Position numbers and translations under genes: made by a program. The notes beneath the pieces were generated by a model. It did no database searches and was not told where the DNA came from. It saw nothing but the letters and a program-made list of their open reading frames with translations. This document shows positions 1-54,938 of a stretch of 54,938 bases of DNA, piece after piece; within the stretch, counting starts at the first letter, position 1; the number at the start of each line of letters is the position of its first letter. The stretch covers positions 1 through 54,938 of the forward strand of contig JBCCYW010000005.1 in assembly GCA_039188945.1 (NCBI GenBank), written 5' to 3'. This DNA is from Patescibacteria group bacterium (GTDB lineage: Bacteria > Patescibacteriota > Minisyncoccia > Phycocordibacterales > UBA918).

Positions 1-720
1 CTCCCACATACTTTCTCGCCACGCTTCAAATTGCTGCTGCCAGTCTTCCTCTTTCACAAAGTACTCAATTTCCATCTGTTCAAACTCGCGCACCCGAAAC
101 AAGAACTCTCGCGGCGCGATTTCATTACGAAACGCCTTACCAATCTGCCCAATCCCAAATGGCATTTTCGGCGCCATGGTATCGACGACGTTTTTGAAGT
201 TTACAAAAATACCTTGAGCGGTCTCTGGACGCAGGTATGATTTTACGTTTCCTTCTGCGCCAACCTGGGTTTCGAACATAAGGTTAAAGTCCTTGGTCTT
301 GGAAAGTTGGTTACCTTGCGGACTGGTAATGCCATGTGTCTCAATTAATTGATCAATTTCTTCTAGTGAGAGGCCTTCCGCCTCATGACCATGTTCTTTT
401 AGGAGGTGATCAGCTCGGAAGCGCTGCCCAGTTTTAGTGTCTTCAATCACCGGATCAGTAAACCCAGCACCAGTGTGCCCTGAAGCTTCCCAGACTTTTT
501 CGTTCATTAAAATTGCTGCATCAAGTCCATACATATCTTCCCTGCCATCAACGAACATCCGCCACCATTCACGCTTGATGTTGTTACTCAGCGCTACCCC
601 GAGAGGACCAAGATCCCACGCACCTTTAAGGCCGCCATAGATTTCACTTCCCTGAAATATAAAACCCCGTCGTTTACATAACGAGACAATCTTCTCCATT
701 CGTTCGTTTCCTTCACTCAT
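1..720 (-). CDS. glyQS: glycyl-tRNA synthetase, class II alpha2-type; N-terminal 240 codons, 3' end beyond left edge
   Basis: Absent from the ORF track because it runs off the edge. My minus-strand translation from the ATG (complement of 718-720) reads MSEGNERMEKIVSLCKRRGFIFQGSEIYGGLKGAWDLGPLG...YLRPETAQGIFVNFKNV...IGKAFRNEIAPREFLFRVREFEQMEIEYF. This matches GlyRS motif 1/2 and stays open to position 1. Confidence 0.9.
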   Translation of the reverse strand, partial: MSEGNERMEKIVSLCKRRGFIFQGSEIYGGLKGAWDLGPLGVALSNNIKREWWRMFVDGREDMYGLDAAILMNEKVWEASGHTGAGFTDPVIEDTKTGQRFRADHLLKEHGHEAEGLSLEEIDQLIETHGITSPQGNQLSKTKDFNLMFETQVGAEGNVKSYLRPETAQGIFVNFKNVVDTMAPKMPFGIGQIGKAFRNEIAPREFLFRVREFEQMEIEYFVKEEDWQQQFEAWRESMWE

Positions 721-729
721 ACCATTTAA

Positions 730-2685
730 TTAATTATCCGGGTCTTGTACCTCACCACTACCTCTACCAAATCCAGCTTCGTCTGACAACTGCGCGCTGA
801 TTGGTGGTGCAGTTGCCCGAATTACAGTACCCGTAAAGCGGTCGGTAGCCCGCAATCGTTGTTCGCTTAAAAGCACTGGCGTGTCACCAATCTGCGAAAG
901 ACTTGGCACCAGCTCAACCTGGAAGCTCGTCCGGCTTGTTTCATTAGCAGCAATCGATCCAATGTCCCAGCTAATGGCTTTGGAAACTGGGTTATAGGTA
1001 ATTGAACCCTCCCCGGAAACATTGTCTGGCCAGTTAATAAACTGCGGTACCGATGTCGTCACTACTGCATCAACCACATCGTTACTACCATTTTGGGCAA
1101 CGAGGGTGAGGGTATAAGTGGTACGCTCCTCCGCTACTGGCGGCACAGGCCCTTGATCAGCAAACACACTCGTATTGCGCCCGGCTTCCCGCATGAGTGC
1201 GAGCTCGGTTTCTATCCGCGCATTCACTTGCGATGAACCGATAAGATCTTCGCTGGCGCTACTATCAGACACTCGACGCGCAAACACGTCGACCTCAATA
1301 TCAAACGTCGGTGTATTGTCTTGGGCAATTGGTTGGAAATTAAATGAAAACTGCTCATTCGCTCCCGGGAAGAACTCTGCCAACGATTCTTTGCTGCTCA
1401 CATCCCAGCGCACAACATTACGTAGTGAATTATAGAAACCATCGCTCACACTCACATCATCCTCACGCACTGTGGCGCCAACTAAGGTAGCTTCAACCAC
1501 TACGTCGTAAACGGTCTCATCAAGAGTGTTAGTCAGACGAACCGTCACATTGGCTGAACTATCAGGATCGATCGCGACACTATCAGCTGCGTCACCATTC
1601 ACCGACGTTCGTACGTCAATAAACGGTCGTTCGATCAAGAATTCGGCATCCGCGGTAGCCAAGACTGAACCCATTTGGAATTGGTTGTTATCGTCTGGAT
1701 TACCAATCGTGAAACGGAGCACTGAAGCTTCGTTGGTTTGACCGAGGACCACCCCGGTGATGGTAATGGTTTTGGTTTCTTCTGGTGCCAGCTCATCAAA
1801 CAGCCAAGCATTTTGACTATAGAATGGGGCCGGATCAGCACTGGTGAAATCAAATCCATTAGGATACGAAGCGCTCACTAAAATATTTTCTAAACTATTT
1901 GGAGCATTTGATTTGATCGTTAGGGTCACATCAGTTTCTTGGCCGGAGGCCAGTTTTTCAGTTGATTCAACTGACACCGTAATCGGAGCGGAGTTGAGCT
2001 TAAAGACAAATGGCTCAGCATCTTTGAAAAACGTACCGTTTGATCCAACCAAGCGATACTCAACCGTCGCCAATACCTCCTTCTCATCATTTTCTTCGCC
2101 AAAAACGGCTACCCGAACTGGTACATTGATGGTTTCTCCCGGTCCAACTGAATTCAGTGGGAGTCGCTCTTCAAAAATATCCCGCGGAGAATCATCAACT
2201 GAGCGGGTACCAATTGGATATTTCATGATTAAGGTAGCTGCCTCGATTGAAGCAGTGTTTTGATTGGTGATAGCAATCTGTAGTGGCAACACTTCTCCCC
2301 CACCAACTGCGAATGGTCCACCAACCGACACTTCGATATTTTGTGGAGAAATACTATTTTGGCCAGTAAACAAAAAGATGCTCGAATAGCCGAGGGCAAG
2401 AATCAATATTCCAAGAGAAGCGGCAATTGCAACAACTCGATAGGTTCTTTTTTTACGCTTTGGCATATCAGTTTCATTGGTGATTGGTGCTACTGGGGCT
2501 GGCTGAGGGGTCTCGGGCATACGAGTCGGAGCAGATTGCTGGCGTCGTGTGTCTTGCCACTCTGTTTTCACCGCAACTGGTTCATCTGAAAGGTTATGTC
2601 GCTCAGTTTTTTCTTCTTTTCGACCACGTTCATAGAGCCGCTTGCGCAGCTCATCGATCCGATCCTGGTCCTTAAACCCAGCCAT
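730..2685 (-). CDS. membrane-anchored hypothetical protein (651 aa): charged cytoplasmic N-terminus, one TM helix, long beta-rich extracytoplasmic region
   Basis: Track ORF 730..2808 trimmed to the internal ATG at 2685 (MAGFKDQDRIDELRK). An AAAGGGG SD lies upstream, and this start removes the overlap with the recO-like gene. TM helix: YRVVAIAASLGILILALGYSSIFLF. No family recognised. Confidence 0.6.
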   Translation of the reverse strand: MAGFKDQDRIDELRKRLYERGRKEEKTERHNLSDEPVAVKTEWQDTRRQQSAPTRMPETPQPAPVAPITNETDMPKRKKRTYRVVAIAASLGILILALGYSSIFLFTGQNSISPQNIEVSVGGPFAVGGGEVLPLQIAITNQNTASIEAATLIMKYPIGTRSVDDSPRDIFEERLPLNSVGPGETINVPVRVAVFGEENDEKEVLATVEYRLVGSNGTFFKDAEPFVFKLNSAPITVSVESTEKLASGQETDVTLTIKSNAPNSLENILVSASYPNGFDFTSADPAPFYSQNAWLFDELAPEETKTITITGVVLGQTNEASVLRFTIGNPDDNNQFQMGSVLATADAEFLIERPFIDVRTSVNGDAADSVAIDPDSSANVTVRLTNTLDETVYDVVVEATLVGATVREDDVSVSDGFYNSLRNVVRWDVSSKESLAEFFPGANEQFSFNFQPIAQDNTPTFDIEVDVFARRVSDSSASEDLIGSSQVNARIETELALMREAGRNTSVFADQGPVPPVAEERTTYTLTLVAQNGSNDVVDAVVTTSVPQFINWPDNVSGEGSITYNPVSKAISWDIGSIAANETSRTSFQVELVPSLSQIGDTPVLLSEQRLRATDRFTGTVIRATAPPISAQLSDEAGFGRGSGEVQDPDN

Positions 2686-2710
2686 AACCCCTTTAGTATA
2701 GCACCGAGAG

Positions 2711-3292
2711 CTATAAATGGCTGACTTCAGCCGCGGTTTTGAGCGCTCGATCAAGTGCGATTTCTTCGTCGCCCGACAGCTCGCGATCAAACTGAGCGAT
2801 ATTGTCACTAAATGAGGCTTGCAAGGCTTTTTCGGAAGAAACGTAACCTAAGGCATGGAGCAGGTTGAGGCTTAATAGGCGTTCAAACGTCACTCGATGT
2901 GCAACAGTGGTAGTGGCCAGTTTTGGTAAACCGTCTTTAAGGAGCGTAAATACTCGTTCGTTTATCTCTTCCCCATGAACATAACGACGAACTAGCTTAA
3001 TAATACGCACGACGCTGCCTCGCGCTTCGCGCGAGGCAGCGTCGGAAAACAAATTCCCTTGTGATTCCACGCTGGCAATCCGCCAGCTCGTCTTTCCCCG
3101 AAATAGTGATACTCGAACAATCGAAAACTCCTGCAGCGCATAGCGCTGTTTTGATTTTTCTTCTCGCACACTCTTGGCCTCAGCGAAAATCATCCCCGCA
3201 TCCTTGGTGAAGAGTAAGTATGAGCGATCAGCCGTACTCCGTGCCTTGCTCCCACAGACAATCGCTTCTGTGCTGTAGGTTTCGTAAGCCAT
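2711..3292 (-). CDS. recO: RecO-like DNA repair protein (short form, 193 aa)
   Basis: N-terminal OB-like pattern TEAIVCGSKARSTADRSYLLFTKDAGMIFAEAKSVREEKSKQRYALQEFS, followed by ...FERLLSLNLLHALGYV, resembles RecO. The ATG overlaps the ileS stop (TAATG). No C-terminal zinc finger is visible. Confidence 0.55.
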   Translation of the reverse strand: MAYETYSTEAIVCGSKARSTADRSYLLFTKDAGMIFAEAKSVREEKSKQRYALQEFSIVRVSLFRGKTSWRIASVESQGNLFSDAASREARGSVVRIIKLVRRYVHGEEINERVFTLLKDGLPKLATTTVAHRVTFERLLSLNLLHALGYVSSEKALQASFSDNIAQFDRELSGDEEIALDRALKTAAEVSHL

Positions 3293-6200
3293 TAGACTTT
3301 TGTAATCTCTACGGTGAAGGAATGTTCACCCGCCACGACTTCGGAACCATTTGCATCACCAAAGGTGAGCTTCTTCGCCCCCACCGTTTTCATGATGTCA
3401 GTCTGGTGCGCATTAACAATCGCTTCCCCGCCATCAGAGGTCTGCACCACAAGCTCGATCTGATCAGTTGGTGAGAGGCCGGCCTGCTTTCGCATGTCCT
3501 GGACCTGACGCATAAACTCCCGAGCATCACCTTCTTGCTGGAGCTCAGGTGTGATTCGTTCATCGATAGCCACCGTATCATGATCAGTCACCTTATACTT
3601 CTTTACATTCACCTCATCGATCACTATCTGCTGGTGAATATCGGCCAGCTTTGGGCCGGTCACCGAAGCCAGTGGTTGCCGCACTTTTAGTTTTGCTTGC
3701 GCTCGTTTCTCAAGTGCCATCGTTACCACTTCTCGAGTCTGCTTCATGGCTTCAAGGACCGACTCATCTACTTTCCCGGCCTCAGGCCAGGCTGCCAGAT
3801 GCACACTTTCAGCGCCTTTCTCATCGCGTACCTCGCGCCACAAGTAATCTGCATAGAACGGCATACTCGGCGCCATCACCAGCGCTAGGTGTTGGAGTAC
3901 GTGGCGAAGCGTCGCCAGTGCCGCAGTCTTATCTTCGGCTTCATCTCCTTTCAAGCGATCACGTGATCGACGCAAGTACCAGACCGAGAGATCATCAATA
4001 AAGCCGGTGATTGGGCGGGTCGCTCGGTCGAGTTCATAGGCTTTGTAGCCAGCAGTCGTTTCAGCGATAAGTTCATTAAGTCGCGTGATGATCCATTCAT
4101 CAAGAACATGTTTTGAGCTATCTGACGCGTCTCCCCCATCGGCGTATTGCTGATACATCGTTAATACGTTGTGCAAACGACCAATGTTCTTACGCTGTAA
4201 TTCCTGCACCTCCTTCTCTGAGAAGTTTAGATCTTCTCCCTTAATGATTGGTGAGCTTAAGAGATAAAAGCGCATTGAGTCAGCACCTGAGCTATGGGCC
4301 ACCTCCATGGGGTCAGGATAATTTTGGAGCTTTTTACTCATCTTTTGGCCGTCCTCAGCCAGCACAATTCCATTCACGATCACATTCTCATATGGTGATT
4401 TTCCAAAGAGAGCCGTTCCCAAGACAATCAATGAGTAGAACCAACCTCGCGTTTGGTCGAGTCCTTCAGCGATGAAGTTGGCCGGAAACAGCTCCTTTTC
4501 AAAGTTGTCTTCGCATGAAAAGGGATAGTGATACTGCCCATACGGCATCGAACCACTTTCAAACCAACAGTCAAAAACGTCCGGTACTCGTTCCAGTTTT
4601 GTTTCTCCGTCGTAGAGGTCAATCTCATCGATGTACGGCCGATGATAATCGAGTTCATAAAAGTCATTGTGGGGGTACGCAGCAAAGTTGAGTTCGCGTA
4701 ATTCGGCGTTCTGTAGATCATAGTCATTCTGATCGACATGCCAGGCTGATGTTTCAAGATCATCCCCTTTTGCGGCCGCTTGCAACATCTGCAACGTTCC
4801 GTTGTGCGCCACGATCAAGACTTTCTTATCTTGATTGGTACGATTCACTGCAAAGAGAAATTCTCCCACCCGCTGCTTCACCTCTGTCCACGACTCTCCT
4901 CCTTCTGGATGCTTCGTCATGCGACCATGACCATCGGTAAAGAACTGATGGTACTCTTCAACTGGTTTATTTTCATACTCACCGAAGCGCATCTCATACA
5001 AACGATCATCAGCAAAGACACAATCACTCGCCAGACCAAGTTCACCAGCAATCAGCTGCGCTGTCTGCGCCGTTCGGAGTAGGGGCGAATGGTAGATAAG
5101 ATCAACCCCAGCTTTCTTAAGCTCCGCCGCAGCCTCCTTCGCCTGCTCTTTTCCTTTCTCGGTGAGACTATTACTCTCATCATTCACATCTGAGCTTAAG
5201 ATGCCTTTGGTATTAAAGACTGATTCACCATGACGAGTAATCGTGAAAGTGTTACCGCTACCAGGAACAAATGTCTGTAGCTCTGCCAAACTGCCAAATA
5301 CCTTAAAGTCTTTTGTCTCAGGATTTCGCCATACCGGCAGCGGCGCGCCCCAGTAGCGCTGACGGCTCACCGCCCAGTCACGCGCTCCTTCAAGCCACTT
5401 CCCAAAGCGGTTTTTGCCAACATGCTCTGGTACCCAATTGACCTTTTGGTTTGCCGCCACCAACTCATCTTTAAACTTTGTCACTTCTACAAACCACGAC
5501 GTTGTCGCGTAATTAAGGAGCGGCGTATCATCCCGCCAACAGTGCGGATAGCTATGCACGATATTTTCTTTGCGGAACAACGTACCACTATCTTTCAGCG
5601 CCCGTACGATTTCGATATCAGCATCTAAGTGTGTCACTCCAGAAGCATCGTCGTCTTTTGGTTTAACGAGTTGCCCGGCAAAGTCAGTCACAAAATTCAT
5701 AAACCGGCCTTCATAATCGACATGGTGAAACACAGGAATCCCCTCGCGCTGAGCGAGGAGTAAATCTTCTTCACCATAAGCCGGAGCCAGATGCACGGCT
5801 CCAGTTCCATCTTCACCTAATTCAACATACGGTGCATGATAAATCTTCCAAGCATTATCGCGACCTTTGAACTCTTGGTCATCCATGTATGCGAACGGTG
5901 GTTTGTAGGACTTACCAACCAAGGTAGAGCCTTTGAATTCGCTAACAATTTCATACTCATCTGTATCAAGCTGCTCCAAGCGAGCTTTTGCCAGCACTAC
6001 CACCTCTGCTACACCATCATTGGTGACGCGAGCTTTCACATAGTCATACTCTTCATGTACCGCTGCTGCAAAATTGCCTGGCAAGGTCCATGGCGTCGTG
6101 GTCCAGACCAGTAATGATGCCTTATCTGGATCATCAACAATCGGCAGTTTTACAGTAACCGCAATATCTTTGATGTCTTTGTAACCAAGATTCACTTCAA

Positions 6201-6783
6201 AGTTCGAAAGTGTGGTCCCACAACGTGGACAGAGGTGCATGCTCTTGAAGTCTTCATACACCAACCCTTTTTTATGAAGCTCACTAAATACCCACCACAC
6301 ACTCTCAGTGTATGAGGAATCCATGGTTTTATAATCATCCTCCATATCAGCCCAGCGGCCCATGCGCGGAATAATTTCCTGCCAATCGTCGCGATACTCC
6401 ATCACCGCAGTCCGCGCCGCTTCATTGAAGTTTTTAATGCCGTAGTCTTCAATGTCTCGTTTGTTCGCCAAACCTAATTTTTTCTCGATCAGGTTCTCGA
6501 GTGGCAACCCATGACAATCCCAACCCCACTGCCGGCGGACATGGTACCCATTCATGGTCCAAAACCGTGGAATTGCGTCTTTAATCGCACTCGCTAAAAT
6601 ATGACCATAGTGTGGCAAGCCAGTCGCAAACGGCGGCCCATCATAAAAAACAAAATCACCTTTAGGCTTCCCGCCACCAGGTGTCTCTAAACTCTTTTTA
6701 AACGTGTCGTGCTCCTGCCAAAAAGCCAGTACGGCTTCTTCACGCAGGGCGACCTCACTCTTCTTTGTGTGTTCTGTATTCAT
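3292..6783 (-). CDS. ileS: isoleucyl-tRNA synthetase (type-2-like) carrying an internal histidine-phosphatase domain
   Basis: 1163-aa ORF with HYGH (PHYGHIL), the CP1 editing-region block TTTPWTLPGN, WAVSRQRYWGAPLPVW, KMSKK, and an anticodon-binding and C-terminal region typical of IleRS. Confidence 0.95.
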   Translation of the reverse strand: MNTEHTKKSEVALREEAVLAFWQEHDTFKKSLETPGGGKPKGDFVFYDGPPFATGLPHYGHILASAIKDAIPRFWTMNGYHVRRQWGWDCHGLPLENLIEKKLGLANKRDIEDYGIKNFNEAARTAVMEYRDDWQEIIPRMGRWADMEDDYKTMDSSYTESVWWVFSELHKKGLVYEDFKSMHLCPRCGTTLSNFEVNLGYKDIKDIAVTVKLPIVDDPDKASLLVWTTTPWTLPGNFAAAVHEEYDYVKARVTNDGVAEVVVLAKARLEQLDTDEYEIVSEFKGSTLVGKSYKPPFAYMDDQEFKGRDNAWKIYHAPYVELGEDGTGAVHLAPAYGEEDLLLAQREGIPVFHHVDYEGRFMNFVTDFAGQLVKPKDDDASGVTHLDADIEIVRALKDSGTLFRKENIVHSYPHCWRDDTPLLNYATTSWFVEVTKFKDELVAANQKVNWVPEHVGKNRFGKWLEGARDWAVSRQRYWGAPLPVWRNPETKDFKVFGSLAELQTFVPGSGNTFTITRHGESVFNTKGILSSDVNDESNSLTEKGKEQAKEAAAELKKAGVDLIYHSPLLRTAQTAQLIAGELGLASDCVFADDRLYEMRFGEYENKPVEEYHQFFTDGHGRMTKHPEGGESWTEVKQRVGEFLFAVNRTNQDKKVLIVAHNGTLQMLQAAAKGDDLETSAWHVDQNDYDLQNAELRELNFAAYPHNDFYELDYHRPYIDEIDLYDGETKLERVPDVFDCWFESGSMPYGQYHYPFSCEDNFEKELFPANFIAEGLDQTRGWFYSLIVLGTALFGKSPYENVIVNGIVLAEDGQKMSKKLQNYPDPMEVAHSSGADSMRFYLLSSPIIKGEDLNFSEKEVQELQRKNIGRLHNVLTMYQQYADGGDASDSSKHVLDEWIITRLNELIAETTAGYKAYELDRATRPITGFIDDLSVWYLRRSRDRLKGDEAEDKTAALATLRHVLQHLALVMAPSMPFYADYLWREVRDEKGAESVHLAAWPEAGKVDESVLEAMKQTREVVTMALEKRAQAKLKVRQPLASVTGPKLADIHQQIVIDEVNVKKYKVTDHDTVAIDERITPELQQEGDAREFMRQVQDMRKQAGLSPTDQIELVVQTSDGGEAIVNAHQTDIMKTVGAKKLTFGDANGSEVVAGEHSFTVEITKV
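4669..5253 (-). other. histidine phosphatase (PGAM-like, branch 1) domain inserted in-frame in IleRS (aa ~511-705)
   Basis: TFTITRHGESVFN (RHG motif), LTEKGKEQA, IYHSPLLRTAQTAQ, EMRFGEYE, VLIVAHNGTLQ (second catalytic His). Flanked by the IleRS blocks PLPVW and LDYHRPYIDE. Confidence 0.8.
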
Positions 6784-6825
6784 ATGTCTACTTATGCGTA
6801 TCAGGCATCTAATAAGCGCAACGTA

Positions 6826-7212
6826 TCAGGTTGCTTGGGCATAGTAGCATGAAATATAAAAACAAAAAGCGGCCCGCCAGCAATGGCGGACCTTCTCCCA
6901 AAACCCGAGTTCACGCGAGGAAGTGATTTCTCGCTCTGGTGGTGGTACATAGCCACCATCGAGATTGATCTCCGGCCAATTACGAAATTCACCTGGTGTG
7001 ATTGTGAACATATAGTAACGCTCAACATCCATCCGATCTGCGTACACAAACCGGCCACCACTCATGCCTGCATAGAGTTCATACCAGTAGATCCAGACAA
7101 TTTCCTTCTCACCGTCCTCAAACTCCACTTCCCTAGCATGAGTTACGGTAAGACACAAAGATCGGGCGACCCAGCAACCGACACTGATGATCGCTTTAAA
7201 ACGTTGCGACAT
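6826..7212 (-). CDS. hypothetical protein (128 aa), possible lipoprotein
   Basis: ATG preceded by a strong SD (AAAGAGGAGCGAAATAC-ATG). N-terminus MSQRFKAIISVGC has a lipobox-like SVGC. The composition looks more protein-like than the overlapping plus-strand ORF. Confidence 0.5.
   Translation of the reverse strand: MSQRFKAIISVGCWVARSLCLTVTHAREVEFEDGEKEIVWIYWYELYAGMSGGRFVYADRMDVERYYMFTITPGEFRNWPEINLDGGYVPPPEREITSSRELGFWEKVRHCWRAAFCFYISCYYAQAT
6851..6892 (-). terminator. intrinsic-terminator-like hairpin plus U-tract, minus strand
   Basis: Minus strand reads GGTCCGCCA-TTGC-TGGCGGGCC followed by GCTTTTTGTTTTTATATTT. It lies inside the last ~20 codons of ORF 6826..7212 and about 70 nt upstream of the ileS ATG. 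Confidence 0.5.
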
Positions 7213-7275
7213 GTATTTCGCTCCTCTTTCATTTGTTCGTTTACGTTCAGGAAAATATGATATCAGCCTGACTGT

Positions 7276-7407
7276 TTACGTTATGAAAAGACCTCTGTTG
7301 TACATTTCTTCCCAAATCGATTTACCCCACAAGGTCTCACCTTTTAGGTGCTGTAGAGCAGTGTGCATGATCCAGCGATCATCTAGCTGTTCCAGCATTC
7401 TCTTCAT
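7276..7407 (-). CDS. candidate small ORF (43 aa), below track cutoff
   Basis: My translation: MKRMLEQLDDRWIMHTALQHLKGETLWGKSIWEEMYNRGLFIT*. GGGAG lies 6 nt upstream of the ATG. No homology recognised. Confidence 0.3.
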   Translation of the reverse strand: MKRMLEQLDDRWIMHTALQHLKGETLWGKSIWEEMYNRGLFIT

Positions 7408-7468
7408 GATTTTCTCCCTGTACTTATGCTGTAAATGATAATGTCATTCTATAAATATTTGTCAACTA

Positions 7469-7702
7469 CTATGTTTCGTACTTACGAAACGGTACTACTT
7501 TTGACAGGTCGATCCCTCGAAAAGCGATCTCTTCTTCGAGCTCAATTTTAAATTGGTCCAACTCCTCTGACCGGTCAGTAAAATGAGACACTTCACGCCA
7601 ATTAGCGACAAGCCATTCGACGGATTGCTTACTGAGATCAATATCTCGAGGTACTTCCAGTTGGTTATGAGGCATTTGTTTTGGGTTTGGTTGTGCTTCC
7701 AT
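7469..7702 (-). CDS. hypothetical small acidic protein (77 aa)
   Basis: ATG ORF starting 2 nt after the argS stop codon, on the same strand. No family recognised. Confidence 0.5.
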   Translation of the reverse strand: MEAQPNPKQMPHNQLEVPRDIDLSKQSVEWLVANWREVSHFTDRSEELDQFKIELEEEIAFRGIDLSKVVPFRKYET

Positions 7703-7704
7703 AA

Positions 7705-9384
7705 CTACATTTTATCAGGCGCTTTGATCCCAAGCGCCCACAAGCCGTTCTGGAGTGTTTGCTGCACTGCCCCAGCTACCGCCGCCTTATAAGGAGCGAA
7801 TTTATCAGTAGCATCTGCAATTTTTTCTTGGGCGTAAAAGGTATTAAAGGCACCGGCGAGCTCGGTCAGAAAACCAGTAACATTATGGGGCGCTCGTTCG
7901 TTGAGTGCTTCTTCAATCACCTCCGGGAACCGGTAGAGGAGTTTTTCGATTTCATAAGGTTGTGGCGGCGCAAGCTGCGTCGACGCGTCGACGCCTGCTT
8001 GTGCCGCCTTCTCAAGCACGGAAATAATACGCGCATGGGTGTACTGCAAGTACGGCCCGCTATCACCTTCAAACGAAAGGGCTTTCTCTTTATCAAATAC
8101 TATATTTGAACCAACGTTATGTTTCAGAATTTGATACTTCAATGCGGCTACCGCAACCTGCTCGGCTAATTCATCGAGATTATCAGTTCGCGTCTCACTC
8201 GCTCGTTCTCTGGCTGCTTCCTGCATTTCTTCAAGTAATGATTCTCCGGTGAGCACATTTCCCTTACGTGACGACATCTTCCCAGTCGTGAGAGTGAGAA
8301 ATCCAGTCGCCACATGCTCGAGCTGTCGCTCAGACAAATCTGGAAATACTTCTTTGATCGCTGCAAAGATAACTTTAAAGTACTCGGCTTGCTCGATGCC
8401 AGTCACAATCACCGAAGCATCCCAGCTTGGCTCTGCTTCATGCTTGAGCTTAAAGTGACCAATGTCTTTGGCTTCGTACGTTGGCAAGCCTTCTGAATTT
8501 AGAAATACTCGAGTATGCAAACCTATTTTCTCTCCTTTGTAGACCACCGCTCCATCACTCTGCTCAAACACCGCTCCGGTATGTTCTTCTACCAGCGCCT
8601 GTCCAGGCCCGCTCACTAGTGATTCTGGTAGCTCATGATCAAAGGAAGTGTCCAAGACATCGAGAAGCTCTTGCAATCGCCGTTTAGAGGTCGCGATTCC
8701 CTGCTCACGTAGCGTATTCAAAGTTTCGTCTGAACCGGCATACAACGCTTTGTTGATCGCGACAATTTCATCTTTCTCTGCGCCGCCTTCTTCAAAAGCC
8801 GCGTTACCGGTTCGATATGCTTCACCGAGCGCCTGAATATCGCTTGGATCGCCACCGGTTTTTTGCATTCCCCAGACTGCCTTGGCAACCGACATCCCAA
8901 TATCTGACGGATAGTTAAATCGTTTTACATTCGCTCCGGCTAATTCAAATAGTCGCGACAGTGACTCACCAACGATATTGCCAACGAGATTTCCAATATG
9001 CAGTGGTTTAAAGAGATTGGGACTAGTGTATTCAATCATCACCAACTTTTCCTTCCAGGTATCATTCCTGCCCCACTGCTCTCCCTCTTCAAGTATGGTC
9101 GTGATTTTTTCTCTAAAAAAATCACGTCGTAAGTAGAAATTCAAAAAACCAGGTCCAGCTACCTCAACCTTCTCTACCTCAGGCAGTTTTCCTTCAAGCG
9201 CCACGAGTAATTGCGCAGCTAAATCTCGTGGCGCTTTACCAACCTGCTTCGCGGCTACCAAGGCAACATTCGAGGCATAATCACCGTGCGCCAGCTCCCC
9301 CGGATGTTCCACGACAAAATCTACTGGTTCAACACCAAGATCTGCGAGCACCTCACTAATCACTGATTGAATCTGGTCTTTCAT
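7705..9384 (-). CDS. argS: arginyl-tRNA synthetase
   Basis: 559 aa. N-terminal Arg_tRNA_synt_N-like region, an HIGH-type motif (SPNLFKPLHIGNL), and a C-terminal DALR-like anticodon-binding region (LKYQILKHN...YLQYTHARI). Confidence 0.95.
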   Translation of the reverse strand: MKDQIQSVISEVLADLGVEPVDFVVEHPGELAHGDYASNVALVAAKQVGKAPRDLAAQLLVALEGKLPEVEKVEVAGPGFLNFYLRRDFFREKITTILEEGEQWGRNDTWKEKLVMIEYTSPNLFKPLHIGNLVGNIVGESLSRLFELAGANVKRFNYPSDIGMSVAKAVWGMQKTGGDPSDIQALGEAYRTGNAAFEEGGAEKDEIVAINKALYAGSDETLNTLREQGIATSKRRLQELLDVLDTSFDHELPESLVSGPGQALVEEHTGAVFEQSDGAVVYKGEKIGLHTRVFLNSEGLPTYEAKDIGHFKLKHEAEPSWDASVIVTGIEQAEYFKVIFAAIKEVFPDLSERQLEHVATGFLTLTTGKMSSRKGNVLTGESLLEEMQEAARERASETRTDNLDELAEQVAVAALKYQILKHNVGSNIVFDKEKALSFEGDSGPYLQYTHARIISVLEKAAQAGVDASTQLAPPQPYEIEKLLYRFPEVIEEALNERAPHNVTGFLTELAGAFNTFYAQEKIADATDKFAPYKAAVAGAVQQTLQNGLWALGIKAPDKM

Positions 9385-9400
9385 GTCAGGCTACTATAGC

Positions 9401-9439
9401 AAAATACATACAAAATGCCCGTCGGAGTTCGACGGGCAT
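9401..9439 (-). terminator. intrinsic terminator after ORF 9449..9865
   Basis: Minus strand reads ATGCCCGTCGA-ACTC-CGACGGGCAT followed by TTTGTATGTATTTT. Confidence 0.6.
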
Positions 9440-9448
9440 CGTATTTGA

Positions 9449-9865
9449 TCAATGTGATGCACTGCTACCACTATGGGTAGCACCATCCTGAAGACCTCCA
9501 AAAGGACCAACTTGACTTACATCAACTTCAACCGATTCAAAACTACCATCCCTTAGAGTGCTAGTTGAGATGATTTTTGCATCAGTTGGAATTGGTAGAT
9601 GTTCTGTGCCCCGAGGCAACATAAAGTCGACTGTCCACCGCTCACCTTGAACCAAGCCAAGATCGGCTTTAAAGGTGTAGCCTCTGAAAATCCCAACGAC
9701 TGCAACTTTACCTCGAGTAACATGACCCTCACAGAGACGGTGAGAGAAATTCGCGACCGGATTGCTTTCATCAAGTAAGATCCTGGCTGCTATTTTCCTT
9801 AGGACCAGAAGTTGTTCTGGAGTTACTGGTTGCGTTGTCCAATTAAGACTGATTACAGACCACAT
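9449..9865 (-). CDS. hypothetical protein (138 aa)
   Basis: ATG with AAGGAG SD 9 nt upstream. No family recognised. Confidence 0.6.
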   Translation of the reverse strand: MWSVISLNWTTQPVTPEQLLVLRKIAARILLDESNPVANFSHRLCEGHVTRGKVAVVGIFRGYTFKADLGLVQGERWTVDFMLPRGTEHLPIPTDAKIISTSTLRDGSFESVEVDVSQVGPFGGLQDGATHSGSSASH

Positions 9866-9924
9866 TCATGTATCTCCTTTTGCTTAGACCATAGCTACCT
9901 TAGCTGAAATCGCAAGGAAATCAA

Positions 9925-11013
9925 CTATTCGATTCTGGTTATGAGTTCTCCAACCGATTCGGTTGAATCAACTTCGAAATGCTCACGCCCTAACACCTGG
10001 CCCCGTTCGGTCTCTACGCTACACCGCCAATCGCCATCCCGGAAATTCTGCACTAACGTATATCCGCGATATCCTCCGTCGCTTCCGCCAGAAATTGGAT
10101 AAGACGCCCGGAAATGTTCCTGCCAATCGCCATTATCATCTTGATACTCCCAGGTATGAAAAATGTCGGTCTCTAAACGAGTTGGCGCAAACACCTTCGC
10201 AAAGCAAAAGACTGCGCCGCCAGGAGTTGGATGAAACGTATCATCTGAATCTTTAAAGAATTCCCACCAAGCTCCCTTTTCGTACTTCAGTTGGTAGTCA
10301 CCATTTTCAAATCGCACTACTGAGTGATAAATACCCACTTCTTTCAGCGAGAGCGGGATCGGTGGGATGATGTTTGCAAAGTAGAGAAAATTCATCCCGA
10401 AGAAAATCGCCCCCAGCGTGAAGACAATTGATTTCATCTGAAGCTCCATAAACTTCGGTACAATCCGATACAAGAGCTGTACAAACAGATACATCACCAC
10501 AAGAGCCAGCACCCCACTACCAACAAACACCCACGGTCCCATGTAGCCAGTAAAGACGGGGATGACCAGCACAATATATGAAATAAGGCCAATAAAGAGA
10601 ATCGCCAAGTTGTAGATGAGGCGAGACGCTCGGTCGCGCAGGGTTTCATTAAAATAAATGACCGCTAAAATCATGAGGAGGAACGGCCAGCTCACCAACC
10701 AATCACCACTTCGACCGTAGAAAATCAACATCCCGGAAAGCAAGCCTCCAAACGAGAATTGGACTAAGAGAGGCGCATAGAAGCGCACTTTTTCGTTGTA
10801 CCGCTCAGGCAATTGCCCAGCCGTTGTGGCATACAACAGCAGTAGCGAAGCCATGGCTAGCACCACGTACGTAGCCAAAATGACATTATCAAACAACTGG
10901 TCAACCCGATTGAGCGTAATGTTATCGACCACAAACCCCGCAAAAAAAGCCATGGTCAGCCAGTAGCGGCGCACCACTCTTGGAACGGGAAAATTTTGCA
11001 GTCGCGAGATCAT
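9925..11013 (-). CDS. multi-pass membrane protein with C-terminal DUF2914-like domain
   Basis: About 7 hydrophobic helices, then FCFAKVFAPTRLETDIFHTWEYQDDNGDWQ...GGYRGYTLVQNFRDGDWRCSVETERGQVLGREHFEV. This matches my recollection of the DUF2914 pattern. Confidence 0.7.
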   Translation of the reverse strand: MISRLQNFPVPRVVRRYWLTMAFFAGFVVDNITLNRVDQLFDNVILATYVVLAMASLLLLYATTAGQLPERYNEKVRFYAPLLVQFSFGGLLSGMLIFYGRSGDWLVSWPFLLMILAVIYFNETLRDRASRLIYNLAILFIGLISYIVLVIPVFTGYMGPWVFVGSGVLALVVMYLFVQLLYRIVPKFMELQMKSIVFTLGAIFFGMNFLYFANIIPPIPLSLKEVGIYHSVVRFENGDYQLKYEKGAWWEFFKDSDDTFHPTPGGAVFCFAKVFAPTRLETDIFHTWEYQDDNGDWQEHFRASYPISGGSDGGYRGYTLVQNFRDGDWRCSVETERGQVLGREHFEVDSTESVGELITRIE

Positions 11014-11044
11014 GCGTTGTATTGTATCGAACTAAGCGAAAAAG

Positions 11045-11079
11045 AGGAAAATAAAAAGTCCCGCGGAAAAATGCGGGAC
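11045..11079 (-). terminator. intrinsic terminator downstream of glyA (stem also usable on plus strand)
   Basis: Stem GTCCCGC/GCGGGAC at 11058-11064 and 11073-11079. The minus strand follows with TTTTTATTTTCC. Confidence 0.6.
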
Positions 11080-11212
11080 GTGCTTTTTTATCCCCGAGGT
11101 CTAAGGGAAACACGTCCCTAAGTTATTGGGGGCAGGTTTCTCATGGGTAGGTGAGAAACCAGTCGAGCAGACAAAAATAATATCAATTTATAATACAAAT
11201 GCAACCATTATT

Positions 11213-12481
11213 TTAGACAAACTTCTCTGGCACTGGGAAGGCTTCACAGAGTGCTTGTACTTCCTTCTGCAACTCAGCTTTCTTGGCCACATCATCTTTC
11301 GCTTTCATCGCTGCAATCATAATTTCAGCGAGCTTGGTGGCTTCCGCTTCTTTCATACCGCGCGTGGTCATCGCTGGCGTACCAAAGCGAATCCCGGATG
11401 GATCCATGGCCTTGCGTGGATCATCAGCAATCATATTTTTATTAAGGGTAATACCGACTTCATCCAGCACATCCTCAGCTTCCTGCCCGGTAATACCCAG
11501 TGAACCAAATACGTCAGCCAATAATAAGTGGTTGTCAGTGCCACCCCCCATCAAGCGTATGTCAGCGTCTTTAAACACAGTCTCCATCGCTTTAGCATTC
11601 TTCAAAATTTGTTCGGCATAACTCTTAAATGTTGGATCAAGTGCCTCACCAAAAGCGACCGCCTTGGCCGCTACAATATGCATATGCGGACCACCCTGCA
11701 TGCCTGGGAAGACGGCTTTGTTAATTTTCTTCGCAATCTCTTCATCTTCACGTATCACAATCATCCCACCGCGTGGACCACGCAGTGACTTATGGGTGGT
11801 CATGGTCATCACATCAAACCCGTAATCAAATGGATTCTTCAGCACACCCGCCGCAATCAAGCCGGTGATGTGCGCGATATCTGCCACGGTGTAGGCACCG
11901 ACCTCATCAGCAATCGCTTTCATCTTCTCGTAATCAAGCTCACGGCTGTAGGCCGAGAAGCCGGCCAAAACAATTTTTGGCTTATGCTCCAGTGCCATCT
12001 CCCGCATCTCGTCGTAATCAATCTCACCAGTATCAACATCCTTCATCTTGTAACGAACAAAGTTGAAGACTTTGTTAATTTCAGTGGTTGGGTGTCCATG
12101 GGTGAGGTGCCCACCATGCGAAAGATCCATCCCAAGTACCGTATCACCCGGCTCCATGAGGGCAAAGTACATCGCCACATTCGCAGCTGCGCCACCAAGT
12201 GGTTGAACATTGGCGTACTTAGCCTTGAAGAGCGTACAAGCTCGCTTGATCGCAATCGTCTCCATCGCGTCGGTAAATTGCTGCCCACCATAGTAGCGTT
12301 TGCCAGGGTAGCCTTCAGAGTATTTGTTCGTGAACACCGAGCCCGCTGCTTCGCGCACCGCCATTGAGGCGTAGTTCTCGCTCGGAATGAGCTCCACCCC
12401 TTTGCGTTCCCGCTCCTCTTCCCCCACGAGGGTAGCGTAAATATCTTGGTCTTGATCTTTGATGTAGTTGTATTCGTGCAT
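11213..12481 (-). CDS. glyA: serine hydroxymethyltransferase
   Basis: 422 aa with ELIPSENYAS, KYSEGYPGKRYYGG and TTHKSLRGPRGG (PLP-lysine block). Confidence 0.95.
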   Translation of the reverse strand: MHEYNYIKDQDQDIYATLVGEEERERKGVELIPSENYASMAVREAAGSVFTNKYSEGYPGKRYYGGQQFTDAMETIAIKRACTLFKAKYANVQPLGGAAANVAMYFALMEPGDTVLGMDLSHGGHLTHGHPTTEINKVFNFVRYKMKDVDTGEIDYDEMREMALEHKPKIVLAGFSAYSRELDYEKMKAIADEVGAYTVADIAHITGLIAAGVLKNPFDYGFDVMTMTTHKSLRGPRGGMIVIREDEEIAKKINKAVFPGMQGGPHMHIVAAKAVAFGEALDPTFKSYAEQILKNAKAMETVFKDADIRLMGGGTDNHLLLADVFGSLGITGQEAEDVLDEVGITLNKNMIADDPRKAMDPSGIRFGTPAMTTRGMKEAEATKLAEIMIAAMKAKDDVAKKAELQKEVQALCEAFPVPEKFV

Positions 12482-12549
12482 GCTAAAAACATTAGTTGAG
12501 TAATCTTCGGTTTTTATAGTGCTACAACATACAGAAACTAACTGGTTAC

Positions 12550-13536
12550 CTACTCCTCTGCTTCATCCTCATCCTTCTGGTGAATTTTTTTATTAAAGCC
12601 GCCCACAACCGCTAGGTCGGCCTTGATGGTGGCATGTGAGTCGTAATTATTCAGCGTTACATGCTCTGGCTTGAAGTTATCGATAGAGGTAACCGCATCA
12701 TCGATAGTGACGGTCGGGAATGGTAGCGGGTCGCGAGAAAGTTGTTCCTTCGCCTGATCAATGTGATTTTCATAAATGTGCACATCTCCAAAAGTATGAA
12801 TAAACTCACCTGCTTCATAGCCAGTAATCTTGGCCAAGACTTCGGTCAGGAGCGCATAACTAGCGATGTTGAACGGCACTCCCAAAAAGATGTCAGCTGA
12901 TCGTTGGTAGAGCTGCAGACACAATTTCCCGTCCTTAATATTCAGCTGATACATGTTATGACAAATCGGAAAACGACAGGCTTCTCCTGGCTTGGCCATA
13001 GCGTAGAGATACTCAGGATTCCAACTGTTCACGATAGCGTTATGACAACTCGGATCGTTCTTCACCTCATCAACCACCCACTGCAACTGGTCTACCCCAC
13101 CACCATCTCGACGCGGCCAGTTACGCCACATCTCGCCATAAATACGCGGCAGTTCTCCGTGTTGTTTAGCGTACGCATCGTCAGAAGCAATCTTTTCAAT
13201 AAACTCTTCTTTGGTCAGTTCTGGCCAACCTTCTGCTTCGCGCTTGTCGTTGTAAATACGAAATGGGTAGTCATCCCAAATATGTACATTATTGTCGACC
13301 AGGTATTTGATATTCGTGTGACCAGCCATAAACCAATACAGCTCCTGCAATACACCGTTCCAATAGACTTTTTTCGTTGTTAAAAGCGGTAGGCCTTCAG
13401 ACAGATCAAACCGCATTTGCTTACCAAACAAACTGTAGGTCACATCGCCAGTATCAGCGTCGGCCTGTTTGTCTCCACTATCAAGGAGTTCTTGCATCAA
13501 ATCGAGGTATTGGTATTCAGGGTGTTTTTGTGACAT
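12550..13536 (-). CDS. thyA: thymidylate synthase (ThyA, long form with small-domain insert)
   Basis: YQYLDLMQELL, LLTTKKVYWNGVLQELYWFMAG, active-site CHNMYQL, LYQRSADIFLGVPFNIASYALL. Start set at the ATG at 13536 (MSQKHPEYQYLDL), 1 nt after the dcd stop. Track start 13602 would overlap dcd by 65 nt. Confidence 0.9.
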   Translation of the reverse strand: MSQKHPEYQYLDLMQELLDSGDKQADADTGDVTYSLFGKQMRFDLSEGLPLLTTKKVYWNGVLQELYWFMAGHTNIKYLVDNNVHIWDDYPFRIYNDKREAEGWPELTKEEFIEKIASDDAYAKQHGELPRIYGEMWRNWPRRDGGGVDQLQWVVDEVKNDPSCHNAIVNSWNPEYLYAMAKPGEACRFPICHNMYQLNIKDGKLCLQLYQRSADIFLGVPFNIASYALLTEVLAKITGYEAGEFIHTFGDVHIYENHIDQAKEQLSRDPLPFPTVTIDDAVTSIDNFKPEHVTLNNYDSHATIKADLAVVGGFNKKIHQKDEDEAEE

Positions 13537-13537
13537 G

Positions 13538-14086
13538 TTATTTTTTCTTAGCTTCAGTAAAATGTTGTGAATTGTCGCTATCGTAGCGACCAACCTCTTC
13601 ATAACTCTGTGCTGTCTTGCTACTTAGTTTACCAAAAATAAGCTGGGCAATTTCCATACCTGGTCTGAGAATAATGGGGATATTACTGCTATTAACGAGC
13701 TCGAAAGTCGGGTAAAACTTATGGCCTGGATTAAACAGCATAGCGGTGTTATGAACCACGAGCCCTACTCGAGCCAGGCTGCTCTTCCCCGAAAGTAGAA
13801 TAAGGTGCTCGTTATCAACACCAATAAATTCTTTTTGCTTGCCTAAGACATTTTCTCCTGGGTGTAGCACGAACGTATCGCCATCAGCTACTTCAATCTT
13901 GCGGGTCTTGGGATAAATTTTCTTGGCTGGATCTGAGGCTTCAAGTTGATGCCGATCAACTATCTCGAACTCATTGCCAAGGGTGACATCATAGCTAGCA
14001 ACTTGTAGTCGCGATTCGTCAAAGGGCTTGATAATAATTGCCCCACTTTCAACTCCTGTTTTGATATCAGTATCGGAAAGAAACAT
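13538..14086 (-). CDS. dcd: dCTP deaminase / dUTPase-superfamily protein
   Basis: MFLSDTDIKTGVESGAIIIKPFDESRLQVASYDVTLG is a typical Dcd N-terminus. The ATG at 14086 lies 1 nt after the upstream stop, whereas track start 14101 is a TTG. Confidence 0.85.
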   Translation of the reverse strand: MFLSDTDIKTGVESGAIIIKPFDESRLQVASYDVTLGNEFEIVDRHQLEASDPAKKIYPKTRKIEVADGDTFVLHPGENVLGKQKEFIGVDNEHLILLSGKSSLARVGLVVHNTAMLFNPGHKFYPTFELVNSSNIPIILRPGMEIAQLIFGKLSSKTAQSYEEVGRYDSDNSQHFTEAKKK

Positions 14087-14087
14087 A

Positions 14088-14762
14088 CTATTCGATGACA
14101 AAGGTTTTTTCGGTGCCGTAATAATCTGACCAGTTCTTATTATAGTGCTCGAACATTCTTGCCAAGCGATCCTGTGGTAGCTCGAGCGCTCCCACTTCGG
14201 CCATTAGTGACTCAATTTCTTTGCGCACTTCTTGTACATCAGTTCCGTCTGGGACCACCTTCTCAAACTCAGCTAAGTAACCGTAGCCAGCATTGCGATC
14301 GATACACACGTTGCTGTTTTTGTAGACATACTCTTCCCGCTCACGTGACCACTTGGCTTGGTATTGATAACCAGCCGAGCGCACCAGCGCATCGAGATCA
14401 TCAAGACCAATGCAAGCAGGCTCCTCAAACTCAAGACGAGAAACTGTATTCGCGCTGTCACCTTCATCAATCGATGCTTTCACCACCAACAACACTTCTT
14501 CATCTTTCTGACGAGTTCGTACTGAAAAGTCACTTCCCTTATCGGTGATCTTTTTAAATTTTTCGTGCTGCTCACCCTTAAAGAGGTGTTCGGTTTTTTC
14601 GTATAGTTTGTAAATATCGCCACCCTCAAAATAATGATTAAGTTGCTTATTACTGGCAACACAGGCGCACTCTGGGTCGAGTGAACACATCTTGTCTTTT
14701 AACTTATCTGCGTTCGCTTTTTCGCCTAAGAGGCTTTTAATTTCAACTTCTACATGAGCCAT
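14088..14762 (-). CDS. CYTH-domain protein (triphosphate tunnel metalloenzyme / CyaB-like)
   Basis: N-terminal ExExK signature (MAHVEVEIKSLL) and length and acidic/basic pattern typical of CYTH. First gene of the CYTH-dcd-thyA run, with 1-nt spacers between the genes. Confidence 0.7.
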   Translation of the reverse strand: MAHVEVEIKSLLGEKANADKLKDKMCSLDPECACVASNKQLNHYFEGGDIYKLYEKTEHLFKGEQHEKFKKITDKGSDFSVRTRQKDEEVLLVVKASIDEGDSANTVSRLEFEEPACIGLDDLDALVRSAGYQYQAKWSREREEYVYKNSNVCIDRNAGYGYLAEFEKVVPDGTDVQEVRKEIESLMAEVGALELPQDRLARMFEHYNKNWSDYYGTEKTFVIE

Positions 14763-14836
14763 AGTGGCTTCATTATACTAAGTGAGAATTGAGAGACCAA
14801 AAGACAGCTCATAAGAGATGTGTCATAATCGGCCCC

Positions 14837-15349
14837 ATGCAAACCCCTACTGCACCTATAGTGATTGTGGCCGCTATGGCGAAAGGTTCACGAGCGATTG
14901 GCAAAGACAATCGGTTGTTATGGCATATTCCGGAAGACCTCAAGCGCTTCAAGCAACTTACCTTAGGACACCCAATTATCATGGGTCGAAAGACGTTTGA
15001 ATCAATTATTAGTATTTTGGGCAAGCCATTGCCTGGTAGGACCAATATTATTCTCACGAGAGACCAATCGTTCTCGTTCCCAGGCACACAAACCGCCAAC
15101 ACGCTCGAGTCAGCCTTCGCTCTTGCAAGCCACGAAGAACCAGATGAGATTCATATCGGTGGTGGTGCGGAACTATACAAACAGAGCCTCCCGTACGTGG
15201 AGAGAATTCACCTCACCGTCGTCGACGATGATGTTAAAGGAGATACGTTCTTTCCAGAATTTGAAGAAAGTTTCCAACTAAACCGAAAACATCTGATACA
15301 GACGTACAACAATGTGACTTACCAATGGTTAGATTTTGTTCGAAAATAA
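14837..15349 (+). CDS. folA: dihydrofolate reductase
   Basis: IVIVAAMAKGSRAIGKDNRLLWHIPEDLKRFKQLTLGHPIIMGRKTFESI. Start set at the ATG at 14837, because track start 14789 is a TTG. Confidence 0.9.
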   Translation: MQTPTAPIVIVAAMAKGSRAIGKDNRLLWHIPEDLKRFKQLTLGHPIIMGRKTFESIISILGKPLPGRTNIILTRDQSFSFPGTQTANTLESAFALASHEEPDEIHIGGGAELYKQSLPYVERIHLTVVDDDVKGDTFFPEFEESFQLNRKHLIQTYNNVTYQWLDFVRK

Positions 15350-15402
15350 AAGCAGCGCCTCCCCTTGGGAGACGCCTTGCAGTACAAACACGATCTCTAG
15401 TG

Positions 15403-16110
15403 TTATCCCTGCCAGTTGACCAGTTCGATACAAAATTTCCGTAAAGGAAGCCACACCGCTTCCATGTCTGGAAGCTGTTTTGTTAATGCATCGATTGGCC
15501 TTACTTGTCTATCTAGAACGCTGGTAAGCATATCTTCTTCATCATTTCTCACTCCAAGCAAGTGGCCCTGAAAAGCAGAGAACACGTAGTCCAAGCGCTG
15601 CACGAAATCAAAAATACGGTGCTCATCATTTTTTTCTTGCTGAAGCAACCGTATTATTTTTTGTGCACCATCTGGAAATGCTCCAACTTGCTCATCACTA
15701 CAGGAACAAAACTGTAGCAGAAATGCGTGATACATTTTCTCCCGCAACTTGCGTGGATGAGAGTTCGGAACATGTTGCTTTGAATCACAAAAAGCTACCC
15801 ATTCCAGCACATCTTTCTCCACTGTCTTCTTGTCGTAGATGACGTCGCCCCCGGTTAGTGGTTCTCCGTGGTCATGGTACATGGCCGCCCGAAGGAGTAG
15901 CACTTCATCTATTGGCCAACGATAAAATCCAATCACTCTGTCACATAAGACAACGATAGAATTAGTGTGATCGCCAAGATTTTGTCTATACGCTGGAAAG
16001 TTTGACCAACGAGGTGTATCTCGCATGTCCGCTTGGACCATCTGCCAGTCACGGAAACTGGAATGAAGGATCGGGACGTGACTGAAGTTAATTTTGAGCT
16101 CGTGAATCAT
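15403..16110 (-). CDS. HD-domain phosphohydrolase, YfbR-like 5'-deoxynucleotidase candidate
   Basis: RWSNFPAYRQNLGDHTNSIVVL ... LLLRAAMYHDHGEPLTGGDV parallels the E. coli YfbR blocks (RWPL..ENVSEHS.. and MYHDASEVLTGD). AGAGGAG SD upstream. Confidence 0.65.
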   Translation of the reverse strand: MIHELKINFSHVPILHSSFRDWQMVQADMRDTPRWSNFPAYRQNLGDHTNSIVVLCDRVIGFYRWPIDEVLLLRAAMYHDHGEPLTGGDVIYDKKTVEKDVLEWVAFCDSKQHVPNSHPRKLREKMYHAFLLQFCSCSDEQVGAFPDGAQKIIRLLQQEKNDEHRIFDFVQRLDYVFSAFQGHLLGVRNDEEDMLTSVLDRQVRPIDALTKQLPDMEAVWLPLRKFCIELVNWQG

Positions 16111-16164
16111 TTCTCTCTCCTCTTGGAACTCTTCAACTGTAAAGTGTTATAGCAAAGTATGTAA

Positions 16165-16203
16165 TGAATGAAAAGACAAAAGAAAAGCCGGTTACACACC
16201 GGC
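16165..16203 (-). terminator. intrinsic terminator downstream of rplK
   Basis: Minus strand reads GCCGGT-GTGTA-ACCGGC followed by TTTTCTTTTGTCTTTTC. Confidence 0.65.
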
Positions 16204-16223
16204 CAATCTTTTATATGTATCGT

Positions 16224-16336
16224 CTAGTCACTCACGTGTATCTCTTACAGAGACTGTATACCTTTTGGACAGATTCTTCCCTACGGTCGAATTTGCCTCA
16301 AAAGCTTTGTCCACGTTCGCTAGTCACTCACGTGTA
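16224..16336. repeat. exact 17-bp direct repeat CTAGTCACTCACGTGTA (16224-16240 and 16320-16336), 96-bp period
   Basis: Read directly from the sequence. The second copy covers the last codons and stop of rplK, and the first copy lies in the 3' UTR just before the terminator. Confidence 0.9.
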
Positions 16337-16745
16337 CACCCATTGATTTGCAAGTGCCTTCAATGATTTTCATTGCTTGCTCAACGTCGTTAGCTGAGAG
16401 GTCTTCCATCTTCGCTTCCGCGATTTCACGAATCTGCGCTTTGGTAATATCGCCTGCCTTTGAGACGAGGTTCTTACCTGAACCCTTTGGCTTACCAATT
16501 GCCTTCAAGATCATGCGTGAGGCTGGAGCTGTCTTACAAACAAAATCGAATGAACGATCATCGTAGACATTGATGATGGTTGGAACAATTTCTCCCATGC
16601 GGTCGCGAGTCTGCTCATTAAATTGATTTACAAACTCACCGATATTAATACCAGCCTGACCAAGTACTGGACCAAGTGGTGGAGCGGGCGTTGCCTTACC
16701 ACCTTCAGCCTGAACTTTTAGTGTTTTTACTAATTCTTTTGCCAC
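16320..16745 (-). CDS. rplK: 50S ribosomal protein L11 (uL11)
   Basis: (M)AKELVKTLKVQAEGGKATPAPPLGPVLGQAGINIGEFVNQFN... The start codon is GTG. Confidence 0.95.
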   Translation of the reverse strand: MAKELVKTLKVQAEGGKATPAPPLGPVLGQAGINIGEFVNQFNEQTRDRMGEIVPTIINVYDDRSFDFVCKTAPASRMILKAIGKPKGSGKNLVSKAGDITKAQIREIAEAKMEDLSANDVEQAMKIIEGTCKSMGVHVSD

Positions 16746-16836
16746 AGTATTTTCGTTATATTTGGTTATTACTTAGCCGATAACCTCGGCCTGAAACACG
16801 TGTTCCAAAGCCACGTATTTCGGTAGAAGCCTCGCT

Positions 16837-16865
16837 ACGATACAAAATAAATGTGATTTTGACAA
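16837..16865 (-). promoter_or_regulatory. candidate sigma70-type promoter for rplK
   Basis: Minus strand reads TTGTCA, a 17-nt spacer, then TATCGT. Its -35 overlaps back-to-back with the -35 of the plus-strand mini-gene promoter. Confidence 0.3.
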
Positions 16866-16886
16866 GTGCGTGTAGTTAGATATAGT
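16859..16886 (+). promoter_or_regulatory. candidate sigma70-type promoter of the Arg-rich mini-gene
   Basis: TTGACA (16859-16864), a 16-nt spacer, then TATAGT (16881-16886). Confidence 0.45.
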
Positions 16887-16915
16887 TCATAGTAGCAAAC
16901 AGGAGGTAACGGACG

Positions 16916-17011
16916 ATGCTAAATGAGCATTACAAATCTTCACGAAGATATTTTCAGAGACGGAAAAATATGCAGCGAAGAAGGTCTTTGCGAAGGCAAA
17001 GGCGAAAGTAG
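16916..17011 (+). CDS. candidate 31-aa arginine-rich peptide
   Basis: AGGAGG (16901-16906) lies 9 nt before the ATG. Translation: MLNEHYKSSRRYFQRRKNMQRRRSLRRQRRK*. A terminator follows 15 nt downstream. Below the ORF-track cutoff. Confidence 0.45.
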   Translation: MLNEHYKSSRRYFQRRKNMQRRRSLRRQRRK

Positions 17012-17025
17012 CTACTCTGTCATCG

Positions 17026-17062
17026 AAAAGCCGCCCGGTACAGGGCGGCTTTTTCATATTTT
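17026..17062. terminator. bidirectional intrinsic terminator (mini-gene on plus strand, nusG on minus strand)
   Basis: AAAAGCCGCCC-GGTACA-GGGCGGCTTTTTCATATTTTC. The stem is flanked by an A-run and a T-run. Confidence 0.65.
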
Positions 17063-17155
17063 CTTAATCATCATTCCTTACAGCTTCTTGGTCTAGCGAT
17101 GCGCTCTAGGAAATGAGCACGCAGAGACATAAAAATTGTATAGTCGTTACACTCC

Positions 17156-17701
17156 TTAAATCTTCTTAACCTGCAAGAAGTCGAGCTCAACCGGAGTCTC
17201 GCGACCAAACATTGAGACCATCACCTTCACCTTTCCGCTGGCTTCATCGATTTCGCCTACTTTGCCTTCTAGCTCCTTGAATGGACCATCGACGATCATC
17301 ACCAGATCATCTGGAGAGAGGTCAACTTTGTGCTTCACGGTTTCGTCAGTCATTTGCTTCATAAGCGCGTTGTATTCAGATTCAGAAAGCGGTACCGGTT
17401 GGGTTCCACTTCCCACGAAACCAGTTACCCGCGGGGTGTTACGTACGATGTACCATGATTCATCATCCACAATCATCTCAACCAAGACGTACCCCGGGTA
17501 GATGCGTTCCTCTTCGGTCACTCGCTTGCCACCTTTTACGCGGATTTTTTTCTCGGTTGGTACTACCACGTCGAAAATCTTATCCTGCATGTTGAGGGAG
17601 TCGATGCGTTGCTTTAGGTTACGCGCCACGGCGTTCTCATAACCAGAGTAGGTGTGAATCGCGTACCAATGGCGTTCACCAGTGCTTTGTTGCTTAGCCA
17701 T
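17156..17701 (-). CDS. nusG: transcription termination/antitermination factor NusG
   Basis: HWYAIHTYSGYENAVARNL (NGN domain) and a C-terminal KOW domain (VMIVDGPFKELEGKVGEID...VKVMVSMFGRETPVEL). Confidence 0.95.
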   Translation of the reverse strand: MAKQQSTGERHWYAIHTYSGYENAVARNLKQRIDSLNMQDKIFDVVVPTEKKIRVKGGKRVTEEERIYPGYVLVEMIVDDESWYIVRNTPRVTGFVGSGTQPVPLSESEYNALMKQMTDETVKHKVDLSPDDLVMIVDGPFKELEGKVGEIDEASGKVKVMVSMFGRETPVELDFLQVKKI

Positions 17702-17705
17702 AAGC

Positions 17706-17891
17706 TTAAAAACTCACGATTAGATCAATAAACTGTGTGAATACATAGTCAAACGCACCCAAAAAGATAGCTGCCAAAATCGAAATACCGATCACGATCG
17801 CAGTATACGCGAGAGCAGTAGCACGACTTGGCCACGATACCTGCTTCATTTCAGCGGCGGTAGCGCGAAGATAATTTCCCAATTGACTCAT
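17706..17891 (-). CDS. secE: preprotein translocase subunit SecE
   Basis: 61 aa with MKQVSWPSR followed by a single TM helix. Sits in the canonical position just upstream of nusG. Confidence 0.85.
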   Translation of the reverse strand: MSQLGNYLRATAAEMKQVSWPSRATALAYTAIVIGISILAAIFLGAFDYVFTQFIDLIVSF

Positions 17892-17961
17892 AAAATAGAA
17901 GGTAACATTAGCATTTTTAAAAGCCCTCTCGGGCTTTCTTGCGCACTATAGTACGCTTATC

Positions 17962-18002
17962 ATAGAAAAAAGCAAGGGCAAGTCCAAAAGACTTGCCCTT
18001 GC
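17962..18002 (-). terminator. intrinsic terminator after the SIMPL gene
   Basis: 13-bp stem GCAAGGGCAAGTC/GACTTGCCCTTGC with TTTTTTCTAT following on the minus strand. Confidence 0.7.
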
Positions 18003-18016
18003 TTTTAACCAACTAA

Positions 18017-18808
18017 TTAGCGAATTTCGTAGGTCAGACTTACATTACTCACCGTACTATTCTCCCCGGTCGGTAAGCTTGGCGCAGTAGTCACCCCAAA
18101 CGCTTCGTCTACTGCCATTTCGGCTCGCAAACTAAACATATCTGCCTGGCTTCCATCATTCTCCCAATAACCAACAATCCGCACCAAGCGAACACCCAGG
18201 TCATCAGCCAAGCGCTTGGCTTTCAGTTTCGCATCAGCAATTGCAGCTTCTCTGGCTTCAGACTTGAGAGCATCCTCATCGTCAATTGTGAAGCGCAAGC
18301 TCGAGATATTAGTAGCCCCTAGCTCACCCACACCCGAAATCAGAGCTCCTGCTTCGTCGGTGGTGCGCACCTTTACCCGTACTGTTTGCGAGACTTCAAA
18401 GCCATCCTGCACCCGGTCTCCTGGGGGACAAAAGCTTCCGGCTGGGCATACTCGCTCTTCGAAGCGATAACGCGGGAAGAGATTGTAGTTCTGAGTTTTG
18501 ATATCTCGTTCTTCCACTCCGTTCTCACTCAAGTATTCAATAATGGCATTAATCGTTGTAGCCGAAGCTTCTTGCGCTTCGGTCGCATCATCTCCCTCAG
18601 CCGCGACCGTAAATGAAAATTCGCCAATGTCCGGTACCGCAAGTACTTCCCCTTCTCCTGAGACAGTAATCGTGGCCGGACCCATCTCGCTTGATTGAGA
18701 CCGCTCAAGGGTGAGATGTGAGTAGGAAGCTAGAGCAATAGCCGTGAGCGATAAGATGAGTGTCCCTAGTACTCGATTGTGGGTAAATTGAAAAAATGAT
18801 TTTTCCAT
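18017..18808 (-). CDS. SIMPL-domain (DUF541) secreted/anchored protein
   Basis: N-terminal TM/signal, then ITVSGEGEVLAVPDIGEFSFTV...AQEASATTINAIIEYL...VSQTVRVKV...AIADAKLKAKRLADDLGV. This is the typical SIMPL layout. Confidence 0.8.
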   Translation of the reverse strand: MEKSFFQFTHNRVLGTLILSLTAIALASYSHLTLERSQSSEMGPATITVSGEGEVLAVPDIGEFSFTVAAEGDDATEAQEASATTINAIIEYLSENGVEERDIKTQNYNLFPRYRFEERVCPAGSFCPPGDRVQDGFEVSQTVRVKVRTTDEAGALISGVGELGATNISSLRFTIDDEDALKSEAREAAIADAKLKAKRLADDLGVRLVRIVGYWENDGSQADMFSLRAEMAVDEAFGVTTAPSLPTGENSTVSNVSLTYEIR

Positions 18809-18817
18809 ACTTAGTAA

Positions 18818-19744
18818 TTAGGTTCGATTAAAAAGTCGTTCGATAAAGCTCTGACCATCGCCACAGGTCGTTACAAAAGCGTCGAGGTCAGTTGGACTCA
18901 ATTGCGGCTGCTGTGGCTGATCTCCCATCAAATAGTACATGATTGATTTTCTCCCCTCAACATGGTCAAGACCCAACGCGTGTCCCAGCTCATGAGCCAG
19001 CACCAGCTGTAGCTCGCGTTGGTTACTAAACTTATAGATATTAATAGTATCACCAAGATAATCGCCTTGGGTAAATTCGGTTGATTCGCCAAACGTTTGG
19101 TTGTACGTTGCGACGTCTTCGTTATAACTCTCAATAATTTCATTGCCCTGCTCACCCAGGGCGTTAATTTCTTCAGCCAGATTATTGAGGCGACGCGCCT
19201 CGGCGTTAAGTTCTCCAGCTGTACGGTCTAGGTTGCGGGCCTGTTGCTGCAGCTCGTCAAACACCTCTGGCGGCGCGCCGCCCTCTTCGTTATATTGCTC
19301 AACCGTTGCGTTGTAGCTCGCTAGGTCTACTTCGTACGCTCTGACTTGCGCTTCGTATGTTTGGCTTTCAATTCCATGTCGAGCCGCTAGTTCGGCAAAG
19401 GTTTCGTTAATAGTTTCCGTTCTGGTCTCTTTCTCATCAAGTTCTTCGCGAAAATCTTCTTCTGCGTCAGCAAATGCCTGCCGGTCATCAAATACAAAAT
19501 TAATCACCAAATCGTTAGCGTCTTCTTTATACCGAAACAAATTTCGACCAGTAGTGTCTTCCCAAATAGCTTCAGCGTCTAGAATCGCCAAGCGCGCTTC
19601 ATCGAAGGAGAGATTGAATCGCTCATCAAGCTCACCAATGCGATACCCAACCGGAATTTGACACACTGCCAAAACACTGTAGTAGAGATAGCCCGAACCA
19701 AACAAAATAGCGACAATTAAAAGAATGGAAAAGCTGCTACGCAT
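18818..19744 (-). CDS. membrane-anchored matrixin-like zinc metalloprotease (M10-type HExxHxxGxxH)
   Basis: LAHELGHALGLDHVEGRKSIMYY, preceded by an N-terminal TM helix and a coiled-coil-like acidic middle region. Confidence 0.8.
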   Translation of the reverse strand: MRSSFSILLIVAILFGSGYLYYSVLAVCQIPVGYRIGELDERFNLSFDEARLAILDAEAIWEDTTGRNLFRYKEDANDLVINFVFDDRQAFADAEEDFREELDEKETRTETINETFAELAARHGIESQTYEAQVRAYEVDLASYNATVEQYNEEGGAPPEVFDELQQQARNLDRTAGELNAEARRLNNLAEEINALGEQGNEIIESYNEDVATYNQTFGESTEFTQGDYLGDTINIYKFSNQRELQLVLAHELGHALGLDHVEGRKSIMYYLMGDQPQQPQLSPTDLDAFVTTCGDGQSFIERLFNRT

Positions 19745-19796
19745 AATCAGTTAATGATACCAAATACACTTTTAGTACACGAACCGACCAGAAATA

Positions 19797-19824
19797 TTGC
19801 ATAAACAGTTGTACTGGCTATAGT
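19797..19824 (+). promoter_or_regulatory. candidate promoter for ORF 19851..20456
   Basis: TTGCAT, a 16-nt spacer, then TATAGT. A GGGAG SD follows before the ATG. Confidence 0.35.
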
Positions 19825-19850
19825 GTAGAAAGAAGTTACTTGGGAGATAC

Positions 19851-20456
19851 ATGATGACTCAACGCTACGTCATCCCAGAAGTACCAACTTGTCCTATCTG
19901 CAGCAGCTTAGGTGTCTATCTAAAAAAGTACGATGCATATGATCCAAAGCGGACTGCCTGGTTACCTCAAATAAATAACACCCTTCCCCAGGGATTTGTT
20001 TGTGAAAATCACCATCAATTCCCTGAACCCAAATGGGTACCAGATCCAGTCATATCTGCCCAATTAGCCGCTTTAAACGACCGGTTTCTGCAAGCTAAGA
20101 CATTGCCTTGCTTAGGAGTAGTCGGTAGTGCCGATCTTGGTTATTTGGTTCCTAGTAAAGAGTTGTTGGATCGTGGTGAGAATTTTCTTAGACGAGTGTA
20201 TGCAGCGTTAGCTACAGCAACCTTCTTTGATAAACCACCCGATCATTCTCAAGGCATGGTGTGTGTCGATCAAGATGTTATTCAGTTTACAATCGCCTAT
20301 CGGTTGCGATCTGATCAAGATCAAGGTTCACTATATCCATTCGATTTAGATCGAACACTACGAGTAACCCACCTTGATTTCCACCTGAGTTCGGATACAT
20401 CAATGAGAAAGTTACCCAGGCGGACTACAATTGTTTATTCGCACTGGCCACCTTAA
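19851..20456 (+). CDS. hypothetical protein (201 aa) with N-terminal Cys/His cluster
   Basis: ATG with GGGAG SD. CPICSS...CENHH suggests a zinc ribbon. No family recognised. Confidence 0.6.
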   Translation: MMTQRYVIPEVPTCPICSSLGVYLKKYDAYDPKRTAWLPQINNTLPQGFVCENHHQFPEPKWVPDPVISAQLAALNDRFLQAKTLPCLGVVGSADLGYLVPSKELLDRGENFLRRVYAALATATFFDKPPDHSQGMVCVDQDVIQFTIAYRLRSDQDQGSLYPFDLDRTLRVTHLDFHLSSDTSMRKLPRRTTIVYSHWPP

Positions 20457-20468
20457 CACTCATTAGTA

Positions 20469-20493
20469 ACGGCCGCGATGCAATCGCGGCCGT
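20469..20493. terminator. 11-bp GC-rich hairpin between convergent genes
   Basis: ACGGCCGCGAT-GCA-ATCGCGGCCGT followed on the plus strand by TTCACTTTGTT. No U-tract on the minus strand. Confidence 0.55.
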
Positions 20494-20505
20494 TTCACTT
20501 TGTTG

Positions 20506-22191
20506 CTACTTTCCTTCCGTTAGCTTTCGTCGAGTCAGTTCCTGCGCTGCGTTCATACTGTGTTGGTAGTAGAGTGCTTTTACCCCACTCTTCCAGGCTT
20601 GCATGTAGAGGGCATTGATATCTTTCGGTGGAGTGGATGGTGGCACCATAACATTAAGTGACTGTCCTTGGTCGATGTACTCCTGGCGCTTCGCGGCCTG
20701 ATCAATCACCACTGATTGGTCAATCTCAGCGAAGGTCCGGAACACTTCCTTCTCATCGTCATTCAAGCAGTCGAGATGCTGTACCGAACCATCATTATCG
20801 CGAATACTGTTCCAGGTTTCTTTATCGTTCTTCCCCTTCTCTTCCAAGAGCGTCTCAAGGAATGGGTTCTTGATCGTCACCTTCATCTTGGCGACGTCTT
20901 TCACATAGCAGTTACTCCACACTGGTTCGATACTCTGTGAGACCTGACCAAGGATAAAGGCTGAAGACGTAGTCGGCGCAATCGCCAGCTTGGTGGTGTT
21001 GCGGCGTCCATAACCCTTGAGGACTTCGGGTTCACCGTATTCCTTACCCATTTCTTCTGAAGCTTTATCTGACTTTTCTTTAATCAGCTTAAAAGCTTCT
21101 TCGTTGAGCTTAGCGGCGGCCTCGCTTTCAAAAGCAATCATTTTGCTCTGAAGGAGTGAGTGGTAACCAAGTACACCGAGGCCCAAGGCGCGATTTTCTT
21201 TCGCAAAGTTGTACGCTCGCTCCATAAAGGTGAAAGCAAGATTATCTTCTGGATCTTTTGCATCGCGAAGTGCTTCAAGCTTCACGACAAACTCCTCCAT
21301 CACCGCATCGAGGAAGTAGGTCATGGTCTCTACCAAGTCGGTATCCTTCCACGCGTCATAATGCAGCATGTTGATAGAGGAGAGACAACACACAAATGAC
21401 CAGCGATCATTGCTCGGCAGCATAATTTCGCTACAGAGGTTTGACGCCAAAATCTTATGATCTTTGTCTTTGTAGACATCAACCGTATTCTCGTTGGCGT
21501 TGTCGGTAAAGAGAATGTACGGATAGCCAATTTCACCACGACGTTGAATCACCCGGGCCCACGTCTTTCGTTTTTTCTCATCACCCCCTTCCATTTCCTT
21601 GAGCCACTCGCTTCCCACAGTCACACCGTGGGTCATGGTTTGAATAGGGTTACCTTCCGTACCAATGTCGAGAAACTCCATCGCATCATCATGTTCAAGT
21701 GGTAAGTACGGGCTAAAACTTCCGCGCCGTACCTTACCCTGACTCACCACATCAACCATCTTTTCAAACAACTGCATGAAGTGTACTGGACCGTTAGAAA
21801 AGCCGTTGTCGCCAATTGCTGCTCCACGAGCACGCAGATCACCAAAGTAGCCTGAAGTGCCTCCACCATACTTACTCATCATGCCGGCTTCGCCATGGGT
21901 GAGAAGAATCCCCGCCATATCATCTGGCAAATACGAACCAAAACAACTGATCGGCAAACCGCGATTTACACCGAAGTTGGCCCACACGGGAGACGAGAGC
22001 GAAATCCAGCCCTTGCTCATGTAGTCGTAAAATTTGTCAGCGAAGCCCGGTTTATTTAAAACTTTCTCGGCGTGATCGGCGATAAAGCGGATCCGTTCTT
22101 CAGCTGTCTGCCCTTCCCCGAGGTAGCCTCGAGCAAGGAAGGTCCGGCTATTTTCATTAAGCCAGTACCATGGTTCATGGCGATTGGTCAT
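20506..22191 (-). CDS. nrdA: class I ribonucleotide reductase large subunit, short form without ATP-cone
   Basis: 561 aa with LSSPVWANFG, SNLCSEI (active-site Cys/Glu block), AIAPTTSSAFILG and a C-terminal ALYYQHS tyrosine pair. The N-terminus starts directly in the catalytic core. Confidence 0.9.
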   Translation of the reverse strand: MTNRHEPWYWLNENSRTFLARGYLGEGQTAEERIRFIADHAEKVLNKPGFADKFYDYMSKGWISLSSPVWANFGVNRGLPISCFGSYLPDDMAGILLTHGEAGMMSKYGGGTSGYFGDLRARGAAIGDNGFSNGPVHFMQLFEKMVDVVSQGKVRRGSFSPYLPLEHDDAMEFLDIGTEGNPIQTMTHGVTVGSEWLKEMEGGDEKKRKTWARVIQRRGEIGYPYILFTDNANENTVDVYKDKDHKILASNLCSEIMLPSNDRWSFVCCLSSINMLHYDAWKDTDLVETMTYFLDAVMEEFVVKLEALRDAKDPEDNLAFTFMERAYNFAKENRALGLGVLGYHSLLQSKMIAFESEAAAKLNEEAFKLIKEKSDKASEEMGKEYGEPEVLKGYGRRNTTKLAIAPTTSSAFILGQVSQSIEPVWSNCYVKDVAKMKVTIKNPFLETLLEEKGKNDKETWNSIRDNDGSVQHLDCLNDDEKEVFRTFAEIDQSVVIDQAAKRQEYIDQGQSLNVMVPPSTPPKDINALYMQAWKSGVKALYYQHSMNAAQELTRRKLTEGK

Positions 22192-22227
22192 ACAGATAGT
22201 TTAGGGTGAATAAGGAAAGAACTGGGC

Positions 22228-23541
22228 TTAGAACAGGTCGTTACTGGTGACACTAGTCTGGCGCTTATTGTAATTGATCGAGCGCTTATCAAAGAAGTCG
22301 ACGTGCTTGGTAGCAATTACTTCATTGTCAAACCAGTCAGTCTTCTCGAGCAACGCTTCGTCAATTGAGAACACGGCGTCCATACCAATACCTTTGAGTG
22401 AGTTGTTGAGGCGATTCTTGATGAATTCTTTCACCTCATTCTTCGGCATAAAGTCGAGTTCACCATCTTCGAAAATCCAGTCTACGATTGCGCTCTCTGC
22501 CTGGTAGGCTTCAATACACATCGTCTTGACCATTTCGCGGTGGCTATCATCAAACCATTCTGGATGCTCCTTCTTAATGATGTTGATGAGATCGGTACCA
22601 AACATGCCATGGATCTGCTCTTCTTTAGACGTAGCTTCTACTGCGTTACTGATACCCTTGAACAAGTTTCGATGCTTGTTGAAGCTCATCATGATGAGGA
22701 ACTGTGAGAAGAGCGAGACGTGCTCAATGAATAATGAGAAGAGGAGTACCGCTTGGGTATACTGACGATTCTCGTTAGTCTTAGAGAGATTAATAACCTT
22801 ATCAAGATATTTCACACGATCCTGGATCACTTGCACATCTTGCAAGTTCTTGAATTCATCATTAAGACCAAGAATCTCCAAGAGGTGCGAGTAGGCGTCC
22901 ATGTGGCGAACTTCACTGTCAGCGAAGGTGAATCCAACAGCACCAATTTCTGGCTTTGGCATCTTACTGTAGAGGTTGCCCCAGAAGGTCTTCACTGCTA
23001 CTTCAATTTGAGCGATCGCCAGCATCGTCTTTTTAATTGATTCCCGCTCAGCATCGGTAACATTAACTTTGTAGTCGTTGGTATCACTAGTGTAGCTAAA
23101 CTCGGTGTGAATCCAGTATGAGTGACGAACTGCATCTACATATGAAGCAAGCTCTGGATATTCGTATGGCTTCAACTCAACTCGCTTGGTGAAAAGGTCA
23201 CGTTCGCGCAAACGCTTTCGTTCGGCACGATAGATGATGTAGGCTTTCGCGGTCTCGAAGTAATCGAGCTCCATAAGCGCAGCTTCTACCAAGTCTTGAA
23301 TTTCTTCAACAGCTGGATACCCATCAACACACTTATTAGCGAGCGGACTGTCGGTTTCGGCAGCCGCCGCTTGGACACACATGGACACAATTTTTTCCTT
23401 GACGAGCGCAGCTACTTTCTCAGCCTCAGGCTGAGCGCCTTCTCCGGTTTCTTTAAAAGCCTTCATCACCGCATTGGTGATTTTGTTGATCTCAAAGGCT
23501 TTGGTAGTTCCATCTCGTTTTTTGATTTGTTTGATTTCCAT
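22228..23541 (-). CDS. nrdB: class I ribonucleotide reductase small (radical-generating) subunit with N-terminal ATP-cone
   Basis: Ferritin-like blocks IAQIEVAVKTFW, ADSEVRHMDAYSHLLE (ExxH plus Tyr), LFSLFIEHVSLFSQF and SKEEQIHGMFG follow an ATP-cone. Confidence 0.9.
   Translation of the reverse strand: MEIKQIKKRDGTTKAFEINKITNAVMKAFKETGEGAQPEAEKVAALVKEKIVSMCVQAAAAETDSPLANKCVDGYPAVEEIQDLVEAALMELDYFETAKAYIIYRAERKRLRERDLFTKRVELKPYEYPELASYVDAVRHSYWIHTEFSYTSDTNDYKVNVTDAERESIKKTMLAIAQIEVAVKTFWGNLYSKMPKPEIGAVGFTFADSEVRHMDAYSHLLEILGLNDEFKNLQDVQVIQDRVKYLDKVINLSKTNENRQYTQAVLLFSLFIEHVSLFSQFLIMMSFNKHRNLFKGISNAVEATSKEEQIHGMFGTDLINIIKKEHPEWFDDSHREMVKTMCIEAYQAESAIVDWIFEDGELDFMPKNEVKEFIKNRLNNSLKGIGMDAVFSIDEALLEKTDWFDNEVIATKHVDFFDKRSINYNKRQTSVTSNDLF
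23227..23541 (-). other. ATP-cone domain of NrdB (aa ~1-105)
   Basis: IKKRDGTTKAFEINKITNAVMKA ... VEEIQDLVEAALMELDYFETAKAYIIYRAERKRL. Confidence 0.8.
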
Positions 23542-23580
23542 GTGATATTCAATCAGTACTTACAATAATTAGTAGGTGTA

Positions 23581-23880
23581 CAGCTAGGCTGCGAGCGGTG
23601 CTGGGCGGAGACTATGTGGGTCGCGACCACGGTAGTCTCCGCCCAACATCGCTGTTTTGGCGGCAAGCTACGCTGTACGTTTTGATTACTCCACGTCAGA
23701 AGTATCAGCTCGATTCACTGGTACCCGGCGAACGGGCACCATATCGGCTTCGATTTCCTCTCGCTGCAGTGGTGACGGCGCGAGTGGTGCGGGGAGGTTT
23801 GTGGCGACTTCCTTTGATAATTCTTCACGTGACATATAGCAGTGAATTAAAAGCTCATAAGTTTCTCCTGGTGTCGCGTC
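23581..23880 (-). promoter_or_regulatory. GC-rich, highly structured block in the nrdB leader; candidate cis-regulatory RNA or small ncRNA (family unknown)
   Basis: Noticeably GC-richer than its flanks. Perfect 12-bp inverted repeat GGGCGGAGACTA/TAGTCTCCGCCC (23603-23614 and 23633-23644) enclosing the GTCGCGAC palindrome. Further stems CCCGGCGAACGGG and CCTGG..CCAGG. The overlapping ORFs look non-coding. Confidence 0.3.
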
Positions 23881-24293
23881 AGTCCAGGTAGAAAACAAGT
23901 TTCGGATGAATCTCTCACAAAAATAATTGGTGGTGAAAGTGTATGACGCGGTCGGCTACCCGCTACATTTCAACTATGTTTATGAATGATTCAGTTCAAC
24001 AGAGTACAATGTACACGCCCATGCGTTCATAACATGGCTTTTCTACAAGCGTGTGTTCCCTCCGACACACACGGGTGGAGTAACTCGTGTGTTACATAGA
24101 TACTAAATAGAACTCGCGATTGTGGCAAACAGGCTTAAAACAAGGCCCGTTTACGTGTTTGGGGATAAAAACAACAACTGCTATTGAAAAATAAGGCTCG
24201 TTCTTCTGGAGAGATAAAATGAAGTATTGGTAGTGATGTGTGGATAACAATCCAGAAATCTCTTGCGCAAGATAGTGTTTTTGTTGTGTAAGT

Positions 24294-24333
24294 AAAAAAC
24301 CGCCCGACCCCTCGCGGGGTCGGGCGGTTTTTT
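24294..24333. terminator. strong bidirectional intrinsic terminator (serves mscL on minus strand)
   Basis: AAAAAA-CCGCCCGACCCC-TCGC-GGGGTCGGGCGG-TTTTTT. Perfect 12-bp stem. Confidence 0.85.
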
Positions 24334-24337
24334 AGGC

Positions 24338-24718
24338 TTAACGACGTAATCCGTCGCGAATTTCACGAAGCAACTTCACCTCCTCAGATGGTTCAGCTGG
24401 CGCTTCAGGAGTCGGCTCTTCTTCTTGTTTCATATTGTTCATCGCTTTAATGATCAAGAAGATCACAAAGGCAATGATAACGAAATCAACCACCGACTGA
24501 ATGAACGAACCATACGCAAAGTTGGCCCCACCAACACCGACGCTCAAGCTCGAGAAACTAATGCCACCAAGGAAAATGCCGACGAGTGGCATGATGATGT
24601 TATCAACGAGAGACGAGACGATCTTGCCAAACGCAGCACCAATCACGACGGCGATGGCTAAATCCATCACATTACCCTTCATGGCAAAGGCTTTAAACTC
24701 TTGGAGAAAACTGTTCAT
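24338..24718 (-). CDS. mscL: large-conductance mechanosensitive channel
   Basis: [47 protein letters not shown]... Start set at the ATG at 24718, because the 51-codon upstream extension in the track is not MscL-like. Confidence 0.9.
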
Positions 24719-24830
24719 AATATGTAATACGTTACGCAAATAAAGTAGCCGCATTATAGCGGCTTGAGAGCATGAAAGATGAGCGTGCGACGGGTATTGC
24801 GGTTCGTCAACGTCCCTAAAGCAGCATGAT

Positions 24831-24920
24831 TTAAAAAATAAATCGAGCAGCGTAAAAACCGATGCCGGCACCGATCAAGAACGTGAAAAATAATGTGATG
24901 ATCAAACTATCTGAATCCAT
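24831..24920 (-). CDS. candidate 29-aa hydrophobic peptide upstream of mscL
   Basis: My translation: [29 protein letters not shown]. Single TM-like segment. No SD and no homology recognised. Confidence 0.2.
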
Positions 24921-24948
24921 GTACAAAGAAGTATAACAAAGCGCGATC

Positions 24949-24977
24949 TCGACTTTTCCCTAAAAACTAGGTATAGT
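24949..24977 (+). promoter_or_regulatory. candidate promoter for tRNA-His
   Basis: TCGACT, a 17-nt spacer, then TATAGT. It lies about 60 nt upstream of the tRNA. Confidence 0.4.
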
Positions 24978-25039
24978 TCTGGCCACCACGGTGGGATTTT
25001 GCCGGCTGCGCCGTCAGCAAAATCCCGCCTCAGTTACAT

Positions 25040-25112
25040 GGCGACTATGGTGTAACGGTTAGCGCTCCGGTTTGTGGTACCGGCTGTCCGGGTTCGATTC
25101 CCGGTAGTCGCC
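25040..25112 (+). tRNA. tRNA-His (anticodon GTG) with genome-encoded G-1
   Basis: Folded by hand. Acceptor GCGACTA/TAGTCGC, with G-1 opposite C73. D-arm GTGT-AACGGTTA-GCGC. Anticodon arm CCGGT-TTGTGGT-ACCGG. T-arm CCGGG-TTCGATT-CCCGG. CCA is not encoded. Confidence 0.9.
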
Positions 25113-26799
25113 CCTTCTGGGATTCCCTATCATTTTGAGGGGTCTCAACAACACATTTAGTATTGAAAAGAAAGCGTTTTTTAGCGGTACCACTAACTAA
25201 TTCTTGGTAGGTTGGTAAATCCTCGAAGAATAGTTGAAATAACTGCTTCTGACGCAGCGGATTATCTTTGTCTATCAAGGCTTTTTCGGGGAGTTCCACT
25301 ATTTTCTTGGCGTAACTGATAAGTTCAGCAATATTGTCTTCTGTAAGGTCAACTGAGAAACGGACCGACTCAGCTTTTTTGATGTCACGCTCAATGTTCT
25401 CAAGTTGTTTTTCGAGCATTTGCTTCACTGACGAACTCTCTGTATTCACCAGTGTCTCAAGGGTTTTCCCTTGCTGACTCTTCAGGAGCGTCACACGCTC
25501 ATTGAGCTTCTCTGATTCTTGCACCGCATCTTTCTGTCGCTTACGTAACTTTCGGACTAACACTTCCTCTAGCACTTTCAAATAGTCACTGTCGTACTCA
25601 ACTCCTTTGAGAAATTGCTCAACCGTCTCGTTCATTTGTTGCCGACTCACTGAGAACGACTTATGACCACGAGCACAGTGATACTGCGGATAACGACCAC
25701 CTCGCCCTTTCGGAGCACTACCCTTTAGCGGACTACCGCATTGTGGGCAAGCCACACACTTAAATGGATACTCTGGGTTGTATCTAAGTCGCTGAAAGAC
25801 TGGCTTTTCAGTTTTGTAGTCATAGAGAATCTCTAGTAAGTTGTCGTCATACTCTTTGATAAAAATCTTCCCGCGATTGGCTTTATTCCATAGCTCTATA
25901 GAAACCAAACCATCCCACTGCGCTTTGATTGGCTTGTTGTGTGTCCACTTCTCACACAGCACCCCTGCGTAAGCAAAACGTTGGTAGATGCGTTGTAGTT
26001 GTTTTATCTGTAGTTTCTTACCTCCTCCCTGCCCAATAATCTCAGTATGGGCTTTGTTCCAGCGGTTGAAGGTTTTGGTACGAAAGCCCATGTCATCGTT
26101 CAATATGCGCAGTATCTCTTGGTCAGTATGCTGCCCTCCTGCTCGTAACTCAAAAATCTTTTTAAAGAAGTGTGCTCGCTCAGGGTCTGACGCTTGAATA
26201 AAACGAATCTGCGTGCCAGCAACCACCTTCTGGTTTACATACCCATCATCAGGTCGACCGATTTGGTATCCCTTCTGGGTATAGGTAATCTGCTTTGGAA
26301 TCGTACGACGTAGGATAGTATCTCGCTCTATCTTTGCTTGTGTTGAGAGAATTGTTTCTGAGATTTCACTTGGCGATTCATAACCCCATTCATACTCATT
26401 AAAACCAAGATTATCCAACTCAGTTAAGTTTTTTGACTCCTGAATTATTCCCCGCTCATCAACCAAAACTACATTTAGTTCGCGCAACTCTCTTTTCATT
26501 GCTTCATACTCAGACGTGCCAGCACGTGACAATCGGTCAATACATGGAATGAGATAGTAGCCAACCTTCCCAGGATGCTCTCGAATGTATGCAAGATGGT
26601 CCTCAAATAGTTTTCGACGTTTAGTGGCTGTGCCAATTTCTTCAAACACTTTACCAGACGGCAAAAGCTCCCAATCACGTACAGCAGCATAGTTCTCCAA
26701 GGCTTTTACTTGCAGCTCCATACTCTCCCCAGCTACTTGCTGGGTGCTACTCAGACGAGCACTAGCGATACAGGTTTGTGGACGTTCTGGATTACTCAT
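25045..26799 (-). CDS. large serine recombinase (phage-type serine integrase)
   Basis: N-terminal resolvase catalytic region (CIASARLSSTQQ...CIDRLSRAG). Recombinase domain. Zinc ribbon CVACPQCG...YHCARGH. Long coiled-coil C-terminal part. The last ~23 codons are antisense to tRNA-His. Confidence 0.9.
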   Translation of the reverse strand: MSNPERPQTCIASARLSSTQQVAGESMELQVKALENYAAVRDWELLPSGKVFEEIGTATKRRKLFEDHLAYIREHPGKVGYYLIPCIDRLSRAGTSEYEAMKRELRELNVVLVDERGIIQESKNLTELDNLGFNEYEWGYESPSEISETILSTQAKIERDTILRRTIPKQITYTQKGYQIGRPDDGYVNQKVVAGTQIRFIQASDPERAHFFKKIFELRAGGQHTDQEILRILNDDMGFRTKTFNRWNKAHTEIIGQGGGKKLQIKQLQRIYQRFAYAGVLCEKWTHNKPIKAQWDGLVSIELWNKANRGKIFIKEYDDNLLEILYDYKTEKPVFQRLRYNPEYPFKCVACPQCGSPLKGSAPKGRGGRYPQYHCARGHKSFSVSRQQMNETVEQFLKGVEYDSDYLKVLEEVLVRKLRKRQKDAVQESEKLNERVTLLKSQQGKTLETLVNTESSSVKQMLEKQLENIERDIKKAESVRFSVDLTEDNIAELISYAKKIVELPEKALIDKDNPLRQKQLFQLFFEDLPTYQELVSGTAKKRFLFNTKCVVETPQNDRESQKGRLPGIEPGQPVPQTGALTVTP

Positions 26800-26803
26800 A
26801 CAT

Positions 26804-26953
26804 TTATTCTACTACCTCTCGCTCACTGAGCCATTTATCTAAAATCATATCCGCCTGTGCATCAACAAAATCACGAAAAAACTCCACAGACTCTTCGTCT
26901 ACCGTGACGTTTTTGTCTTTGAGTATTTGTCGAAACTCTTCTAATGCAGTCAT
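26804..26953 (-). CDS. small acidic helical protein (49 aa) immediately upstream of the integrase
   Basis: MTALEEFRQILKDKNVTVDEESVEFFRDFVDAQADMILDKWLSEREVVE. Its stop lies 4 nt before the integrase ATG. Track start 27058 is a TTG. Confidence 0.4.
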   Translation of the reverse strand: MTALEEFRQILKDKNVTVDEESVEFFRDFVDAQADMILDKWLSEREVVE

Positions 26954-27225
26954 AGCAATACTGGCCCCGCTTTTACCTTCTGAAGGGATATAAAGCGGGA
27001 AGATGTTTGAGAGAAAGAAAATGAAGTAACTGGAGAGTACACCTGAAGTTCTCTCCAATTACCCCTTACCCAACCTCCGACCCTCTTCAGATGGCAGGGA
27101 CAGAGCGGGACAACTGTTTTTCCCTGCTTTCGCAAGAGGGCCTGAAATAGGGCTTGGTTTTGATTTGAAAAGAGGATTGTTGTTACACCAGTCGTCCCCT
27201 TAAAAGCTGGTCTATTCTTTCTGTT

Positions 27226-27280
27226 AGAACACAAAAGCGATGCATCGACCCAGAACTTCGATACATCGCTTTTGTGTTCT
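27226..27280. repeat. 23-bp-arm inverted repeat (1 mismatch) with 9-nt loop
   Basis: AGAACACAAAAGCGATGCATCGA (27226-27248) pairs with TCGATACATCGCTTTTGTGTTCT (27258-27280). A second small hairpin, CACACG-TCT-CGTGTG, lies at 27285-27299. Confidence 0.85.
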
Positions 27281-27364
27281 GGGTCACACGTCTCGTGTGC
27301 AGATATATTGAATTAAAAAGCTCCACAACACAGTTGTAGAGTACTTGTAGAAACGTATGGAAAC

Positions 27365-28051
27365 TTAGTCAGCGATAATACGAAAACTTTTTGTATTTAA
27401 CGTATATCCAGTCCCATTGTGAACAATAAGGTCAGAAGATACTTGTAGGTTTTTCCTAAAAATCTCATTGATGCTAGCAATATCAGCCGATACGCGATTG
27501 GCTTCTAAATGAGCTGCCAGATTTTTTGCTCGCAACCCATTTGGTAATGCGTCTAGGAGGTCAAAAATCATCTGACGGCGCATACCTCGATTTTTATAGC
27601 GCTTTGCGGGATTGCTCTCTAAATATATCCCTCTCTCATCAATCACAACTGAAATCTTACTCGTTTTGGTCCTAGTGGCCACATTACCCTTAAAGTCTTC
27701 AACTTGCTTTTGTAGCCACAGAACAGCTGCTTGGTATTGCTGCGGTTTTAAGGATTGATACCGAGCAATTGATTTCAATTGCTTACGCTCCTGCTGAATT
27801 GCTGGCACGTCCATCATTTGCACGCAGACTTTTTGATAGTACTCACGAGCTTTTTTATATCCGAAAGAATCATCTTTTGCTGTATGGAAAGCAGCTGAAA
27901 CAGCATTATTTAGAGCCGCGTGACCACCTAACGTTTCTAGGTATTTCACCAGAGCAGTAAGTGGACGCCCCGTCTCAATCGGCAATTCACTTTGCTCAAC
28001 CACAACTTTAGCGAGCTTACTGAGTTCACGTCTGGGATATGTTCTGGGCAT
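27365..28051 (-). CDS. DNA-binding protein with C-terminal OmpR/PhoB-type winged-helix-like domain
   Basis: C-terminus RRQMIFDLLDALPNGLRAKNLAAHLEANRVSADIASINEIFRKNLQVSSDLIVHNGTGYTLN follows the trans_reg_C pattern (..L...L......v...I..LR.KL......I.tv.g.GY.L). The N-terminal 150 aa are unassigned. Confidence 0.55.
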   Translation of the reverse strand: MPRTYPRRELSKLAKVVVEQSELPIETGRPLTALVKYLETLGGHAALNNAVSAAFHTAKDDSFGYKKAREYYQKVCVQMMDVPAIQQERKQLKSIARYQSLKPQQYQAAVLWLQKQVEDFKGNVATRTKTSKISVVIDERGIYLESNPAKRYKNRGMRRQMIFDLLDALPNGLRAKNLAAHLEANRVSADIASINEIFRKNLQVSSDLIVHNGTGYTLNTKSFRIIAD

Positions 28052-28083
28052 GACTGCATCTTATCAAGAAACAGCAATGTCCG

Positions 28084-28269
28084 TTATTTCTCATCCTTCG
28101 CCACCGACCACGTCAGCGCCACCACCCAGCCAACTAACGTCCAACCAAGAAAGAGATTGAGGACAAAGATAGCCATAGTGTTGGTGCGTTTGCGGGCGAT
28201 GGCGATGCCTGTGGGGAGTAGATACGTTAGAGAAAGAACGCTGATAAGGATTCCGATAAATAATCTCAT
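28084..28269 (-). CDS. superinfection-immunity-like small membrane protein (61 aa)
   Basis: MRLFIGILISVLSLTYLLPTGIAIARKRTNTMAIFVLNLFLGWTLVGWVVALTWSV matches my recollection of the Imm-superinfection family core (..R....aIf.lN.flGWTliGWvvAL.Wa). The first ATG is at 28269, and the longer track ORF starts with TTG. Confidence 0.65.
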   Translation of the reverse strand: MRLFIGILISVLSLTYLLPTGIAIARKRTNTMAIFVLNLFLGWTLVGWVVALTWSVAKDEK

Positions 28270-28476
28270 GATGTGTTGCTTAGTGGGTAAAACCAGCAAC
28301 GGGACATACAAAAATCCCGTAACTAGGAGAGCCGAAGCCCCTATGCAGGTTTCCCCACACAACGAAGAGTACGCCCTAACTACGGGGTTTTTGTACTCTT
28401 CGATTTTCGACCATACCGCCAGATATGCTGTCGGGTTAGGCCTTATATTCAATTGTACGAAAGACTATAGCATGAA

Positions 28477-28944
28477 TTAGCTCACTAGAGCTGTTTCTGA
28501 TTCATCCTCTTTGATACTCATATCAACCAACACAAACGTGTTATCACTTGGTTGCAGTGGTGCACCATGAGCCCCTGTGGTCTCGATTCTGGTGTTGTAT
28601 TCGTCTTTACGGCGTCTTTCTAAGTACCACTGGTATTTGGTGTCTATGTTGGCCTTCAGGGCCAGTTTTGCCCTAATCGACAACTCACACTTACACGCCT
28701 TCCGAATCTTAGAAAACTCAGGGTGTATCTTGATGAAATAGTGCAGGTCTTGTTCGGAAATACCCGCGTAACCACAGGCTTCTATGTCATTTAGCTCTGC
28801 CCGAAAACCCTCAATCAATTTTTCAACTTTTGCCCTATCTATCCACCAACCATTATAAGTAAACTGCACACAGAAGTCAGGAAAGAGGTCATTTTTGATG
28901 ACGTAGAACGGTTTTTGCTTGCGTTTGGCTTGAGTGTGCTTCAT
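28477..28944 (-). CDS. phage-like HTH protein resembling small terminase subunits
   Basis: EACGYAGISEQDLHYFIKIHPEFSKIRKACKCELSIRAKLALKANI...WYLERRRKDEYN follows the common small-terminase N-terminal pattern (HTH, then 'peF...a.a', then 'W.Le.r.p..y'). Pattern-level call only. Confidence 0.45.
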   Translation of the reverse strand: MKHTQAKRKQKPFYVIKNDLFPDFCVQFTYNGWWIDRAKVEKLIEGFRAELNDIEACGYAGISEQDLHYFIKIHPEFSKIRKACKCELSIRAKLALKANIDTKYQWYLERRRKDEYNTRIETTGAHGAPLQPSDNTFVLVDMSIKEDESETALVS

Positions 28945-29011
28945 GGGGTGATTTTAGCAAATACATAGTCAGAAAAACAAAACCAGTCTTTGTGTTAACA
29001 TAAACATAATT

Positions 29012-29194
29012 ATGGCTAAGCAAGCAAGCGATTCATCATTCCGCCGCAAGCGCTCGGATACTAAAATAGGCACCATTGAGAAAAAATATGGTCGTGATTT
29101 TGGCGTGCGCTCTGATAAACAACTTGGTAATTTCCTAAAAGAAAAAGGATACCCTTCACTCAGCAAACTACTGAAGACTAACAATGGCAAGTAA
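29012..29194 (+). CDS. small basic protein (60 aa)
   Basis: MAKQASDSSFRRKRSDTKIGTIEKKYGRDFGVRSDKQLGNFLKEKGYPSLSKLLKTNNGK. Overlaps the next ORF by 11 nt. Looks more protein-like than the antisense 82-aa ORF. Confidence 0.45.
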   Translation: MAKQASDSSFRRKRSDTKIGTIEKKYGRDFGVRSDKQLGNFLKEKGYPSLSKLLKTNNGK

Positions 29195-29792
29195 CAACCT
29201 AGCGGATGAGATACCAAGTATTGAGACCTTAGAAGAACGCTTTCTTTTCATTGAAGATAAAACACTAAGGATAAATATCTCTCTAACCTTTCAATACATT
29301 ATCTTTTTGATTGCCGTCAGTGACCAAGAAAACACTGAAAAAAGTACCGTAGGTTCAACCATCCATAAAAGTATGATTATTCATACTGCTTCTATAATTG
29401 AAGGCTGTTTACACTACTGTCTTCAGACATATATTGAGACCAATCAAACAACTGAAGCAGATGCATTAGGTTTCGATAAAAAATTGATGCACCACAAAGA
29501 CGTATACGAGACTGAAACTGACGGCATGCTTTGCACAGCATTTCAAGTACGTGAACCTCGTACGTACTCAAATGAATTACAGCTACTGAACTTGATTAGA
29601 GCGTGTGAAAAGGCTGGTATTTTAGATAAAGAAACATACAAAAGCGCAGAGAAGATTCGTAAGTTACGAAATAAGGTTCATCTAGCTGGTTTGGGTGAAA
29701 TTGATGCTAAATACACCAAAGCTAATACGCAGGATATTTTCAAAGATGCCGCTGATATTCTAAATCGTATTGAAGCCCTACTTTTATTTTAA
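29184..29792 (+). CDS. all-alpha hypothetical protein (202 aa) with HEPN-like R-x(n)-H motif
   Basis: C-terminal AEKIRKLRNKVHLAG. The spacing is Rx6H from the first Arg, or RNxxH from the second, one residue shorter than the classic RNxxxH. No confident family. Confidence 0.55.
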   Translation: MASNNLADEIPSIETLEERFLFIEDKTLRINISLTFQYIIFLIAVSDQENTEKSTVGSTIHKSMIIHTASIIEGCLHYCLQTYIETNQTTEADALGFDKKLMHHKDVYETETDGMLCTAFQVREPRTYSNELQLLNLIRACEKAGILDKETYKSAEKIRKLRNKVHLAGLGEIDAKYTKANTQDIFKDAADILNRIEALLLF

Positions 29793-29828
29793 AACAAAAA
29801 CCGCCATGCAGTCTTTGCATAGCGGGCT

Positions 29829-29857
29829 GTGAGGGCGATGTGAGCAATCGCCCTCAC
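29829..29857. terminator. 11-bp hairpin between convergent genes (no clear U-tract)
   Basis: GTGAGGGCGAT-GTGAGCA-ATCGCCCTCAC. Confidence 0.35.
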
Positions 29858-29884
29858 GAAAGAACACAAGATGAGTGGACAAAG

Positions 29885-30253
29885 CTAACCAGTCTTCCTG
29901 TGCGGATAGAATGGCTTCAGTACTCTCAAGGTACGGCCGAACTGTCCCCATGATGCCATCTCTGTCTCATCAGGGTAGCCGCGCTCTGCGAGCAGTTCCA
30001 TAAACTCGTGCACTGTTATGTCTGGCAAATCACGCTCGGTAAACCGTGCCCGAGGTATAGCAGTTGCGAGTACAGCGCGTCCACTTTCTCCCGCCTCTTC
30101 AGGAGCATCAGGCTTCGGAAACATCATGAGCATGAAATCTTCGTAGTCATGTCGTGAAGAAGGTTCAGACGCCAAGTACAAATGGGCAAGAGGTTTCGGC
30201 AACACATTGATTACCTTACCCAGTAGTGAAAAAGTTCGTGATAGATTGTCCAC
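29885..30253 (-). CDS. hypothetical protein (122 aa)
   Basis: GTG start with GAAGGGA 8 nt upstream. No family recognised. Confidence 0.45.
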   Translation of the reverse strand: MDNLSRTFSLLGKVINVLPKPLAHLYLASEPSSRHDYEDFMLMMFPKPDAPEEAGESGRAVLATAIPRARFTERDLPDITVHEFMELLAERGYPDETEMASWGQFGRTLRVLKPFYPHRKTG

Positions 30254-30444
30254 CTCAATTCCCTTCTATGGTTGGTTCAGGTACACTCGGCACTATAACA
30301 AAAAAGATATTCATATCAAGTAAATAGGACTCTCGCATCACTCAACCAATCCAAACACATCTCCTCAAACTGGTTCCACTCGAGAGACAGTACGTGCCCA
30401 TTTTAAAACACTATGTTTAGCAATATATTCTAAGAGCCGTATAG

Positions 30445-31227
30445 TTAGTACGAACACTCAGCATTAACACTCACCTCGTCTTTCTTTGAGGTACTCCAAT
30501 TGGTACACGATTTAGTGCGATACCCAAGGCCATAGCTAGTGGCAATTGTACAAGTGGTATTTGGCTGCCGTTTGGACACACCAAGGTCAACGTTCGAGCC
30601 AGTTCCTTTACACGACACACGGAACTCTTTAGTTGCACTCGTACCGAGCGTATAGTCCCACTTACACTTACAGCTATCTTCACCCTCCTCTGGGGTACAT
30701 TTACAGTTATATGACTTGTACGTTGAATCGATAAACAGCGCCGCAGTGTCAAACGAACTATATAGAGAATCGTCAGCTGAGCCCGCATCGAGCATAATTA
30801 CTTCGTACGTGAGCGTGTCAGTGTTAGCGTTGTAGTCAGGATTCAACAGCTCTACGATCAGTACATGCTGATCGCCGTTTATATCGATAATATCAAGCGC
30901 TGCGTTAGGTGGTGTTTCTGCAAAGCTACCCTCCCCCAGTGACCAGTCACCGATGAAATCGGCTGTGGTTTCGCGCCCCACTTCTCGGGCTGGTCGGTCC
31001 GAGAAATATACTGTATCTGGAGCTGTGTTGTTTAAGGTGAGCGTTCCCGTCTCTCCCTCAAGGACAAGTGAGCCAGAACCGGCTGTTTGCACATAGAGCA
31101 AAGTCGGCTCAGCGACCACTGCCCCAGCTGACTGCTGGTTTTGCATGAGCGCGTACCCTATGATACTGGCCGCTATGATAAGTGAGCCACCAATAATGAG
31201 GTGGCTGGTATGTACATGTAATTGCAT
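30445..31227 (-). CDS. membrane-anchored/secreted protein with Cys-rich C-terminal domain
   Basis: N-terminal TM helix (IIGGSLIIAASIIGYAL), a beta-rich middle region (TLTLNNTAPDTVYFSDRPAREVG), and a last ~95 aa carrying 9 Cys (NCKCTPEEGEDSCKCKW...SCKG...TTCT...SCTNW...AECSY). Confidence 0.65.
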   Translation of the reverse strand: MQLHVHTSHLIIGGSLIIAASIIGYALMQNQQSAGAVVAEPTLLYVQTAGSGSLVLEGETGTLTLNNTAPDTVYFSDRPAREVGRETTADFIGDWSLGEGSFAETPPNAALDIIDINGDQHVLIVELLNPDYNANTDTLTYEVIMLDAGSADDSLYSSFDTAALFIDSTYKSYNCKCTPEEGEDSCKCKWDYTLGTSATKEFRVSCKGTGSNVDLGVSKRQPNTTCTIATSYGLGYRTKSCTNWSTSKKDEVSVNAECSY

Positions 31228-31467
31228 AGCTTAGTAATGATTGCGGATAAGCTTCTTGTAATAGTAACAAGTAAAAATCGATCTTTGGGTGAGTGACTGG
31301 GACAAGTCTTCTCTAATACTTTGGGCTGCAGAGTTCCTTGTTGTCGTCTGTACGACGGCGATGGAGATTTTTTGACTCTCTCTAGAATATACATTGTTCT
31401 GCTATCCTTTTTCTCAAACACAGCTGATCCCGCAGGGCGGCTGTTGAATTGCTATACTTAGTTTTGT

Positions 31468-34236
31468 ATGCAAGACGAAATGATCCAGGAATCGCAACAC
31501 ACAAAACGAGTACCTTGGCTTTTACTCATAAGCACATTCATACTTGGGGTTGCTCTAACCATTGGCTTGCTCTGGCTCTATATGAACCAAAGCTCAGCTC
31601 CGAGTAACACAACAATCAACTCAGATACCAGTGTTCCCGCTGCGCCAGCTGAGTTGGCAGCAGTTGAAGCTTTGCCCAAACCAAACACTGAAGCAGTCAG
31701 TACTACCACACCGACCACAACTGAACCAACTATCGATGACCAACCCAACGAGATTGCCATGAGTACTGGGCCAGAGGTAAGCAGTCTGGAACCTGAAACC
31801 GCAATCGCTGAGACAGACAGACCTGTCGAGGAAGTGGCTTCCACTGAATTACCAATGGTGGAAGGAGTCTGGTCAGGCGATATGAACAGCGTACCGGATG
31901 GAACAACGCATATCGCAGCCCGTTCTGGTGCCTGGTCAGATGCAGCTACCTGGCAAAACCAGATTATACCGACTAGTTGGGCAAACGTATACGTACCAAG
32001 TGGTGTTACGGTGATCGTCGATCAAGAGCTTTCCACTCCCCACAAAACTGTAGACATTGACGGGACACTCCAATTTGCAACTGATAGAGACACTACCCTT
32101 TTGGTAGAAACGATCTTCACTGGGCATAGGGGACATCTCCTCATTGGTACCCAAAGCAATCCAGTTCGTGCGGATGTCACTGCCACCGTGGTATTTGCTG
32201 ACGACGGGCCAGTCAGTCGCGCACATGATCCTGAGCTCATCCGCCGCGGCGCCATCTTGCATGGTAAAACCACTATGTACGGTGGAGAAAAATTGGCTTT
32301 CACGAGCGTCGCATCGTTTCCGCGAGCCGGCAATACCTCAGTCACTTTGAGTGAAACACCGACCGGTTGGCGTACTGGTGACGAGATTGTGATTGCCGGT
32401 GTTGAAGCCGATAACCCTGAGAGTGACCAAGTAGTAACGATTACGAGTATTAGCGGCACCACGGTCAACTTTACCCCTGCCCTGATTCGCAACCACATAC
32501 CGCCCCGCAATGACCTTGATGTCCACGTCGCTAATCTCACTCGCAACATCACCTTCCGCTCCGAAAATGACTCACTCTTGCACCGCGGTCACGTCATGTT
32601 TATGCACACCAACGACGCTGATGTGCGCTACGTTGCATTTGAGGATCTTGGCCGAACCGACAAAACACGACCGGTCGACGATTGGGAAATCGTCAGTCCT
32701 GATGGAGACTTTTTTGTTCAGGCCGCTTCAGAGTGGACTGGCTATCGCGACCTCTATGGCACTAATGTTCGTGGTCGTTACTCTGTGCACTTCCACCGTG
32801 GTGGTGACGACACCGGACCAGCGATTGTGCAGGGTACGGTAGTGAATAACGACCCAGGCTGGGCCTACGTGAACCACTCAGCCAACGTCGACTTCTTAGA
32901 TAATGTTTCCTATGAAGTCGTCGGCGCTGCGTATAACACCGAGTCTGGCGACGAAATCGGATCATTCAAGCGGAATATTGCCATTCGTAACGTCAATCCA
33001 TTTGCCACCCTCAACCCAGCTGATGGTGAAACGGCTGACGAAAACTCACCTGATGTACGAGTGTTACAGCAAGACTTTGGGTTTCAGGGTTGCGGTTTTT
33101 GGTTCCATGGCGCTGGCGTAGCGGTTGAAGACAATGTCGTCAGTGGCGCTACCGGACACGCCTACATCTACTGGAAACTCGGGCTCGTTGAAAAAGGGCT
33201 TGGTGAGAATCTTGCTGACGCTGGCAACGTACCAAACGGCTACCTGATCGGGCCACCAGGAACAAAGATTCCAACCTTACAAGTTCCGGTCACCAGTTTT
33301 GATAACAACGTTGCCTACAGCGCTACTAAGGGACTCTACATTGCCTATCTACACACCGACAACCGCGACGAGTACTACCACTACCAAGCCGAGGAAGGCA
33401 ACGTGGCTCGGGTTCCACAAGCGTATGAAGATCAGCTGCAGTCAACCTTCTCAAACTTTACAGCGTGGAATATTCCATCGAGCGGAATTGCGGCTCCCTA
33501 CTCCACCAGACTTACCTTTCGCAACATTGATCTGATTGGTGATGGAAAATATGGCTCTATCGGAATCAAACTTGATCAGTTTAGTAACCGCAATGATTTG
33601 ACGATAGAAAATGCCAGCATTGATGGATTTACTGTCGGTATAGCAGCACCTCGGCAAGGACAGGCGCTGATTAATGGAGCACAGATATTTGCACCAAACG
33701 ATATTCGCATCATTGTTCCCGACCGGGCAGCTCGGGATCTCACGATCAGAGACGTTACCTTCCTAGATAACAGCGTCGTGTATGGCAGCTTGGGTGAACG
33801 AATAAACATCGAGATGGCAGCCGCCTTTGATCTTGGGCTGGCTGGGGGCATTCTCGGTATTGATGACGCGTTCTTTGATGAACCGCATCTGCTCAACGTA
33901 CCACCAATCTTCCATCGTGATCGCATTGTGCTAGATATCCCTGGCTACCGTAATCAAGGTCTCTATTTCTACCCCCAAGCAGCCGACTTTGTGCCAGTTC
34001 CTGAAGGCGGTGAATTATCTGAGTTTGTCCGCAGTGAACTGGTGGGGCTCACCAACGCTGAGTTGCAAGCTGACTTTGGAATCTCCTTCTCTGATGCTGT
34101 AGCGCCAACGAGTGCGTATGAAGCTCCGCAGATTGAAGGTGGTGTAGTTGGACCAGCTATCCCGTCCGCCGGTTACAGGCTCGAACCAGATACCTACTGG
34201 CGCAACTACCTAGCATCACTTGGTGAGATCTTCTAG
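31468..34236 (+). CDS. membrane-anchored G8-domain / right-handed beta-helix protein (possible glycan-degrading enzyme)
   Basis: WSDAATWQNQIIPTSWANVYVPSGVTVIVDQELSTPHKTVDIDGTLQF fits the G8 consensus. It is followed by repetitive beta-helix-like segments. N-terminal TM helix plus a Thr/Pro-rich linker. Confidence 0.75.
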   Translation: MQDEMIQESQHTKRVPWLLLISTFILGVALTIGLLWLYMNQSSAPSNTTINSDTSVPAAPAELAAVEALPKPNTEAVSTTTPTTTEPTIDDQPNEIAMSTGPEVSSLEPETAIAETDRPVEEVASTELPMVEGVWSGDMNSVPDGTTHIAARSGAWSDAATWQNQIIPTSWANVYVPSGVTVIVDQELSTPHKTVDIDGTLQFATDRDTTLLVETIFTGHRGHLLIGTQSNPVRADVTATVVFADDGPVSRAHDPELIRRGAILHGKTTMYGGEKLAFTSVASFPRAGNTSVTLSETPTGWRTGDEIVIAGVEADNPESDQVVTITSISGTTVNFTPALIRNHIPPRNDLDVHVANLTRNITFRSENDSLLHRGHVMFMHTNDADVRYVAFEDLGRTDKTRPVDDWEIVSPDGDFFVQAASEWTGYRDLYGTNVRGRYSVHFHRGGDDTGPAIVQGTVVNNDPGWAYVNHSANVDFLDNVSYEVVGAAYNTESGDEIGSFKRNIAIRNVNPFATLNPADGETADENSPDVRVLQQDFGFQGCGFWFHGAGVAVEDNVVSGATGHAYIYWKLGLVEKGLGENLADAGNVPNGYLIGPPGTKIPTLQVPVTSFDNNVAYSATKGLYIAYLHTDNRDEYYHYQAEEGNVARVPQAYEDQLQSTFSNFTAWNIPSSGIAAPYSTRLTFRNIDLIGDGKYGSIGIKLDQFSNRNDLTIENASIDGFTVGIAAPRQGQALINGAQIFAPNDIRIIVPDRAARDLTIRDVTFLDNSVVYGSLGERINIEMAAAFDLGLAGGILGIDDAFFDEPHLLNVPPIFHRDRIVLDIPGYRNQGLYFYPQAADFVPVPEGGELSEFVRSELVGLTNAELQADFGISFSDAVAPTSAYEAPQIEGGVVGPAIPSAGYRLEPDTYWRNYLASLGEIF

Positions 34237-34363
34237 CAACAGCTCTTAAAACTATCTGACCAACTAACACAGTCCGATTCGAACATTTCTATACAGAGAC
34301 TGTTCAGGTTATTGCTATTTTTGTAAAATAGCTAGCAACCTATCGAAGTGATAGATAAATAAT

Positions 34364-34768
34364 ATGAAAGTGATACATAAAATTGCTGCGGTTGTAATTC
34401 AAGACAATACGTTTCTAATGGTTCGAAAACACGGTAAAGACATCTGGACTAGCTTGGGTGGACATCCTGAAAATGAGGAAACTGAGCAAGAAGCACTAAT
34501 ACGCGAAATTAAAGAAGAGATGGGATGTGAAGCAATCTTGAAGAAGAAACTCGGAGATTTCGAAGCACCAGCAGCACATGATGATGCAATTGTTAGACTT
34601 TCTACATATTTAGTCGAGCTACAGGGAGAAATAAACTTTGCTGACCCTGAGCTAGCTGAGTACAGATTTTTAGATAAACATTACGAAAAAGACGGTGTGA
34701 AACTCCCTGTTTCAATCAGAGAACAAGTGCTTCCTTTTTGTATTAAAGAAGGGCTCTTGGATTGGTAA
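34364..34768 (+). CDS. NUDIX hydrolase
   Basis: Nudix box GGHPENEETEQEALIREIKEEMGCE (Gx5Ex7REUxEExGU). Confidence 0.85.
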   Translation: MKVIHKIAAVVIQDNTFLMVRKHGKDIWTSLGGHPENEETEQEALIREIKEEMGCEAILKKKLGDFEAPAAHDDAIVRLSTYLVELQGEINFADPELAEYRFLDKHYEKDGVKLPVSIREQVLPFCIKEGLLDW

Positions 34769-34888
34769 GATAGTCGCAACGAGATGTCGTCATACAAAAT
34801 GTCTCCTCTTGCAACCTCTCAAAAATAATTTGAATTTACTCTATGTAAATCTAGACACTGCCCCCGAACTTAGTACAATGCCAAGGTT

Positions 34889-36022
34889 ATGACAAAACCA
34901 TCAATTCGCTTATTACTGCTTGCACTACTTCTCTTTGGCGTGCAAACAACTTCTGCACTGGCGCACCCAGCTGACATTACTGTCACAGATTTTTTTGTTG
35001 AACGAGATTGGGATAATGTTGAGATTGCACCCGAGCGCCTACGTGCCGTGCATAGCGTCAACTGGTTTGAGGCGATGGAGATTCTCGACCCAAATAATGA
35101 AATGACAGCTGCAGAGCTACTGGCTGACTTGCGTCAATCAGAACTAGCTATTGCTTCTTACCTTGATGAGAATCTCTCCATACAAACCAGCGAAGAAACC
35201 TGTTCGTACGAAAACATCTCTATTCCAGAACAAGCAGCAGTTGAGGTAACCGCTGTTGGTCTGTTTTTTGACTTTGACGTGGTATGCCCAGTGCCGATTG
35301 GTGACATGACGGTGACAGCCTCTTTCCTCTTAGAGAAATACCCAGGACAAAGCAACTTCCTCACCTTTTACCGCTTCCCAGGAGACCTGATCGTGACCGA
35401 CAGCGTCAACCAAGAACAACCAACGGTTACGCACACCATTGCCGATCCGCAAGCAGCGCAATCGAGCCTCAGTCTGTTTACCAACTTTGTGTACGAGGGA
35501 ATTCGTCATATTGTTCCGCTTGGTCTTGATCATATTTTATTTATCGCCACTGTATTTTTGATCGCCGGCTCACTGCGACGAATCGTGCTCTACTCACTCA
35601 TTTTTACTCTCGCCCACTCAATTACCTTGGCACTTACGGTCCTCGGCTTTATTGTGCCTAATGGCAGTTTGATTGAAGCGATTATTGCTTTGAGTATTTT
35701 GGTGTTTGCAGTTGATGCGGTCTATCGGTTTGTGCCACAACTATGGCAAGGTGCGATTATTTTTGCGTTTGGTCTTTTCCACGGGATGGGCTTTGCGAGC
35801 GTCCTCACTGAACTTGGTTTGCCAGAAGGAGCTGAGGTGTTAGCGCTAATTGGATTCAATATCGGAGTAGAGGTTGGCCAACTAGGAGTGATTTTGGTTC
35901 TTGCGGCGAGTACCTGGTGGATCTTCAGCGACCCTGAACGTCGACGCCTTACCACCATTACGATGGCGACCGCGATTGCCTGTGTTGCTGCATACTGGGT
36001 AATCGAACGAACGTTGCTGTAG
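34889..36022 (+). CDS. HupE/UreJ-family membrane protein with N-terminal periplasmic extension
   Basis: Signal peptide, then GIRHIVPLGLDHILFIATVF and a multi-TM C-terminal half (HGMGFASVL, GFNIGVEVGQL), as in HupE/UreJ_2. Confidence 0.8.
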   Translation: MTKPSIRLLLLALLLFGVQTTSALAHPADITVTDFFVERDWDNVEIAPERLRAVHSVNWFEAMEILDPNNEMTAAELLADLRQSELAIASYLDENLSIQTSEETCSYENISIPEQAAVEVTAVGLFFDFDVVCPVPIGDMTVTASFLLEKYPGQSNFLTFYRFPGDLIVTDSVNQEQPTVTHTIADPQAAQSSLSLFTNFVYEGIRHIVPLGLDHILFIATVFLIAGSLRRIVLYSLIFTLAHSITLALTVLGFIVPNGSLIEAIIALSILVFAVDAVYRFVPQLWQGAIIFAFGLFHGMGFASVLTELGLPEGAEVLALIGFNIGVEVGQLGVILVLAASTWWIFSDPERRRLTTITMATAIACVAAYWVIERTLL

Positions 36023-36037
36023 TTACGAATCGGTCAA

Positions 36038-36643
36038 CTACCTACCCGTACCAGTCGCAACATACACAAACTCCCACACGACACCGGTATCAGTTTTCTC
36101 TGGTGTGAAGTAGTAGGTATGTATTCTATTAAGATGATCTGTCTCGATTGCAATAGCCGGCGCGATCACCTCAGTGACACCAGCCATTTCTAGTGCGAGA
36201 CGTTGATGTAAGACGACATCAGTAACCTGAATAGTTTGATCTGAGTCGGTTATATTGAGAAGTTCAAAAAGTGCCTGGTATAAACCTGGATCAAACCAGA
36301 TAATTAACCCTTCTGGAGGTGCTACCTTCGGTTGAATAGTAATACTCGTTACGAGATCCGGGTGAGACAACACAATACCTTCAGAGAGCGAAACGTCACC
36401 AAAACGAAACTGTCCTGCAGCACCCACAGCTACTGTGGTATCACCCGCAGTTAGCGTTACCGCGGCGACCGACTCAGCAGTAACCGGGTCGAGTACAATC
36501 CCACTGATTGGGACCCTGTCTGACTGCATCACTACATCGGTCGGCGTGGTCATGCGCGTGTCATAGAATATTAGCCAGGCACTGATCGCTAAAAGAACGC
36601 CAAGCGCAATGACACCACCCTTAATGATTGTTTGTTTTTTCAT
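36038..36643 (-). CDS. membrane-anchored hypothetical protein (201 aa) with carboxypeptidase-regulatory-like beta domain
   Basis: Start trimmed to the ATG at 36643 (MKKQTIIKGGVIALGVLLAISAWLIF). Overlaps the upstream gene by 23 nt. ISGIVLDPVT...AAGQFRFGDV pattern. Confidence 0.6.
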   Translation of the reverse strand: MKKQTIIKGGVIALGVLLAISAWLIFYDTRMTTPTDVVMQSDRVPISGIVLDPVTAESVAAVTLTAGDTTVAVGAAGQFRFGDVSLSEGIVLSHPDLVTSITIQPKVAPPEGLIIWFDPGLYQALFELLNITDSDQTIQVTDVVLHQRLALEMAGVTEVIAPAIAIETDHLNRIHTYYFTPEKTDTGVVWEFVYVATGTGR

Positions 36644-39600
36644 GTTGATTTTTTTCTTTATGCCGCTGATACGATCGCAATACCAGGTAACAGAGCAAGA
36701 GCACCAGCAGTAGATCAAACGGAATGTATCGAAGGTAGTAAATAGCGGTTGTGCCAGATGCCGGGTCATACCAAGCGGCTCCTGAATCTTCAAATAAACT
36801 CAGATCGAGTTGCACGACATACACTTCCCCATCAGCAGTAAAGCCCCGAACATACACCACACTTTCTAAAGCTTGATCGGCTAACCGATACGGACTGACT
36901 GCTTCTGTCCAACCATTCAGTGATTCTGGTATGGCGGTCTTCGGTAGCTCTACCACCTCATAGCGTTCGATCGGAACATCGCCCAACTCAATAAATTCAA
37001 GGTAGTAATCACCGTTGAAGATCTCGATGTAGTTGCGTAGCAAGACGGTGAACGGTGCCGGGTCGGTCCGTTCAGTAACCGTAACAGTAGCCGTTTGCGG
37101 GACAAAAATGTATTCAGTGAGACACTCATCACCAACACAGGTGGCGAACCCTTCGTTAACGATAATGAGTGATTCCTCAACCACAAATGTACGTTGCTTG
37201 CTGAAGGCACTGAAAGCTTCGGCAGTGGCAGATCGGACCCGCACCTGATATTCCTCAACTTCATAACGACTCGTATCAATAGTGAAATTGTATGCTCCAG
37301 ACTCATCAACATCTGTAAATTGGAACTGTTCTTGATCGGCGTTAATACCAACAGTAATTGTGCTGTCAGGAACACTTCGGCCAGTGACGGTTACCAAGCC
37401 ACCTTGTTGGGTAATAACCGGTCCCACATCCATAGTTGGTGGTAAGTAAATATCTGTGATTCTTCCGTCAGCTCGTTGTTCTAACATAAACTGATACGCC
37501 AGCGATGAGCTCAAACGACCATCAGTATCTTCAGCAAACAGTGAGAGGTTGTATTCCCCTTTCTTAAGATCGTCAACTTCGATTTCAAAAACAGCAGAGG
37601 CGTCAGCTTCGGCAGTAGCGATAATCAAACCTTCTTCTCGAATATATACGGTTGCGTATGGCGATGCGACACCAGCGAACGTGATGCTACCAAGTAGGTT
37701 TGAGCCACCACCGCCACTTCTGCCAGTGCTCGTGATAGTCGAAACACACGTCGTGCCATTCCAACTTGTATTGGTACCACAAAAACCATCCCCACTAATT
37801 GCTGAGATACATGACACGCCATCCCACGTAGTACTAGCGCCACAAAACGCACTACCCGCAGTAGCGACACCCTCACAGCTAGTACCGTTCCACGTGCTGC
37901 TGGCACCACAAAACGTAGAGCCATCAATGACTGCGACACACGCTGTGCCATTCCAGGTCGTCGTAGCACCACAAAACGATGCGCCATTAACTGCCGCCAC
38001 GACCCCCACCACTTCACGCTCCATCACGTTGCCATTAACATCTTCGGTGTAGATCAAGATCGGTATCGACTCACCAGCAACAAAATCATTCTGCGGATCA
38101 ATCACAAACGAATAATCATTGGCGGTACCAGTGAGTGCGGTAGTGTCACCAGCATAATTACCACCAGTAAAATCAAGACTGCTGGTATAGGTAATACGGG
38201 TACCAGTGGTTGTTACCTGACCAGCACCACCGCCATTGGTGTAGTAGGTTCCATTTACATACACCACCGTCTCGTTGAGATTTACACCAACACCATCGTC
38301 CTTAATATGAAACGAGATAGTGCCCGAAGCTGCAACAAACGCATCATCAGCTGGATCGAGCTCGTCGACATATGGTCGACTACCATCAGTCGTACCAAAC
38401 GTATAGGTATCAGTGACCATGACATTGCCTTGACGATCAACACAATCACGCACGATGACAGTAACCGTCTCATTTTCACTAAAATCAATAGTTGGATTGA
38501 TTGTAAACTGAACTCCGTACGTAGTAGATGCCACGGTTACATCTGGACTTATATATGTATAGGTAGTTGTAGCAACACTCGGCGAGCCAACATCAATCGA
38601 ACAAGAACTGGTGACCAAACCAATCCCTGACGCTCCAGACGGATATGAAATTCGGTCTTCAACAGTTACTGAAATGTCTGTGCTCACCGCATTTCCGGCT
38701 GAACCAGCGCCAGGCGAGCGGCTCGTTACCTGGGGGGCAACGGCATCACCCTCGGTAGTAAAGGTCGTGGTGGTGGCCACCATGGCATTGGGACCATTTG
38801 CATCTCCTAGACTATCTTGATCAGTTGACGCAAAATCTTCAAAACCACTAACCACCAACGTATACGTCGTGTTGTATTCAAAATTACGCGGGTCTCCGGC
38901 TTGTCCTGAAGGTGGATCAGGATTAACGGTCACCGCACAAAGATTACTGCCCCAAATTCCCGAGCAACTAAATGAACTATCATCAGTTTCATCAACTCCG
39001 TTCAAAGTAATGATGCCTGGCGGCTCACTGGTATTCACTCCAGTACCAACACCATTCAAGTCACCTTGACCATTAAGCGTATCGCGCAAATTAAAGGTAA
39101 CGTTACTCGTAACCGGTATTCCCGTAGCACCATCAGTTGGACTAATACTATCAGCAAATGGCGGAACCGTATCAGCCCAAATATGAAATTGAAAATCTTC
39201 TGCATCATCCAAAACGTCAATACTGCTCACTGAAATATTACTCTCGGTTGTATCGCCAATCGTACCGATATTGATGTCTAGTAATCCAGGAGAACCAGTG
39301 CCATAAGCGGCCGCGGTTGGCTCGTTAGCGGTAAATCGGACTGTACCAAACGAGCCCGTTCCAACTGAGTTTACTGGATTAATGAAATTAAGACCGGTCG
39401 ACAAGATCCGTGAGCCGCCAAAACTGGTTGGTTCACTGGTGTTGATTGTTTGCCCACTCCACGTATCAAAGAACGAACCAGTAGTAAGATTTGAAGCGGT
39501 AGTAGTGGCAGTATCGTAATCAATCCAGATATTGGCTGACAGTGCACCGGCTGACACAATTTGCATGGTGGTCGTAAATGATTGTCCAACGTAGTAGTAA

Positions 39601-39773
39601 TTAAGATCAGCTGGATTGCCCGTTCCCCCATCACCAGTATTATCACCACCGGTAGTGACGTTTGTGAGCAGTTGAAAATAATCATCTCCAGACGGTGCAG
39701 CAGCCAATAACGGCAACGCAGCCACGCTCGATACCAACACACCAAACACAAAACTGATGACAATCGCTCTCAT
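36621..39773 (-). CDS. large cell-surface protein (1050 aa): signal peptide, cohesin-like N-domain, SbsA/Big_5-like Ig domains, Cys repeats, C-terminal TM anchor
   Basis: MRAIVISFVFGVLVSSVAALPLLAAA signal. YVGQSFTTTMQIVSAGALSANIWIDYD...GSFGTVRFTANEP (cohesin-like pattern). PPFADSISPTDGATGIPVTSNVTFNL and APQVTSRSPGAGSAGNAVSTDISVTV (Ig-like). C-terminal IPFDLLLVLLLCYLVLRSYQRHK. Confidence 0.85.
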   Translation of the reverse strand: MRAIVISFVFGVLVSSVAALPLLAAAPSGDDYFQLLTNVTTGGDNTGDGGTGNPADLNYYYVGQSFTTTMQIVSAGALSANIWIDYDTATTTASNLTTGSFFDTWSGQTINTSEPTSFGGSRILSTGLNFINPVNSVGTGSFGTVRFTANEPTAAAYGTGSPGLLDINIGTIGDTTESNISVSSIDVLDDAEDFQFHIWADTVPPFADSISPTDGATGIPVTSNVTFNLRDTLNGQGDLNGVGTGVNTSEPPGIITLNGVDETDDSSFSCSGIWGSNLCAVTVNPDPPSGQAGDPRNFEYNTTYTLVVSGFEDFASTDQDSLGDANGPNAMVATTTTFTTEGDAVAPQVTSRSPGAGSAGNAVSTDISVTVEDRISYPSGASGIGLVTSSCSIDVGSPSVATTTYTYISPDVTVASTTYGVQFTINPTIDFSENETVTVIVRDCVDRQGNVMVTDTYTFGTTDGSRPYVDELDPADDAFVAASGTISFHIKDDGVGVNLNETVVYVNGTYYTNGGGAGQVTTTGTRITYTSSLDFTGGNYAGDTTALTGTANDYSFVIDPQNDFVAGESIPILIYTEDVNGNVMEREVVGVVAAVNGASFCGATTTWNGTACVAVIDGSTFCGASSTWNGTSCEGVATAGSAFCGASTTWDGVSCISAISGDGFCGTNTSWNGTTCVSTITSTGRSGGGGSNLLGSITFAGVASPYATVYIREEGLIIATAEADASAVFEIEVDDLKKGEYNLSLFAEDTDGRLSSSLAYQFMLEQRADGRITDIYLPPTMDVGPVITQQGGLVTVTGRSVPDSTITVGINADQEQFQFTDVDESGAYNFTIDTSRYEVEEYQVRVRSATAEAFSAFSKQRTFVVEESLIIVNEGFATCVGDECLTEYIFVPQTATVTVTERTDPAPFTVLLRNYIEIFNGDYYLEFIELGDVPIERYEVVELPKTAIPESLNGWTEAVSPYRLADQALESVVYVRGFTADGEVYVVQLDLSLFEDSGAAWYDPASGTTAIYYLRYIPFDLLLVLLLCYLVLRSYQRHKEKNQHEKTNNH
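37743..37985 (-). repeat. four tandem ~20-aa Cys-pair repeats, FCG(A/T)xT(S/T)W(N/D)G(T/V)xC, within the 1050-aa protein
   Basis: SFCGATTTWNGTAC / TFCGASSTWNGTSC / AFCGASTTWDGVSC / GFCGTNTSWNGTTC (aa ~599-676). Confidence 0.85.
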
Positions 39774-39774
39774 A

Positions 39775-40557
39775 CTAATTATCTCCTTGGGCGTCCAAGT
39801 TATCGAGCATGATTGATAAGTCGACCGAATTCACTGCTGTATCTTGATTGAGGTTGGCCCGAATCCCATTACCAGTGGCATCACTATCATCCAACACAGC
39901 GAGAATTGCAGAGAGATCAACCGAGTTCACCACATCGTCACCTAGTGTAGCGGCCGAGTCACCGGCTCCGTTTACATCGCCTGCCAACAATCGAATGCTG
40001 CCACGAGTGGTTGAGGCGTAATCGGTTGTAGAAAAATTGAGTGTCGTACTACCAAAACCAATCGGCACATCTTGCAGTACCCGGGTAAGGTGCTGACTTC
40101 CTTTAAAACCAATATCGTACGTTCCAGTAGCAACACTCGTGAGGTCGATGTCAGCAAGATATGTACCATCAACTGATGTGGTGGCTAAGGCGGTCGTAAA
40201 TAGCACCACGTCGTCTGCGTCGTCAGCTGTGCGAATAGACAAGTAGAACACAGTGTCATCATTGGTCTGCTCCACTCCGACACGACCCTCTGGCACTGCA
40301 TATTGAATTGTTACCGTCGATGAACCAGTTGGAGCGACATAGCTTAGCCACGTCCGACCTTGATCAAGCAGGTAGCTTGCGCTATTGGAGAAACTATTAA
40401 TAGCTTCTCCAATGATAGCCCGGAACTCATAATTAACTGAGCTGCCTGAGAACTCCGTGCCACCAATCTGTTCCTGAGAAAGTTCATATTGCGGACTAGC
40501 TGCCGCTAATGCCGTTATTGGCAAAAAGCAAAAGATAGCGAAAAACCTTCCAATCAT
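39775..40557 (-). CDS. secreted protein with C-terminal dockerin-like duplicated Ca-binding segment
   Basis: Signal peptide MIGRFFAIFCFLPITALAAA. C-terminus GDVNGAGD...DDVVNSVDLSAILAVL and NLNQDTAVNSVDLSIMLDNL (two dockerin-type repeats). Stop lies 1 nt before the next ATG. Confidence 0.7.
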   Translation of the reverse strand: MIGRFFAIFCFLPITALAAASPQYELSQEQIGGTEFSGSSVNYEFRAIIGEAINSFSNSASYLLDQGRTWLSYVAPTGSSTVTIQYAVPEGRVGVEQTNDDTVFYLSIRTADDADDVVLFTTALATTSVDGTYLADIDLTSVATGTYDIGFKGSQHLTRVLQDVPIGFGSTTLNFSTTDYASTTRGSIRLLAGDVNGAGDSAATLGDDVVNSVDLSAILAVLDDSDATGNGIRANLNQDTAVNSVDLSIMLDNLDAQGDN

Positions 40558-40569
40558 ACTGTAATGAAC

Positions 40570-41049
40570 TTATTGAGATACAACATGGGCTTGTAGAGCT
40601 ACGACAGTTTGATCAAGATAAAATAAAACTGACTGCCAAGCTTGATCGTGCTCAAAATCAATCTGAGCCTGTGTATCAATGAGAGCCAACACCTCCGCCC
40701 GATCATTCAATATGGTTTGCAATGCCGAGAGACTATGCACTAACTGCATTTCTTCCCATGGTGAGAGTGCACCGGTTTCCGCTATAGCAACGATATCGGC
40801 GATAGCTGCAGCGTGAGCAATCAAACGTGCGCGAAGCAGCACTGCCTCACCTTCGGTAAGCTGTGCTGCTGAATCAGTATCATATTCATTAAGGAGTGAC
40901 ACGATGTCGTGTGTCTGCGAGGCGACAACACCAGTATAATCAACCTGCACCTGGGATTCATGTACCCAATACACCAACAAAAGACTGGTGGCAGCTACTG
41001 CTACCCCAAGGAAAAAACTGCGCAGGCTAAGGATTGCGGACAAAGCCAT
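40570..41049 (-). CDS. membrane-anchored helical hypothetical protein (159 aa)
   Basis: ATG ORF with an N-terminal TM helix (FFLGVAVAATSLLLVYWV), 12 nt upstream of the dockerin-like gene. Confidence 0.6.
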   Translation of the reverse strand: MALSAILSLRSFFLGVAVAATSLLLVYWVHESQVQVDYTGVVASQTHDIVSLLNEYDTDSAAQLTEGEAVLLRARLIAHAAAIADIVAIAETGALSPWEEMQLVHSLSALQTILNDRAEVLALIDTQAQIDFEHDQAWQSVLFYLDQTVVALQAHVVSQ

Positions 41050-41127
41050 AATTGCGTTACGTACTCAAACTATAGCATACACAGCACTCTGCACAGGAAG
41101 CAATTGAGTTCGGTACAATACTTATAT

Positions 41128-41616
41128 ATGAATAAATACGCAATCATTGTTACCCTTAGTATAGTAGGGATTAGTATTATCGGGAGCTGGTACGCTACCC
41201 ACCTAACCGACCAATATGTAGCTGCCGTAGAAAATGAGGTAGAGGCTTTAGAAGCGACGCTTGAACAAGCTATGACGCTACTTGGTGAAACAGCGGTCGA
41301 TACTGCTGCAGCTCACCAACTACATGTAAAGATGCATGGACATCTCAACACTATCAATGACCACCACCCAGCAGTAGGACTAACTGGATACACCGAAGAA
41401 CATACCATGAGCCTACAGGCAGCTTTAGAAAAATTAGAGGAGTTTCTGTTAACTCACGGCGATACGCTCCAAGCGCTTGATGAAGCAGCCGAAACTCAGC
41501 ATGTAGAAAACCAATTAGCTAAAAACAATAGTTCGGGAGCGCAACTCTTTCGCAAAATATCGAGCGGCATTGATGACACCAAAAACGTCATCACCGGTCA
41601 CATTGAAGATGTGTAG
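41128..41616 (+). CDS. membrane-anchored helical hypothetical protein (162 aa)
   Basis: Start trimmed to the ATG at 41128 (MNKYAIIVTLSIVGISIIGSWYA). Same size and TM-plus-helical layout as the divergent 159-aa gene. Confidence 0.6.
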   Translation: MNKYAIIVTLSIVGISIIGSWYATHLTDQYVAAVENEVEALEATLEQAMTLLGETAVDTAAAHQLHVKMHGHLNTINDHHPAVGLTGYTEEHTMSLQAALEKLEEFLLTHGDTLQALDEAAETQHVENQLAKNNSSGAQLFRKISSGIDDTKNVITGHIEDV

Positions 41617-41622
41617 AAAACA

Positions 41623-41859
41623 CTACTTTGTGAGTTGCCACACCGTGTAGAGGGCACTGACTGTTGCAAGTAAAAATACAAGCGACTGCGTGGTGCTGTC
41701 GACTGACCAATCAAAGTATCGGACGGAGTCGTACCAGACATAAATCACGAAGGTCAGAGCCAAACCGGCAAAAGCCTGACGGCCACGTATAACTGCTCGG
41801 ATACACAAGATTGCGATCACTACTTCAAGCGCAATAGCGCTTAGTTGTATGTATTCCAT
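41623..41859 (-). CDS. small 3-TM membrane protein (78 aa)
   Basis: ATG ORF 21 nt downstream of the giant-gene stop, on the same strand. Confidence 0.6.
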   Translation of the reverse strand: MEYIQLSAIALEVVIAILCIRAVIRGRQAFAGLALTFVIYVWYDSVRYFDWSVDSTTQSLVFLLATVSALYTVWQLTK

Positions 41860-41880
41860 ATATTCTCATCGTACCAGACT

Positions 41881-44800
41881 CTATTCTATTGACTCATCAC
41901 TGTCCCCGATTGGATCGACTGGTTCAGACTCCTCTTCAGAGACCGAGTCGTCTTCGACTGGCTCAGGATCAACTTCTGAATCATCGACTGTATCTTCTGG
42001 TTCGGGATCAACTGATTCTTCAACTTCCTCATCGACGGTTGGCGCACTGTCTTGATCTTCGGACGTAACATCATCAATCACATCTTCGACTGGCTCAGTA
42101 CTGGTGGCGGCATCATCGTCTACTGACGATTCGTTCGTAGTAGAGGCTGTGGTGGAACTGGTTGCATCTTGATCAGGGTTAGTTGGTTCTGTACTACCAC
42201 CGGCAGTATCACTGGTAGCAAAAGTTTCGGTATCAGTATTAGTCTCTGTCGTATCACTATCACCAGTATTATCGGTACTAATTGGCTCATTCGACTCACT
42301 ACCACACTCTCCTGGGTACGATACTAACTCACCACCAACTTCCACTTTGATACAATATGGCGCACCCAAGTCGTCGTAGAACGTAATACCACTTGGAGAG
42401 GCTTCGCTGCCGACCGTTAGGTTATCAACCACAATACGCTCAGCAAACAAATCATTAACGTATATCGCGGCATTAGCAACTTGGACACCCAGGTGCTCTA
42501 AGCGTGCGAGGACCAAATCAGCAATTCGATCCGCTAACTGCCCAATACTATCGGTGCTTGTGTCACTTGCTGCCAGCAGCAAGGACTCAGTGGACTGGGT
42601 ATCGGCTAGAAAACGGTCTACACCAATAGCGAGCTTACTCGCTGGGTCATTTTCAACCAACATCATAATGGTGTCGGCTGGGACGGTAGTAGTACCAATT
42701 AACTCAGCGAAGGCTGTGCTGGTTGCTCCCGTTGTCTCGTATGACTCAAGTGCGACACCAATCACATGATCAGTCGCTTTAGTTGAGCGCATCGCAACCC
42801 CTGGTGTCGTACTTGAAAGTGTAATGCGATCACCAGCGGCAATGACACCGTTATCAAAGTTAACCTTCACCGGCACCCGTCCAGAGAGCGCAACTGGACG
42901 CACTGCTTCTTCATTAAACTCATCTGGATTCACTGCGTACCCCATCACCATTGATGGAGCGGTTGAAATCACTCCAAGCTTATACGACTCATCGCCAGAT
43001 TCTGCTCGAGTGACATGCGTGACTGGATTGTCAGGATCCATCATAACGACCTCGCCAGCCTCGAGTGTCTCATCATCAGTCAAGAAGTTTTCCGCGAGGT
43101 CGAAGTTGTTGGCGTTAATTGCTCCATCAGCATCAATCTGACCAGTTGGAGTATTACACGTATCACCGGCACCATCTTTGGCACAAATACCCCCCACTAC
43201 CGTTAATTCTTCATCTGGAGAGGTGTCGTAAATACCAATAAAGCCAGTATCTCTAAGTGTCATCATGACGATATCATTGGCAGCAAACTGGAGATCATGT
43301 GTAGTTTCAGTACCAATAATTAACGAATTGGACACTGAGCTAGTGAAGCGCGTACCTGATGACCCTTCTAGACCAATATACGCCAAAGTGGTTGCGCCAT
43401 CTTGTCTAAAGACAATCCCCGGATTATCATTTTCGTTATTGTTGTCGGTGTCAGCTTCAATTGTTAACACAGAATCTCCAGCCGTTTCACTACTAATATG
43501 TAGGAGTGAAACTGGATCAACGTGCCCGATCGCGACTTCTTGGTCAGTGTTATCGATGGTCATGGCAACGGCATTATTGGTACCAAATTGCGTTCGCCAT
43601 GTATTGGTAGTACCAATCAAGAGTGAATTTGGTAGCGAACCAGTAAATGTATCGTTTTGACCTGCCTCGAGTCCGATAAATGCACCGATAGTGCCACCAT
43701 CTTGCTCAAGGATAATACTTGGGTTGTAGTCATCGTTAGTATTATCAGTGTCAGCCACAATTCTAAGGACAGCATCACCATCAGTTTCTCCAGAAATAGT
43801 CAAAAGATCGCTTGGAGTGGTCGTACCAATACCCACGTTTCCACCACCCTCAAAGTGTGCGACCACGCTTGCCATATTAAGATCACCACAATCACCGCCG
43901 CCACAGGTATCACCCCAGATTGAGAATGAATCTACAGAGTCATCCGGAATGTAGAGTCGCAAGTCTGACACGCCACCACTTTGCAGTGGCGCAAAAATAG
44001 CGGCGTCGTTCGTAAAGAACCCATCGGTGTAGCCGGTAATCACATCATTGATCCAAGAAGTATTGGTATTACCAAGTTGCAGACGATTAGTCATCGTAAC
44101 TGTACTTGAAGAGTTAACTTGCATCGCTAAGTCTCCACCAACCGTTGTGTTGTCTTGCTGTACGTAGAAGTTGATCTGCGTAGCAGCATTTCCCGCACTG
44201 GTGTTTCCACCAATATTTACCAGGTTATCAGTTGCGTTTGAAACTGCTGTTAAAAGTGTGAAGTTTTCTTCCTGATTATCGTAATGTGGTACACCAAAGC
44301 GCAAGTTCTTTTGGGTATCGTCAGGACGCGCATTGGTATCGAGTTGCGAGCCAGCTAGAATTCCCCACGAACCAGAGCCAGAACCATTGGTCACATCAAG
44401 CATCGCCCCTGGACTGGTGGTGCCAATACCGAGTCGGCCACCGTCAGCGATCAACACATTACCAGTGTTACCGAAGTATACATCAGTAAACTCACCATCA
44501 GTCGTACCAAAACCAGTTACCGGTCGGCCACCGATCGCCAGATTATCTTCATGAGAAACCAGGGCAGAATAATCAGTAGTACTGGCACCCATATTGAAAC
44601 AGATTTGGTCATATGCAGAGCAAGCACCTATCGACACCTGCCCTGTCCAACCATTAGCATTCTGATAGCCCATAAAGAATGGGCGCGAACCATTTTGTTC
44701 TTCTGCTGCAATCGTCAGCGTTGGACTGTACCCATGAGGCGCCGTTGTGACCGGACTGACCAACCCATTATTGATAAAGACCTGGTTATTGGTATACGAA

Positions 44801-47800
44801 CCATCGTTATCTACATGCAACTGACCAGTTGGTGAAATGGTGCCAATACCAACATTGCCATCGTAGGTGATATTTAAGATATCTTGCGAGACATTGTAGC
44901 CAAAACTGAAGTATCGATCGGCCGGAGTCGCAGAAGGATTATTTTTGACGTTAAACCGACTGTAGTCCCCGCGTTCGTCACGGTTGAAAATTAACCCTGT
45001 CTCCCCACCCGGCGTTGAAAGCTCGATCTGATGATCACCAAAGTCCCAGTCAATAATTCCGCCACTGACCACCAGCGCATCACCCGAATCAACCGTCGTC
45101 GTACCGACTCCCAGTCCGCTACTTGGAATACTTACATCACCTGTAGAACCATCTATGCGTAACGCTGTGGTACCAGAGTTATCACGATCAATGAGGAAAT
45201 TACCAGCTGCACCATCAAATGTCAGCCGACCTTGAGCATCTTGTGATTTCAGACGAACATCTACCCCACCGGCTCGCAGAAGTCGGAGCTGCGCATTGGT
45301 CGTATCATAAATATCAAGATCAATATCCAGTTCAGTCGTAGTTGTACCAATCGCTACTCCCCCTGTGTCGTAATAGATATCACTACCATTTTGAGTCCAT
45401 AAACCAGAGATACCCTGGACAGAAGTTGACGCTACCCACTGTGTTCCTGTACCAGTACTCTGCAAGATATAGCCGGCCGGTCCAGCATTATCCTGGCTGT
45501 CATAGTACGCTCCAGTAACATATAGATCACCGTCAACCGTCAACGTCCTCGATGCACTAGTAGTACCAATCGCAACACCATCATTCAGGCCATCGATGGT
45601 CATTAACTGATCAGCGCCGTTAAAGAAAGTGAAATCATTTGTACCGGTAGTAATAAACGACATATCACCGCCAAGCGCCTGCACGTTGTTGTCTGATAGC
45701 TGCAAGTAATTGACTCCGATGGTGCGTAATCCATCTACATAGGTTCGATCATCCGGACCAATATACAAGATTTTTTCCTGGTCATAACTCCGAGAGACAG
45801 AGAAATAGTCACTCGTTCGAGTATACGTACCGTCCTGATTTGCCATAATCGCCAGTTCCGTTGCTTCACTAGTATCGCCAACTACGCTCAGCCTCGCGCT
45901 CGGTGTAGTAGTACCGATTCCTACGTTGCCGTCAGTAGCAAGGTACAGTCGATCAATGATATTGTTTGAACCAAACGATATCGCATTACCAGCCTCAGCC
46001 CTGATCCGCCAGTCAGCGGTAGCAGTACTATCACTCGTACCCAAGGTACCAATTTGGTATCCACCCGGGTTAAAGAAAGCTAGGTTGCCCTGCAGTGTCA
46101 GTGGCGCCGCTACTGTTGAAGTGCCAATACTTACATTACCAAGATCGTAGTAGATATCGTTGCCATTCTCGGTCCAAAGACTACTTGCAGCACTAAACCC
46201 AAGGGTTGAGGTAGCAACCCACTGCGTTCCTGTTGCAGTCGACTGCAGGATATAGCCCGGTGTGCCAGAACTATATGTACTATCGAATAATGCTCCAGTA
46301 AGTGCCAACGAAGAAATAGTGGTCGTAGCCAGTGAAGATGTACCGATAACAAAGAGGTTGGCGAGGGTGCTCGTACCACTCACAGTAAGTTCTGAGAGTG
46401 TGCTTGACCCAGATACGCTCAACGTATCAAGGGCAAGATTCGTAATATCACCAGTCACGATTGCTTCTTCGTTCCAGAAGAGCTCACCACCCAAGTTGTA
46501 GAGGGCGTACTCCGTATTTTGTGGGGTGGTTGAGGCAAGGTAGGCGCCGCCTTGGACGGTCAACAAGTTGCGCGCGGTGGTAGTCCCAAGCGCAAAGTTA
46601 CCGGAGCCGACGTCCGGCCGGAGGTAGACAAGCTCAGTAGAGTTTTCAATATCAGCCTCTGGGGTGGCCTCGGTCACAGCCAAGTCATACTGCTGTACCT
46701 CACGTTCTGAACCATCAAGGACGTATATCGCCCGGCCGGCTGCCTCAAGTGCGAGACTAGCTGGTAACGTGCCCGGTGCAGTTGACGTACTTTGCGCTAA
46801 ACTGGCCGTGTTAACAGCATACGGTGAATCAAGGTCATACGCATAGACATTGCTATTGTCACCAGCCACAAAGAACAACTGTAGTCCATCAGCACTAAAG
46901 CGTAGACCCCTTGGATCACTCGTTTCGTCGAGTACCGTATCACTTGAGGTCGCAAAGGCAGCAGTTGATACATCGTACGGGGTGCTGAGATCGTACGTTG
47001 CGATTCCAGTTCCGCTACCAGAGACATACATCTGCGTACCACTTGGATTGAATACGGCGGCCCGCGGCTGACCAAATTCGTTCGCCGTCGACGTTGAGTG
47101 CACCAGCGTCGTGGAAGATATATCAAACGCCGCCGCTAAATCATATTCATAAATAGCACTTGGGGTACCCGAGACAATGTACAGTTTTGTACCAGCGGCA
47201 TTAAATGTGAGATCGTTTAGAAGAAACGGACCAGACGGTGGGAACGCCGTACTATTACTGATAGTCATCGTGGTGATGTTATACGGTACTGAGAGGTCAT
47301 ACTCATGCACCGAATTGGTGAAGACGCCGACCATAAATAACTTAGTCCCGTCGTTGTTAAAGGTAATACCAGTTGCTAGACCATCCTCGTCACCAATGCT
47401 GCTGGTAGCCGTCAGAGCGGCAGTTGTAACATCATAAAAACCAGAACCAGGCATAGCCGAAGCCCGCACCGCTACTTCCTCAAAGGCGAGGTCAACCGAG
47501 CGACCGCTCCAGAAGAGATCATCATTAGCATTATAAAGAGAACTTGAGGTGGCACTTGGATCACTACTCGCGATCGTGAGCGCATCGCTAAAGGTAGTCA
47601 GCTGCGCAAAGAGGCTTTCGCTGTAGGCATACAAGCGATCAAAAATACTCACGTCCCCATCAACCGTCAGTGTCGAAGTAGCCGTCGTGGTACCAATTGC
47701 AAGTCGCCCAGCTCCAACCGCTGGGTCTAAGTAAACTAACTCTGTTGAATTCTCAATGTCTTGTAGCTGTACCTCAGTCGCCGTCAGTGAGTATTCATAA

Positions 47801-50800
47801 AAATCTTCTGAGCCGTTATCAACAATGTACACGGCCGTACCAGAGGCATTAAAGTCCATTCCGACCGCAGTGTTAACGTCACTAGCGTCATTGGAACGCG
47901 AAAACGCAGCAGTTGAAATGTCATACGGTGTACTGAGGTCATACTCATAGAGATCACTGTCGCCATCGCCGAGTAAGAACATTTTAGTACCGTCGTTATT
48001 AAACTGATGACCACGAACGTCGCCATTAACAATATCTGTCGTAGTGCTTTGATTAAATACTACTGAAACCAAACTATATGGAGTAGTGAGATCGTATTCC
48101 CGAAGAGTATCTGTACCTGCGCCACTGACGTACAGCTTCGACCCGTCATTATTAAAGGTAACTGTACGAGGATCCGTTTCTGGTGTCGTCGAAACTGACC
48201 GCACATATGAAGTGGTCGTGATGTCAAAGACTATCGAAAGATCATACTCATGTACTTCTCCGAACTCAGTGCCAACTAAAAATAGTTTGGTGCCTGTATC
48301 ATTAAACTCAATATCGTACGGGTCATCTTCTTCTCCAGATAATATGACGCTGGTAGTAGAGAAACTGGCTGTCGAAACATCGTATGCCTCTGATAGATCA
48401 TATTCACGGATACGGCTAGCAGTATCGGTCAGTAAGAACAGTTTAGTACCATCATTACTAAAGCGCATACCTCGGTGCGTGCCATCAAGACCGGTGGTTG
48501 GATTCTGCACGTAGGTCAGGTTATCGAGATTAAATGAACCAGTCGTCACTGTTACAGCGGAAGTAGAGGCCACCTCCTCAAACGCGAGGTCAACTGTGCG
48601 ACCGTCCCAATAGAGATCACTTGCTAAGTTATAGAGCGAGCTTGAGGTCGCGCTTGGGGTGCTGCTGGCAATGGTGAGCGCATCTTCAAAGACTGCCAAC
48701 CGAGCGAAGACACTTTCACCGTAGGCATAGAGCTCATCGTATAGCGACGTTATGCCTGCTACCGCTAACGTGGAGCTTGGCGTACTGGTACCAATTCCCA
48801 CATTCCCATTCGCAGCTACGGTGAGGGTTGAGGTCGCTTCAAGATCACCACCATTATCGAAGCGTAGTGTCTGCCCTTCTAGACCAGCCCCGAGAAGGCT
48901 TAGAAGTTGCTCACCGTTAAAGTGTGCATTTCCACCGAGGTTGTAGAGCGCGTTGCTACTGTTTGCTGGCGTCGTAGACGCTAGATATATGCCACCTTCA
49001 ATGTTTAACAGGTTAGGAGCCTCAGTCATACCAATCGACAAGCGATCGTCACCAGTTGTTGGATTGAGGGTGGTTAACCGGATGTTTTCGTTAAACAGCT
49101 CGACCGGTGCACCACCATACGCTTCAATATTGTCACTGATGAGACCAGAGACATACACCGTGCTTGTCGCCAGGTTTACCCAGACTCCTCGTGGTGCTCC
49201 TTCATCGGCAGAAATATCATGCGAACCGGCTGGCAGCGCAGTGGTGATGTCAAATGGTGCCGATAGGGTGTAGTAATAGATAGTTCCTGCGTCATCGTAG
49301 GCCACGAGCATCTGGTAGCCGTCCTCGGTAAAGTCGACGTCACGCGGATTAGTGGTTGCATCAAGTGTGGTTGAGGCGTTAAAGCCAAGCGTGCTGAGAT
49401 CATACGGTGTCCCAAATGTGTACTCGACGAGGATATCGGAACTAAGACCCACCATATATAGCTTGGTTCCATTATTATTGATCGCGAGACCACCTGGACT
49501 CGTGTCTTCAATAACAATGTGCTCACCAATCCGTGAAGCGGTAGTGATATCAAAGGCACTTGAGAGGGTGTATTCATCAATCGCGTCACCATCGTTTTGT
49601 GAGATGTACATTCGCGTGCCATCACCACTCAGAGCAATACCGACCGCTATATTCGAGTGCGTCTCGATACTGGTTGAAGCCACAAAGCTCGCGCTTGTCA
49701 CATCAAATGCCGTCGCGAGCGAGTACTGGAACACCGTGTCATTTGCGGATGTACCAAGGCCACCAACCACGTACACCCTAGTTCCGCTGCTGTCGAAGGT
49801 GAAGTCTTCGATGCTATTGGTTTGTCCGCTCGCACTCATACCCACAGCTCGTTCCTCTATCGATACGCCGAATTCTCCCGTCGCTACAAAGCCATCACTA
49901 AACGAAGTAGTGAGAGAACCACCATCCCAGAACAAAGTACCGTCTTGATTAGCGAGCGCGCTCGAGGTGCTTTGCGTTGAGGTAGCCGCGATATAGATAC
50001 CGCCACCGACCGAGAGTGCGTTAGTATCGTTAGTAGTACCGATGCTTAAACGTTCAGACACATATGCTTCACCAATGACTTCGAAGATGGCGTTCGTAGA
50101 TGTTGCAAGGGCACCGATAAGCACGCTATAGGTTGAACTACCAGTGCGAATACTAGAGGTGGCGTTAAAGAATTCCCAGGTGTTATCTGAACTGATACCG
50201 AGCTGGTTACCGTTGAAGTAGAGATCTCCATTGATGTTGTAGAGTGCATCGGTCACACTTTGAGTGGCTGAATCAGCCAAGTAAATACCACCATTAACCG
50301 ACAAGATGTTGTTGGCCGTGGTTTGCCCGAGTGCCAAATAGCCAGTGCCGTTATCCGGATCGAACACCGTAATACTGTTGCCACTTGGTCCGCCGCCGCC
50401 GACAATTTCGGTTTCGGTTGTCGATGCTAGATATTGCGTGATACGGTCCTCACCCACTAAATATAACTTCTCTGCCTGCTCTGACACATAGATCGCACGA
50501 GCTTTTTCTTCTTCATCTGTTACTGCATATTCATTACCGGTCGCCACTGCGGTAGTTATATCGTAGGCAGTTGAAAGCGTATACTCGATAATAAAATCAT
50601 CATCAATCGTTGGGATAGGCGGTGTGCCGTCAATACCGTTATAGAGTAGGAACATTTGCTTTCCACTATCAGAAAATTCGATGTCGTAAATAAGTAAATC
50701 TCCAACTACCGGCTTGCTCACCGAGACGGATGTGCTAGCAGTGAAAGTCAGCGATGTAATGCTATATGGCGTAGTCAGTCTGTATTCGAGTATCTCTTGT

Positions 50801-53800
50801 TCATCAAGTGCCTTCTGTGAGACAACGAACAGCTTAGTACCATCATCATTGATACTCATACCCCGCGGTCGATTTGTTTCATTCAAAACGCTCGAAGAAG
50901 CTGTAAAACTGAGAGTAGTTAAGTCATACGGAGTCGAAAGATCATACTGATTTATTACGTGATCGGTGTCATCAGCGATAAAGAGACTACTCCCATCTGG
51001 ATTAATCGCGATACCAACCGTATCAAGCAAATCTACATCACTAATAGTCGTTGAAGCGGTTATAACAGCAGTGGTGATGTCAAACGGTACTGAGAGATCG
51101 TATTCAAAAATACTACTGTCATCACTTGGTGGTGCAGGAAACGGTAGGCCATCTTCTAAAGAACCAACAGCATACATCTTTGTACCAAGTGGACTGAATG
51201 CAACGTCAACTATTGCGCTGACAGGGGTAATGACATCGTAGGTGGTAGTTGGTGTTAGTGTATTAAAATCAATACCGACAGTGGTTGTCGAGAGAAGCTC
51301 ATCAGCTTCATAAAACGCGGTAGTGAGTTCGCGACCGTGCCAATTTAGGCGGTCATCTACATTGTAGAGCGTGGTACTGGTACTGACTGGTTGTCCGGAC
51401 GCCAATGTCAGTCCACCCGAGAAATAGGTTGAACCAATAACCTCGAGGATTGCATCAGACGTCGTAGCAAGCGCACCAATCAAAACGCTCAGGTCACGTT
51501 CTCCAGTCCGAACACCAGAGCCATTATTGAATAGCTCCCACGTATTACCTTCACCGATACTTAATTGGTTACCATTAAAGTATAATTCCCCACCCAGGTT
51601 GTAGAGGGCGTCGACGATGTTAGCTGGTGTTGTTGAAGCCAGATAGACTCCTCCATTCACACTCAAAATATTTGGGGCTGTGTCCTGACCAATTGCTAAA
51701 CGATCATCACCGTAGTCGGTATCAAGGTAGACCAAGTGCAAATCATCTTCGCGAACACCAGTAGTTTGACCAGTGTTGAACGAATGAATACTATCACCCG
51801 CCCCGAAGCCAGACTGCCCGCCGATCACCAAGAGTGCTTCGTCACCATTTACATAAACGGCTCGGGTCGCATTCTCGTCACTTTGGTGCTCATAGCTTTG
51901 CACCACCCCGCCAGCTGTACTGATGTCATACGCAATAGCCAAGTCACGGAGGTAGGTTGTATCGTTACCGTTATAGGTGACAAATAACTGCTGTCCACCT
52001 TCACCAAAGGCCACATCACGTAATGAAGTAGTATCTAAAAATGTGCTGGTGGCGGTTACGACCAGATCGCTAAACTGATTTGGATCTGGCAGCAGAAACT
52101 CAGTGACTGTATTCTGGATTCTGTCTGCTACATACACTTTGGTATCAAGGTCATTGAGGGTGATACCGACCGGGTCAACACCGTAGGACGCAATACTGAT
52201 CTTTGATTCGAGTGATAGTGTCGAAATATCGTATGGCGTACCGAACTCATACTGAGAGAGTGATTCGTCACCATTAGCACTAACATATACATAGTCACCT
52301 TCTCTACTTAACGCAATACCAACCGCACCGTTACTGAAAGTTTCAACACTAGTGCTAGCCACGAAAGATCGGGAGCTAAGATCAAATGGCGTACTCAAGC
52401 TGTATTGTATGATCTCACTGACTCCCCCCACTTCACCAGTAACATAGAGGTATCGACCATCGCGACTAAAGTCGAAGTCTCCTAAATTATTTGTCTGCCC
52501 GGTCACTGCAATGTCTTCTGCCAAACTCACACTGCTGAGATCAAGACCATACAATGTGGTATCGACATATGTTTCCGTAAAGGCGGTCGTCACCTGCCCT
52601 TCGTTCCAATACAGCAAATCATCTTCAGCGTAGAGAGTATTACTTTGATCGGTTGGCACACTATTATCTAGAGTGATGCCAGACTTTTCGACAGTCAGAC
52701 CAGCACTAGTGAGCTGTCCCTCAAAATCTCCGTCACCAAGAGCAACGATATCATTACCGACAAAGAGATCTGTTAGAACAGTCGCAAACGCTGATTGTAA
52801 GTAGGTAAAGAGTCCAGACGGTGCAGATACACTCGGAATACTGAACGCACCAATACCATTTTCGTCCCCGCCAACGGTGGCGAACATAGCCTCGGCTGTC
52901 GCAAACAAACTGGTTACTCCATTGAGTAATGTGGAGGTATCGTCAAACAATGAGTCGACAAACGTCGGTTCCGTTGGATCGCTCACGTCATACACGGTAA
53001 TCCCCTCATCAATATCATTCGCGGCAATATAGAGATGATCTGCAATGACGGCGGAATCAATCGGTCCAGTAAAGGCGCAGCCGCCGTCCGTATCACTATC
53101 ACAGGCTGCATTTAAAATACCGGTAATGTAGGTTGGGTTTACTGGATCGGTAATATCAAAGATAGAGAAGCCATTTTCCTCACCAGCAGTCACATAGAGG
53201 TAGTCGCCATCAACGGTGAGACTGGTCGGATTACCCATGATTCGGTCACCATCATCGTACACAGATGTCGCATGATACATGTTGCGCGGGTCAGCAATAT
53301 TAAGGACGGCAATCCCATCGTCAGTTTCCCCAGCCACAAACATATAGTCACCGACGATCTCCATATCTTGAGCATTATTCAATGCACAACTACCACTGTG
53401 GGCAGCATCACAAGCAAGATTGTCTAGAGCGTCTACAAATTGCGGATTAGCTGGATCACTAATGTCGATTACCACCACTCCGTCTTCTGAAGAACCGGCT
53501 GAACTCGTAAAGACATAGTCGCCGTGAATCTCTACATCTTGAATATCAATAAACAGACAACCGTCATTTTCTTGCACTAACGCTGAAGCCTGAGCATCAC
53601 ACGCGGAATCATCAAGTGACCCCAATACCGATGGATTTCTTTGGTCTGCAATATCAATAATAGTAATCCCGTTATCAACGGCACTACCCACCACTGCGAT
53701 GTCCCCTTCTACATCCACAGCTCGAGCACCATCGAGCGGTATACTTCCGGTATCGGTAACTGAACTGAGTTCAACCATATTGGCTGGATCTGATACGTCC

Positions 53801-54938
53801 CAGATTGCTAACGCACCATCATCTTCTGATGCAATGTACGCAGTAGTTCCTCGAACCACTAGATCATACGCACCGCCTAAAGCTCTACTCACGGTATCGA
53901 CCCGAGCAGCGACCTGAGTTAAAAGCCCACTTCTACCCATCGTAACAGCAAGGTTTGCTCCGGAAACAGTCACGTCATCAGAGGCTTCGGTTGGCCCACG
54001 TACGGTCAGGCGCTCTTGTACCTCAAGCGTATCGACATCAAGATCACGAACACTTATTTCATCTGAAAAGAGTGTGTCAATCTGGGCAATCATCGTTTCA
54101 ATGGTTGGCACCTTGAAGACTTCCACCCCATCATCTTCGGTACTCGCCACCAACAACACTCCTTCACCAAGCGCGATCGTGCCTGGTCCATCCAGCTCTA
54201 ACTCGTCCGTGTCAGTCAGCGTCCAGATGTGGATCGGATTATCTGGGTCACTAATGTCAAATACCAGGATGGCATCACCATCCCGGGCGGTCACCACCAA
54301 GCGCTCACCAATCCGCTCTAGGCTACTCGGATAGTCAAACACCTCAGCTACCTCAATGTCAACGGGGTACAGTGTCACCGCCTCGACCATCGCTTCTGGA
54401 ACTGATATATCAATCACCGTAAGCTGATCGTCGATACCGCTTGTGACGTACAGCAATCCTTCTTCTGGGTATAGTTCGACATCAGTCACATCATCGAGGC
54501 CGGTAATCGATGAGGCATCAAGTGCACTAATAATGACAGGGTTATCTTTATCCGCTACGTTAATCGCCGTCAGACCATTATCTCCAGCCGTGATGACGTA
54601 CGCGATATCGTCATCAATTTCGATAAACCCGCCACCATCAAGTTCATTACTAACATCATCATAGATCGCTCCGCGCACCGTAAGTTCACCGTTGCCATCG
54701 ATTTCAATAATCCCGAACCCTTCTTCCTCAGACGCATCAGCATTAATTGTATAAATGTAGTCGCCATCTATTTCAATATCAGTAATGTTTGTTAATACAC
54801 AATCATCATTAGGGTTACTAGAAACGAACGCAAAATCACACTGTGCGTCAGAGATACTACTGACGTGTTGTGGGTCAGTACTGGAACTTATATCAAGTAG
54901 TGTAATACCGTCATCATTTTCACCAGCCACCACCAATC
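41881..54938 (-). CDS. giant repetitive surface protein, at least 4351 aa in window (5' end beyond right edge)
   Basis: Single uninterrupted frame from the window edge to the TAG at 41881. Contains LVIVD-type repeats, five propeller-like super-repeats, GNVGIGTTTPS stalk repeats, a C-terminal globular domain and an acidic tail. Confidence 0.9.
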   Translation of the reverse strand, partial: LVVAGENDDGITLLDISSSTDPQHVSSISDAQCDFAFVSSNPNDDCVLTNITDIEIDGDYIYTINADASEEEGFGIIEIDGNGELTVRGAIYDDVSNELDGGGFIEIDDDIAYVITAGDNGLTAINVADKDNPVIISALDASSITGLDDVTDVELYPEEGLLYVTSGIDDQLTVIDISVPEAMVEAVTLYPVDIEVAEVFDYPSSLERIGERLVVTARDGDAILVFDISDPDNPIHIWTLTDTDELELDGPGTIALGEGVLLVASTEDDGVEVFKVPTIETMIAQIDTLFSDEISVRDLDVDTLEVQERLTVRGPTEASDDVTVSGANLAVTMGRSGLLTQVAARVDTVSRALGGAYDLVVRGTTAYIASEDDGALAIWDVSDPANMVELSSVTDTGSIPLDGARAVDVEGDIAVVGSAVDNGITIIDIADQRNPSVLGSLDDSACDAQASALVQENDGCLFIDIQDVEIHGDYVFTSSAGSSEDGVVVIDISDPANPQFVDALDNLACDAAHSGSCALNNAQDMEIVGDYMFVAGETDDGIAVLNIADPRNMYHATSVYDDGDRIMGNPTSLTVDGDYLYVTAGEENGFSIFDITDPVNPTYITGILNAACDSDTDGGCAFTGPIDSAVIADHLYIAANDIDEGITVYDVSDPTEPTFVDSLFDDTSTLLNGVTSLFATAEAMFATVGGDENGIGAFSIPSVSAPSGLFTYLQSAFATVLTDLFVGNDIVALGDGDFEGQLTSAGLTVEKSGITLDNSVPTDQSNTLYAEDDLLYWNEGQVTTAFTETYVDTTLYGLDLSSVSLAEDIAVTGQTNNLGDFDFSRDGRYLYVTGEVGGVSEIIQYSLSTPFDLSSRSFVASTSVETFSNGAVGIALSREGDYVYVSANGDESLSQYEFGTPYDISTLSLESKISIASYGVDPVGITLNDLDTKVYVADRIQNTVTEFLLPDPNQFSDLVVTATSTFLDTTSLRDVAFGEGGQQLFVTYNGNDTTYLRDLAIAYDISTAGGVVQSYEHQSDENATRAVYVNGDEALLVIGGQSGFGAGDSIHSFNTGQTTGVREDDLHLVYLDTDYGDDRLAIGQDTAPNILSVNGGVYLASTTPANIVDALYNLGGELYFNGNQLSIGEGNTWELFNNGSGVRTGERDLSVLIGALATTSDAILEVIGSTYFSGGLTLASGQPVSTSTTLYNVDDRLNWHGRELTTAFYEADELLSTTTVGIDFNTLTPTTTYDVITPVSAIVDVAFSPLGTKMYAVGSLEDGLPFPAPPSDDSSIFEYDLSVPFDITTAVITASTTISDVDLLDTVGIAINPDGSSLFIADDTDHVINQYDLSTPYDLTTLSFTASSSVLNETNRPRGMSINDDGTKLFVVSQKALDEQEILEYRLTTPYSITSLTFTASTSVSVSKPVVGDLLIYDIEFSDSGKQMFLLYNGIDGTPPIPTIDDDFIIEYTLSTAYDITTAVATGNEYAVTDEEEKARAIYVSEQAEKLYLVGEDRITQYLASTTETEIVGGGGPSGNSITVFDPDNGTGYLALGQTTANNILSVNGGIYLADSATQSVTDALYNINGDLYFNGNQLGISSDNTWEFFNATSSIRTGSSTYSVLIGALATSTNAIFEVIGEAYVSERLSIGTTNDTNALSVGGGIYIAATSTQSTSSALANQDGTLFWDGGSLTTSFSDGFVATGEFGVSIEERAVGMSASGQTNSIEDFTFDSSGTRVYVVGGLGTSANDTVFQYSLATAFDVTSASFVASTSIETHSNIAVGIALSGDGTRMYISQNDGDAIDEYTLSSAFDITTASRIGEHIVIEDTSPGGLAINNNGTKLYMVGLSSDILVEYTFGTPYDLSTLGFNASTTLDATTNPRDVDFTEDGYQMLVAYDDAGTIYYYTLSAPFDITTALPAGSHDISADEGAPRGVWVNLATSTVYVSGLISDNIEAYGGAPVELFNENIRLTTLNPTTGDDRLSIGMTEAPNLLNIEGGIYLASTTPANSSNALYNLGGNAHFNGEQLLSLLGAGLEGQTLRFDNGGDLEATSTLTVAANGNVGIGTSTPSSTLAVAGITSLYDELYAYGESVFARLAVFEDALTIASSTPSATSSSLYNLASDLYWDGRTVDLAFEEVASTSAVTVTTGSFNLDNLTYVQNPTTGLDGTHRGMRFSNDGTKLFLLTDTASRIREYDLSEAYDVSTASFSTTSVILSGEEDDPYDIEFNDTGTKLFLVGTEFGEVHEYDLSIVFDITTTSYVRSVSTTPETDPRTVTFNNDGSKLYVSGAGTDTLREYDLTTPYSLVSVVFNQSTTTDIVNGDVRGHQFNNDGTKMFLLGDGDSDLYEYDLSTPYDISTAAFSRSNDASDVNTAVGMDFNASGTAVYIVDNGSEDFYEYSLTATEVQLQDIENSTELVYLDPAVGAGRLAIGTTTATSTLTVDGDVSIFDRLYAYSESLFAQLTTFSDALTIASSDPSATSSSLYNANDDLFWSGRSVDLAFEEVAVRASAMPGSGFYDVTTAALTATSSIGDEDGLATGITFNNDGTKLFMVGVFTNSVHEYDLSVPYNITTMTISNSTAFPPSGPFLLNDLTFNAAGTKLYIVSGTPSAIYEYDLAAAFDISSTTLVHSTSTANEFGQPRAAVFNPSGTQMYVSGSGTGIATYDLSTPYDVSTAAFATSSDTVLDETSDPRGLRFSADGLQLFFVAGDNSNVYAYDLDSPYAVNTASLAQSTSTAPGTLPASLALEAAGRAIYVLDGSEREVQQYDLAVTEATPEADIENSTELVYLRPDVGSGNFALGTTTARNLLTVQGGAYLASTTPQNTEYALYNLGGELFWNEEAIVTGDITNLALDTLSVSGSSTLSELTVSGTSTLANLFVIGTSSLATTTISSLALTGALFDSTYSSGTPGYILQSTATGTQWVATSTLGFSAASSLWTENGNDIYYDLGNVSIGTSTVAAPLTLQGNLAFFNPGGYQIGTLGTSDSTATADWRIRAEAGNAISFGSNNIIDRLYLATDGNVGIGTTTPSARLSVVGDTSEATELAIMANQDGTYTRTSDYFSVSRSYDQEKILYIGPDDRTYVDGLRTIGVNYLQLSDNNVQALGGDMSFITTGTNDFTFFNGADQLMTIDGLNDGVAIGTTSASRTLTVDGDLYVTGAYYDSQDNAGPAGYILQSTGTGTQWVASTSVQGISGLWTQNGSDIYYDTGGVAIGTTTTELDIDLDIYDTTNAQLRLLRAGGVDVRLKSQDAQGRLTFDGAAGNFLIDRDNSGTTALRIDGSTGDVSIPSSGLGVGTTTVDSGDALVVSGGIIDWDFGDHQIELSTPGGETGLIFNRDERGDYSRFNVKNNPSATPADRYFSFGYNVSQDILNITYDGNVGIGTISPTGQLHVDNDGSYTNNQVFINNGLVSPVTTAPHGYSPTLTIAAEEQNGSRPFFMGYQNANGWTGQVSIGACSAYDQICFNMGASTTDYSALVSHEDNLAIGGRPVTGFGTTDGEFTDVYFGNTGNVLIADGGRLGIGTTSPGAMLDVTNGSGSGSWGILAGSQLDTNARPDDTQKNLRFGVPHYDNQEENFTLLTAVSNATDNLVNIGGNTSAGNAATQINFYVQQDNTTVGGDLAMQVNSSSTVTMTNRLQLGNTNTSWINDVITGYTDGFFTNDAAIFAPLQSGGVSDLRLYIPDDSVDSFSIWGDTCGGGDCGDLNMASVVAHFEGGGNVGIGTTTPSDLLTISGETDGDAVLRIVADTDNTNDDYNPSIILEQDGGTIGAFIGLEAGQNDTFTGSLPNSLLIGTTNTWRTQFGTNNAVAMTIDNTDQEVAIGHVDPVSLLHISSETAGDSVLTIEADTDNNNENDNPGIVFRQDGATTLAYIGLEGSSGTRFTSSVSNSLIIGTETTHDLQFAANDIVMMTLRDTGFIGIYDTSPDEELTVVGGICAKDGAGDTCNTPTGQIDADGAINANNFDLAENFLTDDETLEAGEVVMMDPDNPVTHVTRAESGDESYKLGVISTAPSMVMGYAVNPDEFNEEAVRPVALSGRVPVKVNFDNGVIAAGDRITLSSTTPGVAMRSTKATDHVIGVALESYETTGATSTAFAELIGTTTVPADTIMMLVENDPASKLAIGVDRFLADTQSTESLLLAASDTSTDSIGQLADRIADLVLARLEHLGVQVANAAIYVNDLFAERIVVDNLTVGSEASPSGITFYDDLGAPYCIKVEVGGELVSYPGECGSESNEPISTDNTGDSDTTETNTDTETFATSDTAGGSTEPTNPDQDATSSTTASTTNESSVDDDAATSTEPVEDVIDDVTSEDQDSAPTVDEEVEESVDPEPEDTVDDSEVDPEPVEDDSVSEEESEPVDPIGDSDESIE
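41884..42300 (-). other. 139-aa D/E/S/T-rich low-complexity C-terminal tail of the giant protein
   Basis: SESNEPISTDNTGDSDTTETNTDTE...VDPEPEDTVDDSEVDPEPVEDDSVSEEESEPVDPIGDSDESIE. Confidence 0.9.
43200..46620 (-). other. tail-fibre-like stalk region of the giant protein
   Basis: About ten repeats of the (G)NVGIGTTxPxxxLxV motif, plus GYILQSTGTGTQWV (twice). From memory, this motif is typical of 'tail fiber domain' proteins. Confidence 0.5.
46620..52600 (-). repeat. five tandem ~370-400-aa super-repeats (4-5 blade units plus a stalk/collar segment each)
   Basis: At least 20 blade units with the core (E/Q)Y(D/S/T)L(S/T)xP(Y/F)D(I/V)(S/T)T. Each set is followed by LVYLD..G..RLAIG...LYLASTTP.N...ALYNLGG.L.FNG. 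Confidence 0.85.
52830..54938 (-). other. LVIVD-repeat beta-propeller region of the giant protein
   Basis: Recurrent units such as DVEIHGDYVFTSSAGSSEDGVVVIDISDPANPQFV, DMEIVGDYMFVAGETDDGIAVLNIADPRNM and GDYLYVTAGEENGFSIFDITDPVNPTYI. Confidence 0.75.

What the first reader, a model, noticed from the sequence alone, without database searches (positions are those of the whole stretch)
4669..5253. Complete histidine-phosphatase (PGAM-like) domain inserted inside the IleRS catalytic core
The IleRS ORF has all the normal class-I landmarks (HYGH, WAVSRQRYWGAPLPVW, KMSKK). Between PLPVW (aa 481-485) and the conserved LDYHRPYIDE block (aa 711-720), about 195 aa read as a full branch-1 histidine phosphatase. 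The motifs are TITRHGESVFN (catalytic RHG), LTEKGKEQA, IYHSPLLRTAQTAQ, EMRFGEYE and VLIVAHNGTLQ (second catalytic His). From memory, type-2 IleRS enzymes have only a few dozen residues here. The insert is in frame with no stops, so this is one polypeptide and not two neighbouring genes. The catalytic residues look intact, which suggests an active phosphatase grafted onto an essential aaRS. I do not know of a described role for this arrangement. Possible roles include nucleotide or alarmone turnover, tRNA-end chemistry or inhibitor detoxification, but these are pure speculation.
Basis: partly seen in the sequence, partly recalled or inferred. Interest (0 to 1): 0.75.

Follow-up and report, generated by a model that had tools for sequence, protein, structure and literature searches.

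The report
Phosphatase domain built into isoleucyl-tRNA synthetase
The enzyme that loads isoleucine onto tRNA in this small-genome (Patescibacteria) bacterium carries a complete, apparently active phosphatase inside its catalytic core; this is a lineage-wide, apparently undescribed arrangement, and in sister lineages the same phosphatase is a separate gene directly upstream of the synthetase gene.

Summary
Window 3292-6783 (-) is one 1163-aa ORF, a type-2 IleRS (TIGR00392 873 bits, cutoff 621). A histidine-phosphatase domain (PF00300, E=2.9e-35; aa 508-706, nt 4666-5262) replaces a 7-residue loop of subdomain CP3.

It is not an assembly artefact. More than 100 species-representative Paceibacteria genomes, and all 119 best database relatives, have the same single ORF in the same argS-ileS-recO neighbourhood.

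All phosphatase catalytic residues (R517, H518, N524, R570, E597, H660) are invariant in 81 sequences, although the insert is only about 38% identical among them. The domain model is confident (pLDDT 95) and resembles small metabolite phosphatases (PspA, PhoE, CobC, GpgP), not full-length mutases.

New findings:
- In 46 sister genomes the closest relative is a free-standing ~190-aa gene. In 42 of them an insert-less ileS lies downstream on the same strand, usually abutting.
- Peregrinibacteria IleRS carries two copies, and other metagenomic IleRS carry copies at other loops.
- ValRS of Lipton-, Wolfe- and Colwellbacteria carries one copy at the homologous CP3 loop.

The substrate is unknown. 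I infer an active accessory phosphomonoesterase functionally tied to IleRS/ValRS. No paper describing it was found.

The parts
3292..6783 (-). ileS: one ORF of 1163 aa, a type-2 (eukaryote/Thermus-like) isoleucyl-tRNA synthetase with an inserted phosphatase domain
   Evidence: ORF. (TIGR00392 873.5 bits, cutoff 621.4). (best PDB sequence matches are type-2 IleRS at E about 1e-200, against type-1 at 1e-77 to 1e-89). (whole model matches 8c8v and 8wnd with TMt 0.78-0.86).
6601..6612 (-). HYGH class-I signature motif (aa 58-61)
   Evidence: Conserved in the fusion family.
6085..6102 (-). TTTPWT threonine-rich motif of the CP1 editing domain (aa 228-233)
   Evidence: Invariant in 79 of 79 aligned fusion proteins.
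5263..5373 (-). CP2-CP3 linker and N-terminal part of CP3 (aa 471-507: AVSRQRYWGAPLPVW...GSLAELQTFVP)
   Evidence: Alignment to yeast and human IleRS. CP3 boundaries and the role of the CP2-3 linker in the tRNA-A76/reveromycin pocket come from PMC7955072 and PMC7191050.
4666..5262 (-). Inserted histidine phosphatase (His_Phos_1) domain, aa 508-706
   Evidence: Pfam PF00300 E=2.9e-35. Family HMM envelope 508-706. AF2 pLDDT about 90-98 in the full model and 94.9 with pTM 0.92 for the domain alone. Foldseek top matches are PspA 4ij6, GpgP 6s2q/4pz9, PhoE 1h2e and CobC 6e4b/6nru.
5227..5235 (-). RHG motif: Arg517, His518 (predicted phospho-accepting nucleophile) and Gly519
   Evidence: R and H are invariant in 81 of 81; G in 77 and A in 4.
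5074..5076 (-). Arg570, the second phosphate-binding arginine
   Evidence: Invariant in 81 of 81; codon checked.
4993..4995 (-). Glu597, the predicted general acid/base
   Evidence: Invariant in 81 of 81; codon checked.
4804..4806 (-). His660, the second active-site histidine
   Evidence: Invariant in 81 of 81; codon checked.
4174..4665 (-). C-terminal part of CP3 (DFYELDYHRPYIDE...) and second half of the Rossmann fold, including KMSKK (nt 4330-4344)
3295..4101 (-). Anticodon-binding domain (aa 895-1039) and C-terminal DUF5915 tRNA-binding region (aa 1010-1163)
7705..9384 (-). argS (arginyl-tRNA synthetase), the conserved upstream neighbour. In sister lineages the free-standing phosphatase gene lies between argS and ileS.
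   Evidence: Pfam. (present in 57 of 80 related loci). (argS-HisPhos-ileS order).
2711..3292 (-). recO-like gene, the conserved downstream neighbour (synteny marker)
   Evidence: RecO_N. (67 of 80 loci).

Best explanation
This is the chromosomal isoleucyl-tRNA synthetase of a Paceibacteria (Patescibacteria/CPR) bacterium. All synthetic and editing motifs are intact, so it should charge tRNA-Ile and proofread in the usual way.

A small histidine phosphatase of about 200 residues has been built into the solvent-exposed, topologically variable CP3 subdomain. It belongs to the PhoE/PspA/CobC/GpgP-like structural class and replaces a 7-residue loop.

The domain most likely still works as a phosphomonoesterase by the standard family chemistry. 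His518 takes the phosphoryl group. Arg517, Arg570, Asn524 and His660 hold it. Glu597 acts as acid/base.

The phosphatase is an old partner of ileS. In sister lineages it is a free-standing gene in an argS-phosphatase-ileS arrangement. In this lineage it is internal. In others it sits at other loops, in two copies, or in the homologous CP3 loop of ValRS. Its job therefore seems to need proximity to or co-expression with the branched-chain synthetases, not one fixed geometry.

I infer that it acts on a diffusible small phosphorylated compound connected with these enzymes, and is not a glycolytic mutase.

Shown here: the architecture, distribution, conservation, synteny and fold class. Inferred: catalytic activity, the functional link to IleRS, and the small-molecule nature of the substrate. 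Unknown: the substrate itself.
For: - Architecture.
- Not an artefact: 80 of 80 genome loci hold a long ORF spanning both parts. All 119 non-self best hits, at 63-71% identity, have PF00133 plus PF00300. The argS-ileS-recO-DUF11 synteny is conserved in 57-67 of 80 loci.
- Selection for catalysis: R517, H518, N524, R570, R594, E597, E630 and H660 are invariant in 81 sequences, while the insert is only 38% identical at the median against 57% for the IleRS core.
- IleRS is intact: HxGH, KMSK, TTTPWT and the editing GTGxVHxxPxxGxxD motif are conserved.
- Fold class: the domain model has pLDDT 94.9. The best structural matches are about 200-aa metabolite phosphatases (TM about 0.75-0.78); full-length dPGMs rank lower, and no SixA, Sts-1 or PGAM5 entry is in the top 50.
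- Partner-gene evidence: of 46 species with a free-standing copy, 42 have an insert-less ileS downstream on the same strand (31 within 150 nt, most abutting or overlapping) and 43 have argS upstream. L167 has a 1-nt gap before ileS and a normal 6-residue CP3 loop.
- Recurrence: Peregrinibacteria IleRS has two copies. Other sites occur in P0296 and P0268. ValRS has a CP3 insert in 118 of the 120 best hits to the Liptonbacteria ValRS.
- CP3 is surface-exposed and variable in fold among IleRSs (PMC7191050, PMC13439101).
Against: - No biochemical data exist, so activity and substrate are inferred.
- Conservation of active-site residues would also fit a ligand-binding sensor.
- Gene adjacency in compact CPR genomes, inside a long translation-gene cluster (smpB-infC-rpmI-rplT-argS-X-ileS), could reflect frozen synteny and not function. 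Adjacency alone could also have made capture into ileS mechanically easy.
- For ValRS, the one insert-less relative examined has no free-standing neighbour copy.
- I could not get model coordinates, so the orientation of the phosphatase pocket relative to the synthetic site, the KMSKS loop and the tRNA 3' end is unknown.
- I could not check whole genomes for a second, canonical ileS.
Confidence: 0.55

Rival explanations
1. Hitch-hiking housekeeping phosphatase. The phosphatase is an ordinary metabolite phosphatase with no functional tie to aminoacylation. It happened to lie next to ileS in a frozen gene order and was captured into permissive surface loops, for example by partial duplication of ileS 5' of it followed by deletion. 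It is kept because an essential, constitutive gene gives it reliable expression.
For: - The closest structures are generic metabolite phosphatases.
- CP3 is a variable, exposed subdomain.
- Insertion is tolerated at four or more different loops, so no particular geometry is needed.
- The neighbourhood is a long, conserved translation-gene cluster.
- The surface charge of the insert is not conserved (pI 4.8-9.3).
Against: - The adjacency persists in 42 of 46 species with a free-standing copy.
- Fusion recurs specifically with IleRS, and separately with its closest paralogue ValRS, whose gene is not next to such a copy in the one relative examined.
- Among the best 150 relatives of the insert, every long protein I examined was IleRS or ValRS.
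Confidence: 0.27
2. Macromolecular repair or regulatory phosphatase. The domain dephosphorylates tRNA (a 3'-phosphate or 2',3'-cyclic-phosphate-derived end blocking A76), or the synthetase itself. One candidate target is a phosphoserine in the KMSKS loop of the kind made by HipA/HipT-type kinases on GltX and TrpS; that precedent is recalled from memory and was not tested. This would restore aminoacylation.
For: - The insertion is in CP3, directly after the CP2-3 linker that lines the tRNA A76 pocket (PMC7955072).
- The homologous loop is used in ValRS.
- The histidine phosphatase superfamily does include protein phosphatases (established knowledge).
Against: - There is no conserved basic surface. 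The window's insert has pI 5.1 and net charge -11.5, and the family ranges from pI 4.8 to 9.3.
- The structural neighbours are small-molecule enzymes, not Sts-1, PGAM5 or SixA.
- The domain works as a separate protein or from several different loops, so a fixed geometry towards the active site is not required.
Confidence: 0.1
3. Cofactor-dependent phosphoglycerate mutase of glycolysis embedded in IleRS.
For: - The best NCBIfam phosphatase-type hit is the archaeal short dPGM model (NF038349, 108.7 bits).
- Sources label relatives 'probable phosphoglycerate mutase'.
Against: - The score is far below that model's cutoff (225) and below the cutoffs of every dPGM model.
- Full-length dPGMs are poorer structural matches than PspA, PhoE, CobC and GpgP.
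- Two to four copies per synthetase in some lineages, and presence in ValRS, are hard to explain for a single glycolytic step.
Confidence: 0.05
4. Catalytically silent module: a structural spacer or a phospho-ligand sensor that tunes IleRS allosterically.
For: - Invariant pocket residues would also be kept for binding alone.
- CP3 is next to the active-site linker.
Against: - The full catalytic set, including the general acid Glu597 and the nucleophile His518, is invariant in 81 of 81. Pseudo-enzymes usually lose one of them.
- Free-standing orthologues exist.
Confidence: 0.03
5. Assembly chimera, or two adjacent genes joined by a frameshift or sequencing error.
For: None found. Reads were not available for mapping.
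Against: - The same single ORF occurs in more than 100 independently assembled species genomes, including closed chromosomes (CP060229.1, AP024681.1), and in all 119 best database relatives.
- The IleRS sequence resumes in register after the insert.
- Composition is uniform across the insert and the rest of the gene.
Confidence: 0.003

Closest known systems
Type-2 (eukaryote/archaeal/Thermus-like) isoleucyl-tRNA synthetase, e.g. P. megaterium IleRS2 (8C8U/8C8V), yeast IleRS (8WND, 7D5C), T. thermophilus IleRS (1ILE)
   Same: - Same domain order: Rossmann fold, CP core, CP1 editing, CP2, CP3, anticodon-binding, C-terminal junction/DUF5915.
- HxGH, KMSKS and editing motifs are present.
- TMt is 0.78-0.86 to these structures.
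   Different: - CP3 carries a roughly 200-residue enzyme domain where these have 7-22 residues.
- The window protein has lost the CP3 zinc knuckle that Thermus and 28 of 81 fusion relatives keep.
Small branch-1 histidine phosphatases: PspA/iPSP1 (4IJ5), PhoE/YhfR (1H2E, 1EBB), CobC alpha-ribazole phosphatase (6NRU, 6E4B), GpgP Rv2419c (4PZ9), riboflavin-pathway HFP (9MMH)
   Same: - Same fold and size (TM about 0.7-0.78, rmsd 2.2-3.8 A, 24-31% identity).
- Same catalytic residue set.
   Different: - It is not a free-standing protein here.
- It falls below the curated cutoff of every named equivalog, so none of their substrates can be transferred to it.
Bifunctional RNase H / acid phosphatase of actinobacteria (NCBIfam PRK07238; the M. 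tuberculosis example Rv2228c is recalled from memory)
   Same: A CobC/PhoE-like histidine phosphatase is covalently joined to a nucleic-acid enzyme, and the phosphatase's role in the fusion is not understood. The insert scores 83.5 bits on that model.
   Different: That is an end-to-end fusion, not an internal insertion. The partner enzyme is different. The score is below the cutoff of 326.
Other aaRS with accreted domains, e.g. NCBIfam NF040702 'isoleucine--tRNA ligase, N-acetyltransferase domain-containing'; also eukaryotic aaRS appended domains and LeuRS/ProRS insertion domains (recalled from memory)
   Same: An essential synthetase acquires an extra module.
   Different: Here the module is a complete, unrelated enzyme placed inside the catalytic-core insertion CP3. 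It also exists as a neighbouring gene in sister lineages and recurs in ValRS. The window protein is not a member of NF040702 (296 bits against 1999).

Membership tests
Isoleucyl-tRNA synthetase (TIGR00392 equivalog) | Whole-protein score above the curated cutoff | tested here: met
   873.5 bits against a cutoff of 621.4, matched in two stretches either side of the insert.
Isoleucyl-tRNA synthetase (class Ia) | HIGH and KMSKS signature motifs and the CP1 editing-site motifs | tested here: met
   HYGH at 58-61, KMSKK at 814-818, TTTPWT at 228-233 and GTGAVHLAPAYGEED at 326-340. All are conserved across 81 fusion proteins.
Type-2 IleRS | Closer to eukaryotic/archaeal/Thermus/IleRS2 enzymes than to type-1, with a type-2 C-terminal region | tested here: met
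   PDB phmmer gives type-2 chains E=1e-195 to 1e-209 and type-1 chains 1e-77 to 1e-89. Foldseek ranks the type-2 structures first. The DUF5915 C-terminus is present.
Housekeeping (sole) IleRS of the genome | Only ileS copy in the genome | not testable with these tools
   Whole genomes could not be scanned. Indirect support: the gene occupies the same argS-ileS-recO locus as the insert-less ileS of sister lineages.
Mupirocin-resistance IleRS MupA / MupB | Score above the exception-model cutoff | tested here: not met
   625 and 669 bits against a cutoff of 1900.
Histidine phosphatase superfamily, branch 1 (PF00300) | Domain score above the gathering threshold | tested here: met
   122.1 bits against 21.7, E=2.9e-35, profile positions 2-166 of 194.
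Histidine phosphatase superfamily, branch 1 (PF00300) | Catalytic core: RHG histidine, two arginines, second histidine, acid/base glutamate | tested here: met
   R517, H518, R570, H660 and E597 are present and invariant in 81 of 81 homologues; N524 in 80 of 81.
Histidine phosphatase superfamily, branch 1 (PF00300) | Alpha/beta fold of the family | tested here: met
   AF2 domain model has pLDDT 94.9. Foldseek gives probability 1.00 to PspA, PhoE, CobC and GpgP with TM 0.7-0.78.
Histidine phosphatase superfamily, branch 1 (PF00300) | Phosphatase activity | not testable with these tools
   Needs an enzyme assay.
2,3-BPG-dependent phosphoglycerate mutase (dPGM_arch NF038349, GpmB PRK03482, PRK01295) | Score above the equivalog cutoff | tested here: not met
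   108.7 against 225, 46.1 against 261 and 41.6 against 316.
Alpha-ribazole phosphatase CobC (TIGR03162, PRK15004) | Score above the equivalog cutoff | tested here: not met
   83.3 against 162.9 and 66.6 against 250.
Phosphoserine phosphatase PspA (NF045917) and phosphoserine phosphatase 1 (PRK13463) | Score above the equivalog cutoff | tested here: not met
   73.9 against 350 and 51.5 against 277, although PspA is the closest solved structure.
Intein or other self-splicing/mobile protein insertion | Splicing-domain or homing-endonuclease domain hit | tested here: not met
   No intein/Hint or endonuclease family appears in the Pfam scan. The whole insert is accounted for by His_Phos_1.

The most novel reading that the evidence does not exclude
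The histidine phosphatase is a dedicated accessory activity of the two branched-chain editing synthetases (IleRS and ValRS) in Patescibacteria. It would add a new step to aminoacylation biology. Candidate steps are removal of a phosphorylated by-product, inhibitor or blocking group on the tRNA 3' end, or reversal of an inactivating phosphorylation of the synthetase. On this reading the free-standing form binds IleRS as a subunit, and the inserted forms are covalent versions of that complex.
Probability: 0.3. Interest if true: 0.85.

Novelty: new variant of a known kind. Interest (0 to 1): 0.68.

Why it matters
Aminoacyl-tRNA synthetases are among the most conserved enzymes known, and extra catalytic domains inside the bacterial catalytic core are rare. 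Here a second, apparently active enzyme sits inside CP3 of IleRS. It does so across a large part of the Candidate Phyla Radiation, and it recurs in ValRS.

The system comes with a natural 'split versus fused' experiment, because sister lineages encode the same phosphatase as a separate gene directly upstream of ileS. That makes the question of what a phosphatase does for a synthetase directly testable: compare fused, split and deletion forms.

If the link is functional, it would reveal an unknown accessory step in translation in organisms with minimal genomes.

There are practical consequences too:
- These proteins are named only 'isoleucyl-tRNA synthetase' or 'class I tRNA ligase family protein' in public records.
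- Domain-based metabolic reconstructions of CPR genomes could wrongly count the embedded domain as a phosphoglycerate mutase.

Tried and rejected
- **Misassembly or frameshift:** rejected, because the same ORF occurs in more than 100 species genomes.
- **Four loci lacking 'RHG':** they turned out to have RHA, with R and H intact, so they are not degenerate copies.
- **Recent horizontal acquisition:** no GC or GC3 difference between insert and gene.
- **Named phosphatase subfamilies (dPGM, GpmB, CobC, PspA, acid phosphatase):** all below their curated cutoffs.
- **Extended nucleic-acid-binding surface:** the insert is acidic in the window, and its charge is not conserved across the family.
- **Second His_Phos copy, or a ValRS, in the window:** none.
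- **Recent intragenic duplication as the source of multi-copy forms:** copies are only about 30-38% identical to each other. Only the ValRS fragment P0242 has its own copies as mutual best hits, at 35%.
- **Genome scan for the four-copy ValRS (P0242):** it gave only partial matches and no orthologue.
- **Free-standing phosphatase next to an insert-less valS:** not found in the one Ryanbacteria context read.
- **Direction of evolution (insertion versus fission):** a rough NJ tree nests the free-standing copies among embedded ones with several switches. The rooting is unreliable, so I leave this unresolved.
- **Literature:** seven searches found no description.
- **Geometry of the phosphatase pocket relative to the synthetic site:** not obtainable, because the structure tool returns no coordinates.
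Full report
**1. The observation**

Window 3292..6783 on the minus strand is one uninterrupted ORF of 1163 aa.
- Pfam finds the class-I synthetase catalytic family split into two stretches. Between them lies a His_Phos_1 domain at aa 514-679 (E=2.9e-35). Anticodon_1 and DUF5915 follow.
- NCBIfam's ileS equivalog scores 873.5 bits against a cutoff of 621.4.
- The finding's coordinates 4669-5253 are aa 511-705.
- Aligned to solved IleRS structures, the sequence leaves the IleRS alignment at residue 504/505 and rejoins at 712. In human IARS1 and yeast IleRS the corresponding gap is 7 residues; in P. megaterium IleRS2 it is 22. So about 200 residues have been added.
- The best PDB matches are type-2 IleRS (E about 1e-200), far ahead of type-1 (1e-77 to 1e-89).

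**2. Where the insert sits**

Published domain boundaries put yeast CP3 at residues 459-526 and Candida CP3 at 473-534 (PMC7955072 and PMC7191050). The insert lies between yeast residues 491 and 499, which is the middle of CP3.

CP3 differs in topology among Candida, Thermus and S. aureus IleRS. In human IARS1 it is an exposed surface that binds LARS1 (PMC13439101). The segment just before it, the CP2-3 linker (here ARDWAVSRQRYWG), lines the pocket that holds the tRNA 3' end and reveromycin A. In 28 of 81 homologues the insert is bracketed by the CxxC...CxxC zinc knuckle known from Thermus CP3. The window protein has lost those cysteines.

**3. It is real and clade-wide**
- A scan of species-representative genomes, using the insert plus both junctions, returned 80 loci. 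All are from Patescibacteria (Kaiser-, Nomura-, Taylor-, Adler-, Zambryski-, Vogelbacteria and unnamed Paceibacteria), and nearly all cover the whole query.
- All 80 have a long stop-free frame spanning synthetase and phosphatase: 1100-1300 aa where the contig allows, shorter only where it is cut at a contig end.
- All 119 non-self best hits in the 5.8-billion-protein collection (63-71% identity) have the same Pfam architecture. Sources name them 'isoleucyl-tRNA synthetase' or 'class I tRNA ligase family protein'.
- The neighbourhood argS - ileS - recO - DUF11 protein is shared by 57-67 of the 80 loci.
- Base composition of the insert equals the rest of the gene.

An assembly chimera or a frameshift is excluded.

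**4. Both halves are under selection**
- In an 81-sequence alignment the insert is 38% identical at the median, against 57% for the IleRS core.
- Even so, R517, H518, R570, R594, E597, E630 and H660 are invariant, and N524 is kept in 80 of 81.
- Four sequences have RHA in place of RHG.
- The HxGH, KMSK, TTTPWT and editing-site motifs of IleRS are likewise conserved.

**5. What kind of phosphatase it is**
- The full-length AlphaFold2 model is confident (pLDDT 86.5, pTM 0.78; 90-98 over the insert) and matches type-2 IleRS structures.
- The domain alone gives pLDDT 94.9 and pTM 0.92.
- Its nearest solved structures are about 200-residue metabolite phosphatases: PspA phosphoserine phosphatase, glucosyl-3-phosphoglycerate phosphatase, PhoE, CobC and a riboflavin-pathway phosphatase. 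They match at TM 0.70-0.78 and 24-31% identity. Full-length phosphoglycerate mutases are poorer matches.
- No named NCBIfam equivalog is reached: dPGM_arch 109 against 225, CobC 83 against 163, PspA 74 against 350.

The chemistry can be inferred. The substrate cannot.

The insert in the window is acidic (pI 5.1, charge -11.5). Charge is not conserved across the family (pI 4.8-9.3), which argues against an extended RNA-binding surface.

**6. The partner-gene discovery**

The closest free-standing relatives of the insert (36-39% identity, sharing the N-x-Y...RHG start) were looked up in their contigs.
- In L167 the order is smpB-infC-rpmI-rplT-argS-[His_Phos, 189 aa]-ileS-...-recO-DUF11. The gap between the phosphatase stop codon and the ileS start is 1 nt. 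The ileS is 931 aa with a normal CP3 (GSIKELEKL-SSVKVT-DLHKHFID).
- L166 and L169 also place the phosphatase directly after argS, and in L169 it is also next to ileS.
- A genome scan seeded with four free-standing proteins gave 80 species: 46 with a free-standing gene and 32 with the embedded form.
- Of the 46, 42 have an insert-less ileS downstream on the same strand. In 31 it is within 150 nt, mostly abutting or overlapping. 43 have argS upstream.
- Free-standing forms are labelled Staskawicz- and Nealsonbacteria. Embedded forms include Azam-, Jorgensen- and Liptonbacteria.
- A rough neighbour-joining tree groups embedded site-A copies and free-standing copies together. They separate from ValRS copies, second-site copies and generic bacterial homologues. 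Several switches between the two states are implied. The direction is unresolved.

**7. Recurrence elsewhere**
- An exhaustive profile-free search with the insert found IleRS proteins with two copies, and with copies at other loops: after the DLHK block, before FIAEGxDQTRGW, and between the KMSKS region and the anticodon domain.
- Peregrinibacteria and Peribacteria genomes encode 1465-1487-aa IleRS with two copies.
- ValRS of Lipton- and Sungbacteria (valS model 784 and 928 bits against a cutoff of 704) carries one copy between the two halves of its CP3 zinc knuckle. This is the loop homologous to the window's site.
- 118 of the 120 best relatives of the Liptonbacteria ValRS have it (Lipton-, Wolfe- and Colwellbacteria). 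A Ryanbacteria orthologue in the same valS-prsW-hsp20 context lacks it.
- One metagenomic ValRS fragment has four copies.

**8. Interpretation**

Shown: a functional-looking IleRS with a functional-looking histidine phosphatase in CP3, fixed across a large clade. The same phosphatase clade alternates between being a gene abutting ileS and a domain inside it. Parallel insertions occur in ValRS.

Inferred: the domain is catalytically active. It is tied to IleRS/ValRS function or expression and not to glycolysis. Because it works as a separate protein and from several loops, it needs proximity and not a fixed geometry. This favours a diffusible small substrate.

The main rival is a housekeeping phosphatase captured because it lay next to ileS. 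It cannot be excluded, but it explains the independent ValRS insertions less well.

**9. Novelty**

Seven full-text searches found no description. The sequences are in public databases under generic names. I class the finding as a new variant of a known kind: a synthetase with an accreted domain. It has unusual features: an intact foreign enzyme inside the catalytic-core insertion, split and fused forms in sister lineages, and recurrence in the paralogous ValRS.

Noticed in passing
L121:3567-6479 (+), L133:3606-6413 (+); proteins P0394-P0513: Valyl-tRNA synthetases of Lipton-, Sung-, Wolfe- and Colwellbacteria carry one His_Phos_1 domain between the two CxxC halves of the CP3 zinc knuckle. This loop is homologous to the IleRS site. 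118 of the 120 best relatives have it.
   Followed up: partly
L086:2820-7214, L087:2799-7214, L088:2772-7232 (+ strand ORFs of 1465-1487 aa): Peregrinibacteria/Peribacteria IleRS has two His_Phos domains, one at the window's site and one after the DLHK block of CP3.
   Followed up: partly
Proteins P0296, P0268, P0375, P0326, P0242 (metagenomic): IleRS variants carry extra His_Phos copies at other loops: before FIAEGLDQTRGW, and between the KMSKS region and the anticodon domain. A ValRS fragment carries four copies. Their organisms are unknown.
   Followed up: partly
L169:2682-5609 (-): Here ileS lies convergent to the free-standing phosphatase and is called as two ORFs (412 aa cut by the contig end, plus 554 aa) separated by 24 nt. 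It may be a genuinely split gene, an error, or an in-frame stop read through under an alternative code.
   Followed up: no
window 28328-28442 (-): LOOT RNA (Rfam RF03000), 66.7 bits against a gathering score of 46.4, full length.
   Followed up: no
window 25041-25114 (+) and 25048-26808 (-): The only tRNA in the window (tRNA-His, GTG) abuts or overlaps the end of a 587-aa ORF with an N-terminal serine-recombinase (Resolvase) domain. This may mark an element integrated at the tRNA gene.
   Followed up: no
window 22231-23559 (-) and 20509-22200 (-): The ribonucleotide reductase small subunit has an N-terminal ATP-cone domain (PF03477 plus PF00268). It lies next to a 564-aa large-subunit gene in which no ATP-cone was found. 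This is an uncommon placement for the allosteric domain.
   Followed up: no
window 41884-54936 (-): A giant open frame of at least 4351 aa runs off the end of the window. Nearby are large ORFs with G8/CEMIP beta-helix domains (31462-34233, +) and bacterial Ig-like domains (36624-39830, -).
   Followed up: no
window 11213-12481 (-) and 12550-13602 (-): Serine hydroxymethyltransferase and thymidylate synthase lie a few genes upstream of argS-ileS. The closest solved structure of the insert is a phosphoserine phosphatase, but no link was tested.
   Followed up: no
L211 (444-aa ORF, His_Phos at aa 224-419): A His_Phos copy of this clade sits in a 444-aa ORF with no IleRS or ArgRS similarity nearby. 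The N-terminal half is unidentified.
   Followed up: no

Follow-up and report, generated by a model that had tools for sequence, protein, structure and literature searches.

The window analysed here is a whole NCBI contig of 54,938 bp, the right-hand part of which is taken up by a single giant gene on the minus strand, followed by a small gene (Table 1). The stop-free frame of the giant gene runs from position 54936 to 41884 (4351 codons) and is closed by a TAG stop at 41883-41881, in agreement with an earlier note on this DNA, in which one frame was described from the right edge to 41881. Because the frame runs into the contig edge and the window is the entire contig, the 5' end of the gene is truly absent. 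Its recovery, which the note had called for, did not succeed: the NCBI contig ends there, and an independent Logan assembly, the only other one found to carry these genes, which equals window positions 31623-45278 with 2 mismatches, breaks off within the giant gene as well, covering less of it than the NCBI contig does. The Logan assembly does confirm the last ~3.4 kb of the giant gene, its stop codon, and the 78-aa gene. As the intragenic DNA repeats are short (at most 60 nt) and diverged (60-86% identical) and tandem arrays are absent, repeat collapse is unlikely.

Table 1. Features of the giant gene and the gene downstream of it (aa, residues of the encoded protein, counted from the contig edge).
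Feature	Position in window	Strand	Basis or remark
Giant ORF	41881..54936	-	4351 codons + stop; 5' end beyond contig; 458 kDa encoded in window
LVIVD-repeat beta-propeller region, aa 1-735	52732..54936	-	PF08309, self-similarity, motifs
Super-repeat 1, aa 740-1174	51415..52719	-	Pfam Lactonase, best stretch aa 822-947
Super-repeat 2, aa 1175-1645	50002..51414	-	Self-similarity, motifs
Super-repeat 3, aa 1646-2084	48685..50001	-	Pfam SGL, aa 1693-1823
Super-repeat 4 (SR4), aa 2085-2449	47590..48684	-	AF2 model, fold matches, homologues
Super-repeat 5, aa 2450-2829	46450..47589	-	Self-similarity, motifs
Fibre "stalk", aa 2830-3930	43147..46449	-	Motifs and self-similarity
Predicted self-cleavage site, codons F3945 and D3946 (NNF|DLAENF)	43099..43104	-	gp12 alignment
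C-terminal globular region, aa 3946-4212		-	Chaperone core, helical segment, two-Cys module
Putative phi29 gp12-type auto-chaperone core (Peptidase G2-like), aa 3946-4095	42652..43101	-	Pfam, profile, Foldseek
Helical segment and small two-Cys beta module (GITFYDDLGAPYC...GEC), aa 4096-4212	42301..42651	-	AF2 secondary structure
Low-complexity acidic tail, aa 4213-4351	41884..42300	-	Composition: 50 D+E, 43 S+T, 0 K+R
78-aa ORF, three hydrophobic segments	41623..41859	-	21 nt past the stop of the giant gene

The neighbouring genes encode membrane or secreted cell proteins, and no PHROG matches were found among them. The giant protein has an overall pI of 4.05, like other secreted proteins of the window; a halophilic lifestyle was rejected as the cause of this acidity, as the cytoplasmic proteins of the window have a pI of 5-6. 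Its 16 cysteines are arranged in 8 close pairs. The isoleucyl-tRNA synthetase encoded on the contig is 64-71% identical to proteins that bear the names of Paceibacteria, Nomurabacteria, or Kaiserbacteria and whose contigs measure 0.6-1.1 Mb, and these sequence relatives place the organism in the Paceibacteria (CPR), consistent with the small-genome bacterium that the earlier note had envisaged.

The 78-aa gene is probably cotranscribed with the giant gene and ends its unit, as a convergent 162-aa ORF, which encodes a membrane protein without significant family match, terminates at 41616. Its protein matched nothing in Pfam, PHROG, or NCBIfam, is the sole member of its 90% cluster, and had no close relatives in the JGI metagenome contigs. 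At six distant loci of the family described below, no conserved downstream counterpart was present, the genes there being all different. The ORF, its spacing, and its hydrophobic segments stand as first described. Its proposed role as a partner is unsupported: in these searches the gene is an orphan, it is not conserved at the six loci, and probable cotranscription is all that ties it to the giant gene. A function as a phage holin is unsupported as well, given the lack of PHROG or Pfam holin matches and the convergent membrane protein gene that comes next.

All modules of the giant protein that had been named from the sequence are present. The N-terminal region matched PF08309 (LVIVD) over 3 stretches with 44.8 bits (cut-off 20.2; E 7.6e-12). 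Seven LVIVD repeats were detected by motif search and several more by eye; the contig edge truncates the first block, and the second comprises ~7 blades (aa ~350-720). The region includes 4 of the close cysteine pairs. No match was found for it in a sequence search of the PDB, and a scan of the JGI metagenome contigs with aa 1-350 gave no relatives.

Downstream of this region, self-comparison revealed five super-repeats with mutual identities of 25-48%; they begin near aa 740, 1175, 1646, 2085, and 2450. In super-repeat 1, a "LYN..G.LYWNG" collar motif is followed by a propeller and then by an "xGIGT" fibre motif. PF10282 (Lactonase propeller) was matched with 69.9 bits (cut-off 21.7; E 2.9e-19). 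SR4, the only super-repeat that was modelled, was predicted by AF2 as a 5-bladed beta-propeller of 20 strands (core pLDDT 82-95); the other four were judged by their blade motifs, which indicate about five blades each. The SR4 model thus lacks the seven blades typical of Lactonase/YncE, and its TM-scores against WD40 and YbhE 7-blade structures were just 0.4-0.5. Its best fold matches in BFVD were Caudovirales proteins (E 5e-26 to 2e-19), one of which is annotated as a baseplate wedge subunit, and the best superpositions on phage propellers gave an rmsd of 2.1-3.5 Å.

Sequence relatives of the super-repeats were found on at least 596 viral loci, at one of which the propeller gene is flanked by virion structural genes on one side and by a tail-fibre assembly gene on the other. 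The nearest relatives of the super-repeats are thus the propellers of phage tail fibres and baseplates. Among these are "FKPDGTKMY...EYDLSTAWDIST" blade proteins of ~535 aa encoded on IMG/VR contigs (in BFVD: A0A6J5NPF0, and A0A3G2YRG7 of Lentibacter phage vB_LenP_ICBM2), which share the blade family of the super-repeats at 30-40% identity, with phmmer E-values down to 1e-141. While these phage proteins are stand-alone, with ~10 blades and a tail-fibre C-terminus, the giant protein carries five separate propellers inserted along one chain.

Besides GNVGIGT-type motifs, the stalk contains a pair of "GYILQSTGTGTQWV" modules, at aa ~2850-2949 and aa ~3112-3208, together with two "DTDNxN" repeats of ~100 aa (aa 3701-3897). 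The loose motif "xGIGTxxPxxxLxV" occurs 15 times between aa 1080 and 3801, where shuffled sequences lead to an expectation of 0.2; 4 of these copies have the exact GNVGIGT. The tail-fibre-type repeats reported earlier are therefore present, but they already occur in the linkers of the super-repeats, and not just after them. No Pfam matches were found in the stalk pieces searched, nor did the stalk match any PDB sequence. The module at aa 3699-3930 shares ~45% identity with proteins from Flavobacteriia, Saccharibacteria, and other groups, and the proteins with this module from Croceitalea and Saccharibacteria contain no Pfam domains either. A scan of the GTDB representative genomes with aa 3699-4212 gave no orthologue of the giant gene, returning only this shared stalk module in unrelated phyla.

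The C-terminal domain of ~280 aa had not been recognised in the earlier note, and is here assigned to a type of phage chaperone. A PDB search with this domain as a single sequence returned nothing, and gp12 of phage phi29 surfaced only through a family profile: a profile of 18 relatives matched residues 689-743 of gp12 (6qz9_A) with an E-value of 3.4e-4. In this match, F3945|D3946 is aligned with S691|D692 of gp12 and E3949 with E695, so that DLAE (aa 3946-3949) lies on the DFAE of 6qz9_A; the crystallised cleaved fragment 3gqh begins at that aspartate, and the pre-mature entry 3suc has DFAQ in place of DFAE. The D, A, and E of this D-x-A-E motif are invariant in our family alignment. In the AF2 model, a monomer, the core has a pLDDT above 90, and the top Foldseek matches in the PDB were 3suc (2.2e-5) and 3gqh_A (3.1e-5; probability 1.0; TM 0.57, normalised to target). 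With PF11962 (Peptidase_G2), a 318-aa C-terminal piece scored 20.3 bits (E 3.9e-4), below the gathering score of 25 bits; 7 of 27 relatives matched this family at E of at most 0.01 (best 6.8e-6), and for one relative the assignment was available precomputed. On the strength of profile, fold, and motif, we regard the C-terminal domain as homologous to the auto-chaperone of the phi29 gp12 pre-neck appendage. Self-cleavage is predicted between F3945 and D3946, with ...AINANNF before the cut and DLAENFLTDDETLEAGEVVMMDPDNPVTHVTR as the new N-terminal stretch. At least 114 viral contigs of IMG/VR also encode the gp12-like domain. Its fold is additionally seen in phage capsid decoration proteins. The two-Cys motif that follows was found in 10 homologues, including an S74-type protein of a Paceibacterota bacterium, and in 2 of 150 representatives of the family. 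In the place of the acidic tail, relatives have acidic, S/T-rich, or Pro-rich tails.

The chaperone domain occurs in ~29,000 protein clusters, which makes the giant protein, as judged from sequence, a member of a very large, unstudied family instead of a one-off. Statistics on length, copy number, and termini were taken from the top-scoring 150 of these clusters, whose representatives are 485-6814 aa long. Those among them that bear a source name belong mainly to Patescibacteria, some on contigs of ~1 Mb. Hydrophobic N-termini were present in 82 of the 125 representatives that are complete (Met-start); together with the pI and the cysteine pairs, this supports the earlier description of a giant, mosaic, adhesin-like extracytoplasmic protein. 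A tandem double chaperone domain was found in 146 of the 150, the internal copies retaining D-x-A-E, while the giant protein has one copy only; D-x-A-E is kept in most domain copies among the relatives. In most of the 150, the domain is followed by an extension of 250-600 aa. LVIVD repeats are shared by 24 of the 150 and the stalk modules by only few, while super-repeat propellers occur in none of them, in keeping with the remark that the domain combination was unfamiliar. Anchoring by a sortase (LPXTG) was rejected, as the giant protein ends in its acidic tail without a hydrophobic segment, and neither an LPxTG motif nor a C-terminal hydrophobic stretch was seen in any of the 150.

We consider it somewhat probable that the gene encodes a secreted cell-surface adhesin fibre of a Paceibacteria cell, built from phage-type modules and assembled as a trimer with a self-cleaving gp12-type chaperone. 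From the features above, we infer export, trimerisation, cleavage, a function as an adhesin, and the nature of the ligand as follows. The chain would begin with the LVIVD propellers, continue with the five phage-type propellers, each probably 5-bladed and set between tail-fibre-like shaft segments, and lead through the long shaft to the C-terminal intramolecular chaperone. After export, the chaperone domains of three chains would associate, which would fix the register of the shaft and drive its folding into a trimer. The chaperone would then sever itself at F3945|D3946, with the glutamate of D-L-A-E as the candidate catalyst, freeing a fragment of 406 aa (42.6 kDa) that includes the acidic tail. 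The mature fibre would thereby present numerous propeller heads, those of the phage type numbering 15 in each trimer. The heads may attach to a ligand, probably a glycan, on the surface of a host or partner cell.

Alternatively, the same surface fibre may retain its gp12-like domain as a trimerisation or structural module and not cleave itself at all; the retained domain, possibly with the two-Cys module and the acidic tail, would then make up the cell-wall-contacting end. The tandem copies in the top-scoring relatives, which recur at one Saccharibacteria locus, suggest as much, since internal copies with an intact D-x-A-E may well be structural or oligomerisation modules and not leaving groups. 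Likewise, the fold is common to phage decoration proteins that do not cleave (Pfam XM1_gp53 was matched in 2 relatives), the extension that follows the domain in most relatives would be odd for a discarded piece, and the long acidic tail of the giant protein is hard to account for should the C-terminal fragment just be thrown away. Yet the motif is invariant in the family alignment, is kept in most copies, and lies exactly at the scissile site of gp12; that a catalytic motif is conserved in this way speaks for activity, and we hold permanent retention to be rather unlikely.

Two further readings place the protein outside the cell surface or change its function. As every recognisable module has phage relatives, the gene might belong to a prophage or phage-derived element and encode the tail fibre of a virion or of a tailocin-like particle. 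A large serine integrase adjoining tRNA-His (25.0-26.8 kb), a 155-aa protein at 28.5-28.9 kb that matches a small-terminase PHROG (E 1.8e-7), and the holin-sized protein with three hydrophobic segments after the giant gene fit this picture, and PHROGs cover CPR phages poorly. However, matches to capsid, portal, large-terminase, or tail proteins were absent from the genes tested (those at 29-41.6 kb and the 78-, 159-, and 260-aa genes), the 78-aa protein has no PHROG match, and the genes at 29-41.6 kb encode signal-peptide or membrane-anchored proteins, along with NUDIX and HupE/UreJ proteins. The low-GC island is limited to ~26-30 kb, and no att-like repeats of the tRNA-His gene of at least 12 nt were found elsewhere in the window. 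No virion structural module was detected by PHROG among the genes tested on the contig side of the giant gene, the integrase and the small-terminase-like gene lying 13-17 kb off, a result that is provisional because the upstream side lies off the contig. Relatives carry N-terminal export signals and are located in CPR genomes; that family members are mostly from Patescibacteria and that the neighbouring genes encode cell proteins both point to a cellular gene, leaving it quite improbable that the gene is part of a phage element. The propellers could also be catalytic, the protein then being mainly an enzyme, a giant secreted degrader of polysaccharide or cell wall. They match the Lactonase and SGL families; phi29 gp12 degrades teichoic acid, and 5-bladed propellers are used by several glycosidase families, both of which offer parallels. 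Moreover, gp12, the closest chaperone-bearing protein, is a tailspike (PMC3357383). Against this stand the lack of any glycosidase, lyase, or peptidase family match across the 4351 aa, the closeness of the propellers to phage fibre and baseplate proteins and not to enzymes, and the five tandem copies, which suggest multivalent binding (avidity). A mainly enzymatic role is thus very unlikely.

How CPR/Patescibacteria recognise and attach to their hosts is, to our knowledge, largely unknown, and work on CPR attachment has so far mostly concerned pili. In the reading that we prefer, that of a self-cleaving surface fibre, one of the largest surface proteins of the CPR would be put together from phage receptor-binding parts and would probably mature through a phage-style self-cleaving chaperone, which suggests a route by which these bacteria build fibres that may grip other cells. 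It makes specific, testable predictions, namely the cleavage site F3945|D3946, the candidate catalytic residue E3949, and the separable propeller heads. Since the locus belongs to a large family, its value lies in being an entry point and not a unique oddity: the core D-x-A-E ... P-V-A-L-S-G-R-V-P provides a sequence handle that finds tens of thousands of unannotated related surface proteins in metagenomes. A bolder and more doubtful extension, which we offer tentatively, is that the CPR domesticated a complete phage receptor-binding machinery as a "cellular tail fibre", a trimer of more than 1.3 MDa, and that the family of ~29,000 clusters forms their principal apparatus for host recognition. 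If so, the chaperone-bearing family would be a so far unrecognised host-recognition system of CPR episymbionts, the tandem chaperones of the relatives would point to polyprotein-like self-processing that yields several fibres, and, the propeller heads being of the kind that phages use, phages may be rivals of CPR cells for shared host receptors.

Among known systems, gp12 (PDB 3GQH, 3SUC, 6QZ9; PF11962) is likened to the giant protein by the profile match spanning the cleavage site, the aligned D-x-A-E, the top PDB fold, and the placement of the domain within an elongated receptor-binding protein, at its C-terminal end. Deletion of this domain causes gp12 to aggregate. In contrast, the chaperones are only ~17-18% identical and the Pfam score of the giant protein stays under the cut-off; unlike in gp12, its chaperone is followed by the helical segment, the two-Cys module, and the 139-aa acidic tail. 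Its passenger, a propeller-and-fibre chain of more than 3900 aa, takes the place of the beta-helix tailspike of gp12; cleavage is predicted only, and the carrier is a cell instead of a virion. No literature was found that links Patescibacteria with Peptidase_G2 or with a pre-neck appendage chaperone. The S74-type chaperones of K1F endosialidase and T5 pb1 ("tail fiber domain-containing protein" at NCBI) follow the same logic of a self-cleaving C-terminal trimerisation chaperone after a fibre, with GNVGIGT-type shaft motifs, and the S74-type Paceibacterota protein adds the same two-Cys module and an acidic tail. They form a different chaperone family, however: PF13884 (Peptidase S74) was absent from the giant protein, searched whole and as C-terminal pieces, and was found in 2 of 27 relatives.

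A tail-fibre-like gene has been reported near pam operons (bioRxiv 10.64898/2026.03.03.709456). A link with the CPR Pam pilus was rejected, as PamT scored 18.8 bits on the 260-aa neighbour, against a cut-off of 240, and the other Pam models had no matches on the 78-, 159-, or 1050-aa proteins. By eye only, the 260-aa protein contains a dockerin (Pfam E 0.25).

Also comparable are long surface proteins of Patescibacteria, such as the 2371-aa "Cell wall surface anchor family protein" of Curtissbacteria (KKR50708.1), and MEI7741003.1, of 3404 aa, from the MAG of an unclassified bacterium. These have the same chaperone domain 250-600 aa from their end, as well as hydrophobic N-termini, but among the top-scoring 150 they mostly carry two tandem chaperones and no super-repeat propellers; no experimental characterisation of such proteins was found in the literature. 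Very long surface-protein genes that fragment in assemblies have been described in small, host-dependent bacteria, among them Omnitrophota (bioRxiv 10.1101/2023.11.21.568195); the Omnitrophota belong to a different phylum, and the likeness to the gene described here is one of size and of breakage in assembly.

The minus-strand frame of the giant surface-protein gene is free of stop codons from position 54936 to a TAG at 41883-41881, a single open frame of 4351 codons as the earlier note had described. The frame reaches the contig edge, and an exact-sequence match showed that the window is the complete 54,938-bp NCBI contig. The only other assembly found with these genes was a Logan contig of 20,234 bp (run SRR22824305), which corresponds to window positions 31623-45278 with 2 mismatches and also ends inside the giant gene. 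This match independently confirms the last 3.4 kb of the giant gene together with its stop codon and the gene that follows. Collapsed repeats or internal stops had been raised as a concern. No DNA repeat in the gene is longer than 60 nt, identity between repeats is 60-86%, and Tandem Repeats Finder detected no tandem repeats in it, so that collapse of near-identical repeats is of no concern; the internal protein repeats share only 25-48% identity with one another. Given the stop-free frame, the diverged repeats, and the second assembly, the gene is very unlikely to be an artefact or a pseudogene.

All of the modules that had been described (LVIVD propellers, five super-repeats, a GIGT-type stalk, a globular C-terminal domain, and an acidic tail) were recovered. 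The in-window protein has a mass of 458 kDa and a pI of 4.05, and its 16 cysteines form eight close pairs, an arrangement resembling that of disulfide-stapled extracellular loops. Each super-repeat carries a 'LYNLGGELYFNG'-type collar motif and blades of the type '...F.NDGTKL...EYDLSTPYDISTA...', and is closed by an 'xGIGTxxPxxxLxV' fibre motif, and 15 copies of the loose form of this motif lie between aa 1080 and 3801, versus 0.2 expected by chance. The stalk contains duplications (aa ~2850-2949 with ~3112-3208, and 3701-3797 with 3801-3897), and had no Pfam match and no PDB sequence match.

Features of the giant protein (aa, counted from the contig edge) and of the rest of the contig (nt)
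Feature	Position	Strand	Description
LVIVD repeats	aa 1-~735		Pfam PF08309 above cut-off; two propeller blocks, first cut by contig edge
Five super-repeats	aa 740-2829		collar motif, propeller and terminal fibre motif in each
Stalk	aa 2830-3930		internal duplications
Globular C-terminal region	aa 3946-4212
Tail	aa 4213-4351		50 acidic, 43 Ser/Thr, 0 basic residues
692-aa acidic protein	730-2808	-	DUF11 repeats; opposite contig end from giant
Isoleucyl-tRNA synthetase	3292-6783	-	fused histidine-phosphatase domain (PF00300)
tRNA-His	25041-25114	+	abutted and overlapped by serine recombinase ORF
Recombinase region	25041-26799
Small genes	27365-31227		GC 0.43
LOOT RNA (Rfam RF03000)	28328-28442	-	66.7 bits vs gathering score 46.4, full length
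155-aa protein	28477-28944	-	small-terminase PHROG, E 1.8e-7
922-aa membrane-anchored protein	31468-34236	+	G8 domain and CEMIP-type beta-helix
1050-aa surface protein	36621-39773	-	signal peptide, Big_5 and Big_6 Ig-like domains, C-terminal membrane anchor
260-aa secreted protein	39775-40557	-	two dockerin-like repeats at C-end (by eye)

Relatives of the fourth super-repeat (SR4) numbered 1593, the best of which were ~535 aa long, with around ten similar blades and the JGI names YncE or YvrE. This ~535-aa family was present on at least 596 viral loci. On one 60-kb IMG/VR contig (L035), the gene follows head and virion-structural genes and precedes genes for tail-fibre assembly and for an amidase, and the C-end of its product matches tail-fibre PHROGs. 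An AlphaFold2 model of SR4 (pTM 0.70, core pLDDT 82-95) has 20 strands forming 5 blades. Its fit to 7-bladed WD40 or lactonase structures is loose (TM 0.4-0.5), while Caudovirales proteins, one of them annotated as a baseplate wedge subunit, matched with E-values of 5e-26 to 2e-19, 23-34% identity and, in the best superpositions, an rmsd of 2.1-3.5 Å. This close match and the relatives on viral loci together indicate that the heads of the giant are of the phage receptor-binding type.

A word-indexed homologue search with the C-terminal domain returned 27 relatives, mostly 300-550-aa C-terminal fragments and in part named Patescibacteria or Paceibacterota. Their alignment has an invariant core (D-x-A-E ... 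G-V-I-S-T-x-P-G ... P-V-A-L-S-G-R-V-P-V-K-V ... G-D), and 7 of them match Peptidase_G2 (PF11962), for which the giant scores 20.3 bits, below the 25-bit cut-off. Searched against the PDB, the core profile matched residues 689-743 of gp12, the pre-neck appendage protein of Bacillus phage phi29 (6qz9_A, E 3.4e-4). In the crystal structure of the C-terminal fragment cleaved from gp12 (3gqh), the chain starts exactly at the aligned aspartate (DFAEYFE...), and the 'pre-mature' entry 3suc reads DFAQ at this position. An AlphaFold2 model of the domain (mean pLDDT 73, core >90) had its best PDB fold matches in the same entries (3suc, 2.2e-5; 3gqh_A, 3.1e-5), followed by capsid decoration proteins of phages, which share this fold. 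In gp12, the C-terminal domain is an auto-chaperone that is cut off once folded, and without which the chains aggregate (PMC3357383). By homology to gp12, the giant should cleave itself between F3945 and D3946 (NNF/DLAENF), with E3949 as the predicted key residue, which would free a 406-aa fragment of 42.6 kDa. Beyond the chaperone core, the model contains helices and then a small beta module with two Cys ('GITFYDDLGAPYC...GEC'). The same module, together with a low-complexity tail, also closes some Paceibacterota proteins of the S74 type that are named 'tail fiber domain-containing' (P0027).

An exhaustive HMMER search of 1.84 billion cluster representatives with the core profile matched 29,322 proteins at E <= 1e-3, and 24,531 at E <= 1e-10. 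The best 150 of the 29,322 range from 485 to 6814 aa (median 1868; 21 are longer than 3000 aa), with a median of 257 aa between domain and C-terminus. Their source names include Patescibacteria 'hypothetical protein', Curtissbacteria 'Cell wall surface anchor family protein', and Bacteroidota 'tail fiber domain-containing protein', and some are encoded on contigs of ~1 Mb. Hydrophobic N-termini were found in 82 of the 125 complete proteins among them, and a C-terminal hydrophobic segment or LPxTG motif in none of the 150. Tandem double chaperone domains, with D-x-A-E intact in both, the internal copies included, occur in 146 of these 150 (P0044-P0193), a set skewed to multi-copy proteins by the summed-score ranking; four have three copies, and the giant has one. 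The tandem copies suggest either multi-site, polyprotein-like self-processing or a structural role in which the domain does not cleave. The domain is also encoded on at least 114 viral contigs in IMG/VR, jumbo-phage-sized ones among them, and a literature search returned no paper connecting it with CPR bacteria. Beyond the chaperone, the best 150 share with the giant only LVIVD repeats (24 proteins) and a few stalk pieces, and none has its super-repeat propellers. The giant is a member of a very large, unstudied family of CPR surface proteins. Each of its modules is of a known kind, and the combination of LVIVD propellers, five phage-type propellers, a tail-fibre shaft, one gp12-type chaperone, a two-Cys module, and an acidic tail is unmatched among the relatives examined.

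The isoleucyl-tRNA synthetase encoded in the window shares 64-71% identity with proteins named Paceibacteria, Nomurabacteria, Kaiserbacteria, or Paceibacterota, several on 0.6-1.1-Mb contigs, and the contig therefore stems from a Paceibacteria-class CPR bacterium. The phosphatase fusion of this enzyme is common to all listed Paceibacteria-type relatives. Downstream of the giant, and on its strand except for the convergent gene, come the 78-aa gene, a convergent gene for a membrane protein of 162 aa, a gene for another membrane protein of 159 aa, and then those for the 260-aa and 1050-aa proteins; together they make up an envelope-protein cluster. The 260-aa protein, which matched Pfam Dockerin_1 only at E 0.25 and, very weakly, the NCBIfam CPR-pilus PamT model at 18.8 bits (cut-off 240), may attach by docking to one of the other surface proteins in this cluster; the 1050-aa protein has four Cys-rich 'FCGxxTxWNGTxC' repeats. 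G8 domains with a CEMIP-type beta-helix are mainly familiar from eukaryotic proteins, and their pairing in the 922-aa protein looks unusual for a CPR genome. The 692-aa protein is probably another surface protein. Predicted secreted or surface proteins across the window all have a pI of 4.0-4.5, and most cytoplasmic proteins one of ~5-6; as the acidity is restricted to exported proteins, a genome-wide halophile-like acidity was ruled out.

The 78-aa gene starts 21 nt past the stop codon of the giant and encodes three hydrophobic segments. The convergent gene ends 6 nt after it, making it the last cistron of its unit, and it is likely co-transcribed with the giant. The suggestion that its product is a partner of the giant found no support: the protein had no family match, no cluster mates, and no close relative in JGI metagenomes, and six distant family members are followed by genes that are related neither to it nor to one another.

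The tRNA-His gene with its overlapping recombinase ORF is the signature of an integrated element. The recombinase is a 584-aa large serine recombinase (Resolvase and Recombinase domains; PHROG integrase, E 4e-28), and no repeat of >=12 nt of the tRNA-His sequence was found elsewhere in the window. GC content is low at ~26-30 kb, where this integrase and the small-terminase-like gene lie, and the small genes after the recombinase, without Pfam matches and with some basic products, are possibly a phage remnant. In our reading, the integrase and the small-terminase-like gene are what is left of a small integrated element and do not belong with the giant gene. The LOOT RNA lies inside this putative integrated stretch.

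The best-supported reading, which we consider somewhat probable, is that the giant acts as an exported fibre that binds other cells. It would be exported, three chains would join through the gp12-type chaperone, this domain would be shed via self-cleavage at F3945/D3946, and the many propeller heads displayed would bind multivalently to the surface of another cell. The main rival, a fibre that retains its chaperone domain, is suggested by the internal tandem copies found in relatives and by the long stretch of protein that follows the domain, and seems rather unlikely. A prophage or tailocin origin could be hidden on the upstream side of the gene, beyond the contig edge; the envelope-gene cluster had no PHROG match, the genes between the remnant and the giant encode cellular membrane or secreted proteins, NUDIX, and HupE/UreJ, and we regard such an origin as improbable. 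An enzymatic role had no supporting family match and is very improbable.

A ~100-aa 'DTDNxNxxDNP...QDGG' module of the stalk (aa 3699-3930) has ~45% identical counterparts in Flavobacteriia, Rhodothermales, Bacteriovoracaceae, Zhuqueibacterota, and Saccharibacteria (loci L004-L018), suggesting an unnamed fibre module that is widely exchanged. At the Saccharibacteria locus (L010, 2-4255), it is followed by two chaperone copies, and in Croceitalea sp. (L004, 9713-14478) it lies within a run of four neighbouring ORFs, each of ~320-460 aa and none with a Pfam domain.
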